Positions 1-64,000 of a stretch of DNA of 64,000 nucleotides are shown one piece after another. The number at the start of each line of letters is the position of its first letter. The first letter of the stretch is position 1. The stretch lies in the NCBI RefSeq assembly GCF_046119375.1, contig NW_027362773.1:154814001-154878000 (forward strand). The letters are read 5' to 3'. This stretch comes from Phyllobates terribilis. Lineage: Eukaryota. Below the pieces are notes generated by a model. The model was not told the DNA's origin, ran no database searches, and saw only the letters and a list, made by a program, of their open reading frames with translations. Position numbers and translations under genes: made by a program.

Positions 1-569
1 CGCCTGACGGAGGAGGAGCTGCGGTGTGAGGAGGAGCAAGAGGACCCGGACGGGTCTGAAACAGAAACAGAATCTAAAGAAAGAGCAGGAGGACGCCGTC
101 GTTGAAGTACGGTAGAGAGAGACTGTATAAAGTTGCCCGTCGGGGTACCAAGAACTGTTACTTATTTAAAATATGTTCCCCGTTGGGACCAGCCAAGAGT
201 GAACTGTTAATCCCGTGTGTCCCTATTCCCACTGACCGAGGACTGAGAGCGGTCAATCCTCCCTAATACCTGGCCGAGGACTGAGAGCGGCCATATCCCC
301 TTGTATATAGTTGCGCTTCCTAAAGCGCCCCCTACCGGTTTTATAGGAAACTGTTGTTTTTACTACAAGAGACTGTCGCACTTTACCCGGTCACAAGTTG
401 CACCGTGACCAGAGGAACCAGAAACAAGAATGTTTATATGAAAAGTTTATTGCTGCTGATGATGTTTTATATGTTTTATATGTTTATGTTTTGAAAAAAA
501 AAAAAATGTATGTTTGTGGATGTTTATGTCTTACAGCCCGAGGACGTGCTGTGATTTACCAGGGGGGAA
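1..569 (+). mobile_element. 3' internal end of a Gypsy-type LTR retrotransposon (acidic ORF tail ending TGA 103-105, 3' UTR, polypurine tract 561-569)
   Basis: Frame-1 ORF tail RLTEEELRCEEEQEDPDGSETETESKERAGGRRR*; direct repeat CCGAGGACTGAGAGCGG at 236 and 274; AGGGGGGAA immediately before TGTAGCACCC. Confidence 0.7.
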
Positions 570-1791
570 TGTAGCACCCTGAGGATTCGGCTGCTACAGG
601 GGTATTACACCTCAAGCCAGAGGTGTGGTATTCCACTCCCGGGTAAGGATGGAGTGTGGAACTGAGCTCAGTAGGCTGCATGCACTACACACATCCCATT
701 TCCAAGGAACAGACCGATGGTACTCCCACTGGAGAAATGTGCAGGTACGACAGTGTCTGTTCCTGGCTGGAGTGGGAGGGGGGTGGAACATCCCAGTAGT
801 GTAGGGGCAGATAGGGGGAGCAGTCTGGGTAGTGCTAGGAGCTCATTGGGTGCTGGTCACCTGAGCTCACACATAGAGGGAGTATATAAGGTGGGCACCA
901 TCTTAGGACAGGGTCTTTTGCAGAGTGAGGTCAGTCTGTCAGAGTTGAGTCAGAGAAGAGAGCAGAGGAGAAGAGCAGCTCCAAGGCCCAGAGAGAGAGA
1001 GGAGAAAGAAGGACCCAGAGGGGGAGAAAGAAGGAACTCCAAGAGCCCAAATTAGACCAGAGGGTGAAGAGTTGGCAACAGGGTACCGGATCCCAAGCTG
1101 GCAGAGGCTACAGCACACCTTAGCCAGGAACCGGAGGTCGTGGGCAGGACCGATCTGCCACGATCACCCACTAGATCCACCTGGAAGGCAGACCAGGAAT
1201 AGGGTCAGGGAACCCAGAGACAAGGGTTTACCACCAAGAGGCCCGAGGGAGCCGGACATAGGTGGATCCCTGGTGGGGAAGGCCAGAGAAGAGGACAGGA
1301 CAGAAAGGGAGCTCAGGACCACGCTCCAGAATCACCTGGGGGTTGGCTGAGTCCAGGACCTGGTGGACGCAGCACGGCTCGGGTGGTCACTTAAGGCCGG
1401 AGTGACCAGAACAACTGCAGTAAGTAAACAAACCCTGAACTGCACAGCCCGACTCTGAGTCTCATTTCAATCCTTGCTGCACCATCACAACCCCCATCCT
1501 CTGCAACTGACCCCCTGAGGCTATACCCCTCCCGTTGGGGGTTATACTACCTGAGCTGCACATACATCACCAGCCTCAGCGGACCCTGCTGCAGCGGCGG
1601 CCGTATTGACCGCAATTCAACGGGTGGCGTAGTCGACACAAAAGAACATCTAGTAACATCATAAGGACTGCCACACACTGAGCTTGACACCCTGGGCACG
1701 GACCGGGTCACAGCCACTCGGAGACTACAACCCCCATCTGATCCGGCTCCGGGTATTCCCCAAACAACACTGGCCCAGGGGGTGCGTCACA
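570..1791 (+). mobile_element. 3' LTR (about 1.2 kb) of the Gypsy-type element
   Basis: Starts TG right after the PPT, ends GGGGTGCGTCACA (imperfect inverted repeat of TGTAGCACCC); TATATAA at 883-889; AGTAAA poly(A)-like signal near 1423. Confidence 0.7.
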
Positions 1792-1799
1792 TCCGTCTT

Positions 1800-1872
1800 C
1801 CACTAGGGGGAGCTTTTGCTTATACATCAATGTAGTCTGTACACTGAGTTCAATGAGAGCTCCCCCTAGTGG
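1800..1872. repeat. Perfect 15-bp inverted repeat CCACTAGGGGGAGCT / AGCTCCCCCTAGTGG with 43-bp spacer; each arm CTCF-motif-like
   Basis: Arms at 1800-1814 and 1858-1872 read directly. Confidence 0.75.
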
Positions 1873-2531
1873 TGGCTGCAAGCAGTCAGAATATTGACAA
1901 GCATCTTACCATGATTAGGTTCATGTGATGTGGACCTTCTCCATGGTAAAGGCAACGACACCAGATATTTGCATTTTCTTTAGTTAACGGCTGAAGATTT
2001 TCTATTTTTAAGGTTCTGATTCATTTTTACCTTTTTCTCAAGACGCATAGAACTTTGCAGCATTTTTGCACCTTTATCATGAATATTATGCCCATTGCAC
2101 AGTAATTTCACTTCTAAGGAAAAAGCTCAGTGCAGATATATGTCCTACTTTTGCACACAAAAAAAAAGCATTATGGAAAATGTGGTTTGGAGATGACGTG
2201 TTCGCCCCCCGCACATCGGCCACTCAGCAGAGCGCGGGCTGGGGATGATTCAGCGACGTGACCCATGATCCTCCTCATCCAGACTGCTAGATGGAACATT
2301 CAGCAAATCAACCGGATTAACCTCTGAGAAGCTACAGGGAAAAATGTGATTTACAGCAAACCTACACTAATACCAGCCAAGGAGATATGCCCGGACCCGA
2401 CCCAGTCAGTGCCGTCATCACTGAGCCCCCCGAAAAGTGACAGCAACATTCCCACCATGTCACCTCCACATGCACATGTCCTTCCTCTGCAAAGAGAAAA
2501 GAGACTGCAAATATTGAAATCTTTGGTTTAA

Positions 2532-2852
2532 AGGATTATTTGCAAAAAAAACCCCAAAAAAACAATTGATCCCCTATCTGTAGGTTTGGAGATCACTTGC
2601 TGATTTCTGGGGATCCAACAGCGATCCTGAGAATGGGGCTCTGCGATCCCATCCTGAAAGGAGCGAGCGCTGGACTCGACAGTCCCATAGACCGGAATGG
2701 AGCATGCGCAAATCCGCTCTATTCAGGACAGGGCTGGAACTTTGTTCCAGAGCCTCGATCTCGGGATCAGTAGGGATCCCAGCAGCAGATCCTCACTGGT
2801 CAGCTAGATATTCTACGGATAAGGGAGAACTTCATGTTTTTGGAATAATCCT
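2532..2852. mobile_element. TTAA-flanked palindromic MITE (T2/Kolobok-like)
   Basis: TTAA at 2528-2531 and 2853-2856; terminal inverted repeat AGGATTATT/AATAATCCT; internal inverted segments. Confidence 0.7.
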
Positions 2853-3029
2853 TTAACTACTGTCGTACATATAATGTAGTATAGTGTATTTAGAAAAGAT
2901 ATTGAACACATTGCCAAACAGCACCCATACAGTGCCATAGAGCGTTCATACAGAGAGCACACAGTAATGGGGTTTTCTACCCCTTTTTCGTATCAGTGAC
3001 GCATTGAACACAAGCCGACCATGCCAGAG

Positions 3030-3925
3030 GTGATTACAGCCTATCGGCACAGATGCTTGGTGGTTACAGTCTATTGGCACAGATGCTTCGTGGTTACAAT
3101 ATTTGACCCAGTTGATTTTTGGGTATTTTATTGGAACAGATGCTTGGTGGTTACAGTCTATCGGCACAGATGCTTGGTGGTTACAGTATTTGGTCCAGTT
3201 GGTTGGTTACAGTCTGTTGGTACTGATGCTTAGTGGTTACAGTATTTGGTCCAGTTGGTTGGTTACAGTCTGTTGGTACAGATGCTTAGTGGTTACAGTA
3301 TTTGGCCCAGTTGCTACCCAGTTCCTTGGTTGGTTACAGTCTTTTGGAACAGATGCTTGGTGGTTGCAGTATTTAGCCCAGTTGCTTTTTGGTTAGCGTT
3401 TATTGGCCCAGTTCCTCGGTTGTTACAGTCTATCAGCACAGATTCTTGGTGGTTGCAGCATTTGTCCTAGTTGGTTGGTGGTTACAGTCTATCGGCACAG
3501 ATGCTTGGTGGTTGCTGTATTTGGCCCAGTTAGTTGGTGGTTACAGTCTATCGGCACAGGTGCTTGGTGGTTGTTGTATTTGGCCCAGTTGGTTGGTGGT
3601 TGCAGTCTATCGGCACTCATGCCTGGTGGTTACAGCATTTAGCCCAGTTGGTTGGTGGTTACAGTCTATCGGCATAGGTGCTTGGTTGTTGCTGTATTTG
3701 GCCCAGTTGGTTGGTGGTTGCAGTCTATCGGCACAGAAGCTTGATGGTTACAGTACTTGGCCCAGTTGGTTGGTGGTTACAGTTTATCGGCACAGATGCT
3801 TGGTGGTTGCTGTATTTGGCCCAGTTGGTTGGTGGTTACAGTCTATCGGCACTCATGCCTGGTGGTTACAGTATTTGGCCCAGTTGGTTGGTGGTTGCAG
3901 TCTTTCGGCACAGATGCTTAGTGAT
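3030..3925. repeat. 59-bp minisatellite built from two related subunits of about 30 bp
   Basis: Unit GGTTACAGTCTATCGGCACAGATGCTTGGT + GGTTGCTGTATTTGGCCCAGTTGGTTGGT, about 15 copies; explains ORFs 2946-3989. Confidence 0.9.
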
Positions 3926-5524
3926 TAAAGCAACCCACAAAGGCTCAGAGTGCGACTCTGTCCTAATCCACACTTGCTGGCCCAGGTGATGATGCTTCCA
4001 GTTTCTTTGGCAGTCATTCCCAAAGTGATCTGCAAACTCATGCAGGATATAGCGGCCGCCCTGGAGCTCATCAGCAGCCACTTCATGTGGCTACTCGGAA
4101 GGATGCCGGATTACTGTGTCCGCCGCACACATGACCATCACAGGCACCATGACAGCCAATCATCAGCTTCACTGGGGTAAGCGCCTCAATACGGGCGACT
4201 CCTCAGTCCGGGTGCTGATCTATGTAAGGGGCACCGTGGTCACTGTGCACATTGCACTGCGGCGCCCCCTGACTGACTGCCGTGCAGCAGTGTCAGATCA
4301 CAGAGTAATTGTGATTGGTGACTTTTGGGGCCGATGTTTTCACAAAGTCGATGAACAGAAGCCGTCATGTAGCCTGCGGCCGGGGCACTGTGGGCGGCGG
4401 AGGAGGGACACCTGTGCTATCAAATGTCAGACAAGTCACCGTCTGTACAAATGCATTAAATTTAGGCAAAACTTCATTTAGTCTGGGATTCAATGGCACC
4501 TGTGTGGCCCCTATGAAATGAGAACCTCATCATAGCCCCCACCTGGGAAACAGGACCCTCCAGTGGAGTGGAAAAACACTATTAATGGCAGTATTGTGTG
4601 GGAATACTTTGTAATGTTATGTCGGCATTATATGGTAGTATTTTTGTGATACTGAATGGCAGTTTTATTTAGTGACTGGATAGATATATTGTGTGGAGCA
4701 TTGCTCGGCTAATGTATGGCGGTATTATTTGTATTGTGTGCACGCTAACTGGTAGTACCATTTGGCTACTGTATGGCGGTATTATTTTACTGTATAGTAT
4801 GGGCCCCATGTATTTGGATACCGCCTGGCATTATTATACGGTCAATGACTAACTTTATTATTTTGGCACCATGTGGAAGTCGTATTTGGCTACTCAGTGG
4901 CTATGCTATTTGGCATTATATCTAATGGAAGGTTTGGTTTACTGAATTTCCATTATTTCCTTTCTTATTTCTGCTAGATGGCGCTAACAACGACTGTGCA
5001 ACTCTTCCACCATACAATAAAAGTCACAAAATAAAAGTCAAGAAATGATTGGAAAAAAAAAAAAGTTGCACTCTTGAGATGTAACCCGTAACTGCTTTGG
5101 TCATTGCGTGTGGCCCTATCCAGGGGCCACCGGTCACCTGCCGTCCTGACAGCAGCACCGTCAGCAGGTATGGCAGCCGCAGGGACAGGAGGTCAGGCTG
5201 TGACTTTACTGACGGGAATGACGGCACCGGCTCCAATCCTCCGCAAGCTGTTTGCAAATGCAATGCAGCACCTGTACAAGGATGGCGTTCCTATAATGAT
5301 TCTGCACTGAATATACACCGCCATATAACCATCTACTAGCCTGGAAGAATTAACCCTAAAAGCTACGTGCAATGAAAAGCAGCTCTCCATTACTCTCCGC
5401 CCAGGGATCCAGGGGGGGGGGGGGGGGGTAATGAATAAGACAGCTGTAATATAACAGTCTTGTAAGCCCTGTACCCTGGAGGGCTCGTTAGGGAGAGAAG
5501 TGAGCAGCTGTGCCTTTAAATACC

Positions 5525-5631
5525 ATTTCCTTCTATTGTATTTGAATGGTCATCAGGAAAAAGGAAATGAAAGCAAAGGGGCTGAGCTAAAGCGGCAATG
5601 CTGCAAAGGGGACACCAATCCGCTATATAAG
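5525..5631 (+). promoter_or_regulatory. LMO2: Probable LMO2 proximal promoter: three ETS cores, CCAAT, TATA
   Basis: ATTTCCT 5525-5531, CAGGAAA 5554-5560, AAGGAAAT 5561-5568, CCAAT 5615-5619, TATATAA 5624-5630, about 270 bp upstream of the ATG. Confidence 0.55.
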
Positions 5632-5901
5632 TGACAGCGACACAGGCTTCCCTCCCAGACCTGCCCTTCTTGCAACAAGACTCATTCAGCTGCCGGGAAT
5701 ACAGATGTGGCTGCTCAGTGATGGAGACGGGCAAGCGGCGACCTCCATTGAGTGACACTGGGAGTCGGGGGGCAAGCGCAGTCATTGGGGGACCCCGGTG
5801 CATGGACAAGTGACGGCGAAATCCTTGATCGTGGCTCGGTGCAAAGAAGACAACGAATCGGCGTATTGGATAATAAGGGGGGGACGCACAGGAGAAGGCA
5901 A

Positions 5902-5942
5902 ATGTCATCAGCCATAGAGCGGAAGAGCCTGGACCCTGCAGA
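5902..5942 (+). CDS. LMO2: LMO2 first coding exon ([13 protein letters not shown] + GA)
   Basis: ATG 5902; donor GTAAGC at 5943, phase 2. Confidence 0.95.
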
Positions 5943-8900
5943 GTAAGCACATGGGGAGGGGGGGGGGGTCTTATTGTTATAGCACATGGTGGGGCGTAGC
6001 TAGGTGTGGGGGGCCACCGGGATATAGAGGGTCATCGATGTAATAGAGACGATGGGGACAGGTTACAACTATAGAGATGATCGCCAAAATGAAAGATGGT
6101 GGGCAATGGTTTGCATTGGGGCTGCAGTACATGAAACGGTGCTGAGTGGGCAGCTTGAGGCGTGCGAGGAGAGGACTGGTACACTGGTTGGCGCACCAAT
6201 AGGCTGGATTTTTGGCACAACTTTTGCACTACATATATCGCGCAACGTAAGACCCCCCCAACAGTGCCCACCGCCTTATGCCAGTGATACGTAGTAACAC
6301 ATTGGATGCCAGCAGTGTACACCATGCCGGAGATTGATAACATTGTGTCCAGTTGGTTACAGGGCAGATGTAGCAGAGCCGAGTGTGTGACTGATATGAG
6401 ATATTATTTTTTGCAGCTTAAGACTTTATTCACACATCAGTATTTCATCAGTATTTCTATGTCAAATCCAGGAGTTTCTCCAAAACACAGAACAAGTATC
6501 AGTCTTCCACTCCAGGTTTTGGCATAGAAATCCTGATGAAATACTGATGTGTGACTAAGCCCTTAGGGGGGATTGCAGGTAAAACCTGCAAGATATCCAC
6601 AGTCAAAGAGCTAAAATGAAAGAGTTAAAATGCAAATGCCCATCGGCTGTATGCATGTTATTAACCCTGCATTGCCTGGCAGAAAGGTGATATATCGGAC
6701 AGAAAGTAGTTTGGTTCTCCTATCGGCGAGTGTGGCATATAGCCTCAAGGCTATTAACAGGAGGAAAACATGTAATGAAAGAAAGGAAGAGAGAAATAAA
6801 GAGAACGAAAAGGAAGGAGAAAAGGAAAGAAAGAAACAGAAAGGAAGGAGAGAAAGAAAAGGAAAGAAAAAGATAGAAAGAAATGGAAGGAGACAAAGAA
6901 AAAGAAAGAAACAGAGAGAGAAAGAGAGAAAATTTTAAATGCAAAAATTTATTAGCCCATGTATAATACATTTTATACATGGGCTAATCAAGTTTTGATA
7001 TTTTTGCATTAAATATCTCCTTGAGATCTGCCTACATTTTTGTAATGTCTTCATAGATACATAGATAGTGTTCGATATATATGAAAGATTAGATAGTTAT
7101 TACATAAGANNNNNNNNNNNNNNNNNNNNNNNNNNNNNNNNNNNNNNNNNNNNNNNNNNNNNNNNNNNNNNNNNNNNNNNNNNNNNNNNNNNNNNNNNNN
7201 NNNNNNNNNNNNNNNNNNNNNNNNNNNNNNNNNNNNNNNNNNNNNNNNNNNNNNNNNNNNNNNNNNNNNNNNNNNNNNNNNNNNNNNNNNNNNNNNNNNN
7301 NNNNNNNNNNNNNNNNNNNNNNNNNNNNNNNNNNNNNNNNNNNNNNNNNNNNNNNNNNNNNNNNNNNNNNNNNNNNNNNNNNNNNNNNNNNNNNNNNNNN
7401 NNNNNNNNNNNNNNNNNNNNNNNNNNNNNNNNNNNNNNNNNNNNNNNNNNNNNNNNNNNNNNNNNNNNNNNNNNNNNNNNNNNNNNNNNNNNNNNNNNNN
7501 NNNNNNNNNNNNATAGAGAATAGNNNNNNNNNNNNNNNNNNNNNNNNNNNNNNNNNNNNNNNNNNNNNNNNNNNNNNNNNNNNNNNNNNNNNNNNNNNNN
7601 NNNNNNNNNNNNNNNNNNNNNNNNNNNNNNNNNNNNNNNNNNNNNNNNNNNNNNNNNNNNNNNNNNNNNNNNNNNNNNNNNNNNNNNNNNNNNNNNNNNN
7701 NNNNNNNNNNNNNNNNNNNNNNNNNNNNNNNNNNNNNNNNNNNNNNNNNNNNNNNNNNNNNNNNNNNNNNNNNNNNNNNNNNNNNNNNNNNNNNNNNNNN
7801 NNNNNNNNNNNNNNNNNNNNNNNNNNNNNNNNNNNNNNNNNNNNNNNNNNNNNNNNNNNNNATGATATATATATGATAGATATAGACAGACAGCTGGGTG
7901 ACCGCCTCTGCCAGATCAGTAATGCCATCATTCTAGCGGTCTCCGTCCCTCCCGTACATTTATGAAGCAGCTGAATAAACTTTTGAACAACTTATCAGAG
8001 GAGAACAGAACTTCATATTTTCGGTTTTGCTGCTCCCATCACTTCCTATCTGCCGAGCTGATGCATGATGACTGGGGGATGTGTGAGAGCCAGGGGTGGT
8101 CTTTGCCTCTGGAGCTGTAATACCCCTGTATCTAGGGCTCAGCGATTTGGACATCAGGAGCCGCTCGGATTTTATTTAGTGTCTTGACAGTGAGAACTTT
8201 CATGGGCATCAGTAGAAAGCAATGCATTTCTTGCTGTCTCCTGGTGTGTGCCCAGCTTTTTGTTGGGGGCCATTATAGTAAATGTCCTGCCATACAAAAT
8301 GAGAAGCGGAGTGGCACCGGACTTTCTTAGTATCACTGATGTTGGTGCCATATTTTAGTCCTACTACGTACATACAACTTAGGTAATGGTCAGTTGATCC
8401 CACATACTTGTGCACGCTCTGTTCAGCTGAGTGTGCATGTGTTCTGCATAGGGAGAGTGGTGTAAGCTGCTGCCAGAGACCTTTACTGATGGTCTACAGT
8501 CCAGGAAAACTCCCGGGGGGTAAGTCAACATTGCCTGATCCTTCTGTACCCCTATATTAGTCAGGAGGACCCCAGATTAGAGGTGATACATTTAGTAGGT
8601 GTTTGGAAATTTTTGCTAAAAAGTATATGGGTTATTACTAGATACCTCGCTGAGGACAGGATGCAGAGCGGACGCCATGTGTTGCTCCATCGTGCCACGT
8701 GCTTTTATGTGTCGCCGGCTGATGACTTGTCTTGGTTTTTGGATATGTGACTTCTCGTAAGGAGTTAGGAAGTTCTCCGCTGGCTGGGCCGGCTTCAGTA
8801 ATAGGATGCTCACTAGCCCCGTAGGTATGAAATAGTTAAGCCACACTATTGTGTTAAAACTCACAAGTGCTGGCGGTGCAGTGTGCACACGGCCATTCTT

Positions 8901-10124
8901 CACCCTATGGTTCACCTTTATCCAGAGGCGACAATCACTTGATGGTCTACACCACTAATGACTTATGCTTAGCAGATAGCAGGTGATACGGAAGGGTGTG
9001 GGATGTGGGTAGACACCTTACAATGTCCGCACACCGTGACCATATTAATAATTATTCCCAACAGTGAGCCCGTGGATGAAGTCCTGCAGATCCCACCCTC
9101 ACTTTTGACATGTGGGGGTTGCCAGCAAAATATTGGGGACCGCTACTTCCTAAAGGCCATCGACCAATATTGGCACGAGGACTGTCTCAGCTGTGACCTG
9201 TGTGGATGTCGGTTAGGGGAAGTCGGGAGGAGACTTTACTACAAATTAGGACGCAAGTTGTGCCGGAGAGATTACCTAAGGTAGAGAAAGTGGATTACGT
9301 TCTAAAAACCATCATCACACATGTAGAGTACAATCGATATACTGTATGATTGTAATGTCCATCATCAGACAATTCATAGGTAGTCACCCACATTGTACCG
9401 TCGATCCTCCCACATTGTACCGTCGATCCTCCCACATTGTACCGTCGATCCTCCCACATTGTACCGTCCATGCTCCCACATTGTACCGTCGATCCTCCCA
9501 CATTGTACCGTCCATGCTCCCACATTGTACCGTCCATGCTCCCACATTGTACCCTCCATCCTCCCACATTGTACCCTCCATCCTCCCACATTGTACCCTC
9601 CATCCTCCCACATTGTACCCTCCATCCTCCCACATTGTACCCTCCATCCTCCCACATTGTACCGTCCATCCCCCACATTGTACCGTCCATGCTCCCACAT
9701 TGTACCCTCCATCCTCCCACATTGTACCGTCGATCCTCCCACATTGTACCGTCCATCATCCTTAGTACACTCCATCACACTACAGCGTACAGTTTATTAT
9801 CACCCTTGTATCATCCATTGGCCCCCTTCCCATGGTGGCAGCCATGACTTCCACCATTTTGTGCTCCACCTAACAGTATCCTGTTTGTGCTTCTGTTTTT
9901 CCAGGCTTTTTGGGCAGGACGGTCTTTGCGCCTCATGTGACAAGAGGATCCGAGCCTACGAGATGACCATGCGGGTGAAGGACAAGGTCTACCATCTGGA
10001 GTGCTTCAAGTGCGCGGCTTGTCAGAAGCATTTCTGCGTCGGTGACCGTTACCTGCTCATCAACTCGGACATTGTGTGCGAGCAGGACATCTACGAATGG
10101 ACCAAACTTAACGGGATGATGTAG
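5902..10124 (+). CDS. LMO2: LIM domain only 2 (rhombotin-2), whole CDS join(5902-5942,9065-9280,9905-10124) = 477 nt, 158 aa
   Basis: [54 protein letters not shown]...[15 protein letters not shown]; two LIM domains; GT-AG introns with matching phases; same length as human LMO2. Confidence 0.98.
6770..6930. repeat. Purine-rich (GAAA/GAGA) low-complexity tract, LMO2 intron
   Basis: Almost pure A/G; explains ORFs 6630-6980. Confidence 0.85.
7110..7861. other. Unresolved sequence: N blocks 7110-7512 and 7524-7861, flanked by GATA/TAGA-like simple repeat
   Basis: N characters; flanks ATAGATAG, ATAGAGAATAG, ATGATAGATATAG. Confidence 0.95.
9065..9280 (+). CDS. LMO2: LMO2 LIM1 exon
   Basis: Acceptor ACAG ending 9064; donor GTAGAG 9281; 216 nt, phase 2-2. 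Confidence 0.97.
9387..9758. repeat. 22-bp minisatellite (CACATTGTACCGTCGATCCTCC), about 17 copies, LMO2 intron
   Basis: Units at 9389, 9411 onward; explains six-frame ORFs 9295-9847. Confidence 0.95.
9905..10124 (+). CDS. LMO2: LMO2 LIM2 terminal coding exon
   Basis: Polypyrimidine tract + CCAG ending 9904; TAG 10122-10124. Confidence 0.97.
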
Positions 10125-10171
10125 CATCGGGTGGATCCCTCTCTAAGTAGATCACACACTATGACGTTCAC

Positions 10172-10534
10172 AACTGACATTGAAATACTTAGTGCACTGA
10201 AGCCAAGCTGTTCATCCAAGATCTCGGCCAGCGGAGGCACAAGATGCTCCTACTTCACTCCTCACCATGGTGCTTCTACAATCGCAAGACTAAGACAATA
10301 TTTCGGTGGATACCTCCTGAGGATTATGAGAAACTATCGGTGACACTGGTGCCATGCTGATGCTATACTGCAATTTTTGGCAGCAAATGGAAGGATAATT
10401 TGTAAATCTCATTGGCCGATGCCGGATAATCTATGCAATACCAGAGTCTCTGTCCTGAGTTTCCACTTTTTGATTTTTAACATTAATCTTTATTTGTTGT
10501 TGAAGGGTCATTGACCATGTAAATGTAACTGACA
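10172..10534 (+). promoter_or_regulatory. Two miR-223 8mer sites (AACTGACA) in the LMO2 3' UTR, at 10172-10179 and 10527-10534
   Basis: Exact complement of the miR-223-3p seed GUCAGUU plus A; LMO2 is a known miR-223 target in mammals. Confidence 0.7.
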
Positions 10535-10698
10535 TACTCCTTCCTGGGTGGAATGGTATATACAGTGTCCTCCAAAGCTCCAGGGTGAGGGAAACCACAG
10601 ACCTCATATATATTGCAGTGCAGAAGGTTAGGCTCACATTCGCTCATTGACACAATTTTTATTCTTTTTACAACAGGTAGCAGAATTATGTGTTACTA

Positions 10699-11262
10699 AT
10701 ACTCCAGAGCTGCACTCACTATTCTGCTGGTGGAGTCACTGTGTACATACATTACATTACTGATCTGGAGTTACCTCCTGTATTATACTCCAGAGCTGCA
10801 CTCGCTATTCTGCTGGTGCAGTCACTGTGTGCACAGGATCAGTACAAGTGATTCCACCAGCAGAATAGTGAGTGCAGCTCTGGATTATAATACAGGATGT
10901 AACTCAGGATCAGTAATGTAATGTATGTACACAGTGACTGCACCAGCAGAATAGTGAGTGCAGCTCTGGAGTATAATACAGGAGGTAACTCAGGATCAGT
11001 AATGTAATGTATGTACACAGTGACTGCACCAGCAGAATAGTGAGTGCAGCTCTGGAGTATAATACAGGATGTAACTCAGGATCAGTAGTGTAATGTATGT
11101 ACACAGTGACTGCACCCGCAGAATAGTGAGTGCAGCTCTGGAGTATAATACAGGATGTAACTCAGGATCAGTAATGTAATGTATGTACACAGTGACTGCA
11201 CCAGCAGAATAGTGAGTGCAGCTCTGGAGTATAATACAGGATAAGTAATGTAATGTATTTAC
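10699..11262. repeat. 86-bp anuran satellite in inverted arrangement (about 1.5 copies on -, about 5 copies on +)
   Basis: Unit CAGAATAGTGAGTGCAGCTCTGGAGTATAATACAGGATGTAACTCAGGATCAGTAATGTAATGTATGTACACAGTGACTGCACCAG; orientation flips near 10833. Confidence 0.9.
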
Positions 11263-12004
11263 AAAGTTACTGACTTTCTATCTAGATGAATTCTATGTAG
11301 TTTGGTAACTGATTATCAGTTGGACATAAAAAGAAAATAAGAGACAACATGAATACTTTTAGATTCTCATGTAACAGAGCAAACGTAAAATTTATTATGC
11401 ATTCGACACAGTTCAGCACAATGTGTGCCGATATATGATGCTGCCGTAATACAGTGCACATTAAAATATGAGCACTGTATTATGGATCTGTAATATGATT
11501 GAGGCCCAACCCTAAGGAGGACAAGGAGCAGAACGAAATACTAAGTATAATGTGATGTATTTTTTTGTGTCAGCAGACAATTTACTGAATTTTATAAAGT
11601 GTATTTAAATGGTGTGTAATAATGTTATGTTATTTTCTGTAAGTCAGGTATTAAAGTCTTGTCTGCTTTCAGTATCCTGTCCTAATAAATTCTTCCCCCA
11701 ATTTAAGGACATTGTGCATAAAAGAAGTGATATTTACCTCTCCGTGTCCTCGCGCTCCCCTTTTGAAGATTCATTACTTACCTCCCCGTGTCCTCGCGCT
11801 CCCGTTAAGACACTTTCCAGTCTCTCCTGGTTTCTGCTTCCAGCTTGGGACCTGGAAGTTTAGAGCATCTGGAATCCTGGCAGTTTGGGTAAATGAGTGC
11901 AGGGGGATCCTGTCACCAGGAACAACTGTTCGGCAGGGGGGGGCAGGTGTTGCAGCCCCACCGATTAGATACTGAAGACCTATCCTAAGTATAGGCCATC
12001 AATA

Positions 12005-13573
12005 CACTGTGTTCCAAATTATTATGCAAATAATATTTTCTCAGATTTTCCCAAATTACCTATATGAATTGCAGTCATTGTAATTTTCCAGTCCAATAAC
12101 TATTAGAGTACAATTGAAAGGTTTTTGTACAAACTGCCTATGATAACAGGATATTTTTAAAAAAAATAAAACACTCAAACTGCACTCAAAATGCATGTTC
12201 CAAATTATTATGCACAGCAGAGTTTTCAACCTTTTCATTTTAATAAAGAACAAAAAATGGTCATTTTTGAAATTCTAAGCATTAGCAGGTTATTACACAC
12301 TGAAATCAAACAGTTTTCAACTCAAAACTTTATTCTAGGTGATGTTACATTTGCACATAGGACCCCTTGTTCGAAAGGAGCATCTGAACTCTCTCGTCCA
12401 TTGAATTTGTCAGGTTTTGGATGGTTTCTGCTTCAATTGTTTTGCATGAGGACAGAATACCCTCCCAGAGCTGTTGCTTAGATGTGAACTGCCTCCCGCC
12501 ATCATAGACACTCCTTTTGATGATGCTCCAGAGGTTCTCAATGGGGTTGAGGTCAGGGGAGCATGGGTGCCACACCATAAGTTTGTCCCCTTTTATGCCC
12601 ATAGCAGCCAGAGATGCAGATGTGTTATGTGCAGCATGAGACGGGGCATTATCATGCATGAAAATGATCTTGCTGCGGAATGCACGGTTCTTCTTCTTGA
12701 ACCATGGAAGGAAGTGCTGTTTGAGAAACTCAACATACATTATGGAGTTCATCTTTACCCCTTCAGGGATCCTAAAAGGGCCGACAATCTCTCTCCCCAT
12801 GATTCCAGCCCAAAACATTACTCCACCTCCTCCTTGTTAGCGCCGTAGCCGTGTTTGCATGGGGTGTCCATCAACCAGCCATCCTCCACTCCATCCATCT
12901 GGACCATCGAGATCATTTCATGCATGATAATGCACCGTCTCATGCTGCACATAACACATCTGCATCTCTGGCTGCTATGGGCATAAAAGGGGACAAACTT
13001 ATGGTGTGGCAGCCATGCTCCCCTGACCTCAACCCCATTGAGAACCTCTGGAGCATCATCAAAAGGAGTGTCTATGATGGCGGGAGGCAGTTCACATCTA
13101 AGCAACAGCTCTGGGAGGGTATTCTGTCCTCATGCAAAACAATGAAAGCAGAAACCATCCAAAACCTGACAAATTCAATGGGCGAGAGAGTTCAGAAGCT
13201 CATTTCGAACAAGGGGTCCTATGTGCAAATGTAACATCACCTAGAATAAAGTTTTGAGTTGAAAACTGTTTGATTTCAGTGTGTAATAACCTGCTAATGC
13301 TTATAATTTCAAAAATGACCATTTTTTGTTCTTTATTAAAATGAAAAGGTTGAAAACTCTGCTGTGCATAATAATTTGGAACATGCATTTTGAGTGCAGT
13401 TTGAGTTTTTTATTGTTTTAAAAATATCCTGTTATCATAGGCAGTTTGTACAAAAACATTTCAATTGTCCTCTAATAGTTATTTGACTGGAAAATTACAA
13501 TGACTGCAATTCATATAGGTAATTTGGGAAAATCTGAGAAAATATTATTTGCATAATAATTTGGAACACAGTG
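12005..13573. mobile_element. Tc1/mariner DD37E (TRT-like) fold-back element made of two inverted 3' ends; transposase defective
   Basis: TA target sites 12003-12004 and 13574-13575; TIR CACTGTGTTCCAAATTATTATGCAAAT; transposase C-terminus on - (12345-12913) and again on + (12914-13234); HDNAPSH...SPDLNPIE with 37 residues between D and E. Confidence 0.92.
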
Positions 13574-14055
13574 TATAAAAGTCTCAGACAGATGTTTTTG
13601 CATTGTAGTAAATGTCACCTCAGTAAATGACTTACTGATTGGGGGTGTCCGCCTGACTGGAACCTTGTGAATGTCATAACAGTTTGATTGGTAGGGGTCT
13701 TACATCTAGGACCCCCCACTGATTCTCAGGCTGAGTGAGTGTTGTTAACCCCCCCCCATACACATGCACACTGGGCTCAGCGGATCGTATTAGTATTTTC
13801 AATGGGGAGAGGTGAATAAGTTGCTAACAGTTAAAGATCGGTCATATTGAAATCCAACAGTCCGATCCTTTTTTTTGCTCGAGAGTAAACACCCCATACA
13901 AATTAGATGACTGTATGGTGCCACTGAAATCTGCAGGTTTGGTTGTCATTTATATATAGTAAATGGCCACCTCTGACTCTGTGTCCAGAGACACTAATCT
14001 ACAATATTTCTCGGACACTATGGAAAACATGATGCAAGTGTGAACGTAGCCTTAA

Positions 14056-14405
14056 AGAGGACCTGTTACATGTATTTTCTTTAACTAGGGTAACCGCCGC
14101 TGTCCTCCTGAATCAGTCGATGTTTTTATTTTCTTCCTACGCCTCTCCATTCCTGAGATATGTCCTTCTGTTACCTGTATGGAATTCTTGTAATTTTTAG
14201 CCAACTGGGCGTGATCCTCAACTCCTTTATTGAGTACCACACCCTCTTGGCTACAAAAAAGACTAAATGTACATACAGCAAATGTGCCATATCTCAGGAA
14301 TGGAAAGGCGTAGGAACAAAAGAAAAACATCTCCGGATTCAGGAGAACATCAGCATTTATACCAGGTTAAACAAAAATACATATTTATGACAAGTGACCG
14401 GTTCT
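14056..14405. mobile_element. TTAA-flanked palindromic MITE (T2/Kolobok-like)
   Basis: TTAA|AGAGGACCTGTTAC ... GTGACCGGTTCT|TTAA; inner inverted repeat TACGCCTCTCCATTCCTGAGATATG / CATATCTCAGGAATGGAAAGGCGTA. Confidence 0.75.
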
Positions 14406-15143
14406 TTAAATCCTCTAATCCAATATGATCGATGTCACCATGAGTCTGTGAGAGGTGACATATATGCATGAACATCATTGCTGCCAGTAACCCCACATCA
14501 AAGTGCTCTAGAGATCCAGTGATAGTAATGTGGTGACATCAGAAGAGACTGCTGTCTGCAGATTTGGCCCAAGCAGATTATTACACCCAGGCTTCACCTC
14601 TGGCTGATACTTGATCACCGCACTCATTGGCTCGTAAGATCACTGAAATACTTACAGATCATTGGGAATGATTACAGCAGCAGGAGAGGAGTGTGCTGAC
14701 TGTCCTGGAGACAGTGACCGTATACTTATAGGAGATATGTCAGTGATGACATAAGGATGGGAATAGGTAGAAGGAGAACGTCAGTTTGTATGAGGAAGTG
14801 TTCCAGCAGCACAGAGTATTTCAGGACAGAAGGGTTGTATGTGGCATGACTACCTATTGCGCTGGGTCCAGGAGCATCAGTGGACCCCAAAGGTCTCTTT
14901 TTTTCGCCATAAAATGAGACCAATGTTATAAATGACCCCGTTACAAGTTTTTTTATTTGCATTCAAGAACTTCAAGTGTCTCCCCACCACCCCCCTGATT
15001 CTTTGTGCCATGTTTTCCTTAAACACATAGGAACATACATTTATATATCTCATCGGGATGCAGCCTGATGTTCTGTACGTCCCCCATGCTGTACACTGCA
15101 GCTCTGTTTGTTTATACTTGCCACTCTGTATAACAATTATTAA

Positions 15144-15632
15144 AGAGTTATTCCTATCTTAACGGACGGAGATTGTCGGATAGTGCTTTAAAAAAAATAA
15201 GTACTTATGCAATATACTGCTTTTAAAAATTTCCAGCCGTTCTTGAGATATTCACATTTTTTCATTTTGTTTACAGTTCAATGCCTAGGAGACCGACCAC
15301 CTCTGCTAAAGAGTAGAACATGCGTAGTGCTGACAAACTCTTTTCTATACAGCTTGTAAACACTGCTCCGAAGCTGGCTGGGATTAGGAGGTAGCAGACT
15401 ACTCTGTTGATCCTGGCCAGCTTCAAATCAGCGCTTACAAGCTATATGAGCACTTCGCATGTTCTGCTCTTTAGCAGCGGTGGTCGGTCTCCTAGGCAAC
15501 GAGCTGTAAACAAAAGAAAAATGTTAATATCTCAAAAATGGCTCAAAATTTTATTGAGCAGTAAATTGTAAAATTTCTTATATTTACGAGCATCATCTGA
15601 CCGTACCCATGTATGAAGCGGGAATAACCCCG
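15144..15632. mobile_element. TTAA-flanked palindromic MITE
   Basis: TTAA|AGAGTTATTCC ... GGAATAACCCCG|TTAA; long internal inverted repeat around CCTAGGAGACCGACCAC / GTGGTCGGTCTCCTAGG. Confidence 0.75.
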
Positions 15633-16196
15633 TTAATTCAGCAGGAAGTTTGTGCTTTGAGAACTGATTATATAAAAAAAAAGATTTTCAGGTAACTGGT
15701 GCACATACAGTGACTTTTAAGGGGCAGTGACAGTGACCATTTTTTTTTTTCAGATGTGTCGTTACCTTGTGAGGCGCAAGAGACCCCAAAATATAATTTA
15801 TTCCAAATGAACTACAAAATATCTATTTCTGCCGAGTCTCACTGCCAGCTACTGTCCTCTGTTATCAGCCACTAGGGCTTCAAACGATTCTTCATCAAGA
15901 TGTGTCCTGATCTGCTGAGGCTGAACCAACTACCGATAATCAATCCCTAATCCAAAGATAACGTTATCAGACCCTGGCCCCCCATTTACATAGATAGCTG
16001 ACGGCACACGCTGAAAGACGGGCAGATGTCTGCGGAAATTGGTGGTTCTGCAAGTGAAGACAGGACCTGATCCCAGTAATCACCATGGGTGTATGGGAGA
16101 AGATGGATTACGGCCCACAACGATTCAATAGTTCTGCCATTTTTTTCTGTGTTTTTTTTTGGGGGGGGGGGGGCACAATTTTTAACAGGCCTTTTT

Positions 16197-16480
16197 TTAT
16201 CCAAACTGTCTAAAAGAAAAGTTGTCTTTGTTGCCCATAGCAACCAATCACAATGCAGATTTCATTTTACCAAAGCAGTTCACGGAATGAAAGCTGAACT
16301 CTGATTGGTTGCTATGGGCTGCCATGACACTTCTTTTTTTTCCTTTCTTTTAGACTGGCCATAGCAACCAATCAAAGCGCAGCTTTCATTTTTCCGAAGC
16401 AGTTTAAGACATGAAAACTGAGCTCTGATTGGTTGCTATGGGCAACAAATACAGATTTACCTTTTAGACAGTTTTGATAA
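16197..16480. mobile_element. Palindromic MITE with CCATAGCAACCAATCA / TGATTGGTTGCTATGG modules
   Basis: Ends TTATCCAAACTGTCTAAAAG / CTTTTAGACAGTTTTGATAA; two internal hairpin modules. Confidence 0.7.
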
Positions 16481-19400
16481 ACAAGGCCCGGTGTGTTTTA
16501 GTACCAGTATTTTTTTTATCATTAGAAGTCTTGTGATTTTAAGATTCCTCTTAGATGATCCTCACGTGATTTGTAATGTCAAAAAACACAACAAAATAAA
16601 ACGCAACACACGGCAACATATGAATTTTTAATGGCATAGCCCTAGGAAAGGGGATATTTTCCTGATCTCTGCAGGGTTCATACTGTTCAGATCCTCCCCA
16701 CACCAGTAACCTACAGAATGGAGCCCTGCAAAATGTGTGCCAGTTTCCTAAAAACCCTTGGTGGTGGCCATCCGAATTATTTATTTTTTTATTTTTGATT
16801 GCCTTAAAAAACCTTTGTGTGAACATAGTCTAAGGCCGGATTCAGACGGAGGTATTTCACGGTCTGTATACGTATGGCTCTCAACCGTCCCGGATTCAGC
16901 GGGACCGTCCCGGATTCAGTGGGACTGTCCCGATTTGAGGTCTCAGTCCCGCCATCCTGGCACATAAGGGCTTTATACCTATAAAACTACTAAATACAAT
17001 AAAAAGCAATTACAAAAATTACTTTTTTTTTTCTTTTTTGAGTCTCCCTGATATTCAAACCCACAACCTTCAACATTACAAGCAGGAGATAAAGCAATAG
17101 AGATACAGTCTCTAGTGCTGTCACAGTCAGAATTTTGTATACTTGATCTGTATTGCAGACTGTGACTCCACAGGCAGATTATACTGATAGAAATACACTG
17201 CTGTGTACAATGCATGTCCCCATATTTTAGAGAATAAAGAGATTTTTTTTGCTTCCTATAAATTACTAAAAAATAATGAAAAAAATTACAATAATGTCAT
17301 TTTTAATGTGTTTTTTTTTTAAATAATGAACATCACAAATCAGAAAATAACATGGACATATTTGGTGTTCCTGTAATCGTAATGATCCCCACAACGCAGC
17401 GATCAGATTATTTACAGAGATCGGTAAATGGCGTAAAAAAACTGGCGTGATTGATTTTTTTTCTCTATTAAACCCATAAAAAAATATAATAAAAATGAAA
17501 TGCTGAGGCCATGTTCACACATAGCGTAAGTGCTGCGTTTTTTTCTACTGTACATTTCTGCAGGTGTCTTCACCGCACGACGCAATACAATCTTCTCTGA
17601 TTATTGCGCGTTTGCTGCGTTTCTTTTATGAGTTTTCCACATTATTTGATGCGCTTTTGGTGCAGATGTGAAGCCGCATTTTTAACGCTTTTTTAATACT
17701 ACAGAAAAGCTTTGATTCTGCGCTTAAAAATGCAAAGGTTTTTTTTTTCTTGTGTATTTTTCAAGCCACACATAGAAGTTTCTAGAGAAAAAAAAGCAAC
17801 AAAACCACAGAGTTCAGCGACGTCTTTAGACGTAAAGGGGGTATGCAATTTTCATGAAATCACATCCACTTTGCTCGGAAATTTAGGCCGTGTTCACATG
17901 TAGCGTAAATGCTGCGTATTTTCTGATGCTTTTTTTTTTCCCCAGAAATTCAGCTATGCATCAAATATGGGGGAGAAGGCCTCAAAAAATGCAGCAAAGA
18001 TGCAATAATCAGAGAAGATTGTTATTGTGTAGTTTAGTGCAGATCCTGCAGAAAACAAAAAAAAACCACAGTATTTCTGCTACGTGTGAACACGGCTTTA
18101 CAAACACAAAAAAGCCAGATGTCATATAGTGAAGCTACATAAAGATGAGAAAGTTCTGGCGGCTCCGACTGTGAATGAGGGAACAAAAAATAATCCTCAG
18201 GTCCCAACAAGAGATGAGCAGGACGCACAGATGACGTCGCGCTGCCCTGGGTGATCAAAAGCCGCGGGGGACGCCGGATGGTTAGAGATTCACAACCTCC
18301 GGTCCAGCCGCCAGGTAGCGCTGATCTGGACGCTGGACCGGAGTCCCGTTAATCGATCCCCTCATCTCTAGTCCTAACTGTCCTGGATACAGCGGACAGT
18401 CACGAATTTAGGTCTACACCCTGCAGTCTTGGGCATCTGCTGAATGTCCCTCACTGCCAGCGCCCCTCTGACAACTCCTCCTGCCAGGGGAGAAAATAAT
18501 GGTAAATGAGAGTGGAATGGGGTGTGGTGCAGAAAATCAGCAGATAAAAATCACACATTTTTAGTGTGTTTCCAAGGAGGAAAAGCATCAAAAACCCATG
18601 TAATTCGCACCTTAAGTATATAAAGTTTTGTCAAAGCCAAATACCAGGAAGTATCAAAAACAAAGCGTGAGGCACCAAACAAACACAATACACACAGTGT
18701 CAAAAACGCAATAAAAACACGTTAAACAAATGCACACAAAAAGGCAATGAAAAACCGCAGGTAACCTAATTTAAATAATAGGTGAAGAAATGGTGCAGGA
18801 ATTCTGCAGCATCAAAAACTCACCAAAAGCTCATTGTGGGAACACTTAGGAAACACTTCTTTTTTTCACTGAGTTTTTGGAGGAGTCTTTCTTTTCCTAA
18901 AGTGTTTTGGAATAGGTTTTCCGCCTAAATCGTTCTTTGCAGCCTTCTGATTGGACAGTGCCTAGTTTGGTGTTGATTCAATCAGTATCTGCTTCAAAGA
19001 AGTGACATAAACTCATTTTTTTTTTCTTCTAGGCATTTTTCAAAACCTTTTCAGAAAAAAAACCCTCAAAAACTCCTTATTTGAACAGTAAAGTGGATTT
19101 CCTATAGAAATGAAGTAGAAAAGTTTTCCAATTAGTTTTGAGGAAGATTTTGTAAAGTATTCTCTAAAAAAAAAGCCTCATAAAAAAAACTCCCTGTGAA
19201 CTTAGCCTCAGTGGAAAGTTAACATAGAGGTTTTTTTGAGGAATGTTTGGAGCAGAAACTCTCCAATATCCTCCTTAAAACTCTGGAGTTTCTGCAAAAA
19301 AAAACCTCAGCAAAAAGACTTGGTGGAAACACCCAAAGGATAGGTGCACACGGCTTTATGATGACAAAGGAACCGCTAAGTTTTCCAAAGCACAAATGTT

Positions 19401-20258
19401 TTTACATTTCTGTGAATTATGTTCATTTTTTGCAGTGCTTTCTCAGGCAGATTGAAAAAGATGTTGTGTGCATATATCCTCAGGATATGTGCACGCTGAG
19501 TTTCGTTTCCTGAATTTACGGAGCAGAAACTCTCCAATCAAAACTCCTGGTTTTTTGAACTTCTCGTGAATTTTAGAATTTCTTCTCTAAAAACTCGGCA
19601 AAAAAAATCAGTGTGAACACAACCTTAAGTTCTTATGTCTGTCTTTCTCTTGGCTCTTATGAGCACATCAAAGTTCAGCTTAAGAGGTCTGTCTGGTACT
19701 TTCATATTGATCATCCATAGGATAGGTCATCAATACCAGATCGGTGGCCATGACACCCGGTACTCCTGCCATTCGGCGGGGTGTGATGAATTGTGGAGCG
19801 GAACGGCATAGCTCTGTTAACTGTATAATGGCTGCAGTGGGGTACTGCAGATCCACCTCTATTCTTTTGATCAGGGGCAGATGTGCAGTACCCAGCCACT
19901 GCCACTATGCAGATGAAGGCGCTGTGCTGCGCAGAAATCAATGGGTTCTCCAGGTGATAAAATGACGTGCTGGGTCCTCCAAAAAATTTTTAAAATACTC
20001 GGTCCTCTACTATGGATAATAAAAGAGGATCCTGAGAAACAGAGAAACCCCGTTTACTAATCCAAAACTCCCTGCAGATGTGCACAGTATTCAGCATTTG
20101 CTGCAGATTTTTCTATGGCAAATACTTGAGCAGTGGCAGGAAAAATGCTGCACATCACTAAAAAAAGAGCGCTCATATTACTGCCCCTTCACCCGCTATC
20201 AGTGCCACCACAGTGATATTTAGCAGCACTGCGCCAATCTGATGACTGCGCGCTCCTA

Positions 20259-20277
20259 GACTGACATCTAGTGGCAG
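20259..20277 (-). promoter_or_regulatory. CTCF-like motif between LMO2 and FBXO3
   Basis: Minus strand reads CTGCCACTAGATGTCAGTC, close to CCASYAGRKGGCRS. Confidence 0.4.
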
Positions 20278-21416
20278 AAATTATGTAATACAGCACCAGA
20301 TTCATGCATGCAGTGCAATGCCAGACCCAGGTAACAAACTCTGGCCGACGATCTGCAACATACTGGATCCACCACAAGTCAATAAGGTTTTGGAAACCCA
20401 CTTCTCATATATCGTACTTCTTCCTTTTCGTTTTTTTCCTCCCCTTCTTCCAAGAGTTAGATATATTTTTTTATTCTTCCGTAGTCTTATATTTTTATTT
20501 TTGCATGACGATTGTAGTTTTGAATGACACCAGTTACTTTACCATAAAACGTACTGATAAAAAAAAAAAATCCAATAGTGAAAAAAAAAATGCATTTTAT
20601 CCATTGTTTTTATTTTTGTGGGGGGAGGGGTGGATTCGCTTTCATTGTGCAATAAAACTGACCAGGGAACCTGATTCTCCGGGTTTGTATGATTACAGCG
20701 TTACCAAACCTGTGCATTTTTTTATTATCTTGCTGACTTTTGGAATTCATATATATAAATAAAAAATATATATTTTTTTTGTTGTTGTTTTTTTGAAGAG
20801 TTTACCCAAAGGGTTAAATTGCATTCTTTCATAGATTGGACTTTTACAGACCTGGCAGTAGTGCATGTTTGTTTGTTTTTTTTCACTGGATTATTTAACC
20901 TTTTATGTGTTTTTTCCTCTTTTTAATATGTTTATTAAACTTTTTTTTGTTACATTGCAGTTTATTTATTTGCCCCCTCCTAGCTAATTGCTTGCATTTC
21001 AGTATATAGTGTAAATGGTGGTTTGCTATGAAGCCTGTGCCTCCCCGCGGGCTGATGGGGGTTGGGAGTATTAGATCAATGCTAGAATGAAATCTTTACC
21101 AGGAGCGCAACATTTTTTTATTTCTTTATTTACTTATCAAACTGATATTTATTAGATTTTTTATGTTATAAATGTAAGGAATGTTTTTTGTGTTACATGT
21201 ATTTTTTTTTTTATTTACAATGTTTTTCTCCTCATATCACAATCGTTATTAAAAATAAAAATGAGAAATCTCGCTATTTTCACATTGGCTATTGGAGCTT
21301 TTTATACTTGAACTTCCTCTTGTTTCAGGAAACAAAACACATGTACATTATCCACAAAGACCAGACGCTGACTCTTTCTTCTTTATATAAGTATCAAATG
21401 AGTGTGTGCAAAAGTG

Positions 21417-24076
21417 GAGAGGAGGTGAGCTGTGACACCACCTATTGTGAATGGTGGATCCTGTGTGATCTACTGTATATAGAGGTGTTATCAGTCATTG
21501 TACAGGAGGAGGAAGTGAGCTGTGACATCACCTATTGTGAATGGTGGATCCTGTGTGATCTACTGAATATAGAGGTGTTATCAGTCATTGTACAGGAGGA
21601 GGAGGTGAGCTGTGACATCACCTATTGTGAATGGTGGATCCTGTGCTATCTACTGTATATAGAGGTGTTATCAGTCATTGTACAGGAGGAAGAGGTGAGC
21701 TGTGATATCACCTATTGTGAATGGTGGATCCTGTGTTATCAGTCATTGTACAGGAGGAAGAGGTGAGCTGTGATATCACCTATTGTGAATGGTGGATCCT
21801 GTGTTATCTACTGTATATAGAGGTGTTATCAGTCATTGTACAGGAGGAAGAGGTGAGCTGTGATATCACCTATTGTGAATGGTGGATCCTGTGTTATTTA
21901 CTGTATATAGAGGTGTTATCAGTCATTGTACAGGAGGAGGTGAGCTGTGATATCACCTATTGTGAATGGTGGATCCTGTGTTATCTACTGTATATAGAGG
22001 TGTTATCAGTCATTGTACAGGAGGAGGTGAGCTGTGATATCACCTATTGTGAATGGTGGATCCTGTGTTATCTACTGTATATAGAGGTGTTATCAGTCAT
22101 TGTACAGGAGGAAGAGGTGAGCTGTGATATCACCTATTGTGAATGGTGGATCCTGTGTTATCTACTGTATATAGAGGTGTTATCAGTCATTGTACAGGAG
22201 GAGGAGGTGAGCTGTGACCTCACCTATTGTGAATGGTGGATCCTGTGTTATCTACTGTATATAGAGGTGTTATCAGTCATTGTACAGGAGGAAGAGGTGA
22301 GCTGTGATATCACCTATTGTGAATGGTGGATCCTGTGTTATCTACTGTATATAGAGGTGTTATCAGTCATTATACAGGAGGAGGAGGTGAGCTGTGATAT
22401 CACCTATTGTGAATGGTGGATCCTGTGTTATCTACTGTATATAGAGGTGTTATCAGTCATTGTACAGGAGGAGGAGGTGAGCTGTGACATCATCTATTGT
22501 GAATGGTGGATCCTGTGTTATCTACTGTATATAGAGGTGTTATCAGTAATTGTACAGGAGGAGGAGGTGAGCTGTGACATCACCTATTGTGAATGGTGGA
22601 TCCTGTGTTATCTACTGTATATAGAGGTGTTATCAGTCATTGTACAGGAGGAAGAGGTGAGCTGTGATATCACCTATTGTGAATGGTGGATCCTGTGTTA
22701 TCTACTGTATATAGAGGTGTTATCAGTAATTGTACAGGAGGAGGAGGTGAGCTGTGACATCACCTATTGTGAATGGTGGATCCTGTGTTATCTACTGTAT
22801 ATAGAGGTGTTATCAGTCATTGTACAGGAGGAGGAGGAGAGCTGTGACATCACCTATTGTGAATGGTGGATCCTGTGTTATCTACTGTATATAAAGGTGT
22901 TATCTGTCATTGTACAGGAGGAGGTAAGCTGTGACATCACCTATTGTGAATGGTGGGTCCTGTGTTATCTACTGTATATAGAGGTGTTATCAGTCATTGT
23001 ACAGGAGGAGGAGGAGAGCTGTGACATCACCTATTGTGAATGGTGGATCCTGTGTTATCTACTGTACATAGAGGTGTTATCAGACATTGTACAGGAGGAA
23101 GAGGTGAGCTGTGACATCACCTATTGTGAATGGTGGGTCCTGTGTTATCTACTGTATATAGAGGTGTTATCAGTCATTGTACAGGAGGAGGAGGAGAGCT
23201 GTGACATCACCTATTGTGAATGGTGGATCCTGTGTTATCTACTGTATATAAAGGTGTTATCTGTCATTGTACAGGAGGAGGAGGTGAGCTGTGACATCAC
23301 CTATTGTGAATGGTGGGTCCTGTGTTATCTACTGTATATAGAGGTGTTATCAGTCATTGTACAGGAGGAGGAGGAGAGCTGTGACATCACCTATTGTGAA
23401 TGGTGGATCCTGTGTTATCTACTGTACATAGAGGTGTTATCATTCATTGTACAGGAAGAGGTGAGCTGTGATATCACCTATTGTGAATGGTGGATCCTGT
23501 GTTATCTACTGTATATAAAGGTGTTATCTGTCATTGTACAGGAGGAGGAGGTGAGCTGTGACATCACCTATTGTGAATGGTGGGTCCTGTGTTATCTACT
23601 GTATATAGAGGTGTTATCAGTCATTGTACAGGAGGAGGAGGAGAGCTGTGACATCACCTATTGTGAATGGTGGATCCTGTGTTATCTACTGTACATAGAG
23701 GTGTTATCAGTCATTGTACAGGAGGAGGAGGTGAGCTGTGACATCACCTATTGTGAATGGTGGGTCCTGTGTTATCTACTGTATATAGAGGTGTTATCAG
23801 TCATTGTACAGGAGGAGGAGGAGAGCTGTGACATCACCTATTGTGAATGGTGGATCCTGTGTTATCTACTGTATATAAAGGTGTTATCTGTCATTGTACA
23901 GGAGGAGGAGGTGAGCTGTGACATCACCTATTGTGAATGGTGGGTCCTGTGTTATCTACTGTATATAGAGGTGTTATCAGTCATTGTACAGGAGGAGGAG
24001 GAGAGCTGTGACATCACCTATTGTGAATGGTGGATCCTGTGTTATCTACTGTACATAGAGGTGTTATCATTCATTG
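21417..24076 (+). repeat. 90-bp (87-93) satellite array, about 30 copies; resumes after the hAT insertion at 27188-27365
   Basis: Unit GAGGAGGAGGTGAGCTGTGACATCACCTATTGTGAATGGTGGATCCTGTGTTATCTACTGTATATAGAGGTGTTATCAGTCATTGTACAG; source of the 797-aa ORF. Confidence 0.97.
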
Positions 24077-24494
24077 CAGGGGCGGAACTACCGCCCGTGC
24101 AGCCGGTTCATTGAACGGGGGCCCCGAGGGAGAGGGGGCCCCTCCAGCCTCCAGCAGGGCCGCCATCAGGGCATGACTGCCCTGACTCCAGTATGGGGCC
24201 CGGCCGGTAGGGGCCCCCTCGGGGGCCCCCCTCTTGTGCGTCTCTCTCCTCATGGGGCCCCCGGCCCCATGCTATGCGCCGGGTCCGGGACATTTCAGCG
24301 CTGAGCTGCGCTGTTGCAGCAGTGCCTTCATGATTCCCCTGACTTCCGGTCATGTGACGGTGCCGTCACATGGCCGGAAGTCAGGAGAACCTGCTGTCAG
24401 CGATTTGGACGAGCGCCAGGATTCTGCAGGGATCGCATGGGGGTAAGTATAACAAGTTTTATTTTTTTTTAAATACAATTAACTAGGAGTGGAG

Positions 24495-25345
24495 AGATGG
24501 GAGATGCACATGTGTGTGTGTGTGGGGGGGAGATGGGAGATGCACGTGTGTGGGGGGGGAGATGGGAGATGCACATGTGTGTGTGTGGGGGGGGATGGGA
24601 GATGCACATGTGTGTGGGGGGAGATGGGAGATGCACATGTGTGTGTGTGGGGGGGGAGATGGGAGATGCACATGTGTGTGGGGGGGGAGATGGGAGATGC
24701 ACATGTGTGTGTGGGGGGGGGATGGGAGATGCACATGTGTGTGGGGGGGAGATGGGAGATGCACATGTGTGTGTGTGGGGGGGGAGATGGGAGATGCACA
24801 TGTGTGTGGGGGGGGGAGATGGGAGATGCACATGTGTGGGGGGGGAGATGGGAGATGCACATGTGTGTGGGGGGGGGATGGGAGATGCACATGTGTGTGG
24901 GGGGGGGATGGGAGATGCACATGTGTGTGGGGGGGGAGATGGGAGATGCACATGTGTGTGGGGGGGAGATGGGAGATGCACATGTGTGGGGGGGGATGGG
25001 AGATGCACATGTGTGTGGGGGGGAGATGGGAGATGCACATGTGTGGGGGGGGGAGATGGGAGATGCACATGTGTGGGGGGGAGATGGGAGATGCACATGT
25101 GTGGGGGGGGAGATGGGAGATGCACATGTGGGGGGGGATGAGAGAGGTGCACATGTGGTGGAGGGGGATGAGAGAGGTGCACATGTGGTGGAGGGGGATG
25201 AGAGAGGGGTACATGTGGGGGAGGGGGATGAGAGAGGGGCACATGTGGGGGAGGGGGACGAGAGGGGCACATGTGGGGGAGGGGGGTGAGAGAGGGGCAC
25301 ATGTGGGGGAGGGGGTGAGAGATGTGCACATGGGGGGGGATGAGA
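24495..25345. repeat. G-rich minisatellite (GGGAGATGGGAGATGCACATGTGTGTG(G)n, about 25-30 bp) inside the hAT element
   Basis: Read directly; explains ORFs 24469-25649. Confidence 0.9.
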
Positions 25346-25904
25346 GCTGCACATGGGGGGGTTTGAGAGCTGCACATGGGGGAATTGGGAGTAGGGGGAT
25401 AATGAGCTGCACATAACGAATGTGGGGTGGGGGAGAGTAAATGATAAATGATGATGGGGTGGGGAGAGCACGGACATGATATAATGAATTGGGGCAGGGG
25501 GTGCATGTAAATATTGAATGGGGGGAGCAGGAAGTATAGAGTAGGGGGCGTTGCGGATGCAGGAGTGTGACTGGTAACAAATTGGCGGAAAGAGTAGAGG
25601 TTCTAATTAAATTATATATTAAGTGCCTATTTACAGTTAATGGGGGCACAGTGGTGGATTACAATTTATATTTGGAATGGTAGGTTGCATAATAACTAAC
25701 CATATATTGATGGTGGATGCACGTCTGTATTCAGCTGCGTAATGTAGAAGTTGAGGAATGTGCTCTAGATAACTGTGTTATTTTATGCAGAGACGAGTCC
25801 TGGCTGGAAGACGTGATGGCGGTCTGTGCTGGATGAAGGAGAAAAGCGAAGATGAAGGACTTCACCTAGAGACGTCACCAGTGAGTCAGTCTATTACATA
25901 TACA

Positions 25905-26360
25905 CTGTGTATAATGTCACTGGTGATCACTGTATTACCTGTACACTGACACTATATACAGAGCTCCTGTGTATAATGTCACTGGTGATCACTGTATTAC
26001 CTGTACACTGACACTATATACAGAGCTCCTGTGTATAATTTCACTGGTGATCACTGTATTACCTGTACACTGACACTATATACAGAGCTCCTGTGTATAA
26101 TGTCACTGGTGATCCCTGTATTACCTGTACACTGACACTATATACAGAGCTCCTGTGTATAATGTCACTGATGATCACTGTATTACCTGTACACTATATA
26201 CAGAGCTCCTGTGTATAATGTCACTGGTGATCACTGTATTACCTGTACACTGACACTATATACAGAGCTCCTGTGTATAATTTCACTGGTGATCACTAGA
26301 TTACCTGGACACTTACGTTATACATACCATGTATAGAGCTCCCGTGTATAATGACACTTA
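25905..26360. repeat. 62-bp minisatellite, about 7 copies, inside the hAT element
   Basis: ATAATGTCACTGGTGATCACTGTATTACCTGTACACTGACACTATATACAGAGCTCCTGTGT at 25911, 25973 onward. Confidence 0.92.
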
Positions 26361-26867
26361 TGGTAATATTAGTAATGTGGTGGTAATATTAGTAATGTAG
26401 TGGTAATATGTGGTCTGGTCATGGTGTGGCAGTTTTTCTCCCTTCTGTGTGGTATTATTCGGTCACTATGTTGTGGTAATATGTGGTCTGGTCATGGTGT
26501 GGCGGTATTCCCTGTATGTGGTATTATTGGTCATTTAAAAAAAAAATGTATATGACACATTCCCTTAAAGAAAACTAAATAAAATTATATCTAAAAAGAG
26601 TATTGGATATTTTAAGAAAATTTTAATAGGTTAGAGTAGGGCCCGCCCAGAAGAGTCTACCTTATCGTGGTGGCGGCTTTAAAAATCTTTTGGCCAAAAC
26701 AAAAGCTGATGGCTATGTATGTGGCGCCGTCACATGGCCGAACGTCAGGAGAACCTGGTGGCAGCGACGTGGACGAGCGCCAGGATTCTGCAGGGATCGC
26801 ATGGGGGTAAGTATAACAAGTTTTATTTTTTTTAAATACAATTAATTAACTAGGAGTGGGGGGAATG

Positions 26868-27092
26868 GGAGATGCACGGGGGGATGAGAGATGCACATGG
26901 GGGGGGTGAGAGATGCACATGGGGGGGGTGAGAGATGCACATGGGGGGGTGAGAGATGCACATGGGGGGGTGAGAGATGCACATGGGGGGTGAGAGATGC
27001 ACGGGGGGTGAGAGCTGCACATGGGTGGGATGAGAGCTGCACATGGGTGGGATGAGAGCTGCACATGGGGGGGTGAGAGATGCACATGGGGG
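26868..27092. repeat. G-rich minisatellite (GAGAGATGCACATGGGGGGGGT, about 22 bp) inside the hAT element
   Basis: Read directly; related to the 24495 array. Confidence 0.88.
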
Positions 27093-27187
27093 GTTATGTT
27101 TACATAACTTTGTTGCCTTATGAAGGGCAGGGGGGGCCCCCCAAAATTTCTTGCACAGGGGCCCACTACAGTCTGTGTCCGCCCCTG

Positions 27188-27365
27188 ATTCATTGTACAG
27201 GAAGAGGTGAGCTGTGATATCACCTATTGTGAATGATGGATCCTGTGTTATCTGCTGTATATAGAGGTGTTATCAGTCATTGTACAGGAGGAGGGGGAGG
27301 AGAGCTGTGACATCTATTGTGAATGATGGATCCTGTGCTGTGTATAGAGGTGTTACCAGTCATTG
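27188..27365 (+). repeat. Last two units of the 90-bp satellite, right of the hAT insertion
   Basis: ATTCATTGTACAGGAAGAGGTGAGCTGTGATATCACC continues the interrupted unit. Confidence 0.92.
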
Positions 27366-27639
27366 TTATTCGGCCTCTGATGATAATGAACCTGCTGAAC
27401 ACTCTTCCTCAGAGCACAGCACAGAGTCTACATTAGCCTCAGTGGCCGGTGTGAAAACTGATTACTGGACTTTTTCTTTTTATTATACCACAAACATCCA
27501 TTGGAGGGGTTAAACAGCAGTGATGGTCGCCCCTTCATACACTGCACCGAGGAATACCGGCAGGTGATGGCGCTGACAGCGGCGGAGTGACGGCAGAAAA
27601 GCGGAGAATCCCCGGCGCCGTCTCCTCCGCATTATCAAG

Positions 27640-28067
27640 CTCTCCTGGGTTGGGGCGTGTCCCTGTAGTGTAGGGGCGTGTCTAGTAATCATAAGGGGCG
27701 GGGATTAATCTGACAGTAGGATTACAAATGATGGGGCGTGGCCTTACTTGGTAAAGTCGTGGTCTGACATTGAAAAGGGGCGGAGTTACGTGTCGCCCTT
27801 CTCGTTTGGACTCGTGGGGAGGCGGGGTCACAGCTTGCAGTGGGCGGTCTCTATCAGGAGGAGGCGTGGCAGATGTTCATTTGTTGCATTTCACCTTATA
27901 GAAATCCAGGATGGGGTTTTCAAGGAGGCGTGGTCTGTCAATGACAGGGCGGAGCTTTCGCGCGCCTAATGCAGGATAGGGCGTGGTCTCGTGTTTACGT
28001 GGGCGGTGTCTGTCAATGGGAAGGGGAGGAGTCACGCCTGCTCAGCTGGTCGGCTCCAAGATGGCGG
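27640..28067 (+). promoter_or_regulatory. FBXO3: FBXO3 CpG-rich TATA-less promoter: about 12 Sp/KLF GC boxes and a YY1 site overlapping the ATG
   Basis: Repeated GGGGCGTG/GGGCGG/AGGCGTGG; CCAAGATGGCGG at 28056-28067. Confidence 0.75.
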
Positions 28068-28152
28068 GGAGCACGGAGCTGAGTCTGGCGGAGCTGCCGT
28101 CCGACCCGCTGCTTCTGATCCTGTCGTACCTGGACTTCCGGGACCTGCTGAG
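28061..28152 (+). CDS. FBXO3: FBXO3 exon 1 (F-box start)
   Basis: MAGSTELSLAELPSDPLLLILSYLDFRDLL; donor GTATCT 28153. Confidence 0.95.
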
Positions 28153-31100
28153 GTATCTGTGGCGGCTGCTCCGCCGTGCGTCATCACTGACCGGACAGCG
28201 AATCCCTAAGGACGGCGGAGATCCCTGCACTTATTGCTGTGGATTTATTAATGTCGCCATGACGACGCCTTGTCCGTCACTGTATGCAGGGGGGTTCGCG
28301 TCTTTCCGTCACTGTATACGGGGGGCTCTCATATGTCCGTCACTGTATGCAGGGGGGCTCGCGTCTGTCCGTCACCGTGTACGCGGGGGGCTCTCATATG
28401 TCCGTCACTGTATGCAGGGGGGCTCGCGTCTGTCCGTCACCGTGTACGCGGGGGGCTCTCATATGTCCGTCACTGTATGCAGGGGGGCTCGCGTCTGTCC
28501 GTCACCGTGTACGCGGGGGGGGGCTCTCATATGTCCGTCACTGTATGCAGGGGGGCTCGCGTCTGTCCGTCACCGTGTACGCGGGGGGGGGCTCTCATAT
28601 GTCTGTCACTGTATGCAGGGGGGCTCTCGTCTGTCCGTCACCGCGTACGCGGGGGGGGCTCTCGTCTGTCCGTCACGGCGTACGCGGGGGGGGGCTCGCA
28701 TCTGTCCGTCAGTGTGTACGGGGGGGGGGCTCGTGTCTGTCCGTCAGTGTGTATGGGGGGGGGGCTCGCGTCTGTCCGTCACCGTGTACGCGGGGGGGGG
28801 GCTCGCGTCTGTCCGTCACCGTGTACGCGGGGGGGGGGCTCTCGTCTGTCCGTCACCGTGTACGCGGGGGGGGGCTCTTGTCTGTCCGTCACCGTGTACG
28901 CGGGGGGGGGCTCTTGTCTGTCCGTCACCGTGTACGCGGGGGGGGGGGGCTCTTGTCTGTCCGTCACCGTGTACGCGGGGGGGGGCTCTCGTCTGTCCGT
29001 CACCGTGTACGCGGGGGGGGGGGGGCTCTCGTCTGTCCGTCACCGTGTACGCGGGGGGGGGGGGCTCTCCTCTGTCCGTCACCGTGTACGCGGGGGGGCT
29101 CTCATCTGTCGTCACCGTGTACGGGGGGGGCAGCTCGCGTCTGTCCGTCAGTGTGTACGGGGGGGCTCGCGTCTGTCTGTCACCGTGTATGCGGGGGGGG
29201 GGCTCTCGTCTGTTCGTCACCGTGTACGCGGGGGGGGGGCTCTCGTCTGTTCGTCACCGTGTACGCGGGGGGGGGGGCTCTCGTCTGTCCGTCACCGTGT
29301 ACGCGGGGGGGGGGGGCTCTCGTCTGTCCGTCACCGTGTACGGGGGGGGGGGGGGCAGCTCGCGTCTGTCCGTCAGTGTGTACGGGGGGGGGGCTCGCGT
29401 CTGTCTGGTTGGTGCTGCGGGATAATGATCGGAATGACAGCAACTCGTCCGTGGACAAAACGGGGTACGTGGGGGCAGTTTTATCATGACTGTGTGCACT
29501 TCACAAGTTGTTTATCTGCGGAACCACATACTACACCTCAGCTGCTGCGGCGCGTCGCGATAACCCTGCTCTGCCATCTTGTTGCAGATTTAATGCCCAG
29601 CTTGCAAAGAATAAAAGCTGTGAATTTTCCTATCGCAACTCCCCTCCCCCTACATGTCCAGGGCCTGACCATTTGATTCCGGACGTTGCCTGTGCACCTG
29701 GGTGGCGCTATTCTGGTAGATGGAGGCTCGCTCTCCCTCCTGATCTTTGCCTCTCGCTGTCGTTCTGCATCGTCTGTATTTGCACATGGAGCCGAGAGAT
29801 AAGCCACCGTTATCAGAGCGGTCCCCCGCAGGGATCGGTATCTCTTGGGGACAGATCCTTGGAGCTGTAAACAGCCCCCCCCCCCTCCATTTGTCGGGCT
29901 CTTCGGTGGTTCCTGACGCTGTGGTATTATTGGGGGTGACGGTGCCCCCTCTCTGGGCTGACGTAGGGAGCCCCTCTGTGTTACCACCACCTATACGCCA
30001 TGGTTAATATTGACTGTGGCACCTAGGGGGTTAAAACAGGAGGGGTTGGAGCAGATTGCAGGAGGCAGTGACCACCTGATCATGATGGATCTCTCCATTA
30101 ATAATCTGATTGGGGTCCCTCCTTATTAACCCTGCGACTGCCGTTGGGTTTCCCCGTAATCATTTCCTATTTTTTTTTTTATATATTCTTACAGCTGCAG
30201 CCTCCTGAACAGAAGATTTAACCAACTGTGCAACCACGATCCCCTGTGGAAATGGCCGTGTCGGAGGTACTGGCTGGTGTCAGAGTAAGTGGGCACAGCA
30301 GCGGTTTTAAGGATTTGGGGGTTCAGCAAAAGGAGTCCACAGCGGACGACGTAAATCCTCAGGGAGATCCAGCGGCAAAATCCACCCGGAGTTACATGCA
30401 GATGTGTCACATATATGCCGCGGATTTAACGCCACGACATATCGGGTTCTGTTTTGCAGCTTTTTTTTTTATTTTTTTAAAGGGGTTGTCCACCTATGGG
30501 TCATAAATTTTTATATTTTTTTTATGCATGGATGTGGGTCTTAAAATAATTTTTGTAATTCGATTGCATTAAAGATTTGGCTTTTACAGGTTCTTTATTT
30601 CTCTTGACCTTAAACTTTGATGAAAGGAGCTCAGGAAAAGAAAAGTTTCAAACTCTCCTCTCAGACATCAGCAGGCGCTCACTGATGGATTCTCAGTTGA
30701 CTCATTCTGCAGTGAGCAATAGACAAAGCAACATAGAGGCTGTTGCAGGGAAAATGAACAAAATGTTTAAAATAATGCAACTTCAAAAATCTTTTTTTTT
30801 TTCGCCACAAGTACATGCATTTAAATAAAAGAAGTCTCCCTTTAATGGCCGCATGGTGATCGCTAGTTCTCTGTACATCCATTAGTAAGAAAAGTGCTTT
30901 TAGCTGCTGTCCGTTGAGCGTGGCTGCTCCTTGTGCGAACGCAGCCCTAAAGGGGTTTACGAAATTGGGGGTGTTTTATTAAACTTTCCTGTTGCAGCTT
31001 TTATTTTATGAAGCGCCTCTGAAAAATTCAGATTATATTGATGTCCAATAAAGTCTAGTTTCTTCTTCCAGGGACAAGAAGGCGCAGAAGAACTGCAGCT

Positions 31101-34100
31101 GGAAGGCAACTTTTTTGGAATATTATAATGATTTGGGACGATATATGCATCATTACGCCAAGCTGAAGGCGGCCTGGGACACCCTGAAGGCCTATCTGGG
31201 AGAACACTGCCCCAGAATGATCAATTCCCTGAAAGGTATCGTATACAGGAGAAGTATTTGTTATATTATACCTCCCAGAGCTGCATTCATACTTCTGCTG
31301 GTCACTGCACACATGCACTGTGCTGAGGATGTTGCCGACTGTTGGGTACAAGCCCGATGCGCTCACTACATCCTGACAATGCAGCGCAGCAGAAAATGCT
31401 CCTTCCAGACTGATGTCATACTGCAGAATCGTGAATGCAGCTCTGGATTGGAGCAAATGGTAAAACAGGCTAGAAGCCAAGACAATCGGGCATTTAAGAT
31501 AATCAATAGTCTGCACGGTTTGGGTTTTGTGACTGTTGCAGCCACGTTATATTGCTTCTATTTATGAGTGATGTTTGCACGGTCATTTTTGCAATGTTTG
31601 ACGCTGTGACTAAATGTCACCTGAGCCTGATTCCGTTTCCCACGGCCTCCGCTCCCATCGTCTTCCTCGCAGACGGCGTGCAGGAGGAGGATCTTGACAC
31701 CATCGAGGAAAGAATCGGCTCCAGACTTCCTGACGATTATCGCTGTTCTCTGCGGATTCACAACGGGCAGAAGCTCGTGGTACCCGGGTAAGAGCCGGCA
31801 CCCGATGGCGCAGCTGCTGCTTTACTTCTTGCTGTCGTACGTCTCTTACCGTCATCTCCCCGCAGCTTGATGGGCAGCATGGCCTTATCCAACCACTACC
31901 GGTCTGAGGACTTGTTGGACGTAGACACGGCGGCGGGCGGCTACCAGCGCAGGATCGGCCTCAATCAGTGCCTTCCCATCACCTTCTGCATCCACACCGG
32001 CCTCAGTCAGTACTTGTCTCTGGCCGACACGGAGGGCAGGTGTCGCAATGAGATCTTCTATCAGTGTCCGGTAAGAGACTACAAGTCCCAGCTATGCCGC
32101 TATACCACTCCTGCCATATGTAACAACCTGCTGATGGTTTCCCTTTGGGGTTCATTCTTACTGCGTCCTACAATTTTGAGATCCATAAGCAATTCCCTAT
32201 TATACTACCATTTGCGCAACTGACACGTCCATAGTACGGTGTGATCTCTGATTGCTCCAGCGTGTAAGTGGTTAATTCTAGGGTGTACAGACCATTGCAT
32301 AACTGCCTATAGCGGGGGCACTGATTAATGATTGGCTGCCCCCTTTATTTCCCTATGGTCAGCCCCCTGTTTCCCCCTAAGGGAAATCAGAACCACTGAT
32401 TTTTATGGGTGTTTATTTTTATTAAAAGGGGTCCCCGCAGCCCCCGTCTCCACTAATGGCTCATCAGGTGGTGGACGACAGCTCATTATCGGGGTCCGCA
32501 GTATACAGGACCAAGTTGTGTACCCTTTTAAATGAAGACCTTTTACATAATACAGGGCTGCCATCAATGTTCCGGGTTTTATTCCTTACCATGATATTTA
32601 TTAGGACGCTTGTAATGAAAGATGTGAAATTCTGTTTTAGGACCAGACGACACATAATCCCGCAGCCCTGGACATGTTTATTACAGGTAGGATCTGCGAC
32701 GGCCAGAAAAGGCCTTTAAATCCCATAAAAATATATATATATTAAAGGGGTTGTGCACTATTGGACTACCCCTTCTGAATATGCCCAATAAAATGTTTTA
32801 AAAAAATAAAAAAGAAAATTACCTTCTGGACCGGCCATGCTCCTGCAATGTGACCAGCAGCGATCCTATGACTTCCATTTGACACTGAATTGTGGAGGCT
32901 GCAGACAATCAGTGGCTGGTTGGTTGCAGCGCTCATGTGACATAAGCAATGTCACAAGATCGCCAGAGGTCACAGCACGACTAGCAGTCTCAGTCCAGGA
33001 GGATGTGGGGATATTCAATTTGTCTAATGGTAGATAACCCCTGGACCTGCTGATTTGGATCCGAGCATTGATTATGGGGATCTCTCAATGACATGTTGGC
33101 GAGAGAAAAGTCAGCAGGTGTGTTTCTTCTCCCTTGATCCTTTTGTTCCCAGGGGAGATGAATCACCACTGGAGACTGACTGCGATTTACTCCCTCATTG
33201 GGACGCTGCACGCTCCGCAGAAATGATCCCGCATGTGTGCGGAGGGGTCGGCATGAACCCTGTGATTTCGCGTTCTCACATCTGTTTCCTCTGCCGCAGG
33301 TACCTCTTTCACCCAGTGGTTTACGTCGTATGTGAATCATGTCGTCTCGAAGGACTATCCCATCATCCGGGACCAGATTTTCAGGTAACGCGGACTGAGT
33401 CCGTCACTATTGCGGGTCTTGTCTGGTTTCACTGTGTACCTAAGATTTTTCCTATATATAAATGTCAATCTCTCCGTTTGCTGTCGGTGAATAAATGCAT
33501 TCTTTAAATCCAGATCATGTCCAGCTGACACAAGTGTGACCATACATGAAGCCTGTGGTCATTTTTTTTTTTTTTCCTCTACGGGCACCTTTTTTACAAA
33601 AACTGTGACGGCCGCTGTGAATACAGGCAGCGTTACACTTGATGCCGGTGCTAGGCTGGATGCGATTTATGACTTTTCAGCCCCCAAAAAAGGTGTCCAT
33701 CCATTGACAGCAAGCCTGGAATACCAACAATGGTGCAGAATTAACATACAAAATTTTTAGAAAAGTTGCAGAACTATTTACTATTGTGATTGAGCTTTTT
33801 CCATACATGGATAGTCCAAACATTTGCTGCGGTCTGGAAATTGCATTGGTTCATTAAGCGAGGGACCATCCGGGTGGCGCTAGACTTAGACTTTAGAATA
33901 TATCGTCGTTATTGCATGCTGGCGCGGCTGTGACTTAAGCAGAGCCGTACACATAATCCGTCCATTCCTCCTCTCGGACACAGTTGTCTCGCCTAGTAAT
34001 TTGGGAGTCCAGGACCCCTGTTTAAAATAGAAAGGGGGTTGCAAAAAAATAGAACTACCGATCTATATACATGTGTGGAACATTACGTGGGTGTGGTGTA

Positions 34101-37100
34101 ATCACGGCTGTCTATTATAGACTTCTGCCCTCTTAGTTTTACCTATTCCCCCGTTTTCGCTGCCAGGTACGAGCGGGAAAACGACTGCGTGGCCACTACT
34201 GACGACATCACCATATCCGTCTCCACGTCCTTCCTGCCTGAGCTCAGCTCCATCCACCCTCCACACTACTTCTTCACCTACAGAATACGGTGAGTACACA
34301 GAGCCGGTCTGTATATGGATGGTATATAGCCATTTTAACTCCTTAATGACCTATGACTGATAAAGGAGCGCAGTTTGCTCCACACAGGGCAGGTGCTTGC
34401 TGTGCTATACAGCTAGCACCTGCCTCTAACAGCAGCGACCAGAACTAGCTCCAATCGTTGCTATTTCAGTCCTGTCGATCACCTACGGCGGCATTTAAAT
34501 GGTAAGAAAGGACGCAGGCGACCATTCATATTTGCCTGCAATACAAGTTCATTACCATAGCACCCCAGGGACCTGACAAAGGCCCCCCGTCACAGCTATC
34601 TTGGCGCTCGTAAGGTGGGGGTCATGGGAGATGGTTATTTGTACTGAAGAATTGCAGTATAATAGTATGAATGATCGCAGGGTCAAGTCTCCTGACAAGG
34701 ACTAAAAAAAATGTAATTAAAAAATGGCCCAGAGCAAATTAAAAACAAAGTTCAGAATTTTTTTTTTAAAGCAGTAAGATAAAAGGAATCAAACTGTATA
34801 AATGTATTATCTCCGGTTATTGTTACCATGCAATAAACATAAAAATGCAATAACAAAAAAACGTAGTTGCTTGGGTCTTATCTGCACGGTGCAGCAAGAC
34901 GTTTAAAAGGAAGTGATGGCGCATCTCGGGTGACTTTTATCTTTTTCTTTTTGTTGCTCCTTTTATTTCCCAGGATGGAGATGGCCAAGAATGCATTGCC
35001 AGAGAAAGCGTGCCAGCTGGATAGCCGCTACTGGAGAATCACTGATGCCAAAGGGAATGTGGAGGAGGTGCAGGGACCGGGCGTGGTGGGTGAGTGACGG
35101 TCATAGATGGATCCTACAGAGGATGCATCTGTTAGGGGGATGCTGGTCATGGACTCATAGGGGCTGTCCGGGCACAGGTATCATACAGGTGGGAGTCTGG
35201 CACCCCGTCCAGTCTGGAGTTTTCTCTTGCAGCGTAGTTTCTTGTTCTTTTTGAAAAGTGTTCAAGGTGTATAAATCCGGCAGACGCCAGAGTAAACGAC
35301 CAGATCGGAGGGGTAAGACTCCCGCCGCCCCATCAATCTGAACAGGTCATCAATACTTGTGCCAGGACAACCCCTTTTAATCAGATTTTATGTGTATAAC
35401 TTGTCTTAATGCAGAAACTGAGAAGCCATTGGGTTGTTGTATTTTCTAGTATCGTTTTATCTTAATTGACGCAGGTAAGTTGCACCATAATTAGGACCTC
35501 TCTACTGCCCCCCCGCCAATTGCTAAATTTAAAGGGATGCTCCCATCTCGGTAAGTATCGGCTGATTTCTGAGACCCTCTACAATCCCGAGAATGATGAG
35601 GCGGAGACTCTGATAGTTTTGGGGCTTCCAGACACTTGGGAACATACTGGTCTACAGGGAAACCTGAACACAGCACTGCCATATTTCTCAATATTGGAGG
35701 TCGGACCCCCAGCAATCCATAAGTGCACCCACGCTGCTCCGCTGAGAGTTGTGCTCCATCAGCTCACTTTTCTGAGACTTGAGCCTTGATATCAAACTCT
35801 ACATTGACTTCATTGAGCTCTGGTGGAGGAGAAAAATGCAAAGCTCCACCATGACAAGCCTCCAAACTGTCAGATGATATCTGGGACACTACAGCGCTCT
35901 ACACCATGTAGTTGCCGATCTCGGTACTGCTGCTCTAATCTGCAGTACTGAAAACAGCAACTACAGTGTACAAAGCTGTGCTGATCAGGGGGCTCAGACC
36001 CCCAATGACATATTGATGACCTTATCCTAAGGACTTCCTTAGCAAGTCTTCATTTTATTCTTTCAGGTGATTACCCCCAACTGAGGCCGGGGCGCGGATA
36101 CGAGTACACTAGCTGCACGACTTTCTCTACAACCTCAGGGTATATGGAGGGGACGTATACATTTCACCGTATGGACAACAGAGGCGAGGTCTTTAATGTC
36201 ACCATCCCCCGCTTTCACATGAAATGTCCTACATTTCGAGTGTCTACCATTTCTACAGTAAGTAGCAGCGAGACTGCAGATCATGCACCAATAAAGGCAA
36301 ACGCCCCCTACTGTCTGTCTGGAGTTTGTGCCCCGGGAACAGTCTTATGTGGAACAGATGAGGGTCTTCCCCAAACTGTTCCCACAAAGCTGAAGCTACA
36401 ATTGTCCACAATGTTTTGAACTGAAGATTAAGATTTCCCATCACTGGAGCTGAGGGTCCGCGGCCCCCCCCCCCTGATAACAGCCCATAGCGTCATCCTC
36501 CTCCACAATCTGTACAGCGGCACAATGCAGTCAGGGGGTAACATCCTCCTGGAATCACCAAACCCAGACTCCTCCATCAGACGCAGATAGAGAAGTGCGA
36601 TCCATCACTGCACAGAACACGTCTCCTCCAGAGTCCAGTGGTGGCGGCTTTACACCACTCCATCCGACTCTCTGCATTGTGCTTGGTGATATACGGCTGC
36701 AGGCAGCTGCTCGGCCATGAAGCTCCCGGCGGGGGCGCAGTGCTTGTCCTAATATCAGAGGAGAAGTAGAAAATGAGGCCACTGGAAAACTGTCTAAATA
36801 CAATTGTGTATTGGAATCCAGTCTCCAGCATGAAATCCAAAAAGATAATTTGTCAGTTCTTCAGTACAAAAAGTGAAACTCATTATATAGTCATTCCACA
36901 CAGAGAGATCTATTATATAGAGTCATTACACACAGAGGGATCTATTATATAGAGTCATTACACGCAGAGGGATCTATTATATAGAGTCATTACACGCAGA
37001 GGGATCTATTATATAGAGTCATTACACACAGAGGGATCTATTATATAGAGTCATTACAGACAGAGCGATCTATTATATAGAGTCATTACACACAGAGGGA

Positions 37101-39383
37101 TCTATTATATAGAGTCATAACACACAGAGGGATCTATTATATAGAGTCATTACACACAGAGGGGTCTATTTCACATGTTTATTTCTGTTAATGTTGATGA
37201 TTATGGCTTACAGCCAATGAAAACACAAAAGTTATTATCACAGTAAATTAGAATACTTATAAAAACCGCTTGAAAAATTATTTTAAAATCTGAAATGTCT
37301 GTTCAGTAAATGCCTCAATACTTGGTCGGGCTCCTTGTGCATCAATTACTGCATCAATGCAGCAATGTGGCATGGAGGGATCAGCCTGTGGCACTGCTGA
37401 GGTGTTATGGAAGCCCAGGTGGCTTTGATAGCCGCCTTCAGCTCGTCTGCATTGTTGGGTCTGGGGTCTCTCATCTTCCTCTTGACAATACCCCATAGAC
37501 TCTCTATAATAGATCCTCTATGGGGTTAAGGTCAGGCGAGTTTGCTGCCAACCAAGTACAGTGATACTGTTGTGTGTAAACCAGGTATTGGTACTTTTGA
37601 CAGTGTGGACAGGGGCCAAGTCCGGCTGGAGAATGACATTTCCATCTCCATAAAGCTTGTCGACAGAGGGAAGCATGAAGTGCTGTAAAATGTCCTGGTA
37701 GATGGCTGCGCTGACTTTAGTCTTGATAAAACACAGTGGACCTACACCAGCAGATGACATGGCCCCCCAAACCATCACTGATTGTGGAGACTTCACAGTA
37801 GACCTCCAGCAGCTTGGATTGTGGCCTCTCCACTCTTCCTCCAGACTCTGGGATCTTGTGGAGCGTCAATGATTGCCTTCTGGACATCTGTCAAGTCAGC
37901 AGTCTTCCCCATGATTGTGGAGCCTACTGAAACAGACTAAGGGACCTTTTTAAACGCTTAGGAAGCCTTTGCTCGTGTTTTTTGTTAATCTAATTTACTG
38001 AGATAATGACTTTAGTGTTTTCATTGGCTGTAAGCCATAATCAGCATTAACAGAAATAAACACTTGAAATAGATCCCTCTGTGTGTAATGACTCTATATA
38101 ATAGATCCCTCTGTGTGTAATGACTCTATATAATAGATCCCTCTGTGTGTAATGACTCTATATAATAGATCCCTCTGTGTGTAATGACTCTATATAATAG
38201 ATCCCTCTGTGTGTAATGACTCTATATAATAGATCCCTCTGTGTGTAATGACTCTATATAATAGATCCCTCTGTGTGTAATGACTCTATATAATAGATCC
38301 CTCTGTGTGTAATGACTCTATATAATAGATCCCTCTGTGTGTAATGACTCTATATAATAGATCCCTCTGTGTGTAATGACTCTATATAATAGATCCCTCT
38401 GTGTGTAATGACTCTATATAATAGATCCCTCTGTGTGTAATGACTCTATATAATAGATCCCTCTGTGTGTAATGACTCTATATAATAGATCCCTCTGTGT
38501 GTAATGACTCTATATAATAGATCCCTCTGTGTGTAATGGCTCTATATAATAGATCCCTCTGTGTGTAATGACTCTATATAATAGATCCCTCTGTGTGTAA
38601 TGACTCTATATAATAGATCACTCTGTGTGTAATGGCTCTATATAATAGATCCCTCTGTGTGTAATGACTCTATATAATAGATCCCTCTGTGTGTAATAAC
38701 TCTATATAATAGATCGCTCTGTGTGTGATGACTCTATATAATAGATCCCTCTGTGTGTAACGACTCTATATAATAGATCCCTGTGTGTAATGACTCTATA
38801 TAATAGATCCCTGTGTGTAATGACTCTATATAATAGATCCCTCTGTGTGTAATGACTCTATATAATAGATCCCTCTGTGTGTAATGACTCTATAATATAT
38901 ATGTTTCACTTTTTGTATTGAAGAACTGAAATAAATTAGCTTTTTGATGATATTCTAATTTAGCGAGAAGCACCTGTACCTCCGGGATGAGGGGAACCTG
39001 GGGAGGGTGGTGTGACAACAAGGTTGGCTGTTATACGTTGGTGGGGGAAAGAGGGGAATGGGGCCAGACGAGAAACCGGAATTCGATGATTAAAATGAGT
39101 TTCTCAGGAGTTTCCTCACGTTTAGTGTGAACAGACCCCTGAAATTCACTCTCTGCCTCCTTAGTGTTTAACCATTTGTGGTGCACTGTAGATGAGTTTC
39201 TGCTCTTCTCCTGATGGGGGCAGCACCTGACGAGTGTTTTGTGTTTCTCTTGTGCAGGAGGAGAGCTGCAATGATTGTTTTCTACATGACGACGACTCCA
39301 CAGACACAGATGATTACGAGGAGAGAAGGCGAGTACTGAACATGCCCCATCCTCCGGCCCGGTGCACCCGTTACAACACCTGA
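28061..39383 (+). CDS. FBXO3: F-box only protein 3 (F-box, SMI1/KNR4, ApaG domains), 11 exons, 1353 nt, about 450 aa
   Basis: join(28061-28152,30195-30284,31072-31235,31673-31787,31866-32070,32641-32686,33300-33384,34167-34289,34974-35089,36067-36257,39258-39383); all GT-AG with matching phases; motifs LPSDPLLLILSYLD, SNHYRSEDLLDVDTAAGG, HYFFTYRIR, QLDSRYWRIT, EYTSCTTFSTTSGYMEG. Confidence 0.97.
28270..29405. repeat. CpG-rich minisatellite (about 31-37 bp, CTCGTCTGTCCGTCACCGTGTACGC(G)n) in FBXO3 intron 1
   Basis: About 33 units with variable G runs; explains ORFs 27983-29676. Confidence 0.95.
30195..30284 (+). CDS. FBXO3: FBXO3 exon 2
   Basis: SCSLLNRRFNQLCNHDPLWKWPCRRYWLVS; 90 nt; donor GTAAGT. 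Confidence 0.93.
31072..31235 (+). CDS. FBXO3: FBXO3 exon 3
   Basis: EDKKAQKNCSWKATFLEYYNDLGRYMHHYAKLKAAWDTLKAYLGEHCPRMINSLK; 164 nt. Confidence 0.95.
31673..31787 (+). CDS. FBXO3: FBXO3 exon 4
   Basis: DGVQEEDLDTIEERIGSRLPDDYRCSLRIHNGQKLVVP; 115 nt. Confidence 0.96.
31866..32070 (+). CDS. FBXO3: FBXO3 exon 5
   Basis: GLMGSMALSNHYRSEDLLDVDTAAGG...NEIFYQCP; 205 nt, after a 78-nt intron. Confidence 0.96.
32641..32686 (+). CDS. FBXO3: FBXO3 exon 6
   Basis: DQTTHNPAALDMFIT; 46 nt. Confidence 0.92.
33300..33384 (+). CDS. FBXO3: FBXO3 exon 7
   Basis: GTSFTQWFTSYVNHVVSKDYPIIRDQIF; 85 nt. Confidence 0.95.
34167..34289 (+). CDS. FBXO3: FBXO3 exon 8 (ApaG start)
   Basis: RYERENDCVATTDDITISVSTSFLPELSSIHPPHYFFTYRI; 123 nt. 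Confidence 0.96.
34974..35089 (+). CDS. FBXO3: FBXO3 exon 9
   Basis: RMEMAKNALPEKACQLDSRYWRITDAKGNVEEVQGPGVV; 116 nt. Confidence 0.96.
36067..36257 (+). CDS. FBXO3: FBXO3 exon 10
   Basis: GDYPQLRPGRGYEYTSCTTFSTTSGYMEGTYTFH...PRFHMKCPTFRVSTIST; 191 nt; donor GTAAGT. Confidence 0.95.
36884..37170. repeat. 32-bp array in the left Tc1 TIR, about 9 copies
   Basis: TATTATATAGAGTCATTACACACAGAGGGATC. Confidence 0.92.
38068..38900. repeat. 32-bp array in the right Tc1 TIR, about 26 copies, reverse complement of the left array
   Basis: ATAGATCCCTCTGTGTGTAATGACTCTATATA. Confidence 0.95.
39258..39383 (+). CDS. FBXO3: FBXO3 terminal exon 11
   Basis: EESCNDCFLHDDDSTDTDDYEERRRVLNMPHPPARCTRYNT*; acceptor TGTGCAG; resembles the vertebrate acidic / RRRV / C-x-R tail. 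Confidence 0.85.
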   Translation, partial: EESCNDCFLHDDDSTDTDDYEERRRVLNMPHPPARCTRYNT

Positions 39384-41355
39384 GAGGCGCCGACTACCTG
39401 CAGCCGGTGGAGCCGTCCGGCCGGGATCCTGTTTTGTTCCTTTCTTTTCCTCTGCTTGCGGCGTCTCTACTCTCTGATGTCCCGTTTGCGTATTCTCTCG
39501 TGTCATTTACTACGGAGGGAGATCGGTGCGGACATCACAAGACTTCATCGCTCGGCTGAGTCCTGGTCTGGGGGTCCCGGCTGCGGACCCTCCATTATTT
39601 TTCTAATTTATGTACAAATCTTATTCTAACAACAGAGCTGCGGATATTCAGCTGCAAGAGACAAAGCAATGAACATTTTCGCTTTTCTAAGACTTTTAAT
39701 TTTGGGGGATTTATCTTGTGCGCAGAACGCTTGGCGATGAAGATGATGATCGGACATACATTTTATATATATATGCATCAGGTGGTTTCATGCAGACCTT
39801 GCCAATAATCTTTAAGGAGATGTCCATCAAAGGCAACCCCCCATTCAAATGTAGCCAGAGATCTGCTGGTATTGCCAGGGAAATCTGCCAGCATCTACAC
39901 GGTGGGATACCACAATAGTGAGACCCCCCCCACTGTGAATGTATCCTGTGGTGGTCCTGAGCATGCAAACACTATAATCTATAGGTTCTTCAAAATGCCC
40001 ATTCACTAAAAGTTTAACCAGGATTAAAAAAAATAACATGGCTGTCTTTTGCCACAGACGGCACCACCCCTCTCTGCAGGTTGTACGCGGTATTGCAGCT
40101 TAGCTCCATTCTCTTCAATAGAGCCGGGCTGTAGACGGGTGAATGGTACTGTTTGTGGAAGACGGCACCATCTTCTTTTTTTTTTTTTTTCTTTTTTTTT
40201 TTTTTTATTCTGGACAACCCCTTTAATTAAATATGTTTGTGGGGCAGCTGGGTGACTACTTTTTCTATAAACTTGGGAAAACAGAAATGCAGCAGTATTT
40301 AAAATCCTGCACCGCGGGGAAATTTAATCTGCAGATTTTCTGCTTCGAGGAATCTGATGTGAATCAGCCCCACTTGGACTTATCCTTAATTCTTAGGGAA
40401 AAGTCGCCCGGCCATATAACTAGGAGGAAGATCGCAACGCAGTGCTCTCCTCAGCCGGCCAGTCCAGGCATTGAGATTTTCGTCCAAGTTATACGACAGT
40501 CTGACTCTTTCCATATAGTATCAGCTTTTTATGCAAACAGCGCCACCCCTGTTTAAAGGTTGCTTCTTGGTATTGCACCCTTCCGTATTCGCGTAATTGG
40601 GGCAGGGGTGACCGAGGGTGGCGCTGTTTCTGGAAGAAGGCAGCCATGTTTTTCTAATCCTCTACAGTCTATCAGCTGTTTGAGCTTTTGCAATGAGCCC
40701 ACGGTGTCTGCCGTCGCTGGTGTGCGAAGACCTGACTGCAGCGCAAACACTTTCCTCCCTATTGTTGGTAATCATGTCTTGGATCAGTTCGTGCAGCTTC
40801 CGTCAGGTCAGACCCGCTTACAGAAACGCTTTTGGGTTTGTTTTTCCTCTTCTGCATAATTTATATAATTTTACTTTTATGATACGTACGGCATAAGAAT
40901 TTTTGGTAAATGAAAAAAATAAACTTTTGGGGTTATGAAATGTGGTGTCAGTGTGAACTGTGCTGAGGGTCTAATGGGGACAGTGAAATGTTTCCTAAAA
41001 GATGCTTAAGTGTCATCGCCCATACGTTGCAATGGTTCAGGGTCACCGGCGGAAGCTTCTGTCTTCTGCTCCTTATACAATGTGCGGCCGGGGTCTATCG
41101 CTCATGCTCAATTGTTTCCGTCTACAGACAGATCACTCGGTCTCCATTGTGGTCTATAGAACGGATCCTATTACAAAGTTGTGCTGGTTGATCCCGGCGC
41201 TGCAAAGATTGTCATTCTGCCTTATACAGCTACGTCAGGAGCCACTTTCACCCTGGCGGCACAAGACTGCTGCCGATATGAACTGTCAGTCATGCAGGAG
41301 CGGCCGCTTGGGATAGTTAGGAATAACTCTTAAAACAAATGTGAAGATGCAGAAT

Positions 41356-41427
41356 TTAGTGTGCGCTTAGTGTGCGCTTAGTGTGCGCTTAGTGTGCGCT
41401 TAGTGTGCGCTTAGTGTGCGCTTAGTG
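41356..41427. repeat. Perfect 11-bp tandem repeat (TTAGTGTGCGC) x6.5
   Basis: Read directly. Confidence 0.95.
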
Positions 41428-41964
41428 ACTGGGGCTGGGCTGAATCCAATGCAGCCAGAGATCGCTGAGAGAACAGTCGTGGATGAATCTCGTGATCGCT
41501 GCCACATGCATCCAATGGATCCAGATACTGTGGATATCAAGTGATTACATAGCCTATATATGGGTTTGTTGTTTTATTTTTTTTAAAAGCGGCTCTCTAG
41601 TTTAGAAAACAATACTTTGCAAAATGAGTTAAAGGGATTGTCTGCAGATGGACAACTATTGTCACCCCCACGTAAAAAAAAAAAAGAAAAATGAACTGTC
41701 CCCTTGGACCATTTTTAGTGATGTTGGTGCCATCTCTAGTTGTGTGACATAACAATGAGTAGCTGCTGATGGGCTGCAGCGGTCACATGACAAAATGTCA
41801 CATGACCACTGGGAGAAGTAATGCCATTCCAGAAGATGAATGTGTTTTTTTTTTTTTTTTTTTTATTAAACAGGGAGCTGTATAATTTAAGGAGGAGTTG
41901 TCTATAAATCTTTTTAATAGAAGGGAAACAATATAATCCATTAAAGGGTTTGTGACATGTTCTG

Positions 41965-42180
41965 TCTGCAGGAGCGCCTGCCTCCTCTCCCCCCACCCCC
42001 CCTTCTGCAGGAGCACCCACCTCCTCTCCCCCCACCCCCCCTTCTGCAGGAGCACCCGCCTCCTCTCCCCCCACCCCCCCTTCTGCAGGAGCACCTGGTT
42101 CCCCCCTGTCCTGCAGGAGCACCCAGCTCCCCATCTGCGGGAGCGTCCGGCTCTCCCCCGTCTGCAGGAGCGCCCGGGCG
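41965..42180. repeat. 39-bp C-rich tandem repeat, 3 copies plus degenerate tail
   Basis: CTGCAGGAGCACCCACCTCCTCTCCCCCCACCCCCCCTT; explains ORFs 41736-42211. Confidence 0.85.
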
Positions 42181-43235
42181 ATATCAGAACTGCTCTATAG
42201 AAAGCTTGTAAGCATTGTGCTCCTTGCCTAGGAGACCTGCCACCGCTGATCGTCTGCAGCCCTCCTCACTGTCACTCACTATGCGAGATGAAGTCTGGAT
42301 TGCACAAGGCCTGGCCTCAGCTTACTGAGTGTGTGCTCACCCCAAATGTTCTTACCCCTCTATCCTGGTGCAATGTAATCTGACACGTTCTGCTGCTGCT
42401 GCTGCATCGGGCACAATGTGGTAGAGCAAAGGCTTCATCATGGAAATATAACACCGCGTTACCCTTCAGGCTGAATTCACACGCGCCTTTTTCATTGCAG
42501 TCGGGCACTGAAGTCAACTGGAAATTGCTACATGGCTCCAAACACTAAAAATGTCTTTCCTTTGCATTTTTATGCTCAATTCCAGCTTTTTCTATACTAA
42601 AGAAAAATAATTGCTCCAATTTTTCAATAATCAGAGCAGATAGCATATGTCAGTGCAGACACCGACAGAGCAAAAAAAATGCGGATTTGCACATGTGAAC
42701 GTGGCCTTAGGAGCCTCTATTCAGCCCACTGGGCTTTGATCAATTTTCCCAACGTCACGCTGCCCACTGTACAAATTTTGCTCATGTGTACTGCCGCTCG
42801 CCTCCCCGGGCATCCGCAGTGAAGGTGGGTTCACGTCTGCGCATGCTTAGAAAGCTGCAGTGAGGGACAGGCTTCCCACCATGAACTAAACAAGTGGTGG
42901 TCCTCCATACGTAAGGTTAGTACATTGCACAGCGTGACATTGGGAAAAGTTCAACCCATCAATCAGACCCCAGTGGGCTTGATTTAGATGATCAGCAGCG
43001 CCTCCCATTTGACTGAAAAACGGTGTCAAGGATAACAGCAGGGGGAGTCGCGCAGATCCCGTCACTGCCACCAGTTTGTCAGGGGGCGCAACTCTGCTGC
43101 CTCCAATCGGCAGGACAATTAGGGAATTGAGTGACGGACGAGGCCACGGCTGCTTCCACTACTAGGCCGGTTATTAGGTAACTCACAGTGAGCGTATGGT
43201 ATATACACCTCCAGTTCCAATGCATGGAATATATA

Positions 43236-44437
43236 CAGGTGCTTCTCACTAAATTAGAATATCATCAAAAAGTTAATTTATTTCAGTTCTTCAATACAAA
43301 AAGTGAATCTCCTATATTATATGAAGTCATTACAGACAGTGATCTATTTCAAGTGTTTATTTCTGTTAACGTTGATGATTATGGCTTACAGTCAATGAAA
43401 ACACAAATGTCATTATCTCAGTAAATTAGAATACTTTATAACAGCTTGAAAAATTATTTTAAAATCTGAAATGTGGTCTTAGTGAAATGTATGGTCAGTA
43501 AATGCCCTCAATACTTGGTCGGGGCTCCTTGTGCATCAATTACTGCATCAATGCGGCAATGTGGCATGGAGGGATCAGCCTGTGGCATGGAGGGATCAGC
43601 CTGTGGCACTGCTGAGGTGTTATGGAAGCCCCGGTGGCTTTGATAGCAGCCTTCAGCTCGTCTGCATTGTTGGGTCTGGGGTCTCTCATCTTCCTCTTGA
43701 CAATACCCCATAGATTCTCTATAATAGATTCTCTATGGGGTTAAGGTCAGGCGAGTTTGCTGACAATCAAGCACAGTGATACTGTTGTGTGTAAACCAGG
43801 TATTGGTACTTTTGACAGTGTGGACAGGGGCCAAGTCCGGCTGGAGAATGACATTTCCATCTCCATAAAGCTTGTCGGCAGAGGGAAGCATGAAGTGCTG
43901 TAACATGTCCTGGTAGATGGCGGCGCTGACTTTGGTCTTGATAAAGCACAGTGGACCTCCACCAGCAGATGACATGGCCCCCCAAACCATCACTGATTGT
44001 GGAGACTTCACACTAGACCTCCAGCAGCTTGGATTGTGGCCTCTCCACTCTTTCTCCAGACTTTGGCACCTTGATTTCCAAATGAAATGCAAAATTTACT
44101 TTGCATTTACTTAGTGTGTCAATGACTGCCTTCTGGACATCTGTCAAGTCAGCAGTCTTCCCCATGATTGTGGAGCCTACTGAAACAGACTAAGGGACCT
44201 TTGTAAACACGTAGGAAGCCTTTGCAGGTGTTTTTTATTAGTTATTCAAATTTGCTGTGATAATGACTTTTATGTTTTTATTGGCTGTAAGCCATAATCA
44301 TCAACATTACCAGAAATAAACACTTGAAATAGATCACTCTTTGTGTAATGACTCTATATAATATGAGTTTCACTTTTTGTAGTGAAGAACTGAAATAAAT
44401 TAACTTTTTGATGATATTCTAATTTAGTGAGAAGCAC
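43236..44437 (-). mobile_element. Second copy of the same defective Tc1 family, TIRs unexpanded
   Basis: TA|CAGGTGCTTCTCACTAAATTAGAATATCATCAAAAAGTTA ... TAACTTTTTGATGATATTCTAATTTAGTGAGAAGCAC; same transposase fragments as 36838-38976. Confidence 0.92.
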
Positions 44438-47052
44438 TCCACAATAACTAAAGGAACCACTACTAGCTGCCACCACCAATCGTTTATACGGGCCGATTGG
44501 GCATCTGTTACAGATAGCCTATGGCTTTAGGGGTGCAGTTTACAGAGCAAAAGGAACATGGCTATTAAATTTCATATATTTTATCCGGAAAAGTAAGCAG
44601 TGTTTATAAAAATATATAAATATTATAGAAAATGGGAACAAAACAATCCGGTATACACAATTACATACAATAAAAAGGGATAACAAAAGAAAAAGTACTA
44701 AACCTGTGTCATGGAAATGGCTCAGAGCTTAGCAGAGGGAGGTATCCCTTAGGAAAACAGACAGAACTACAGCAAGCTTTACCTTCCAGGACCGACAAAA
44801 TACAAAAACCCAAATTCTTCTTTTTATTAGATCAAGGTTACGCCTATATACCTCCCCTTGGTGAGCTAATATGGGGGCTGGTCATGGGATGTGCTGGGAC
44901 TTTTAGAAGATTATGAGATCCCCAACTTTCAGGCTATCTTTGCCCCTGGAGGTCCCAGGTGGTAGATATTGATGTCATGTTTCCTCCAGCGATTTTACCT
45001 TTCTATAGAAACATGGCATGGATAGCATCATCCATCAGATCCAATATTAAGTTAGAGGGGTTAGAATGGCCCTACGATGATGTGAGTGAATGCATTATGT
45101 TTGTTCCTTCGCTACAATGCTGAAAATATATCTCCCAGAAATATTGGATTGATGCAAACCTCAATATTCATACTGACCACTGGCTGCAAACAGTCTAGGG
45201 ACCAGTGGTTTGAACTTGCCTTGGAAGTGTACCTCTCTGCCTCTGTTTAAAGGAGTCCTGGGTTTAGGGTCTGGTTCTCAGAGCAGATCTCCCATTGTAA
45301 TTACCTGGTCACTGCAGGAGGTCCCTGCTTCAACGGATGTTGAAGTGTCCGCTCTTTCTCACTTCTCCTGTTATAATTAGTTTCTTACTTCCCCAGGTAT
45401 AATTAATCCCATATTTAATATGTCCCCACGCCGGAGAAGTCTTTATGGATTTTAATATTTTTCTATGAGAACCGGTAATTAGCAAAGGAGGCAGGAACCC
45501 AATAAAATGTGGGGGGGTTTTTTTGCGGAGGGGGGGGATTAAGCATTGCCCTATGGTGGTTTAGGGGCCAAGGTAGAGTGCTACCTATGCCACAGATGAT
45601 TGGGGTTGTCACATTTCCATCATGGCAGGAATAGAGCTGCCTAGTATTCTCATCGTGAAACGCCAGAAGCCGTCAAAAAGTGATGGAAACTTGTCTACTG
45701 TCAAAATGCTGGGAGTTGTAGTTCAAAACAACTGAACAGCCAGAGATGGAAGAGCACGGCTTTACATGACGATGTCGCTGGAGGCTAGATCTAGAAACTA
45801 CAGAACTTGTTCCACCAGATTCCAGATGTCTGATGGAAGCCCGTCCTCCAGGGCCGCGCCGAATCTGGGTGTTGGTGGGACACGTTACAGAATGTGACCT
45901 CTGCCCGGGTGTCTAACCACCGTGTGCGTCAGGAGGAAGGCTTCACACAAGCACCCGGTACAACACGACTGAACCTTAAATACCTTATGGCTGATGAATC
46001 CATGTCTTCAGATATACAAGTGTTACATAATCCATCCATATACAGTAAAATGACTGCGGTGAAACCATGCAATTTATTTTTTTTTTTTGTAAAAATCCAA
46101 GTTTTTTTTCTCTGAAATTGCAAAAATTGCAGCAAAAGAAGGTAAAAAAAAATTCCGCCCTGGTGCTCCGTTCCCGATCTCCTGCAGCATAGATGAACTT
46201 ACCGCTGCCAAGAAGTGGCAGAGCCGCGCATTTCGTGCTTTGCGTTACATTTGAGTTGGCGTGCCCCGCATCTTACGCCCGCAGCTCTTGTGGATTTTTC
46301 ACAGCATTTCTTTAAAGTCTCGCGCTTTGCTGGCGCTGTAAAACGCAGCGGATTTTCCATAATGAATGGGCAGCGGAAAATCCGTTGTGCATGATCACCG
46401 TAGAGAGAAGTGATCTTGCGGTGCCTGAAATCACTGGGGATGGGATCTTCTGGCAAGGGGGGAGATGGGCGGCTCTTTTTTTGCAATAGACTGCAATTTT
46501 TTCATTTTAAAGAGACATGCATCATTTTTTGGAACAATACATCAGTATGTAAGTGTGCGATTTCCCTACAGCGCTTCCGCTGGAGAAATGAGACATTACA
46601 CTGTGCCTATTCACATCAGTAGGTTGTCTGTAGTATAGGACAGGTTGTCTCCTCCAGGGTGAGAGACGCTCTTTGTAATTACTCCATCCAATGGATGAGG
46701 TCTGAGAAGCGAGGGCCAGACTAGGGTGTATTTAAGGGGGTTTTCTAAACGAAACAACCCCTTTAAACTGATCTCAGGGTCCAGCTGCTGTGTAAGGGTG
46801 TAGGGTATAATCCAGTGATATTATCTTAGATAGCTGCAGTCACAAATCCCACTTGGTGACTTATCAGGTACAGAATGACGCTGATGACACAGCTGCAGGT
46901 GCGTTCTCACGTCACAGCCCTGTATTCAGCCCTGGGGATGTGGGCCGGTTTGTGTCAGACAAGATTTGGCTCCAGATCCTCCGTGTAGTGTCAGAAGAAG
47001 CACGATCCCTCCAGACAGCAGATCTCCGGGACGAGGAGTGGAGACTGTCAAC

Positions 47053-47128
47053 ATGATTCACCAAACCTTACACCTCTGCCTTCTCATCTCCGTCATCGGA
47101 ATCTCATCTGCTGCAGACCCCATACAAG
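47053..47128 (+). CDS. Link gene exon 1, signal peptide
   Basis: MIHQTLHLCLLISVIGISSAADPIQ; donor G|GTGAGC, phase 1. Confidence 0.75.
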
Positions 47129-50100
47129 GTGAGCCGATTGCCCATGTCTTGTCCGTAGCCCTCTGTCTTGAACATTCCTGCTGTCTTCTACCCTATTTAG
47201 GCAACTGTGTCTGTAACCGAGGGACTATGCTATGTTGGGTGCAGAGGTAACAATCAAGCAAGAGGGGTCCCAAAAGCCCCTCTATTATCTTGGGTGCAGA
47301 GGTAACAATTAAACCAGAGGGGACCCAAAAGCCCTTCTATTATCTTGGGTGCAGAGGTAACAAACCAGAGGGGACCCAAAAGCCCTTCTACTAGCTTGGG
47401 TGCAGAGATAACAATTAAAGCAGAGGGGACCCAAAAGCTCCTCTACTAGCTTGGGTGCAGAGATAACAAACCAGAGGGACCCAAAAGTCCCTCTACTAGC
47501 TTGGGTGCAGAGGTAACAATTAAACCAGAGATGACCCAAAAGTCCCTCTACTAGCTTGGGTGCAGAGGTAACAATTAAACCAGAGGGGACCCAAAAGTCC
47601 TTCTACTAGCTTGGTTGCAGAGGTAACAATTAAACCAGAGGGAACCCAAAAGTCCCTCTACCAGCTTGGGTGCAGAGGTAACAAACCAGAGGAGACCCAA
47701 AAGTCCCTCTACTAGCTTGGGTGCAGAGGTAACAATTAAACCAGAGGGGACCCAAAAGCCCCTCTATTAGCTTGGGTGCAGAGGCAACAATTAAACCAGA
47801 GAGGACCCAAAAGTCCCTCTACTAGCTTGGGTGCAGAGGTAACAATTAAACCAGAGGGGACCCAAAAGTCCTTCTACTAGCTTGGGTGCAGAGGTAACAA
47901 TTAAACCAGAGGGAACCCAAAAGTCCCTCTACCAGCTTGGGTGCAGAGGTAACAAACCAGAGGGGACCCAAAAGTCCCTCTACTAGCTTGGGTGCAGAGG
48001 TAACAATTAAACCAGAGGGGACCCAAAAGCCCCTCTATTAGCTTGGGTGCAGAGGTAACAATTAAACCAGAGGAGACCCAAATGTCCCTCTACTAGCTTG
48101 GGTGCAGAGCACTGGTGGACACAGTCAGGAGAGGGCCCCTGGGCACGAACAGAATATGGGCCCTTTGCAGCCTAATAGCCCATCATAATGCACAATTTGA
48201 ACTGCTTTGGAGATGGGAATGGGTCCCCTTACCTTTTGGGCCCCTGTGCGACCACACAGGTTGCACTAATGATATGTCCGCCCCTGGTGCAGAGGTAACA
48301 ATTAAACCAGAGGGGACTCAAAAGCCCCTCTACTAGCACTTAAAAAAAATACAGTGTTGTAAGGCACATGGCGGGTGCGGCCCCTGTTATAAATTTTCCA
48401 TTAGAGCCCAAGGGCATTTGCTTATATTTTTGCAATTTACAAAAACCCTGCCTTCTCTGCCCCACTAATAATACTGCAACCCCACTCAGGATCAGCAAGC
48501 TACAAGCCCTTAAAGGGTAACTTTGTAAAGGCGTGCTCCTGTGTTTTATACACTTATTACCTCCTGTCTCGGTCTATCCTATCTATTATATGCCTGTCTA
48601 ATAACCTTGCATTATATACTTGTGCCTAAAGCAATGGAGACTTTCTAGAAAACGCCAAAATTGGTCATCACAGACCTCCGTCCTGGGACAAAAAGGCCCC
48701 AAACTACTAAGCAGTCAGGATCAAAGACTCACTGGTGTCTTAAACCAGCCAAACATGTATGGGAGGGGTGTCTTAAGTTTTTTTGCCCCAGATGGCAGAT
48801 GATCAGGCTGCTGGATTTTAACATGCCCAATCCTTTCGTGTTCAGAGAAAATAAGCTGCTGCCGGAGGAGACTGTGAGCAGAAAACTTCTGACTTCCCAT
48901 AGAGAATACATGTATGCTGAGCCAAACCGAGCGTAACAAATGATGGAAATTTGTCAATTTTTCTATGTCTTTTGTTCTCTTTATAGCATTTACCATTCAG
49001 CTTAGTTAATTGTATGTTTTTTTAGACCAGACTTTTACGGACGCGGTGATATCAAATAGCTTTAATTTTGAACTGGGAAAAGGGAAGTGATTTACGTTTG
49101 TTTATATATTTTAAATACATTTTTACACATTTATACATTTTTTACTTTATTTTTAAATTCCCTGTAGATCAGTTCAGTTCAAGTGACTGCAATACCAAAC
49201 ACAGCCAAGTGTGGCGCTACGCTAACATATGCATTTAAGCATCTCTCCATCAATGTAATAAATCTTACAAGTGCTCATGAACCTTCCTTTCTGTTTCGTC
49301 CATGTATTGCACAGGGAGTCCATTGATTTCAATGGGGACTTGTAATGCTTTGTTTCTCCTGTAGGGGCACTGCAGGAAAATTGAACACAATTAACATCTA
49401 TTAATGAACCAACTATGGAAATCATTTTTTTTCTTCCTACCAGTAATTTCTGGAGTGTTCATGCCAAACAATATCTCAGTAAATTACGATGGAGCCAAAG
49501 TGGCCTGTGCCGCGCACTACAGCAGACTGGCGACCCTGCAAGATATCACTGTTGCGTTTGCAAAGGGCTATGAGTTCTGCACGTAAGTATGGCCGACAAT
49601 ATGGGGTACCCCATAATATGTTTATAACCATGGCTGTGTGTCGGATTTGTGCCGCCCCATACACCACTGGTATCTAGAAATGTCAGCAGTGAACTTACCA
49701 CTTTTCCTGAGATATCTGTATTAGTAAATACTTGTTTATTCCATAAAAAATAATTCTGGGGAATTTTATCGGACCTCCATAAATTATGTGTCACGGGTGT
49801 GTCAGAGGTGACAGACAGTCGCCCTGCAGTTGGTTGCAGGAGATCTCTACATATGGCATTACAGACACCTTCTTAGATCTGTCTCACTCTAGGACCCAGT
49901 GGCTACCTCCCTGTTGCTGATTGACAGCCTGGCCTGGGTGCTTAAATACTTTGTCTGCAATAGGGAGGTGCCGGTGATATTCACATGTTTCCTTGTGAAA
50001 GCTTGGAGCAAGTGCAGTCTGCTTACTTCCTCTCTGGAACAAAGAGGACGTGTGTGTTATCTCTCTGAAGTCGATTCAAGCTAAGCTATTTTCCCCCTTG

Positions 50101-53100
50101 TTTGTCTACCTTGCTGTCTTTAGTGTTTAGTGGGGACTGACTAGTGCTCATCCCCCCCTTCCCTAGCCAGGGCCAAGCGCTAGGGAAATACAGGGGTAGG
50201 TTCCTGTGCGACGATTTGTGGAGAACGAATATATGGACGTTAGTGGAGACAGGGTGTGGGAGCCAAAACCAACGCCTATTTTTCTCAGGTGTGGGAGCCA
50301 AAACCAAGTGAGGAACAATCAGGGAAAATGTATAATAGAAACAAGTCACCAATTCTGCATTTATCACCAACTCCTGAGAAAAAAATACGGATAGTGAGGC
50401 CGTAACCTATCAGATGATCATCATCAGACTACATAAAGTTAGTTTGTAGTCTGTTACCAAGGAGATGGGAGCTGAATACACAAAATCTTTTTTTCTTTTT
50501 TAAATTTTATATATAGATTTTTAGGGGACTTTTTGCATTAAAGAGTAAGTCTATTATTAGGGATGGAAGATCACTAAGTCCCTATCGTTTGCAACAATGA
50601 GAGGTGGGAGGTTTTGTGTTTTTTTTGGGGGGGGGATATATAGTAAAACAGATATTTAACTATTTTTTTTTAACCAGATGGGGCTGGATAGAGGAGAAGA
50701 GGGTTGCCATGCTCCGTCTGACGCCATTTCAAGCGTGTGCCGATTATAATGTTGGTATTTTGATCAGAGACTGTCCGAACGTTAGGTCCACATTCTGTGT
50801 CAATAGCATCTCAGGTGAGTCCGTCCACGGAGAAATCTGAAAAACTATTATCTTCTCACCCGTCAGCTTTCTGGGCATGTCAGGTAGAAAAAAAAAAGTT
50901 CCTCTATTGTTCCTTTTGGAAAAGTATGACTAGTTGGGTTGTAACACTCCTGTTATTTCTCAATATATCGCCGGACACTGCCCAATCAATGCTGACAGTA
51001 TCAAAGAGTGCAGGGACACGCCCTATTGTCAATTTACTCATGCATTTCCAGGAGGAATAACAGAGGGACACATTATTTCATGATAAAAACAAGGCATGTC
51101 AGGAGAGCGAACAGGTCCAAATACACCATGGATGAAGTAGTGAATTTTGTGGAGACGCAGCGTTTGACGTCTAACCGCTGAACTTTGCTGCGCCGTATTA
51201 CTGATTCGGGGATAGAATTTTAAGTGACCGGTAGAGAAGAGCGAAATGCAATTTTTTTTGATTTGCACAAATCTAGAAAAATGGCAGCCAGCTGGAAGAA
51301 AAGCCCCCAAAAAGAATTATACTCACCTGTCCCAGGTCCGCTCCTCACCTGTCCTGCTGCTGCGTAGATCCACTCCCCGGTCCTCTGACCTTTACTTTGG
51401 ATTTTCCAGTCTCATAATTTATCCCCATCCCTGGCTTTATTATGTTATGGGGTCCGGAGAGATGTCCTATATGGGCACTTTCTGCAAAAAAATAAAAATA
51501 AAAATGGATCACAAATCAAATCAGAACCACATTTTTAAAGATTTGTTCAACCCTAGTGACAGGTGTCAGGGCACAGGGGGTATTAAATTCTTTAGCTTGG
51601 TCACTTTCTAGTGATGCCCCTGGATTGGGTGGGATCCATAGTGGAGCCCATATAGTAGACAACACTTTACACCTATGTATCAGGACCCGTAGGACGCAGA
51701 CCAGTTCACCAGTTTGAGCGCAGCCGGCCAGTTTGAGCGCAGCCGACCAGTTTGCAGACAGCAGGCCAGTTTGACCTCAGCCCACAAGTTTGAGGACAGC
51801 CGGCCAGTTTGAGGACAGCCGGCCAGTTTGAGGACAGAAGGCCAGTTTGAGGACAGCAGGCCAGTTTGAGCGCAGCCGGCCAGTTTGAGCTCAGCAGATC
51901 AGTTTGACTACAGCAGGCCAGTTTGAGCTCAGCAGGCCAGTTTGAGCTCAGCCGACCAGTTTGAGGACAACAGGCCAGTTTGAACTCAGCCCACCAGTTT
52001 GAGCTCAGCAGGCCAATTTGAGCTCAGCAGGCCAGTTTGAGCTCTGGAGGCCAGTTTGAGCTCAGCAGACCAGTTTGAGCACAGCAGGCCAGTTTGAGCA
52101 CAGCGGGCCAGTTTGAGCACAGTGAGCCAGTTTGAGCTCAGTGGGCCAGTTTGAGCTCAGCCGGCCAGTTTGAGCGCAGCCGGCCAGTTTGAGCTCAGCG
52201 GGCCAGTTTGAGCGCAGCCGACCAGTTTGCAGACAGCAGGCCAGTTTGCAGACAGCAGGCCAGTTTGAACTCAGCCCACCAGTTTGAGGACAGCCGGCCA
52301 GTTTGAGGACAGCCGGCCAGTTTGAGGACAGAAGGCCAGTTTGAGGACAGAAGGCCAGTTTGAGGACAGTCGGCCAGTTTGAGGACAGCAGGCCAGTTTG
52401 AGCGCAGCCGGCCAGTTTGAGCTCAACAGATCAGTTTGAGCTCAGCAGGCCAGTTTGAGCGCAGCCGACCAGTTTGCAGACAGCAGGCCAGTTTGAACTC
52501 AGCCCACCAGTTTGAGGACAGCCGGCCAGTTTGAGGACAGAAGGCCAGTTTGAGGACAGCAGGCCAGTCTGAGCGCAGTCGGCCAGTTTGAGCTCAACAG
52601 ATCAGTTTGACGACAGCAGGCCAGTTTGAACTCAGCAGGCCAGTTTGAACTCAGCAGGCCAGTTTGAGCTCAGCAGACCAGTTTGAGCACAGCGGGCCAG
52701 TTTGAGCACAGCGGGCCAGTTTGAGCACAGTGAGCCAGTTTGAGCTCAGTGGGCCAGTTTGAGCTCAGCCGGCCAGTTTGAGCGCAGCCGGCCAGTTTGA
52801 GCGCAGCCGGCCAGTTTGAGCTCAGCGGTCCAGTTTGAGCGCAGCCGACCAGTTTGCAGACAGCAGGCCAGTTTGCAGACAGCAGGCCAGTTTGAACTCA
52901 GCCCACCAGTTTGAGGACAGCCGGCCAGTTTGAGGACAGCTGGCCAGTTTGAGGACAGAAGGCCAGTTTGAGGACAGAAGGCCAGTTTGAGGACAGTCGG
53001 CCAGTTTGAGGACAGCAGGCCAGTTTGACCGCAGCCGGCCAGTTTGAGCTCAACAGATCAGTTTGAGCTCAGCAGGCCAGTTTGAGCTCAGCAGGCCAGT

Positions 53101-56100
53101 TTGAGCTCAGCCCACCAGTTTGAGCTCAGCAGGCCAGTTTGAGCTCAGCCCACCAGTTTGAGCTCAGCAGGCCAATTTGAGCTCAGCAGGCCAGTTTGAG
53201 CTCAGCAGGCCAATTTGAGCGCAGCGGACCAGTTTGAGCACAGCGGGCCAGTTTGAGCACAGCGGGCCAGTTTGAGCACAGCAAGCCAGTTTGAGCTCAG
53301 CCGGGCAGTTTGAGCACAGCCGGGCAGTTTGAGCGCAGCCGGCCAGTTTGAGCTCAGCCGGGCAGTTTGAGCACAGCCGGGCAGTTTGAGCGCAGCCGGC
53401 CAGTTTGAGCTCAGCCGGCCAGTTTGAGCTCAGCGGGCCAGTTTGAGCACAGCGGGCCAGTTTGAGCTCAGCCGGTCAGTTTGAGCGCAGCCGGCCAGTT
53501 TGAGCTCAGCCCGCCAGTTTGAGCTCAGCTGGCCAGTTTGAGCGCAGCGGGCCAGTTTGAGCACAGCGGGCCAGTTTGAGCTCAGCCGGTCAGTTTGAGC
53601 TCAGCGGGCCAGTTTGAGCTCAGCGGGCCAGTTTGAGCGCAGCCGGCCAGTTTGAGCGCAGCCGGCCAGTTTGAGCTCAGTGGGCCAGTTTGAGCGCAGC
53701 CGGTCAGTTTGAGCTCAGCGGGCCAGTTTGAGCGCAGCCGGCCAGTTTGAGCTCAGCGGGCCAGTTTGAGCTCAGCAGGCCAGTTTGTGCTCAGCGGGTC
53801 AGTTTGAGCGCAGCAGATTAATTTGAGTACAGCAGACCAGTTTGAGCGCAGCGGACCAGTTTGAGCGCAGCGGACCAGTTAGTGCTCAGCGGGTCAGTTT
53901 CAGCGCAGCAGATTAATTTGAGTACAGTAGACCAGTTTGAGGGCAGTGGATCAGTTTGAGCACAGCAGACCAGTTCATGTATGACTTAATGATGAAATGT
54001 GGTCTTTCCATACATTCAGGGACGATTCAGATACTTCCTATACCTACCAGTCTTGTCCCGTCCTATGAAAACGCCAGCAAGACCTGCACAGGCAGCGGAC
54101 TCGCCATAGCCACCAAGGAGGAGATAGAGCAGAAAAAAAGCCTCATAACAGACAGTCGGTAAGATGTGATCCATTGTGTGCGAATGGGAGGTATTCTGTG
54201 CTGTTCATCCTGATCCTCCTGGTTCACGACTGCCAGTACTACCGAGACCCTCAGCATATATCTCAGATAGATGTATAGTAAGAAGTCACAGCCGTGAACC
54301 TGACAATCGGTATGGCCGGACTTCTTGTTTTCAACAAACTGTCGTATCTTGTCTCCAAGTGTCTGAATAAAACATTGATTTATCCTAAAAATGCAATAAA
54401 CTTTTGCTCCTGTCCAAACTTTTCAATTATTCTTTTCAAAAGTAACATTAGCAAAAAACATGGCTGCTCTCGTCCAGAAATAGCACCACCTCTGTCCACA
54501 GGTTGTATCCGGTATTGCAGGCTGTCTCTATTGTAGTGAATGCTGCACACAACCTGTGGACGGCTGTAGCACTGTGGGTTTTTTTTTTTAGAAAGCTGCC
54601 ATGTTTCTCTACCCCTGCACAATGTTATATGTGTTATATAGTAACACTGTGCGATATACGATGTGTGACCGTGTCGGTGCTTTTGCTTCCATTAGTCTTG
54701 CCTGGTATAACTGGGGAGTGGGGAAGGTGAGCGGCGGGAGTTTTGAACAGAATTCCTGTGATGAGACGTTAAATTACGCTTCAGCCTTCTGCTATAATCC
54801 GGCCTGTAAGTATTCACCAATCAATGTACTATAAGTACAAGAATAAAAGTATGTATCATCAGGAAATGACCTGATAATACCTATAGTATATATAGATAAC
54901 ACAGGATCCACCAGTCACAATAGGTGATGTCACAGCTCACCTCCTACTCCTCCTGTACAATGCCTGATAACACCTCCTATCTACAGTAGATATCACAGGA
55001 TCCACCATTCACAATAGGTGATGTCACAGCTCACCTCCTCCTCCTGTACAATGACTGATAACACCTCTATATACAGTAGATAACACAGGATCCACCATTC
55101 ACAATAGATGATGTCACAGCTCACCTCCTCCTCCTCCTGTACAATGCCTGATAACACCTCCTATCTACAGTAGATATCACAGGATCCACCATTCGCAATA
55201 GGTGATCTCACAGCTCACCTCCTCCTCCTGTACAATGACTGATAACACCTCTATATACAGTAGATAACACAGGATCCACCATTCAAAATAGATGATGTCA
55301 CAGCTCACCTCCTCCTCCTGCACAATGACTGATAACACCTCTATATACAGTAGATATCACAGGATCCACCATTCACAATAGGTGATGTCACAGCTCACCT
55401 CCTCCTCCTGTACAATGACTGATAACACCTTTATATACAGTAGATAACACAGGATCCACCATTCACAATAGGTGATGTCACAGCTCACCTCCTCCTTCTC
55501 CTGTACAGTGACTGATAACACCTCTATATACAGTAGATAACACAGGATTCAACATTCACAATAGGTGATGTCACAGCTCACTTCCTCCCCCTCCTGTACA
55601 ATGACTGATAACACCTCTATATACAGTAGATAACACAGGATCCACCGTTCACAATAGGTGATGTCACAGCTCACCTCCTCCTTCTCCTGTACAGTGACTG
55701 ATAACACCTCTATATACAGTAGATAACACAGGATCCACCATTCACAGTAGGTGATGTCACAGCTCACCTCCTCCTGTACAATGACTGATAACACCTCTAT
55801 ATACAGTAGTTAACACAGGATCCACCATTCACAATAGGTGATGTCACAGCTCACCCCCTCCTCCTGTACAATGACTGATAACACCTCTATATACAGTAGA
55901 TAGCACAGGATCCACCATTCACAATAGGTGAGGTCACAGCTCACCTCCTCCTTCTGTACAATGACTGATAACACCTCTATATACAGTAGATAACACAGGA
56001 TCCACCATTCACAATAGGTGATGTCACAGCTCACCTCCTCCTCCTGTACAATGACTGATAACACCTCTATATACAGTAGATAGCACAGGATCCACCATTC

Positions 56101-57321
56101 ACAATAGGTGAGGTCACAGCTCACCACCTCCTCCTGTACAATGACTGATAACACCTCTATATACAGTAGATAACACAGGATCCACCATTCACAATAGGTG
56201 ATATCACAGCTCACCTCCACCTGTACAATGACTGATAACACCTCTATATACAGTAGATAACACAGGATTCACCATTCACAATAGGAGATATCACAGCTCA
56301 CCTCCTCCTTCTGTACAATGACTGATAACACCTCTATATACAGTAGATAACACGGGATTCACATTCACAATAGGTGATGTTACAGCTCACCTCCTCCTCC
56401 TGTGCAATGACTGATAACACCTCTATATACAGTAGATAACTCAGGATTCACCATTCACAATAGGAGATATCACAGCTCACCTCCTCCTTCTGTACAATGA
56501 ATGATAACACCTCTATATACAGTAGATAACACAGGGTCCACCATTCACAATATATGAAAATAGATTTTCTAAACTCTTTTGGACCCTCCCCAAAAATGAT
56601 GTATGTGTATTTAGCCCCTGACCTCATGCTTAGGCAATGGTATGGGTCTGTAATACTGATCCCTCAATCTAGGGCTAATTTATACCCTTTAGGTGTATGT
56701 TCACATGATGCATTTTTTTTTTGGTTCACTATTTTTATCTCAAATTTTGGAAAAAAAAAAAAATGGATTGTTTTTGCCCTGTTCACACATAGGATATTTA
56801 TTTTTTGCATGTGGCAAGAAAACCGCAGATGCATTTTGATCCATTTTTTTTTTTTTGCACTATCCCACTTTGATCTCAATGGAGAAAAACTTTAGTAAAA
56901 ATGATGAAAGAATTGATAAACTGCAGATTTGTAAAAGCAGAAAATGCACCAAAGGTAAAAAAAAAAACAACAAAAAAAAAACAGCAGCAAGGGAAAAAAA
57001 ATGAAATGTGTGAATGAGATTTTAGATCACAACGTGTGAATGCAGTCAAAGAAATCTTATAAAAAAAAAAAAAAAATCATGTGAATAAGACTTTTTTATG
57101 CAATTTTGCAAAATCGTGATAAAAATTCATAGTTTTTGCATCAATTTCAGAAAATTATGGTAAAACCGTGAACGCATCATGTGAACATGGCCTTAGTATG
57201 TTTGTGCTGCTTATGAGGAAACCGTATTGTAAAGATGTCATGTGCTCTATGCAAGGAACGACATGTAATGTATTTTGTTCTCTTACAGTATCTGATGTCC
57301 TCATAACAAAAGATAATCGAA
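47053..57321 (+). CDS. Unnamed secreted or cell-surface protein with two tandem Link (Xlink) modules; 3' end outside the window
   Basis: join(47053-47128,49444-49582,50678-50814,54020-54158,54696-54805,57289-57321,...); phases 1,2,1,2,1,1 all compatible; all GT-AG with pyrimidine tracts; signal peptide; Link motifs C...LAT...GYEFC-x-WGWI...C...FC-x-N and AFCYNP. Confidence 0.85.
47237..48337. repeat. 55-bp minisatellite (50-bp variant lacks ATTAA), about 17 copies, Link-gene intron 1
   Basis: GGGTGCAGAGGTAACAATTAAACCAGAGGGGACCCAAAAGTCCCTCTACTAGCTT at 47719, 47774 onward; last unit split by a MITE. Confidence 0.93.
48110..48286. mobile_element. 177-bp hAT-type MITE
   Basis: 8-bp TSD GTGCAGAG at 48102-48109 and 48287-48294; ends CACTGGTGGACA / TGTCCGCCCCTG. 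Confidence 0.85.
49444..49582 (+). CDS. Link gene exon 2, Link-1 N-half
   Basis: VISGVFMPNNISVNYDGAKVACAAHYSRLATLQDITVAFAKGYEFC; 139 nt; donor GTAAGT. Confidence 0.92.
50678..50814 (+). CDS. Link gene exon 3, Link-1 C-half
   Basis: TWGWIEEKRVAMLRLTPFQACADYNVGILIRDCPNVRSTFCVNSIS; 137 nt; donor GTGAGT. Confidence 0.92.
51701..53960. repeat. 19-bp minisatellite, about 119 copies, near-invariant core CAGTTTG, Link-gene intron 3
   Basis: Unit CAGCAGGCCAGTTTGAGCT; period 19 measured at 51918/51937. Confidence 0.96.
54020..54158 (+). CDS. Link gene exon 4, Link-2 N-half
   Basis: GTIQILPIPTSLVPSYENASKTCTGSGLAIATKEEIEQKKSLITDS; 139 nt; donor GTAAGA. Confidence 0.85.
54696..54805 (+). CDS. Link gene exon 5, Link-2 C-half
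   Basis: RLAWYNWGVGKVSGGSFEQNSCDETLNYASAFCYNPA; 110 nt; donor GTAAGT. Confidence 0.85.
54888..56552 (-). repeat. Second array of the 90-bp satellite, about 18 copies, opposite orientation, Link-gene intron 5
   Basis: Reverse complement of the 21417 unit (ACAGGATCCACCATTCACAATAGGTGATGTCACAGCTCACCTCCTCC). Confidence 0.96.
57289..57321 (+). CDS. Link gene candidate exon 6, 33-nt microexon
   Basis: TTTTGTTCTCTTACAG|...|GTAAGT; LSDVLITKDNR; phase 1-1. Confidence 0.6.
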
Positions 57322-57354
57322 GTAAGTTCCTGTTATTATTTTTATGCGATTATA

Positions 57355-59005
57355 GACTGCCCAAAAAAATACAGGGAGCACTCAGATAACACATCCTAGA
57401 TCTGAATGAATGAAATATTCTCATTGAATACTTTGCTCTGTACAAAGCTGAATGTGCTGACAACAAAATCACATAAAAATCATCAATGGAAATCACATTT
57501 ATTAACCAATGGAGGCCTGGATTTGGAGTCACCCCCAAAATTAAAGTGGAAAAACACACTACAGGCTGATCCAACTTTGATGTAATGTCCTTAAAACAAG
57601 TCAAAATGAGGCTGAGTATTGTGTGTGGCCTCCACGTGCCTGTATGACCTCCCTACAACGCCTGGGCATGCTCCTGATGAGGCTGAGTATTGTGTGTGGC
57701 CTCCACGTGCCTGTATGACCTCCCTACAACGCCTTGGCATGCTCCTGATGAGGCTGAGTATTGTGTGTGGCCTACACGTGCCTGTATGACCTCCCTACAA
57801 CGCCTGGGCATGCTCCTGATGAGGCTGAGTATTGTGTGTGGCCTCCACGTGCCTGTATGACCTCCCTACAACGCCTGGGCATGCTCCTGATGAGGCTGAG
57901 TATTGTGTGTGGCCTACACGTGCCTGTATGACCTCCCTACAACGCCTGGGCATGCTCCTGATGAGGCTGAGTATTGTGTGTGGCCTCCACGTGCCTGTAT
58001 GACCTCTCTACAACGCCTGGGCATGCTCCTGATGAGGCTGAGTATTGTGTGTGGCCTCCACGTGCCTGTATGACCTCCCTACAACGCCTGGGCATGCTCC
58101 TGATGAGGCTGAGTATTGTGTGTGGCCTCCACGTGCCTGTATGACCTCTCTACAACGCCTGGGCATGCTCCTGATGAGGCTGAGTATTGTGTGTGGCCTC
58201 CACGTGCCTGTATGACCTCCCTACAACGCCTGGGCATGCTCCTGATGAGGCTGAGTATTGTGTGTGGCCTCCACGTGCCTGTATGACCTCCCTACAACGC
58301 CTGGGCATGCTCCTGATGAGGCTGAGTATTGTGTGTGGCCTCCACGTGCCTGTATGACCTCCCTACAACGCCTGGGCATGCTCCTGATGAGGTTGCGGAT
58401 GGTCCCCTGTGGGATCTCCTCCCAGACCTGGACTAAAGCATCCGCCAACTCCTGGACAGTCTGTGGTGCAATGTGACGTTGGTGGATGGAGCGAGACATG
58501 ATGTCCCAGATGTGCTCAATGGGATTCAGGTCTGGGGAAAGGGCGGGCCAGTCCATAGCTTCAATGCCTTCATCTTGCAGGAACTGCTGACACACTCCAG
58601 CCACATGAGGTCTGGCATTGTCCTGCATTAGGAGGAGCCCAGGGCCAACCGCACCAGCATGTGGTCTCACAAGGGGTCTGAGGATCTCATCTCGGTACCT
58701 AATGGCAGTCAGGCTACCTCTGGCGAGCACATGAAGGGCTGTGCGGCCCCCCAAAGAAATGCCACCCCACACCATTACTGACCCACTGCCAAACCGGTCA
58801 TGCTGAAGGATGTTGCAGGCAGCAGATCGCTCTCCACGGCGTCTCCAGACTCTGTCACGTCTGTCACATGTGCTCAGTGTGAACCTGCTTTCATCTGTGA
58901 AGAGCACAGGGCGCCAGTGGCGGCTTTGCCAATCCTGGTGTTCTGTGGCATTTCTTTGGAGGACCGCACAGCCCTCCATGTGCTCGCCAGAGGTAGTCTT
59001 GCTGC
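57355..59005 (-). mobile_element. 5'-truncated Tc1 (DD34E) element with transposase C-terminal half
   Basis: VLFTDESRF...VMVWGGI...MQDNARPH...SPDLNPIEH (34 residues between D and E)...ARGGHTQY; TIR-like TA|GACTGCCCAAAAAAAT at 57355. Confidence 0.93.
57607..58387. repeat. 71-bp tandem array x11 formed from the last codons of the Tc1 transposase
   Basis: Units start 57607, 57678 ... 58317; unique sequence resumes at 58388. Confidence 0.96.
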
Positions 59006-59251
59006 CTCAGTCTGACTTGTTTTTAGGACTGTAATGCAGTGGCTTGCGGCATTACTGTAATGGTCCAGGGTGTGTTTTGGCTGACCATGTACCTGTAATG
59101 CAGGTGCCGGAATGCAACGCACAGAGACACAAGGCGAGGACAGTCAGAAATGTTTGTAAACAGTTTTATACAACAGGTATACTGAAACAAGGGATTAGCA
59201 ACAAGGGTAATGAACAGTGGTTTGAAATATCAGAAAAATACGAAATTTCTC

Positions 59252-59360
59252 AAAATAAGGCGCAGTCTCTTAAAATAAGGCGCAGTCTCTTAAAGTAAGG
59301 CGCAGTCTCTTAAAGTAAGGTGCAGTCTCTTAAAATAAGGCGCAGTCTCTTAAAGTAAGG
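59252..59360. repeat. 20-bp tandem repeat (TAAGGCGCAGTCTCTTAAAR) x5.5 in the Gypsy 3' UTR
   Basis: Read directly; minus strand carries AGAGACTG, as in the 3' UTR of the element at 1-569. Confidence 0.9.
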
Positions 59361-59415
59361 TGATGCCCTCAAGCATGAGAAGCACCACACAAGTTCTTTA
59401 ACCGTGAATTTGGCC

Positions 59416-62400
59416 CTAGCGGGGGTCACCGGTTATTCCCGCTAGGCCGTGAGTCTCTTTCCGGATGAATTCAATTAAATCACGTTGTGCTACTTTAGCC
59501 CCAACCGTCCCCCTCCCAACCTGAGTACTTAAACCCAATTGTCCCCGGTACCGTGGGTGAGCAGTGGAAGTGACGGCCCTGCTCACGTATGCAGCTCCTC
59601 TCTGCTTGGCTGTTGGGGGCAGTCTCTCGAGCCTTGGATAGGGGGGTCCAGGCCTCGTCTGTCGGTGGCCGACGTCGGGTTCCGCGAACTCACTCAGCAC
59701 AGCGATCAGGTTCCTAGTATCCTCAGCAGGCACAGCACTCGAGTCACAACTGTGAGGGATCCGGAGCTCTTTTACCGGTGCCCGGCTGGAGCACCTCTCA
59801 GGCCTCTGGATTTGGCCTGTCACACGGGGTTTCTCAGGACGCAGGGAGCACGTCTGCTCCTCTCTGCTGCTTGGCGCCAAAGACCCCTCAGGTTTGGCGC
59901 GCTGGCCTCTTATCTCTCTGAACTCCTTCCTGGAAGTCACCTGATCGGGTCCAGCCTCTGAATCTCCCCTGCCTGCAACTTCCTTTGTGTGTTTTGGTTC
60001 CGCTTGACTGTCTCTGGCCAGTAGATGGCAGTCTCGCTCCATCCTTGAAACGTCATGTTGAAGTTCTGTTACAAGCTTTTTAGCTCGTTCTACATTCCTC
60101 CCTCCTTTTTGCTCGCCAGTCCTCGGGCGAGTGGACTCCTCGCAGAATTGATGTCTCCTTCCAGGCAGTGCAAGCTCAGACAGGAGTTGGGCACACTCCT
60201 GCGTTTTCTGTTGGATTCGAGACCAGATAAACTCTTCCTGAGCATACCGGTTAGGAGGAATTCCGGCATTAGCCCGCTCAGTTCTGCGGGGCTCTTCTTG
60301 CGGAGGAGACTCCGGGAGATCCGAGGAATCAACTACTGGGGATTGCAAATCATTTCCTGACTCATTCTGACTTCCACTCGGGAGTGGCACCAACGGTTCT
60401 GACGGGCCCAACTGCATTGTGGCCCACCCTTCTTCATCCCCCAAGGTTCCTGTATGTGGCACTTCAGCCAACACGTCTGAGGGCCCAGCCCTGTTACAGA
60501 CTTCTGCTTCAGAGGAGCAAGGTCGCAACATATTACGGTGCAACACCCTGGATGTCGCAGTGTCATCCCCTTCGGGCCTAACCTCGTAGACGGGGTTGTC
60601 TGGGTGAACCTTCTTCACCACCCGATATGGTATTGCCTCCCAACGATGGTCCAGCTTACTCCCAAATCGTTTAGCCCTCACCAGCACTCGGTCTCCTGGC
60701 TGAAGCGATCCACCTGTGGTCGGGGGCCGAACTGCATGCTCTACTTCCTGAAACTTCTGAGCAACCAGTCTTCTCACGGTATGGAGTCGACGCTGGTGTT
60801 CTCGAATCCAGGTACTTGGGCTACTGCCCGGACCGGGGTCTTCTGAGTCTAGCTCCAGTTCGGTGATTTCTCGGCCACTTCTTCCAAACAGCAACATGTA
60901 GGGGGTGTAGCCGGTGGTTGCATGAACTCGATTATTATACACCCACACCAGCTCGGACACGAATTCGGGCCACTTCATCTTTTTGTCCGCTTCCAGTGTT
61001 CGCAACATTTGCAATAGGGTTCGGTTAAAGCGCTCGCAAGCCCCGTTCCCTTGCGGGTGGTAGGGCGTTGTCCGGGAACGGTCGATCCCATAGATGCGGT
61101 ATAGCTCATCCATCACTCGTCCTTGGAAGCAGGCCCCCTGGTCAGAATGTATTCGCTTCGGGCACCCATAAATCCGGATGAAATCTTGACAGATGGCCTT
61201 GGCTGCGGCTTCTGCCGTCTGATCTTTAGTGGGCGTCACTACTGCAAACTTGGTGAAGTGATCAGTCATGACTAAACAGTGTCCATAACCGTTGTATGAA
61301 GTTCCTACCATCAAGTAGTCAATCATCAAGACTTCCAAGGGGGCAGAAGTTCGGATGGTCTGAATGGGAGCTCTTTGCTCCGGGGGCTTGTTCAACTCAC
61401 ACTGGCGACATGTTCGGCAGACCCCCTCGACTTCTTGTCGCAGTTGAGGCCAATACACCAGCCGTTGCAACCACCGGAAGGTCTTTTCTACTCCGAAGTG
61501 AGCACCTCTTCTATGAGCTTCTTGGGCTAGCTGTGTTACTAGTGCTCCTGGAACTACCACTTGCCAGGTAACATCAAACTCTCGAGGCAGCTGGATTCTT
61601 CGGCATAGCAAGCCATCCTTCAGGAGGAGCCTCTCCCACTGGCCTAGGATTTGTAGGGTAGTTGGAAGTGAAGCGGCTCTGGTTTCCTGGTCGGGTCTCT
61701 GATTAAGGGCGACCCATTCTCTCAACTTTGCTAGCTCCGGGTCGGATTGCTGCAGATGTATCCATTCGTCTCTTGAACGTCCCAGAATCTGAGTGGGCCT
61801 CGGCTCCCCTCTGGTCTCTTGGGCGTCGACCACAGCAGCGGCGAACTGGCTGAAATCCGGGATCTCGTCGCCTTCGAGCTCCTCATCTCTGTCCTTCTTC
61901 GGCCCCGCCTGAGTGACCCGGGACAGGGCATCTGCATGTGTGTTCAGGGCCTTGGACCGATAGGCGATTTTATACTGGAATTTGGACATCCTTGCGACCC
62001 ACCGCTGTTCTAACGCGCCCAGTTTGGCGTTCTCCAAGTGGGCCAAAGGGTTGTTATCTGTCCGCACTTGCACTTCTGACCCTGACAGGTACTCAGCAAA
62101 CTTCTCGGTCATGGCCCACACCAGTGCTAGTAGCTCCAGCTTAAACGAACTGTAGTTGTCCGGATTCTTCTCCGTATCTCGGAGTGACCTGCTGGCATAC
62201 GCGATCACTCGCTCTTTCCCTCCTTGTACTTGAGCCAGCACTGCTCCCAGCCCATGCAAGCTTCCATCAGTGTACAACATGAACGGCTGCGAAAAGTCAG
62301 CGTAGGCCAGAATCGGGGCATCTGTTAGCGCCATTTTCAATGCTCGGAATGCCTCTTCTTGTCGTGGGCCCCACTGAATGGGCTGCCGCTTGGCTCCCCC

Positions 62401-64000
62401 GGCTGTTCCTCTCAGCAATTCATTGAGCGGGTTCGCAATCTTAGCGAAGTCTTTAATGAATCTGCGGTAGTATCCAGTGAGCCCCAGGAATGCCCTTAGT
62501 TCCCTTAGATTGGCGGGCGTGGGCCACTTCTGCACGGCAGCTACTTTCTCCGCAGTGGGGTGCACCCCTGCACTGGACACAGTGTGCCCCAGATATTCAA
62601 TTTCTCGTTTGAAGAGACGACACTTACGAGGCTTAATTTTCAGGCCGTGCCTTTGTAGCCGTTCTAACACTTGTTCCAATCGGCGGAGATGATCCTCAAA
62701 CGTTGCGGAATAGATAATTATATCGTCCAGATATATTAAAGTGGCTTCAAAGTTGAGGTCCCCCAAGCATCTCTCCATCAGCCGTTGGAAGGTTCCTGGC
62801 GCATTTGTTAGTCCGAACGGCATTCGATTGAACTCAAACAGGCCCATAGGGAGAACAAAAGCTGTCTTCGGACGATCCTTCTCAGCTACTGGGACCTGCC
62901 AATAGCCACTGGCCAGGTCGAGGGAGGAGAAGAATTTGGCGCTCCCTAGTGCAGATAGAGACTCTTCGATTCGGGGGAGTGGATAGGAGTCCCGTACTGT
63001 ACAGGCATTCAGCTTCCGATAGTCTACGCAGAATCTCAGGGTACCGTCCTTCTTTCGGACCAGCACGATCGGAGCCGCCCAGGGGCTCTGGCTTTCACGG
63101 ATCACACCGTTCTGCAACATGTGGGCCAATAGCTCTTTCACCTCCTGGTACATTTGAGGCGGGATCTGCCGATATCTCTCTCGGATGGGAGCAGTATTTC
63201 CGGTGGGTATTTCGTGCTGAATGTCCCGAGTGCACCCGAAATCATCTTCATGCTGTGCAAACACTCCCTGATATCGCTGTAGAAGTTGTTCGATCTGCCT
63301 CACTTGTCCAGCAGAAAACTCAGTCAGGTTAGCTTCCATTTCTTCCAGGAGGTGGCGTCCAGCCAACGGTTCTCTTCCATGTTCCTGGCTATTGAGGGAC
63401 ACCTCTAGGGTCCATGGTTTTCCTTCCACAGGTGCCAGCCCTATAGCGTCAGCTCTAGTAAGGGCCTCCGGCATTACGCACACTCGCGCCACCTCTTGTC
63501 GGGGCAACAACTGTAAACTGGTGCCACTTAAATTGATGCAGCGCACGGGTACTCGACCGTGCCGCACGGTGGCCAGAGTTCGAGCAATCAGGAGTCCAGA
63601 GGGCGCTTCTTCTCCCTCCATTGGTTCAACTTGAATGTCCACGCCCTCTAAGGACACATGTGCCAGCACCGGCAAAGTGAGTACAGTCTGTCCCACCGGC
63701 AGTGTTATTGTGGCTTCGGGCGGTATCGATACCTTACCAAGGTACTGGGAGGTAGTGGGCAACTTTTGAATCTGACTGACCCGCACGAGGTGCTGGAACA
63801 CTCTCTTGTTAGCTGGGTCTCGAGTGGCGCGGGTCCAGTTGTTTTTGCTACAGCCCTCAGCCAGGAACTGTCCGACTTCTTTCAGCACATTCATGCCCAG
63901 GGTTACAATGGGCCCATCGCCTCCGGGCCCGGTGGTCAGTACAATCCCTTTTCGACCGAGGTCCTTTCCACATGCCCGCACAGACATCCATACTACTCCC
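59416..64000 (-). mobile_element. Ty3/Gypsy pol polyprotein ORF (protease C-end, RT, RNase H, integrase, GPY/F, extension), open to the window edge
   Basis: RT motifs SPWAAPIVLV, RFCVDYRKLN, YLDD (62722-62733); RNase H YTDGS...DALSR; integrase HHCC and D-D(35)-E (D 61318, D 61141, E 61033); no stop in at least 1523 codons. Confidence 0.97.

Follow-up and report, generated by a model that had tools for sequence, protein, structure and literature searches.

An uncharacterized frog gene for a membrane protein with two Link modules, and its FBXO3-linked relatives in ray-finned fishes

The locus and its transcripts

We analysed a 64,000-nucleotide stretch of the Phyllobates terribilis genome (the window; forward strand of contig NW_027362773.1, positions 154,814,001 to 154,878,000), in which an earlier note, made from the sequence alone, had proposed an unannotated gene of six short exons. 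The gene lies downstream of FBXO3, with satellites and transposable elements in its introns. The features are, in window coordinates:

27983..36416, + strand: FBXO3 (F-box, SMI1_KNR4 and ApaG exons), the upstream neighbour on the same strand and the syntenic anchor
47053..47128, + strand: exon 1, with ATG and GT donor; residues 1-25 of the NCBI protein P0014
47235..48109, no strand: intron 1 satellite, 55-bp unit, 16 copies
49444..49582, + strand: exon 2 (139 nt), AG acceptor and GT donor; first half of Link-1, Pfam Xlink E 6.5e-5
50678..50814, + strand: exon 3 (137 nt); second half of Link-1, Pfam Xlink positions 49-78, best PDB match LYVE-1
51709..53975, no strand: intron 3 satellite, 19-bp unit, 119 copies
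54020..54158, + strand: exon 4 (139 nt), covered by contigs in four runs; encodes the first half of divergent Link-2
54696..54805, + strand: exon 5 (110 nt); second half of Link-2, joined to exon 4 across a GT..AG intron
54865..56552, no strand: intron 5 satellite, 90-bp unit, 18.6 copies
57289..57321, + strand: exon 6 (33 nt); stalk LSDVLITKDNR ahead of the transmembrane exon, residues 201-211 of P0014
57606-58392: intronic satellite, 71-bp unit
58221..63987, - strand: transposable elements of intron 6
58221-58979, - strand: DDE_3 transposase open reading frame, intron 6
59416-63987, - strand: RT/RNase H/integrase open reading frame of 1523 aa, intron 6

The six plus-strand exons have the canonical AG acceptors and GT donors, end in phases 1,2,1,2,1,1 and splice into a translation of 211 aa, as the earlier note had described. 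The gene is not unannotated, however: NCBI already holds an "uncharacterized protein [Phyllobates terribilis]" of 316 aa (P0014), to which the spliced peptide is 100% identical over residues 1-211, and predictions named 'uncharacterized protein' exist for this frog and for 17 or more further anurans. Exon 6, which by tblastn alone gave a weak match (57% over 21 aa, E 0.15), is placed by the same protein. The window contains six of about eight exons. None of the residues of P0014 after 212 map within its 64,000 nt; the 105 residues comprising the transmembrane segment and tail are encoded past base 64000, because the transposable elements of intron 6 push those exons outward.

Evidence of transcription came from Logan contigs of four public runs from the same organism. 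The joint from 54158 to 54696 (GT..AG) was found in all four, and in all four the loose end ahead of exon 4 reads the last bases of exon 3 while the loose end past exon 5 reads the first 30 bases of exon 6, so that spliced contigs cover the joints 3→4, 4→5 and 5→6, the RNA check that the earlier note had proposed. Word depth of the spliced contigs is about 12-70 in the four runs, and spliced transcripts are present in eight runs from two studies. One contig extends 412 nt ahead of exon 4, equal to 352 nt of coding sequence plus 60 nt of UTR; this length and the identity with P0014 indirectly support the joints 1→2 and 2→3. Past exon 5 the contigs continue for about 1.5 kb, which fits the 351 nt of remaining coding sequence and a 3' UTR. 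The six exons are part of a real, expressed gene for a 316-aa type I membrane glycoprotein.

Two Link modules ahead of a membrane anchor

Exon 1 ends in phase 1 and encodes a predicted signal peptide (about 20 aa, with an S-S-A↓A cleavage pattern) followed by ADPIQ, so that Link-1 begins 5 residues past the predicted cleavage site. Exon 2 carries the sequon N35-I-S, C47 and C71, and covers positions 10-46 of the 92 in the Xlink profile; exon 3 carries C92, an extra cysteine (C104) and C112. Link-1 has the four cysteines in the C1-C4/C2-C3 pattern and the G-W core of Xlink domains, and C47, C71, C92 and C112 are invariant save for one C71D in Mixophyes. Its Pfam score of 54 bits (cut-off, 27) bears out the earlier reading of this module, and its PDB matches are LYVE-1 (6.5e-8), aggrecan (2.9e-7) and CD44 (3.3e-7). 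Judged by sequence, Link-1 is a canonical CD44/LYVE-1-like Link module.

Exon 4 equals exon 2 in length and phases and carries C140 and N135-A-S, the second of the two sequons (NIS and NAS) that had been reported and that we find in the spliced peptide. Exon 5 carries the motif W-Y-N-W-G-V-G, the orphan C185 and C196; the second Link cysteine has no counterpart there, and in alignments Link-2 lacks the C2-C3 disulfide. Alone, the P. terribilis Link-2 gave no Pfam or PDB sequence match, and it is not among the 12 of 20 frog Link-2 pieces that Pfam Xlink matches. A Link-2 family profile built from 20 frogs matched TSG-6 (0.0048), LYVE-1 (0.02) and aggrecan (0.022) in the PDB. The AF2 model of Link-2 (pLDDT 82.7, pTM 0.73) adopts the Link fold, β-α-β-α-β-β-β-β, on which the earlier note had staked its reading; the top Foldseek match is the TSG-6 Link module (TM 0.65-0.69, probability 1.0), followed by aggrecan G1 and LYVE-1. 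The two modules of the protein align to each other with a score of 38, reached by 14 of 2000 shuffles. In a tree of frog and fish modules of the family, frog Link-1 groups with fish Link-1 (support 89/91) and frog Link-2 with fish Link-3 (94/93). Link-2 is a divergent Link module in which the second Link cysteine is absent, and it originated in an ancient tandem duplication of a two-exon Link cassette. By pI Link-2 is acidic (4.1-5.0) and Link-1 about neutral, which is atypical for a polyanion-binding surface.

The order of the whole protein is signal peptide, Link-1, Link-2, a stalk of 12 aa, a transmembrane helix where hydropathy peaks (residues 216-234), a juxtamembrane cysteine cluster (R-G-N-K-C-I-C-C) and a conserved cytoplasmic tail of about 80 aa ending in Y-[S/T]-N-M. 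Xlink is the only domain that Pfam finds, in agreement with the earlier description of two Links directly after the signal peptide and no Ig domain; CUB, Sushi, EGF and fasciclin gave nothing at E ≤ 1 in P0014, P0009, P0025 and P0032. Mean pairwise identity is highest in the transmembrane and juxtamembrane segment (66%) and Link-1 (65%), followed by the tail (54%) and Link-2 (51%). Among 21 anuran species, Y305-[S/T]-N-M is present in 18 and Y281-D-N in 16. The earlier note had suggested a matrix protein and had advised extending the model past base 64000 in search of a transmembrane segment, a GPI anchor or further domains. Since a transmembrane helix and a cytoplasmic tail lie beyond the window, the product is a type I receptor and not a matrix protein.

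An FBXO3-linked family and the named Link proteins

Orthologues in reedfish, bichir and paddlefish, which have three Links, share the membrane and juxtamembrane segment and keep part of the tail motifs, overturn the suggestion that the protein is amphibian-specific. We find the family in at least 21 anurans and, in its three-Link form, in polypterid and paddlefish genomes, a range that is a lower bound because our homologue searches were lossy (members of the query alignment were missing among the matches). Being common to anurans and to polypterids and paddlefish, it therefore predates the split of ray-finned fishes and tetrapods. Members have a signal peptide, an N-terminal Link with an extra cysteine, a membrane-proximal Link without C2, a transmembrane helix followed by F-M-[RK]-G-N-x-x-x-C-C, and a tail with P-x-W-N and H-x-Y-x-N; the window protein belongs to them as residues 1-211 of P0014. 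At all loci inspected (the window, reedfish, Spea and paddlefish) the next gene upstream, on the same strand, is of the FBXO3 type, and in Spea CD59 follows downstream. A literature search found no paper on an FBXO3-linked multi-Link family. The gene represents a lineage of membrane Link receptors that is so far unnamed and uncharacterized. We hold the gene model, folds, topology, family and synteny, taken together, with good confidence.

As the earlier note had supposed, the architecture fits no named Link family. LYVE-1 matches Link-1 best by sequence and the ectodomain model best by structure (Z 13.8). Both are type I membrane proteins, about 320 aa long, whose N-terminal Link is spread over two exons, and both carry an extra cysteine, which in LYVE-1 forms the non-canonical disulfide of a homodimer (PMC5122770). 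LYVE-1 differs, however, in its single Link with β0/β7 extensions, third disulfide and long Ser/Thr-rich stalk; its tail is unrelated to that of the frog protein, and its locus is not the FBXO3-CD59 region. Of the LYVE-1 binding residues (the K105/K108 clasp and the Y87/W116 floor), only Y87 has an aromatic equivalent, W73.

CD44 is likewise a membrane Link receptor, and its intron divides the module past the E-x-C motif, at the same place as in the frog gene. Human CD44, FBXO3, CD59 and LMO2 share band 11p13. CD44 combines one Link, whose extensions are locked by a third disulfide, with variable stalk exons and a tail that binds ERM proteins, whereas the frog protein has two modules, no cysteine ahead of Link-1 and a different set of residues at the hyaluronan-binding positions Arg41/Tyr42/Arg78/Tyr79. 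HAPLNs and the G1 regions of lecticans (aggrecan, versican, neurocan and brevican) share the tandem Link pair, and aggrecan G1 is among the best matches for both modules in sequence and in fold. Those proteins are secreted and always have an Ig V-type domain ahead of the Links, whereas the frog Link-1 follows the signal peptide directly in a membrane-anchored protein; about 92 residues of the two-domain model align with aggrecan G1, and the module pair does not co-align with aggrecan's pair. The TSG-6 Link module is the best fold and profile match to Link-2 and is minimal, without extensions, as both frog modules are. TSG-6 itself is secreted and adds a CUB domain, unlike the frog protein, which also lacks the Sushi domain of SUSD5 and the EGF/FAS1 domains of stabilins.

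Putative ligand contacts, candidate signalling motifs and alternative readings

We compared the protein with the residue roles described for CD44 and LYVE-1 (PMC11926218). The essential Arg41-Tyr42 of CD44 is replaced by the N-I of a glycosylation sequon, and in 18 of the 21 species the R41 equivalent is a sequon asparagine (N-x-S/T); leucine stands at CD44 Tyr105, and A, D and R take the places of LYVE-1 K105, K108 and W116. The position of CD44 Y79 and LYVE-1 Y87 holds an invariant tryptophan, W73. At the CD44 R78 position P. terribilis has threonine, and most other species have a basic residue, K72. Of the 21 anurans, 20 have C104 as well as C185, and Spea has lost the two.

The ectodomain may act as a lectin-like ligand-binding unit, for which the ligand could be a glycosaminoglycan or another glycan, probably bound in a manner unlike that of CD44 or LYVE-1 because the key hyaluronan-contact residues are replaced. 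The correlated loss in Spea, a single event in one species, suggests a putative C104-C185 disulfide that would tie the two modules together. The membrane-proximal cysteines could be palmitoylated. Near-invariant and with a second Y-D-N upstream, the Y-[S/T]-N-M has a short-motif resemblance, not homology, to the tails of CD28 and DAP10, whose YMNM and YINM motifs bind PI3K p85 and Grb2 (PMC5852076). By analogy, the Y-[S/T]-N-M and the upstream Y-D-N, if phosphorylated, would recruit Grb2 and PI3K p85; compared with the YxNM of CD28 and DAP10, fish orthologue tails keep only Y-x-N. We infer each of these steps with considerably less certainty than the structure and history of the gene.

We tentatively propose, as a possibility with the odds somewhat against it, that the gene represents a third, as yet undescribed lineage of cell-surface Link receptors beside CD44 and LYVE-1, derived from the same ancestral region (the FBXO3-CD59 locus), in which an N-terminal Link disulfide-tied to a degenerate membrane-proximal Link would bind a ligand other than hyaluronan held in the canonical way and signal through a YxNM tail like those of CD28 and DAP10. 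Such a protein would be a lectin-like receptor of ancient origin that signals, one that frogs and early-branching ray-finned fishes have retained but that amniotes and probably teleosts have lost.

A different view of the ectodomain, unlikely in our judgement though deserving weight, is that it is a protein-binding, C-type-lectin-like unit, comparable to NK-cell receptors or poxvirus A33, for which the Link fold is a scaffold. The loss of the CD44/LYVE-1 hyaluronan contacts, the acidic Link-2, the structural neighbours ranking behind Link modules (CD69, NKR-P1, Ly49 and A33 among them) and a tail motif of a type used by immune receptors would all suit it, but Link-1 keeps the invariant W73 and mostly K72 at the CD44 R78/Y79 positions, and we are aware of no Link module whose ligand is exclusively protein. 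The likeness of Link-1 to LYVE-1 and CD44, its best solved relatives, raises instead the question of a divergent copy or co-ortholog of LYVE1 or CD44, known under another name. The nearest language-model clusters (LYVE1, 0.87; lyve1b, 0.84; CD44, 0.82), the LYVE-1-like size and topology and one frog protein automatically named 'LYVE1-like' point that way. Automatic names carry no weight, however, since they disagree with each other ('aggrecan core protein-like', 'PGCB' and 'CSPG2' also occur). Two Links (three in fish) in place of one, a 12-aa stalk in place of a mucin-like one, and a locus between FBXO3 and CD59 in Spea and adjoining FBXO3 in three other species all argue against such an origin, and a search with the tail alone found only the FBXO3-linked family. 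Moreover, Link-1 has no N-terminal cysteine for the β0-β7 extension disulfide common to CD44 and LYVE-1 (PMC11926218). We consider this explanation improbable.

A secreted, amphibian-specific matrix or glycan-binding protein of two Links only, as the 211 aa visible in the window without a membrane anchor and the HAPLN- and lectican-like tandem might suggest, is very improbable: the full-length protein and its orthologues in 21 of 21 anurans continue into a transmembrane helix and conserved tail, transcript contigs go about 1.5 kb past exon 5, and fish have orthologues. A soluble splice or shed form may exist. Least credible of all is a decaying, non-functional gene or fortuitous open reading frame, to which the lost canonical disulfide of Link-2 and introns rich in satellites and transposons might be thought to point. 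This reading is already contradicted by conservation and expression: the frame is intact and the cysteines and motifs are conserved across 21 anurans and three fish, spliced transcripts occur in the eight runs, and full-length open reading frames lie on Logan contigs of 1.1-1.9 kb that resemble transcripts.

Gene structure and transcription

The portion of the Link gene that lies in the window consists of six exons. Spliced together, they encode an uninterrupted 211-aa peptide whose N-terminus is a hydrophobic signal sequence.

Exons of the Link gene in the window
47053-47128, + strand: GT donor, end phase 1
49444-49582, + strand: AG/GT sites, end phase 2
50678-50814, + strand: AG/GT sites, end phase 1
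54020-54158, + strand: AG/GT sites, end phase 2
54696-54805, + strand: AG/GT sites, end phase 1
57289-57321, + strand: AG/GT sites, end phase 1

Transcript data from public runs agree with this model. In the interval 49300-50900, about 21% of sampled words are present in eight runs (one organism, two studies), compared with the 17% of the interval that is made up of exons 2 and 3. When transcript contigs of four runs were placed on 53985-54845, depth was confined to exons 4 and 5, and the GT..AG joint 54158→54696 was found in all four. The loose contig ends 5' of exon 4 and 3' of exon 5 correspond to the end of exon 3 and to the first 30 bases of exon 6, giving the joints 3→4 and 5→6. The contigs carry 347-412 nt ahead of exon 4, where the coding sequence from the ATG measures 352 nt, and extend 1.0-1.5 kb past exon 5. 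The AG acceptors, GT donors, open 211-aa frame and contig joints bear out the six-exon gene with phases 1, 2, 1, 2, 1, 1 described in the earlier note.

Homology was searched with the peptides of single exons. When the exon-2 peptide was compared by phmmer with 1.84 billion representatives, it matched a 321-aa Hyperolius protein, which as a query in turn matched 18 anuran proteins. Among these was P0014, a 316-aa NCBI protein labeled only as uncharacterized in P. terribilis, which is 100% identical to the spliced model over residues 1-211 and was used for the later searches. The gene had been taken for unannotated; given this identity, NCBI already has a prediction for it, with neither name nor function assigned. 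The 64-kb window contains no match to residues 213-316 of P0014. The compact gene of Spea encodes the same protein in eight exons: signal peptide (exon 1), Link-1 (exons 2-3), Link-2 (exons 4-5), stalk (exon 6), TM (exon 7) and tail (exon 8).

The Dendrobates tinctorius protein P0018 (isoform X2, 383 aa) has a 67-aa N-terminal extension that matches the translated window at 46853-47056 (+). In P. terribilis a stop stands immediately ahead of the ATG in the 5' flank, and the extension is probably 5'-UTR read-through in the D. tinctorius annotation.

Link modules, membrane anchor and tail

Judged by its sequence, Link-1 is unambiguously a Link module, with a Pfam Xlink score of 54 bits against a cut-off of 27 and PDB matches to LYVE-1 (6.5e-8), aggrecan (2.9e-7), CD44 (3.3e-7) and TSG-6 (2e-3). 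Link-2 of P. terribilis taken alone matched nothing, either in Pfam searches by exon or in a phmmer search of PDB with exon 4. Several lines of evidence nevertheless identify it as a second Link module, as the earlier note had proposed. Exon 4 matches exon 2 exactly in length (139 nt) and phases, and the two halves of the ectodomain align with a score of 38, a value that 14 of 2000 shuffles also attained. When 20 anuran Link-2 pieces were combined into a profile, its top three PDB matches were the TSG-6 Link module, LYVE-1 and aggrecan G1, followed by the C-type lectin domain of E-selectin, and Pfam Xlink matches 12 of the 20 pieces. The AlphaFold model of Link-2 (pLDDT 82.7, pTM 0.73) has the order β-α-α-β-β-β-β, and its nearest structural match is to the Link module of TSG-6 (TM 0.65-0.69, probability 1.0), with aggrecan G1 and LYVE-1 and then C-type lectin-like domains as further neighbors. 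It was only through the fold comparison and the 20-species profile that the module could be recognized. As a check on lectican-like packing, the two-module model was compared with aggrecan G1 by VIA-align, which matched about 92 residues.

The second Link cysteine is lost from Link-2, leaving the third, C185, unpaired inside the module; an additional cysteine, C104, occurs in Link-1. C104 and C185 occur together in 20 of 21 anurans and Spea lacks the two, a single event whose co-occurrence pattern is that expected of a C104-C185 disulfide, which may form within or between chains. Mixophyes fleayi (P0031) is the sole species in the alignment to have Asp in place of the second Link-1 cysteine, C71. 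This change would leave C92 unpaired, and may be either real or a sequence or annotation error.

A 12-aa stalk leads from the modules to a hydrophobic helix (hydropathy peak at residues 216-234), after which come R-G-N-K-C-I-C-C and a tail roughly 80 aa long. The product is membrane-bound by virtue of this helix and tail, and not the matrix protein that had been suggested. The juxtamembrane C-x-C-C cluster is a candidate site of palmitoylation. Mean pairwise identity among 18 anurans is 66% for the TM plus juxtamembrane segment, 65% for Link-1, 54% for the tail and 51% for Link-2, and reaches 64% in the final 25 tail residues. These final residues include Y305-[S/T]-N-M (18 of 21 species), with Y281-D-N upstream (16 of 21). 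The YxNM motif of DAP10 and CD28 binds PI3K p85 and Grb2 (PMC5852076), and by resemblance the tail might signal in a similar way. Searched by itself (P0014 205-316), the tail matched anurans only, among 29 candidates scored.

The roles of the ligand-contact residues in CD44 and LYVE-1 have been described (PMC11926218), and we read their equivalents from the PDB-match alignments and a per-column table of the family.

Equivalents of CD44 and LYVE-1 contact residues
CD44 Arg41-Tyr42: N-I of an N-x-S/T sequon, in 18 of 21 species
CD44 Arg78: K in most frogs, T in P. terribilis
CD44 Tyr79 / LYVE-1 Tyr87: invariant W73
CD44 Tyr105: L
LYVE-1 Lys105: A
LYVE-1 Lys108: D
LYVE-1 Trp116: R

In LYVE-1 hyaluronan is clasped by the β4/β5 loop; here that loop is variable in sequence and has the lowest confidence in the ectodomain model (model residues 67-77). 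Link-1 is approximately neutral in charge, and Link-2 is acidic. With the contacts replaced, the loop variable and poorly modeled, and neither module basic, canonical hyaluronan binding by the family looks unlikely. Its ligand could be another glycan, a differently bound GAG or a protein.

Relationship to named Link families and age of the family

To our knowledge, the textbook vertebrate Link proteins are CD44, LYVE-1, TSG-6, the stabilins, SUSD5, the HAPLNs and the lecticans, and they include no membrane protein with tandem Links directly after the signal peptide. The family differs from HAPLNs and lecticans in having no Ig domain, from CD44 and LYVE-1 in having more than one Link and no extension disulfide, and from TSG-6, SUSD5 and stabilins in having no CUB, Sushi, EGF or FAS1 domains. 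It may well work in the manner of membrane lectins of the CD44/LYVE-1 type, but every named family has defining features that it does not share. Language-model neighbors fall in LYVE1, lyve1b and CD44 clusters, with scores that serve as leads only. We rejected the automatic names 'LYVE1-like', 'aggrecan core protein-like', 'PGCB' and 'CSPG2', which contradict one another and the domain content. No description of the family or its architecture was found in the literature searched, including the Fugu CTLD survey (PMC514892).

Relatives also exist outside of amphibians. The reedfish and bichir proteins (449 aa) and a partial paddlefish protein (438 aa) each have three Xlink modules, and share with frogs an F-M-R-G-N-x-C-I-C-C segment and several tail motifs. 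In a maximum-likelihood tree of single modules built from frog, fish and bivalve rows, the first modules of frogs and fish cluster (support 89/91), as do the second module of frogs and the third of fish (94/93), and the second fish module adjoins the clade of first modules. From these groupings, the pairing of a canonical N-terminal Link with a degenerate membrane-proximal Link predates the split of ray-finned fish and tetrapods. The family is transcribed, conserved across anurans, at least as old as the common ancestor of ray-finned fish and tetrapods, and fixed in its position beside FBXO3. Its taxonomic range is a lower bound, since word-indexed homology searches are lossy: the alignment search missed members of its own query alignment (P0008 and P0025). 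A missing match in that search does not count as absence, and the gene may also occur in Xenopus, salamanders, teleosts or amniotes.

The reading in the earlier note therefore stands in part. It is right that the architecture is novel and uncharacterized, outside all named Link families. It is wrong in that NCBI annotates the gene, the product sits in the membrane, and the family reaches beyond amphibians, with matching membrane segments in three-Link fish relatives. It is a new architectural variant within Link-module receptors and not a new kind of system; its modules, its topology and its motifs each belong to a known type. For hyaluronan and lectin biologists it offers a natural experiment in Link module repurposing, with contacts replaced, a sequon (predicted glycan) in place of Arg41 and the loss of one disulfide, as well as a new receptor candidate in the matrix or immune biology of amphibians.

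Next to the fish orthologs, the frog exon-2 peptide has its best matches in secreted freshwater mussel proteins with three or four Link modules (P0004, P0005, P0028 and P0029) and in P0007, a multi-Link protein of very large size (2386 aa, with 8 Link-like stretches). These matches indicate that tandem Links without an Ig domain are common outside vertebrates.

The FBXO3 locus and its repeats

Upstream of the Link gene and on the same strand, the window contains an LMO2-like LIM exon and then the exons of FBXO3.

Other coding features in the window
9393-10121, + strand: ORF ending in a LIM domain (Pfam LIM 5.5e-16), resembling the last LMO2 exon
12345-12818, - strand: DDE_3 / Tc1-mariner-type transposase relic
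27983-36416, + strand: FBXO3 exons (F-box, SMI1_KNR4, ApaG)
37518-37796, - strand: DDE_3 / Tc1-mariner-type transposase relic
43733-44092, - strand: DDE_3 / Tc1-mariner-type transposase relic
58221-58979, - strand: DDE_3 / Tc1-mariner-type transposase relic, past exon 6
59416-63987, - strand: uninterrupted 1523-aa ORF in intron 6 with RVT_1, RNase H, integrase zinc-binding and integrase core (Ty3/gypsy-type)

In reedfish, Spea and paddlefish the Link gene likewise follows a gene with the identical FBXO3 domain set, whose end lies 4-10 kb upstream, and in Spea a CD59-family gene lies 8 kb downstream. We take the human order at 11p13 to be LMO2-FBXO3-CD59, which matches the order LMO2, FBXO3, Link gene on one strand of the window; FBXO3 and CD59 are presumably direct neighbors there, with CD44 some 1.4 Mb off. 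If this order holds, the Link gene arose in the neighborhood of CD44 and was lost in the mammalian lineage, and it would make a clean case of lineage-specific gene loss if absence from amniotes is confirmed.

The introns of the Link gene hold large satellites with 55-bp, 19-bp and 90-bp units, and a 71-bp array follows exon 6. The Ty3/gypsy-type ORF looks like a young insertion. The 71-bp satellite (57606-58392) flanks the transposase at 58.2 kb, and its units overlap the C-terminal coding part. The 90-bp satellite of intron 5 (54865-56552) and a 2.9-kb array at 21188-24114 lie in opposite orientation and apparently belong to one family, both translating to a EEVSCDITYCEWWILCYLLYIEVLSVIVQ repeat that yields a spurious 797-aa ORF. 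Runs of N occupy 7110-7512 and 7524-7861 (741 bases together). The ORF of FBXO3 exon 1 continues into a low-complexity repeat, GC-rich at 64% and open in three frames, which spans about 28.2-29.4 kb. Strongly skewed GC-rich simple repeats at 24469-25649 and 26846-27223 (GC skew up to 0.5) contain long spurious ORFs, P/H/T/S-rich or G/W/E/M-rich on the two strands.

What the first reader, a model, noticed from the sequence alone, without database searches (positions are those of the whole stretch)
49444..54805. The two Link modules arose by duplication of a two-exon cassette with the CD44/TSG-6 intron position
Seen: exons 2 and 4 are both 139 nt, phase 1-2; exons 3 and 5 are phase 2-1. The internal intron falls right after GYEFC-T in Link-1 and at the equivalent TDS-R in Link-2. 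Established: CD44, LYVE1 and TSG-6 split the Link at this point (CD44 GFETC-R), whereas HAPLN/lectican Links are single exons. Inference: tandem Links evolved here independently of lecticans, by internal duplication in a CD44/LYVE1-like ancestor (RVAMLRLTPFQACADYNVGILI resembles CD44 [22 protein letters not shown]).
Basis: partly seen in the sequence, partly recalled or inferred. Interest (0 to 1): 0.7.

Follow-up and report, generated by a model that had tools for sequence, protein, structure and literature searches.

The report
Frog membrane receptor with tandem Link modules
A poison-frog gene for a cell-surface protein carries two hyaluronan-receptor-type "Link" modules, each built from the same two-exon unit; the repeat is real and came from duplicating that unit, but the shared intron is as old as the chordates, so it does not by itself point to a CD44-like parent.

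Summary
Observation confirmed. Exons 49444-49582 (139 nt, phase 1-2), 50678-50814 (137 nt, 2-1), 54020-54158 (139 nt, 1-2) and 54696-54805 (110 nt, 2-1) match the NCBI model XP_073515650.1 ('uncharacterized protein', Phyllobates terribilis, 316 aa). Both internal introns split the codon just after the second-cysteine position.

Module 2 gives no Pfam hit by itself. A profile of its orthologues hits only Link structures (aggrecan G1, LYVE-1, TSG-6; E about 5e-6). Its AlphaFold model (pLDDT 86.5) superposes on the TSG-6 Link module (TM 0.71).

- The same phase-2 intron occurs in 7 of 8 Link modules of an amphioxus gene, so it is ancestral to chordates.
- The gene is not frog-specific. About 17 frog species have it, and bichir, sturgeon and paddlefish carry a three-cassette version, so the repeats predate the split of ray-finned fishes and tetrapods.
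- A CD44/LYVE1 affinity is favoured by profile scores for module 1, cysteine spacing, and the gene's position between FBXO3 and CD59, near CD44 on the human map.

I could not run the decisive phylogeny, because no CD44, LYVE1 or HAPLN sequences could be retrieved.

The parts
47053..47128 (+). Exon 1: start codon and signal peptide; ends in phase 1
   Evidence: Read directly; identical to residues 1-25 of P0014; exon map on L005
49444..49582 (+). Exon 2: first half of Link module 1 (139 nt, phase 1->2); ends two bases into the codon after Cys71 (C2)
   Evidence: Pfam Xlink E 6.5e-5, profile positions 10-46; best PDB hit CD44; exon map
50678..50814 (+). Exon 3: second half of Link module 1 (137 nt, phase 2->1); holds C3, an extra Cys104 and C4
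   Evidence: Pfam Xlink profile positions 49-78; best PDB hit LYVE-1; exon map
54020..54158 (+). Exon 4: first half of the divergent Link module 2 (139 nt, phase 1->2); holds C1 (Cys140); the C2 position is Ser163
   Evidence: family profile A2 hits aggrecan G1, LYVE-1 and TSG-6; helices H17-26 and H34-43 in the model
54696..54805 (+). Exon 5: second half of Link module 2 (110 nt, phase 2->1); about 10-17 residues shorter than a canonical Link; lacks C3; holds extra Cys185 and C4
   Evidence: hhalign A2 vs A3 93%; Foldseek top hit TSG-6 Link, TM 0.71
57289..57321 (+). Exon 6: 33-nt stalk mini-exon (phase 1->1). Exons 7 (transmembrane) and 8 (cytoplasmic tail) lie about 5.6 kb beyond the window end.
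   Evidence: exon map on L005, where exons 7-8 sit at 32521-33119, i.e. window-equivalent 69573-70171
51709..53975 (.). 19-bp x 119 minisatellite that fills most of intron 3, between the two cassettes
   Evidence: Tandem Repeats Finder

Best explanation
The stretch is the 5' two-thirds of an intact, conserved gene for a type I membrane protein. The protein has a signal peptide, Link module 1, a degenerate Link module 2, a short stalk, a transmembrane helix and a conserved 80-residue cytoplasmic tail. Each Link module is encoded by a two-exon cassette (phase 1-2, then 2-1). The cassette as a whole is phase 1-1, so it can be duplicated or deleted in frame. The modules most likely arose by tandem duplication of this cassette inside one gene. 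This happened before ray-finned fishes and tetrapods diverged, not in frogs: bichir and sturgeon orthologues carry three cassettes, and frog modules 1 and 2 correspond to fish modules 1 and 3. The intron inside the Link module is inherited from the ancestral chordate Link module. It therefore fits a CD44/LYVE1-like parent but is not diagnostic of one. Other evidence favours a parent on the CD44/LYVE1 side of the superfamily: profile similarity of module 1, cysteine spacing, and a location between FBXO3 and CD59 in the CD44 neighbourhood. By inference the protein is a cell-surface glycosaminoglycan (probably hyaluronan) receptor. In this reading module 1 is the likely sugar-binding unit. Module 2 has lost the C2-C3 disulfide and a beta-hairpin, and probably buttresses module 1 through an inter-module disulfide (Cys104-Cys185).
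For: Gene model and exon phases. Orthologues occur in about 17 anurans and in bichir, sturgeon and paddlefish. Three cassettes of 139+140, 151+137 and 136+116 nt, all phase 1-2/2-1, are present in bichir, with the same pattern in sturgeon. All 17 mapped introns fall in one alignment column. Module 2 is a Link: Pfam Xlink is sub-threshold in 8 of 10 orthologues; the profile against the PDB gives aggrecan G1 4e-6, LYVE-1 5e-6 and TSG-6 1e-5, with only Link entries at the top; hhalign against module 1 gives 93%, E 3e-7; the AF2 model has pLDDT 86.5 and its Foldseek top hits are TSG-6, aggrecan G1 and LYVE-1 at TM 0.68-0.76. Tree: the family's modules form one clade against amphioxus and mussel (96/94*), frog L1 groups with fish M1 (94/64), and frog L2 groups with fish M3 (100/100*). 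CD44/LYVE1 side: the module 1 profile scores LYVE-1 66 and 57 bits, CD44 55, TSG-6 39, aggrecan 34 and 24. Spacing is C1-X23-C2-X20-C3-X19-C4, against X23-X20-X20 reported for LYVE-1 and CD44 (PMC2132933). FBXO3 lies upstream in frog and bichir and CD59 downstream in sturgeon. The human order is CD59, FBXO3 ... CD44 (PMC9408430). Disulfide idea: 16 of 17 frogs have both extra cysteines, and Spea has lost both.
Against: No tree including CD44, LYVE1, TSG-6, stabilin or HAPLN/lectican modules could be made, so 'each other's closest relatives' is not shown. By same-profile bit scores the family's own modules are no closer to each other than to CD44 or LYVE-1 (M1 profile: M2 57-71 against LYVE-1 66; M2 profile: M1 47-75 against CD44 69, TSG-6 65). 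The order of the duplications, and whether frogs lost or fishes gained the middle module, is unresolved (AU p 0.18-0.34). The flanking cysteine pair that marks the extended CD44/LYVE-1 Link is absent. Ligand, expression and the disulfide are all inferred. P. terribilis has Thr where most orthologues have Lys or Arg after C2.
Confidence: 0.65

Rival explanations
1. The tandem Links are homologous to the tandem Link pair of HAPLN and lecticans. In this reading one ancient tandem pair lost its Ig domain and gained a membrane anchor here, and the second lectican Link lost its intron later.
For: NCBI names the fish orthologues 'aggrecan core protein-like'. The fish middle-module profile gives its highest whole-chain score to aggrecan G1 (101 bits). 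Aggrecan's first Link is also a two-exon module (PMC4648834).
Against: The 101 bits are the sum of two domains (55.7 + 43.3). Per domain, CD44 (69), TSG-6 (65) and LYVE-1 (62) score higher. The module 1 profile scores aggrecan Links lowest (34 and 24 bits). There is no Ig exon: the signal-peptide exon joins directly to Link 1. C3-C4 spacing is 19-21 residues here against 26 in aggrecan. All modules here are split, whereas aggrecan B' is a single exon. The predicted two-module arrangement does not superpose on aggrecan G1 (rmsd 18 A, TMq 0.38), although that model's inter-domain confidence is modest (pTM 0.59).
Confidence: 0.1
2. The modules were assembled by exon shuffling from two or three different Link genes, not by duplication within one gene. 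The shared exon structure would then simply reflect the ancestral structure of all chordate Link modules.
For: The cassette is phase 1-1 and ancestral (amphioxus), so any Link gene could have donated it. Modules within the family are no more similar to each other than to CD44 or LYVE-1 by profile score. Module 1 leans towards LYVE-1, while the fish middle module is equidistant from CD44, TSG-6 and LYVE-1.
Against: Adjacent repeats in one gene are most simply explained by tandem duplication, and the same process clearly occurred independently in amphioxus (8 modules) and mussel (4 modules). The family's modules form one clade against the invertebrate modules (96/94*), though that test lacks vertebrate outgroups. 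hhalign between modules 1 and 2 of the fish gives 99.6%.
Confidence: 0.2
3. Exons 4-5 do not encode a Link module at all, and the matching exon size and phases are coincidence.
For: There is no Pfam or PDB hit for either exon of the window, or for P0014 residues 117-202. There is no BLASTP similarity to module 1. Two of the four canonical cysteines are missing.
Against: The orthologue profile hits only Link structures, at E about 5e-6. Pfam Xlink aligns in register in 8 of 10 orthologues. hhalign to module 1 gives 93%. A confident AF2 model has a Link fold. The fish module 3 keeps the PGW motif at the intron.
Confidence: 0.03

Closest known systems
LYVE-1 and CD44 (single extended Link, type I membrane hyaluronan receptors)
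   Same: Both are type I membrane proteins with the Link module directly after the signal-peptide exon. The Link is encoded by two exons, as in CD44 exons 2+3 (PMC4689260). The profile scores for module 1 are highest against these two (LYVE-1 66 bits, CD44 55). Identity in structural alignment is 28-33%. Cysteine spacing is nearly identical. The gene lies in the CD44 chromosomal neighbourhood.
   Different: This family has two or three Link modules instead of one. It lacks the flanking cysteine pair of the extended CD44/LYVE-1 domain. The transmembrane and tail regions are unrelated. It has extra cysteines that suggest an inter-module bridge, and its terminal module is degenerate.
HAPLN1-4 and lectican G1/G2 (Ig + tandem Link pair)
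   Same: Link modules are in tandem. The first aggrecan Link is also encoded by two exons (PMC4648834).
   Different: There is no Ig domain, and the protein is membrane-anchored rather than secreted. All modules are split, whereas aggrecan B' is a single exon. The C3-C4 loop is shorter. Aggrecan gives the lowest profile scores for module 1.
TSG-6 (single minimal Link + CUB)
   Same: The Link is minimal, without flanking extensions. TSG-6 is the best structural match for module 2 (TM 0.71).
   Different: There is no CUB domain, the protein is membrane-anchored, and the modules are in tandem.
Amphioxus LDLa/Link/laminin-G protein (XP_078609040.1, P0007)
   Same: It has repeated two-exon Link cassettes with the identical phase-2 intron after C2.
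   Different: It is an unrelated large secreted architecture, with Link modules alternating with LDL-receptor class A exons. Its modules form a separate clade (99/92*), so its repeats arose independently.

Membership tests
Link module superfamily (Pfam PF00193 Xlink): module 1 | Significant match to the Xlink profile over the whole module | tested here: met
   The two window exons match profile positions 10-46 and 49-78. Whole orthologues score 58.7-76.4 bits against a cut-off of 27. PF00193 is precomputed for P0014. The module 1 profile hits LYVE-1 at 1e-17.
Link module superfamily: module 1 | Four conserved cysteines (C1-C4, C2-C3) | tested here: met
   Cys47, 71, 92 and 112 are invariant in the family; a fifth, Cys104, is extra.
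Link module superfamily: module 2 | Match to the Xlink profile above the curated cut-off | tested here: not met
   P0014:117-202 gives no hit. Orthologues give 13.8-24.2 bits, below the cut-off of 27, and only over profile positions of about 2-57.
Link module superfamily: module 2 | Homology to solved Link modules, and a Link fold | tested here: met
   The profile against the PDB gives aggrecan 4e-6, LYVE-1 5e-6 and TSG-6 1e-5. The AF2 model has pLDDT 86.5. Foldseek probability is 1.00 with TM 0.68-0.76 to TSG-6, aggrecan and LYVE-1.
Link module superfamily: module 2 | Four conserved cysteines | tested here: not met
   Only C1 (Cys140) and C4 (Cys196) remain. The C2 position is Ser163. C3 is missing, along with a deletion of about 10-17 residues. 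Cys185 aligns with the extra Cys104 of module 1.
CD44/LYVE-1 subgroup (extended Link) | Cysteine spacing C1-X23-C2-X20-C3-X20-C4 | tested here: met
   Module 1 has X23, X20, X19 (P0014 Cys47/71/92/112), compared with PMC2132933.
CD44/LYVE-1 subgroup (extended Link) | An additional cysteine pair flanking the Link module | tested here: not met
   There is no cysteine between the signal peptide and C1, and none between C4 of module 1 and C1 of module 2. The feature is as described in PMC2132933.
CD44/LYVE-1 subgroup (extended Link) | Link split by a phase-2 intron right after C2 | tested here: inconclusive
   The intron is present here. For CD44 the literature confirms only that exons 2+3 encode the Link, and the exact junction was not checked. 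The character is ancestral (amphioxus), so it does not define the subgroup.
HAPLN/lectican class | Ig-like domain preceding the tandem Link pair | tested here: not met
   Pfam finds only Xlink in the family. Exon 1 (signal peptide) is spliced directly to Link 1.
HAPLN/lectican class | Second Link encoded by a single exon (aggrecan exons 6 and 10) | tested here: not met
   All modules here are two-exon cassettes, compared with PMC4648834.
TSG-6 | CUB domain after the Link module | tested here: not met
   No CUB hit in Pfam. A transmembrane segment and a cytoplasmic tail follow instead.

The most novel reading that the evidence does not exclude
This may be an undescribed, ancient fourth architecture of the Link superfamily. 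It would be a membrane receptor with two or three tandem Link modules locked together by an inter-module disulfide, encoded in the FBXO3-CD59 interval as an old neighbour and paralogue of CD44. It would be retained in frogs and early-branching ray-finned fishes and lost in mammals. Tandem Link arrays would then have evolved at least twice in vertebrates from the same ancestral two-exon cassette: once here and once in HAPLN/lecticans.
Probability: 0.45. Interest if true: 0.55.

Novelty: new variant of a known kind. Interest (0 to 1): 0.42.

Why it matters
Link-module proteins are the main hyaluronan receptors and matrix organisers of vertebrates. Textbook classifications recognise single-Link receptors (CD44, LYVE-1, TSG-6, stabilins) and Ig + double-Link matrix proteins (HAPLN, lecticans). 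A conserved membrane protein with tandem Links next to FBXO3 and CD59 would add a lineage that mammals appear to lack. It would give a natural experiment in how tandem Link units are built, by in-frame duplication or deletion of a phase 1-1 cassette and degeneration of the last copy. It also shows that the intra-Link intron is a chordate-wide ancestral character, which bears on how intron positions are used to group Link genes. The practical impact is modest: the gene is already annotated, though unnamed, and its function is untested.

Tried and rejected
1. Exon-by-exon searches of module 2 found nothing: Pfam, PDB, and BLASTP against module 1. Only family profiles revealed the homology.

2. 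The three word-index protein searches were meant to bring in CD44, LYVE1, TSG-6 and HAPLN sequences for a module phylogeny and for intron mapping in non-human genomes. The queries were P0001, P0002, and P0033 restricted to its first two Link modules. They returned only members of this family.

3. ESM Atlas look-alikes gave only generic Xlink clusters at scores below 0.9.

4. Valhmu et al. 1995 (PMC1135764), which should give the exact aggrecan junctions, is not held. Literature searches for Link intron phases, or for a description of this family, found nothing.

5. AU tests could not order the duplications. They also could not decide between loss of the middle module in frogs and its gain in fishes.

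6. The two-module AF2 model has uncertain inter-domain geometry (pTM 0.59) and no coordinates are returned, so the Cys104-Cys185 bridge could not be checked structurally.

Exons were searched one by one by reference, and from then on the database protein P0014 was used by its id. In one search the four exons were concatenated in a local script only to check the reading frame.

8. No human DNA was fetched or compared. No fetched locus is human.


Full report
**What is there**

The window is from a frog genome. The spliced product of the exons in the finding is identical to NCBI protein XP_073515650.1, 'uncharacterized protein [Phyllobates terribilis]' (P0014, 316 aa).

I first read the splice sites directly:

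| Exon | Window coordinates | Length | Phase | Content |
|---|---|---|---|---|
| 1 | 47053-47128 | 76 nt | ends in phase 1 | ATG, signal peptide |
| 2 | 49444-49582 | 139 nt | 1->2 | first half of Link 1 |
| 3 | 50678-50814 | 137 nt | 2->1 | second half of Link 1 |
| 4 | 54020-54158 | 139 nt | 1->2 | first half of Link 2 |
| 5 | 54696-54805 | 110 nt | 2->1 | second half of Link 2 |
| 6 | 57289-57321 | 33 nt | 1->1 | stalk |

An exact protein-to-genome map on the locus fetched for P0014 (L005) confirms these six exons. It places the transmembrane exon (79 nt) and the tail exon (235 nt) about 5.6 kb beyond the window end. Bufo bufo has the same eight exon lengths.

**Is module 2 a Link module?**

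Searched exon by exon and by reference, module 1 is recognisable:
- Pfam Xlink matches exon 2 at 6.5e-5 and exon 3 at 0.12, in consecutive profile positions.
- The best PDB hits are CD44 for exon 2 and LYVE-1 for exon 3.

The two exons of module 2 hit nothing and show no BLASTP similarity to module 1.

The exhaustive search with exon 2 led to orthologues, which I then collected in about 17 anuran species. With these, module 2 resolves as a Link:
- Pfam Xlink aligns in register, though below the cut-off, in 8 of 10 orthologues.
- A profile of 20 module-2 sequences (A2) hits only Link structures at the top of the PDB: aggrecan G1 4e-6, LYVE-1 5e-6 over the full length, TSG-6 1e-5.
- hhalign against the module-1 profile gives 93% probability, E 3e-7.
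- An AlphaFold2 model has mean pLDDT 86.5 and the alpha/beta order of a Link.
- Its best Foldseek matches are the TSG-6 Link module, aggrecan G1 and LYVE-1, at TM 0.68-0.76 and probability 1.00.

Module 2 is a degenerate Link. It keeps C1 and C4. It has Ser at the C2 position, lacks C3, and is about 10-17 residues shorter.

**Intron position**

I aligned 44 modules and marked every intron for which I had an exact exon map. All 17 phase-2 introns fall in the same column: the codon immediately after the C2 position, three residues before the invariant Trp. The 17 are:
- frog modules 1 and 2 in two species;
- fish modules 1-3 in two species;
- amphioxus modules 1-7.

The 'equivalent position' claim for GYEFC|T and TDS|R therefore holds.

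The exon-2 search also hit 'aggrecan core protein-like' proteins of bichir. The word-index searches added the reedfish/bichir, sturgeon and paddlefish members. These share the transmembrane segment, the juxtamembrane Cys cluster and the tail motifs with the frog protein, but they have three Link modules.

Exon maps show three cassettes of the same kind. In bichir they are 139+140, 151+137 and 136+116 nt. In sturgeon they are 139+143, 151+137 and 151+116 nt. Every cassette is phase 1-2 then 2-1.

The module tree shows:
- frog module 1 groups with fish module 1 (94/64);
- frog module 2 groups with fish module 3 (100/100*);
- all family modules form one clade against the amphioxus and mussel modules (96/94*).

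The two frog modules were therefore already distinct before ray-finned fishes and tetrapods separated.

The best tree joins the fish middle module to the last module (86/82). That would imply three ancestral cassettes and loss of the middle one in frogs. AU tests do not reject the alternatives, including a fish-specific duplication of module 1 (p 0.18-0.34).

**The intron is not a CD44/TSG-6 signature**

An amphioxus protein with eight Link modules (P0007) has the same phase-2 intron in seven of them. The eighth has slid by one codon to phase 0. A mussel protein has unsplit 261-nt, phase 1-1 Link exons. The two-exon cassette is therefore the ancestral chordate state.

A review citing Valhmu et al. 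1995 describes aggrecan as follows (PMC4648834):
- the B domain (first Link) of G1 is encoded by exons 4 and 5, and that of G2 by exons 8 and 9;
- each B' domain (second Link) is a single exon, exons 6 and 10.

I could not verify the exact aggrecan junction, because the primary paper is not held.

For CD44, reviews confirm that exon 1 encodes the signal peptide and exons 2+3 the Link module (PMC4689260, PMC4422082). I did not consult human DNA.

**Which known Links are closest?**

I could not obtain CD44, LYVE1, TSG-6 or HAPLN sequences as usable records, so the proposed phylogeny was not possible. As a substitute, I compared per-domain bit scores from the same HMMs against PDB chains and against the family's own modules.

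| Profile | Own family modules | LYVE-1 | CD44 | TSG-6 | Aggrecan L1 / L2 |
|---|---|---|---|---|---|
| Module 1 | fish middle module 57-71 | 66 / 57 | 55 | 39 | 34 / 24 |
| Fish middle module | module 1: 47-75 | 62 / 57 | 69 | 65 | 56 / 43 |
| Last module | middle 16-24; first 6-23 | 26 | no hit | 19 | 16 / 11 |

The family's modules are also no closer to each other than to CD44 or LYVE-1. Similarity alone therefore cannot prove internal duplication.

Characters that favour the CD44/LYVE-1 side:
- Cysteine spacing is X23-X20-X19, against X23-X20-X20 reported for LYVE-1 and CD44 (PMC2132933). Aggrecan has 26 residues between C3 and C4.
- Identity to CD44 and LYVE-1 in structural alignment is 28-33%.

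One character goes against membership of that subgroup: the flanking cysteine pair of the extended CD44/LYVE-1 domain is absent.

**Genomic context**

In the frog and in bichir, the gene lies 7-10 kb downstream of an FBXO3-like gene on the same strand. That neighbour carries F-box, SMI1_KNR4 and ApaG/DUF525 domains. Its exons are in the window at about 31879-39383. In sturgeon, a CD59-like gene follows 3.4 kb downstream.

Published human deletion maps list '... [quoted passage not shown] The family therefore occupies the FBXO3-CD59 interval, which is empty in that human gene list and ten genes from CD44. This fits an old local paralogue of CD44 that mammals have lost. The loss is an inference from a gene list, not a test.

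**How it probably works (inferred)**

The protein is a type I membrane protein whose module 1 retains the canonical Link core. Most orthologues have Lys or Arg followed by an aromatic residue right after C2. From memory, these are the positions of the hyaluronan-contacting Arg78/Tyr79 of CD44. P. terribilis has Thr there.

Modules 1 and 2 each carry one extra cysteine about 8-10 residues before C4, and the ectodomain has 8 cysteines in total. In 16 of 17 frogs both extra cysteines are present. In Spea both are absent. This co-loss supports an inter-module disulfide, the idea of the sibling note s1-224987. Fish proteins have 5+4+3 cysteines.

The two-module model does not superpose on the aggrecan tandem pair, but its inter-domain confidence is modest (pTM 0.59).

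**Verdict**

The cassette-duplication reading is the best explanation, but four changes are needed:
- It is an old event, not a frog event.
- The frog pair corresponds to modules 1 and 3 of a three-module relative.
- The intron is a shared ancestral character and does not mark CD44 ancestry.
- One stated premise about lecticans is wrong.

The CD44/LYVE1 affinity is plausible on independent grounds but unproven. The gene is annotated yet uncharacterised, and I found no paper describing the family. Its architecture, a membrane-anchored tandem Link array without an Ig domain, is a new variant within a well-known superfamily.

**Procedural notes**
Exons were searched singly by reference, and the database protein P0014 was used by id afterwards.
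- In one search the four exons were concatenated in a local script only to check the reading frame.
- No N stretch was filled.
- No human contig was fetched.

Noticed in passing
window 31879-39383 (+): The upstream neighbour on the same strand is an FBXO3-like gene with F-box, SMI1_KNR4 and ApaG/DUF525 domains. Its last exons match the sturgeon protein at 53-83% identity. FBXO3 followed by the Link gene is conserved between frog and bichir, and CD59 follows the Link gene in sturgeon.
   Followed up: partly
P0014 Cys104 (window exon 3, about 50775) and Cys185 (window exon 5, about 54756): One extra cysteine in each Link module is present together in 16 of 17 frog orthologues, and both are lost in Spea bombifrons. 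This covariation suggests an inter-module disulfide. The fish three-module proteins have 5+4+3 cysteines.
   Followed up: partly
window 51709-53975; also 47235-48109, 54865-56552, 57606-58392: Every long intron of the gene holds a large minisatellite: 19 bp x 119, 55 bp x 16, 90 bp x 19 and 71 bp x 11. They account for much of the intron length and for local GC and skew anomalies.
   Followed up: no
L004 (amphioxus, P0007): This 2386-aa amphioxus protein alternates eight two-exon Link cassettes with single-exon, phase 1-1 LDL-receptor class A modules, then has a coiled-coil region and three laminin-G domains. It is a clean example of independent cassette amplification.
   Followed up: partly
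P0038 (metaclust record, 314 aa, source organism not given): This is a fourth three-module family member, 52% identical to sturgeon, with a different C-terminus and no transmembrane segment. It could be a partial model, a secreted isoform, or a member from another fish lineage.
   Followed up: no
P0035 (Acipenser sinensis) and P0018 (Dendrobates tinctorius isoform X2): Some database gene models fuse the Link gene to upstream sequence. P0035 joins the FBXO3 C-terminus to the Link gene, and P0018 carries a 67-residue N-terminal extension read from the 5' leader. These are probably annotation artefacts.
   Followed up: no
window 7110-7512 and 7524-7861: Two runs of N (assembly gap or masked stretch).
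   Followed up: no
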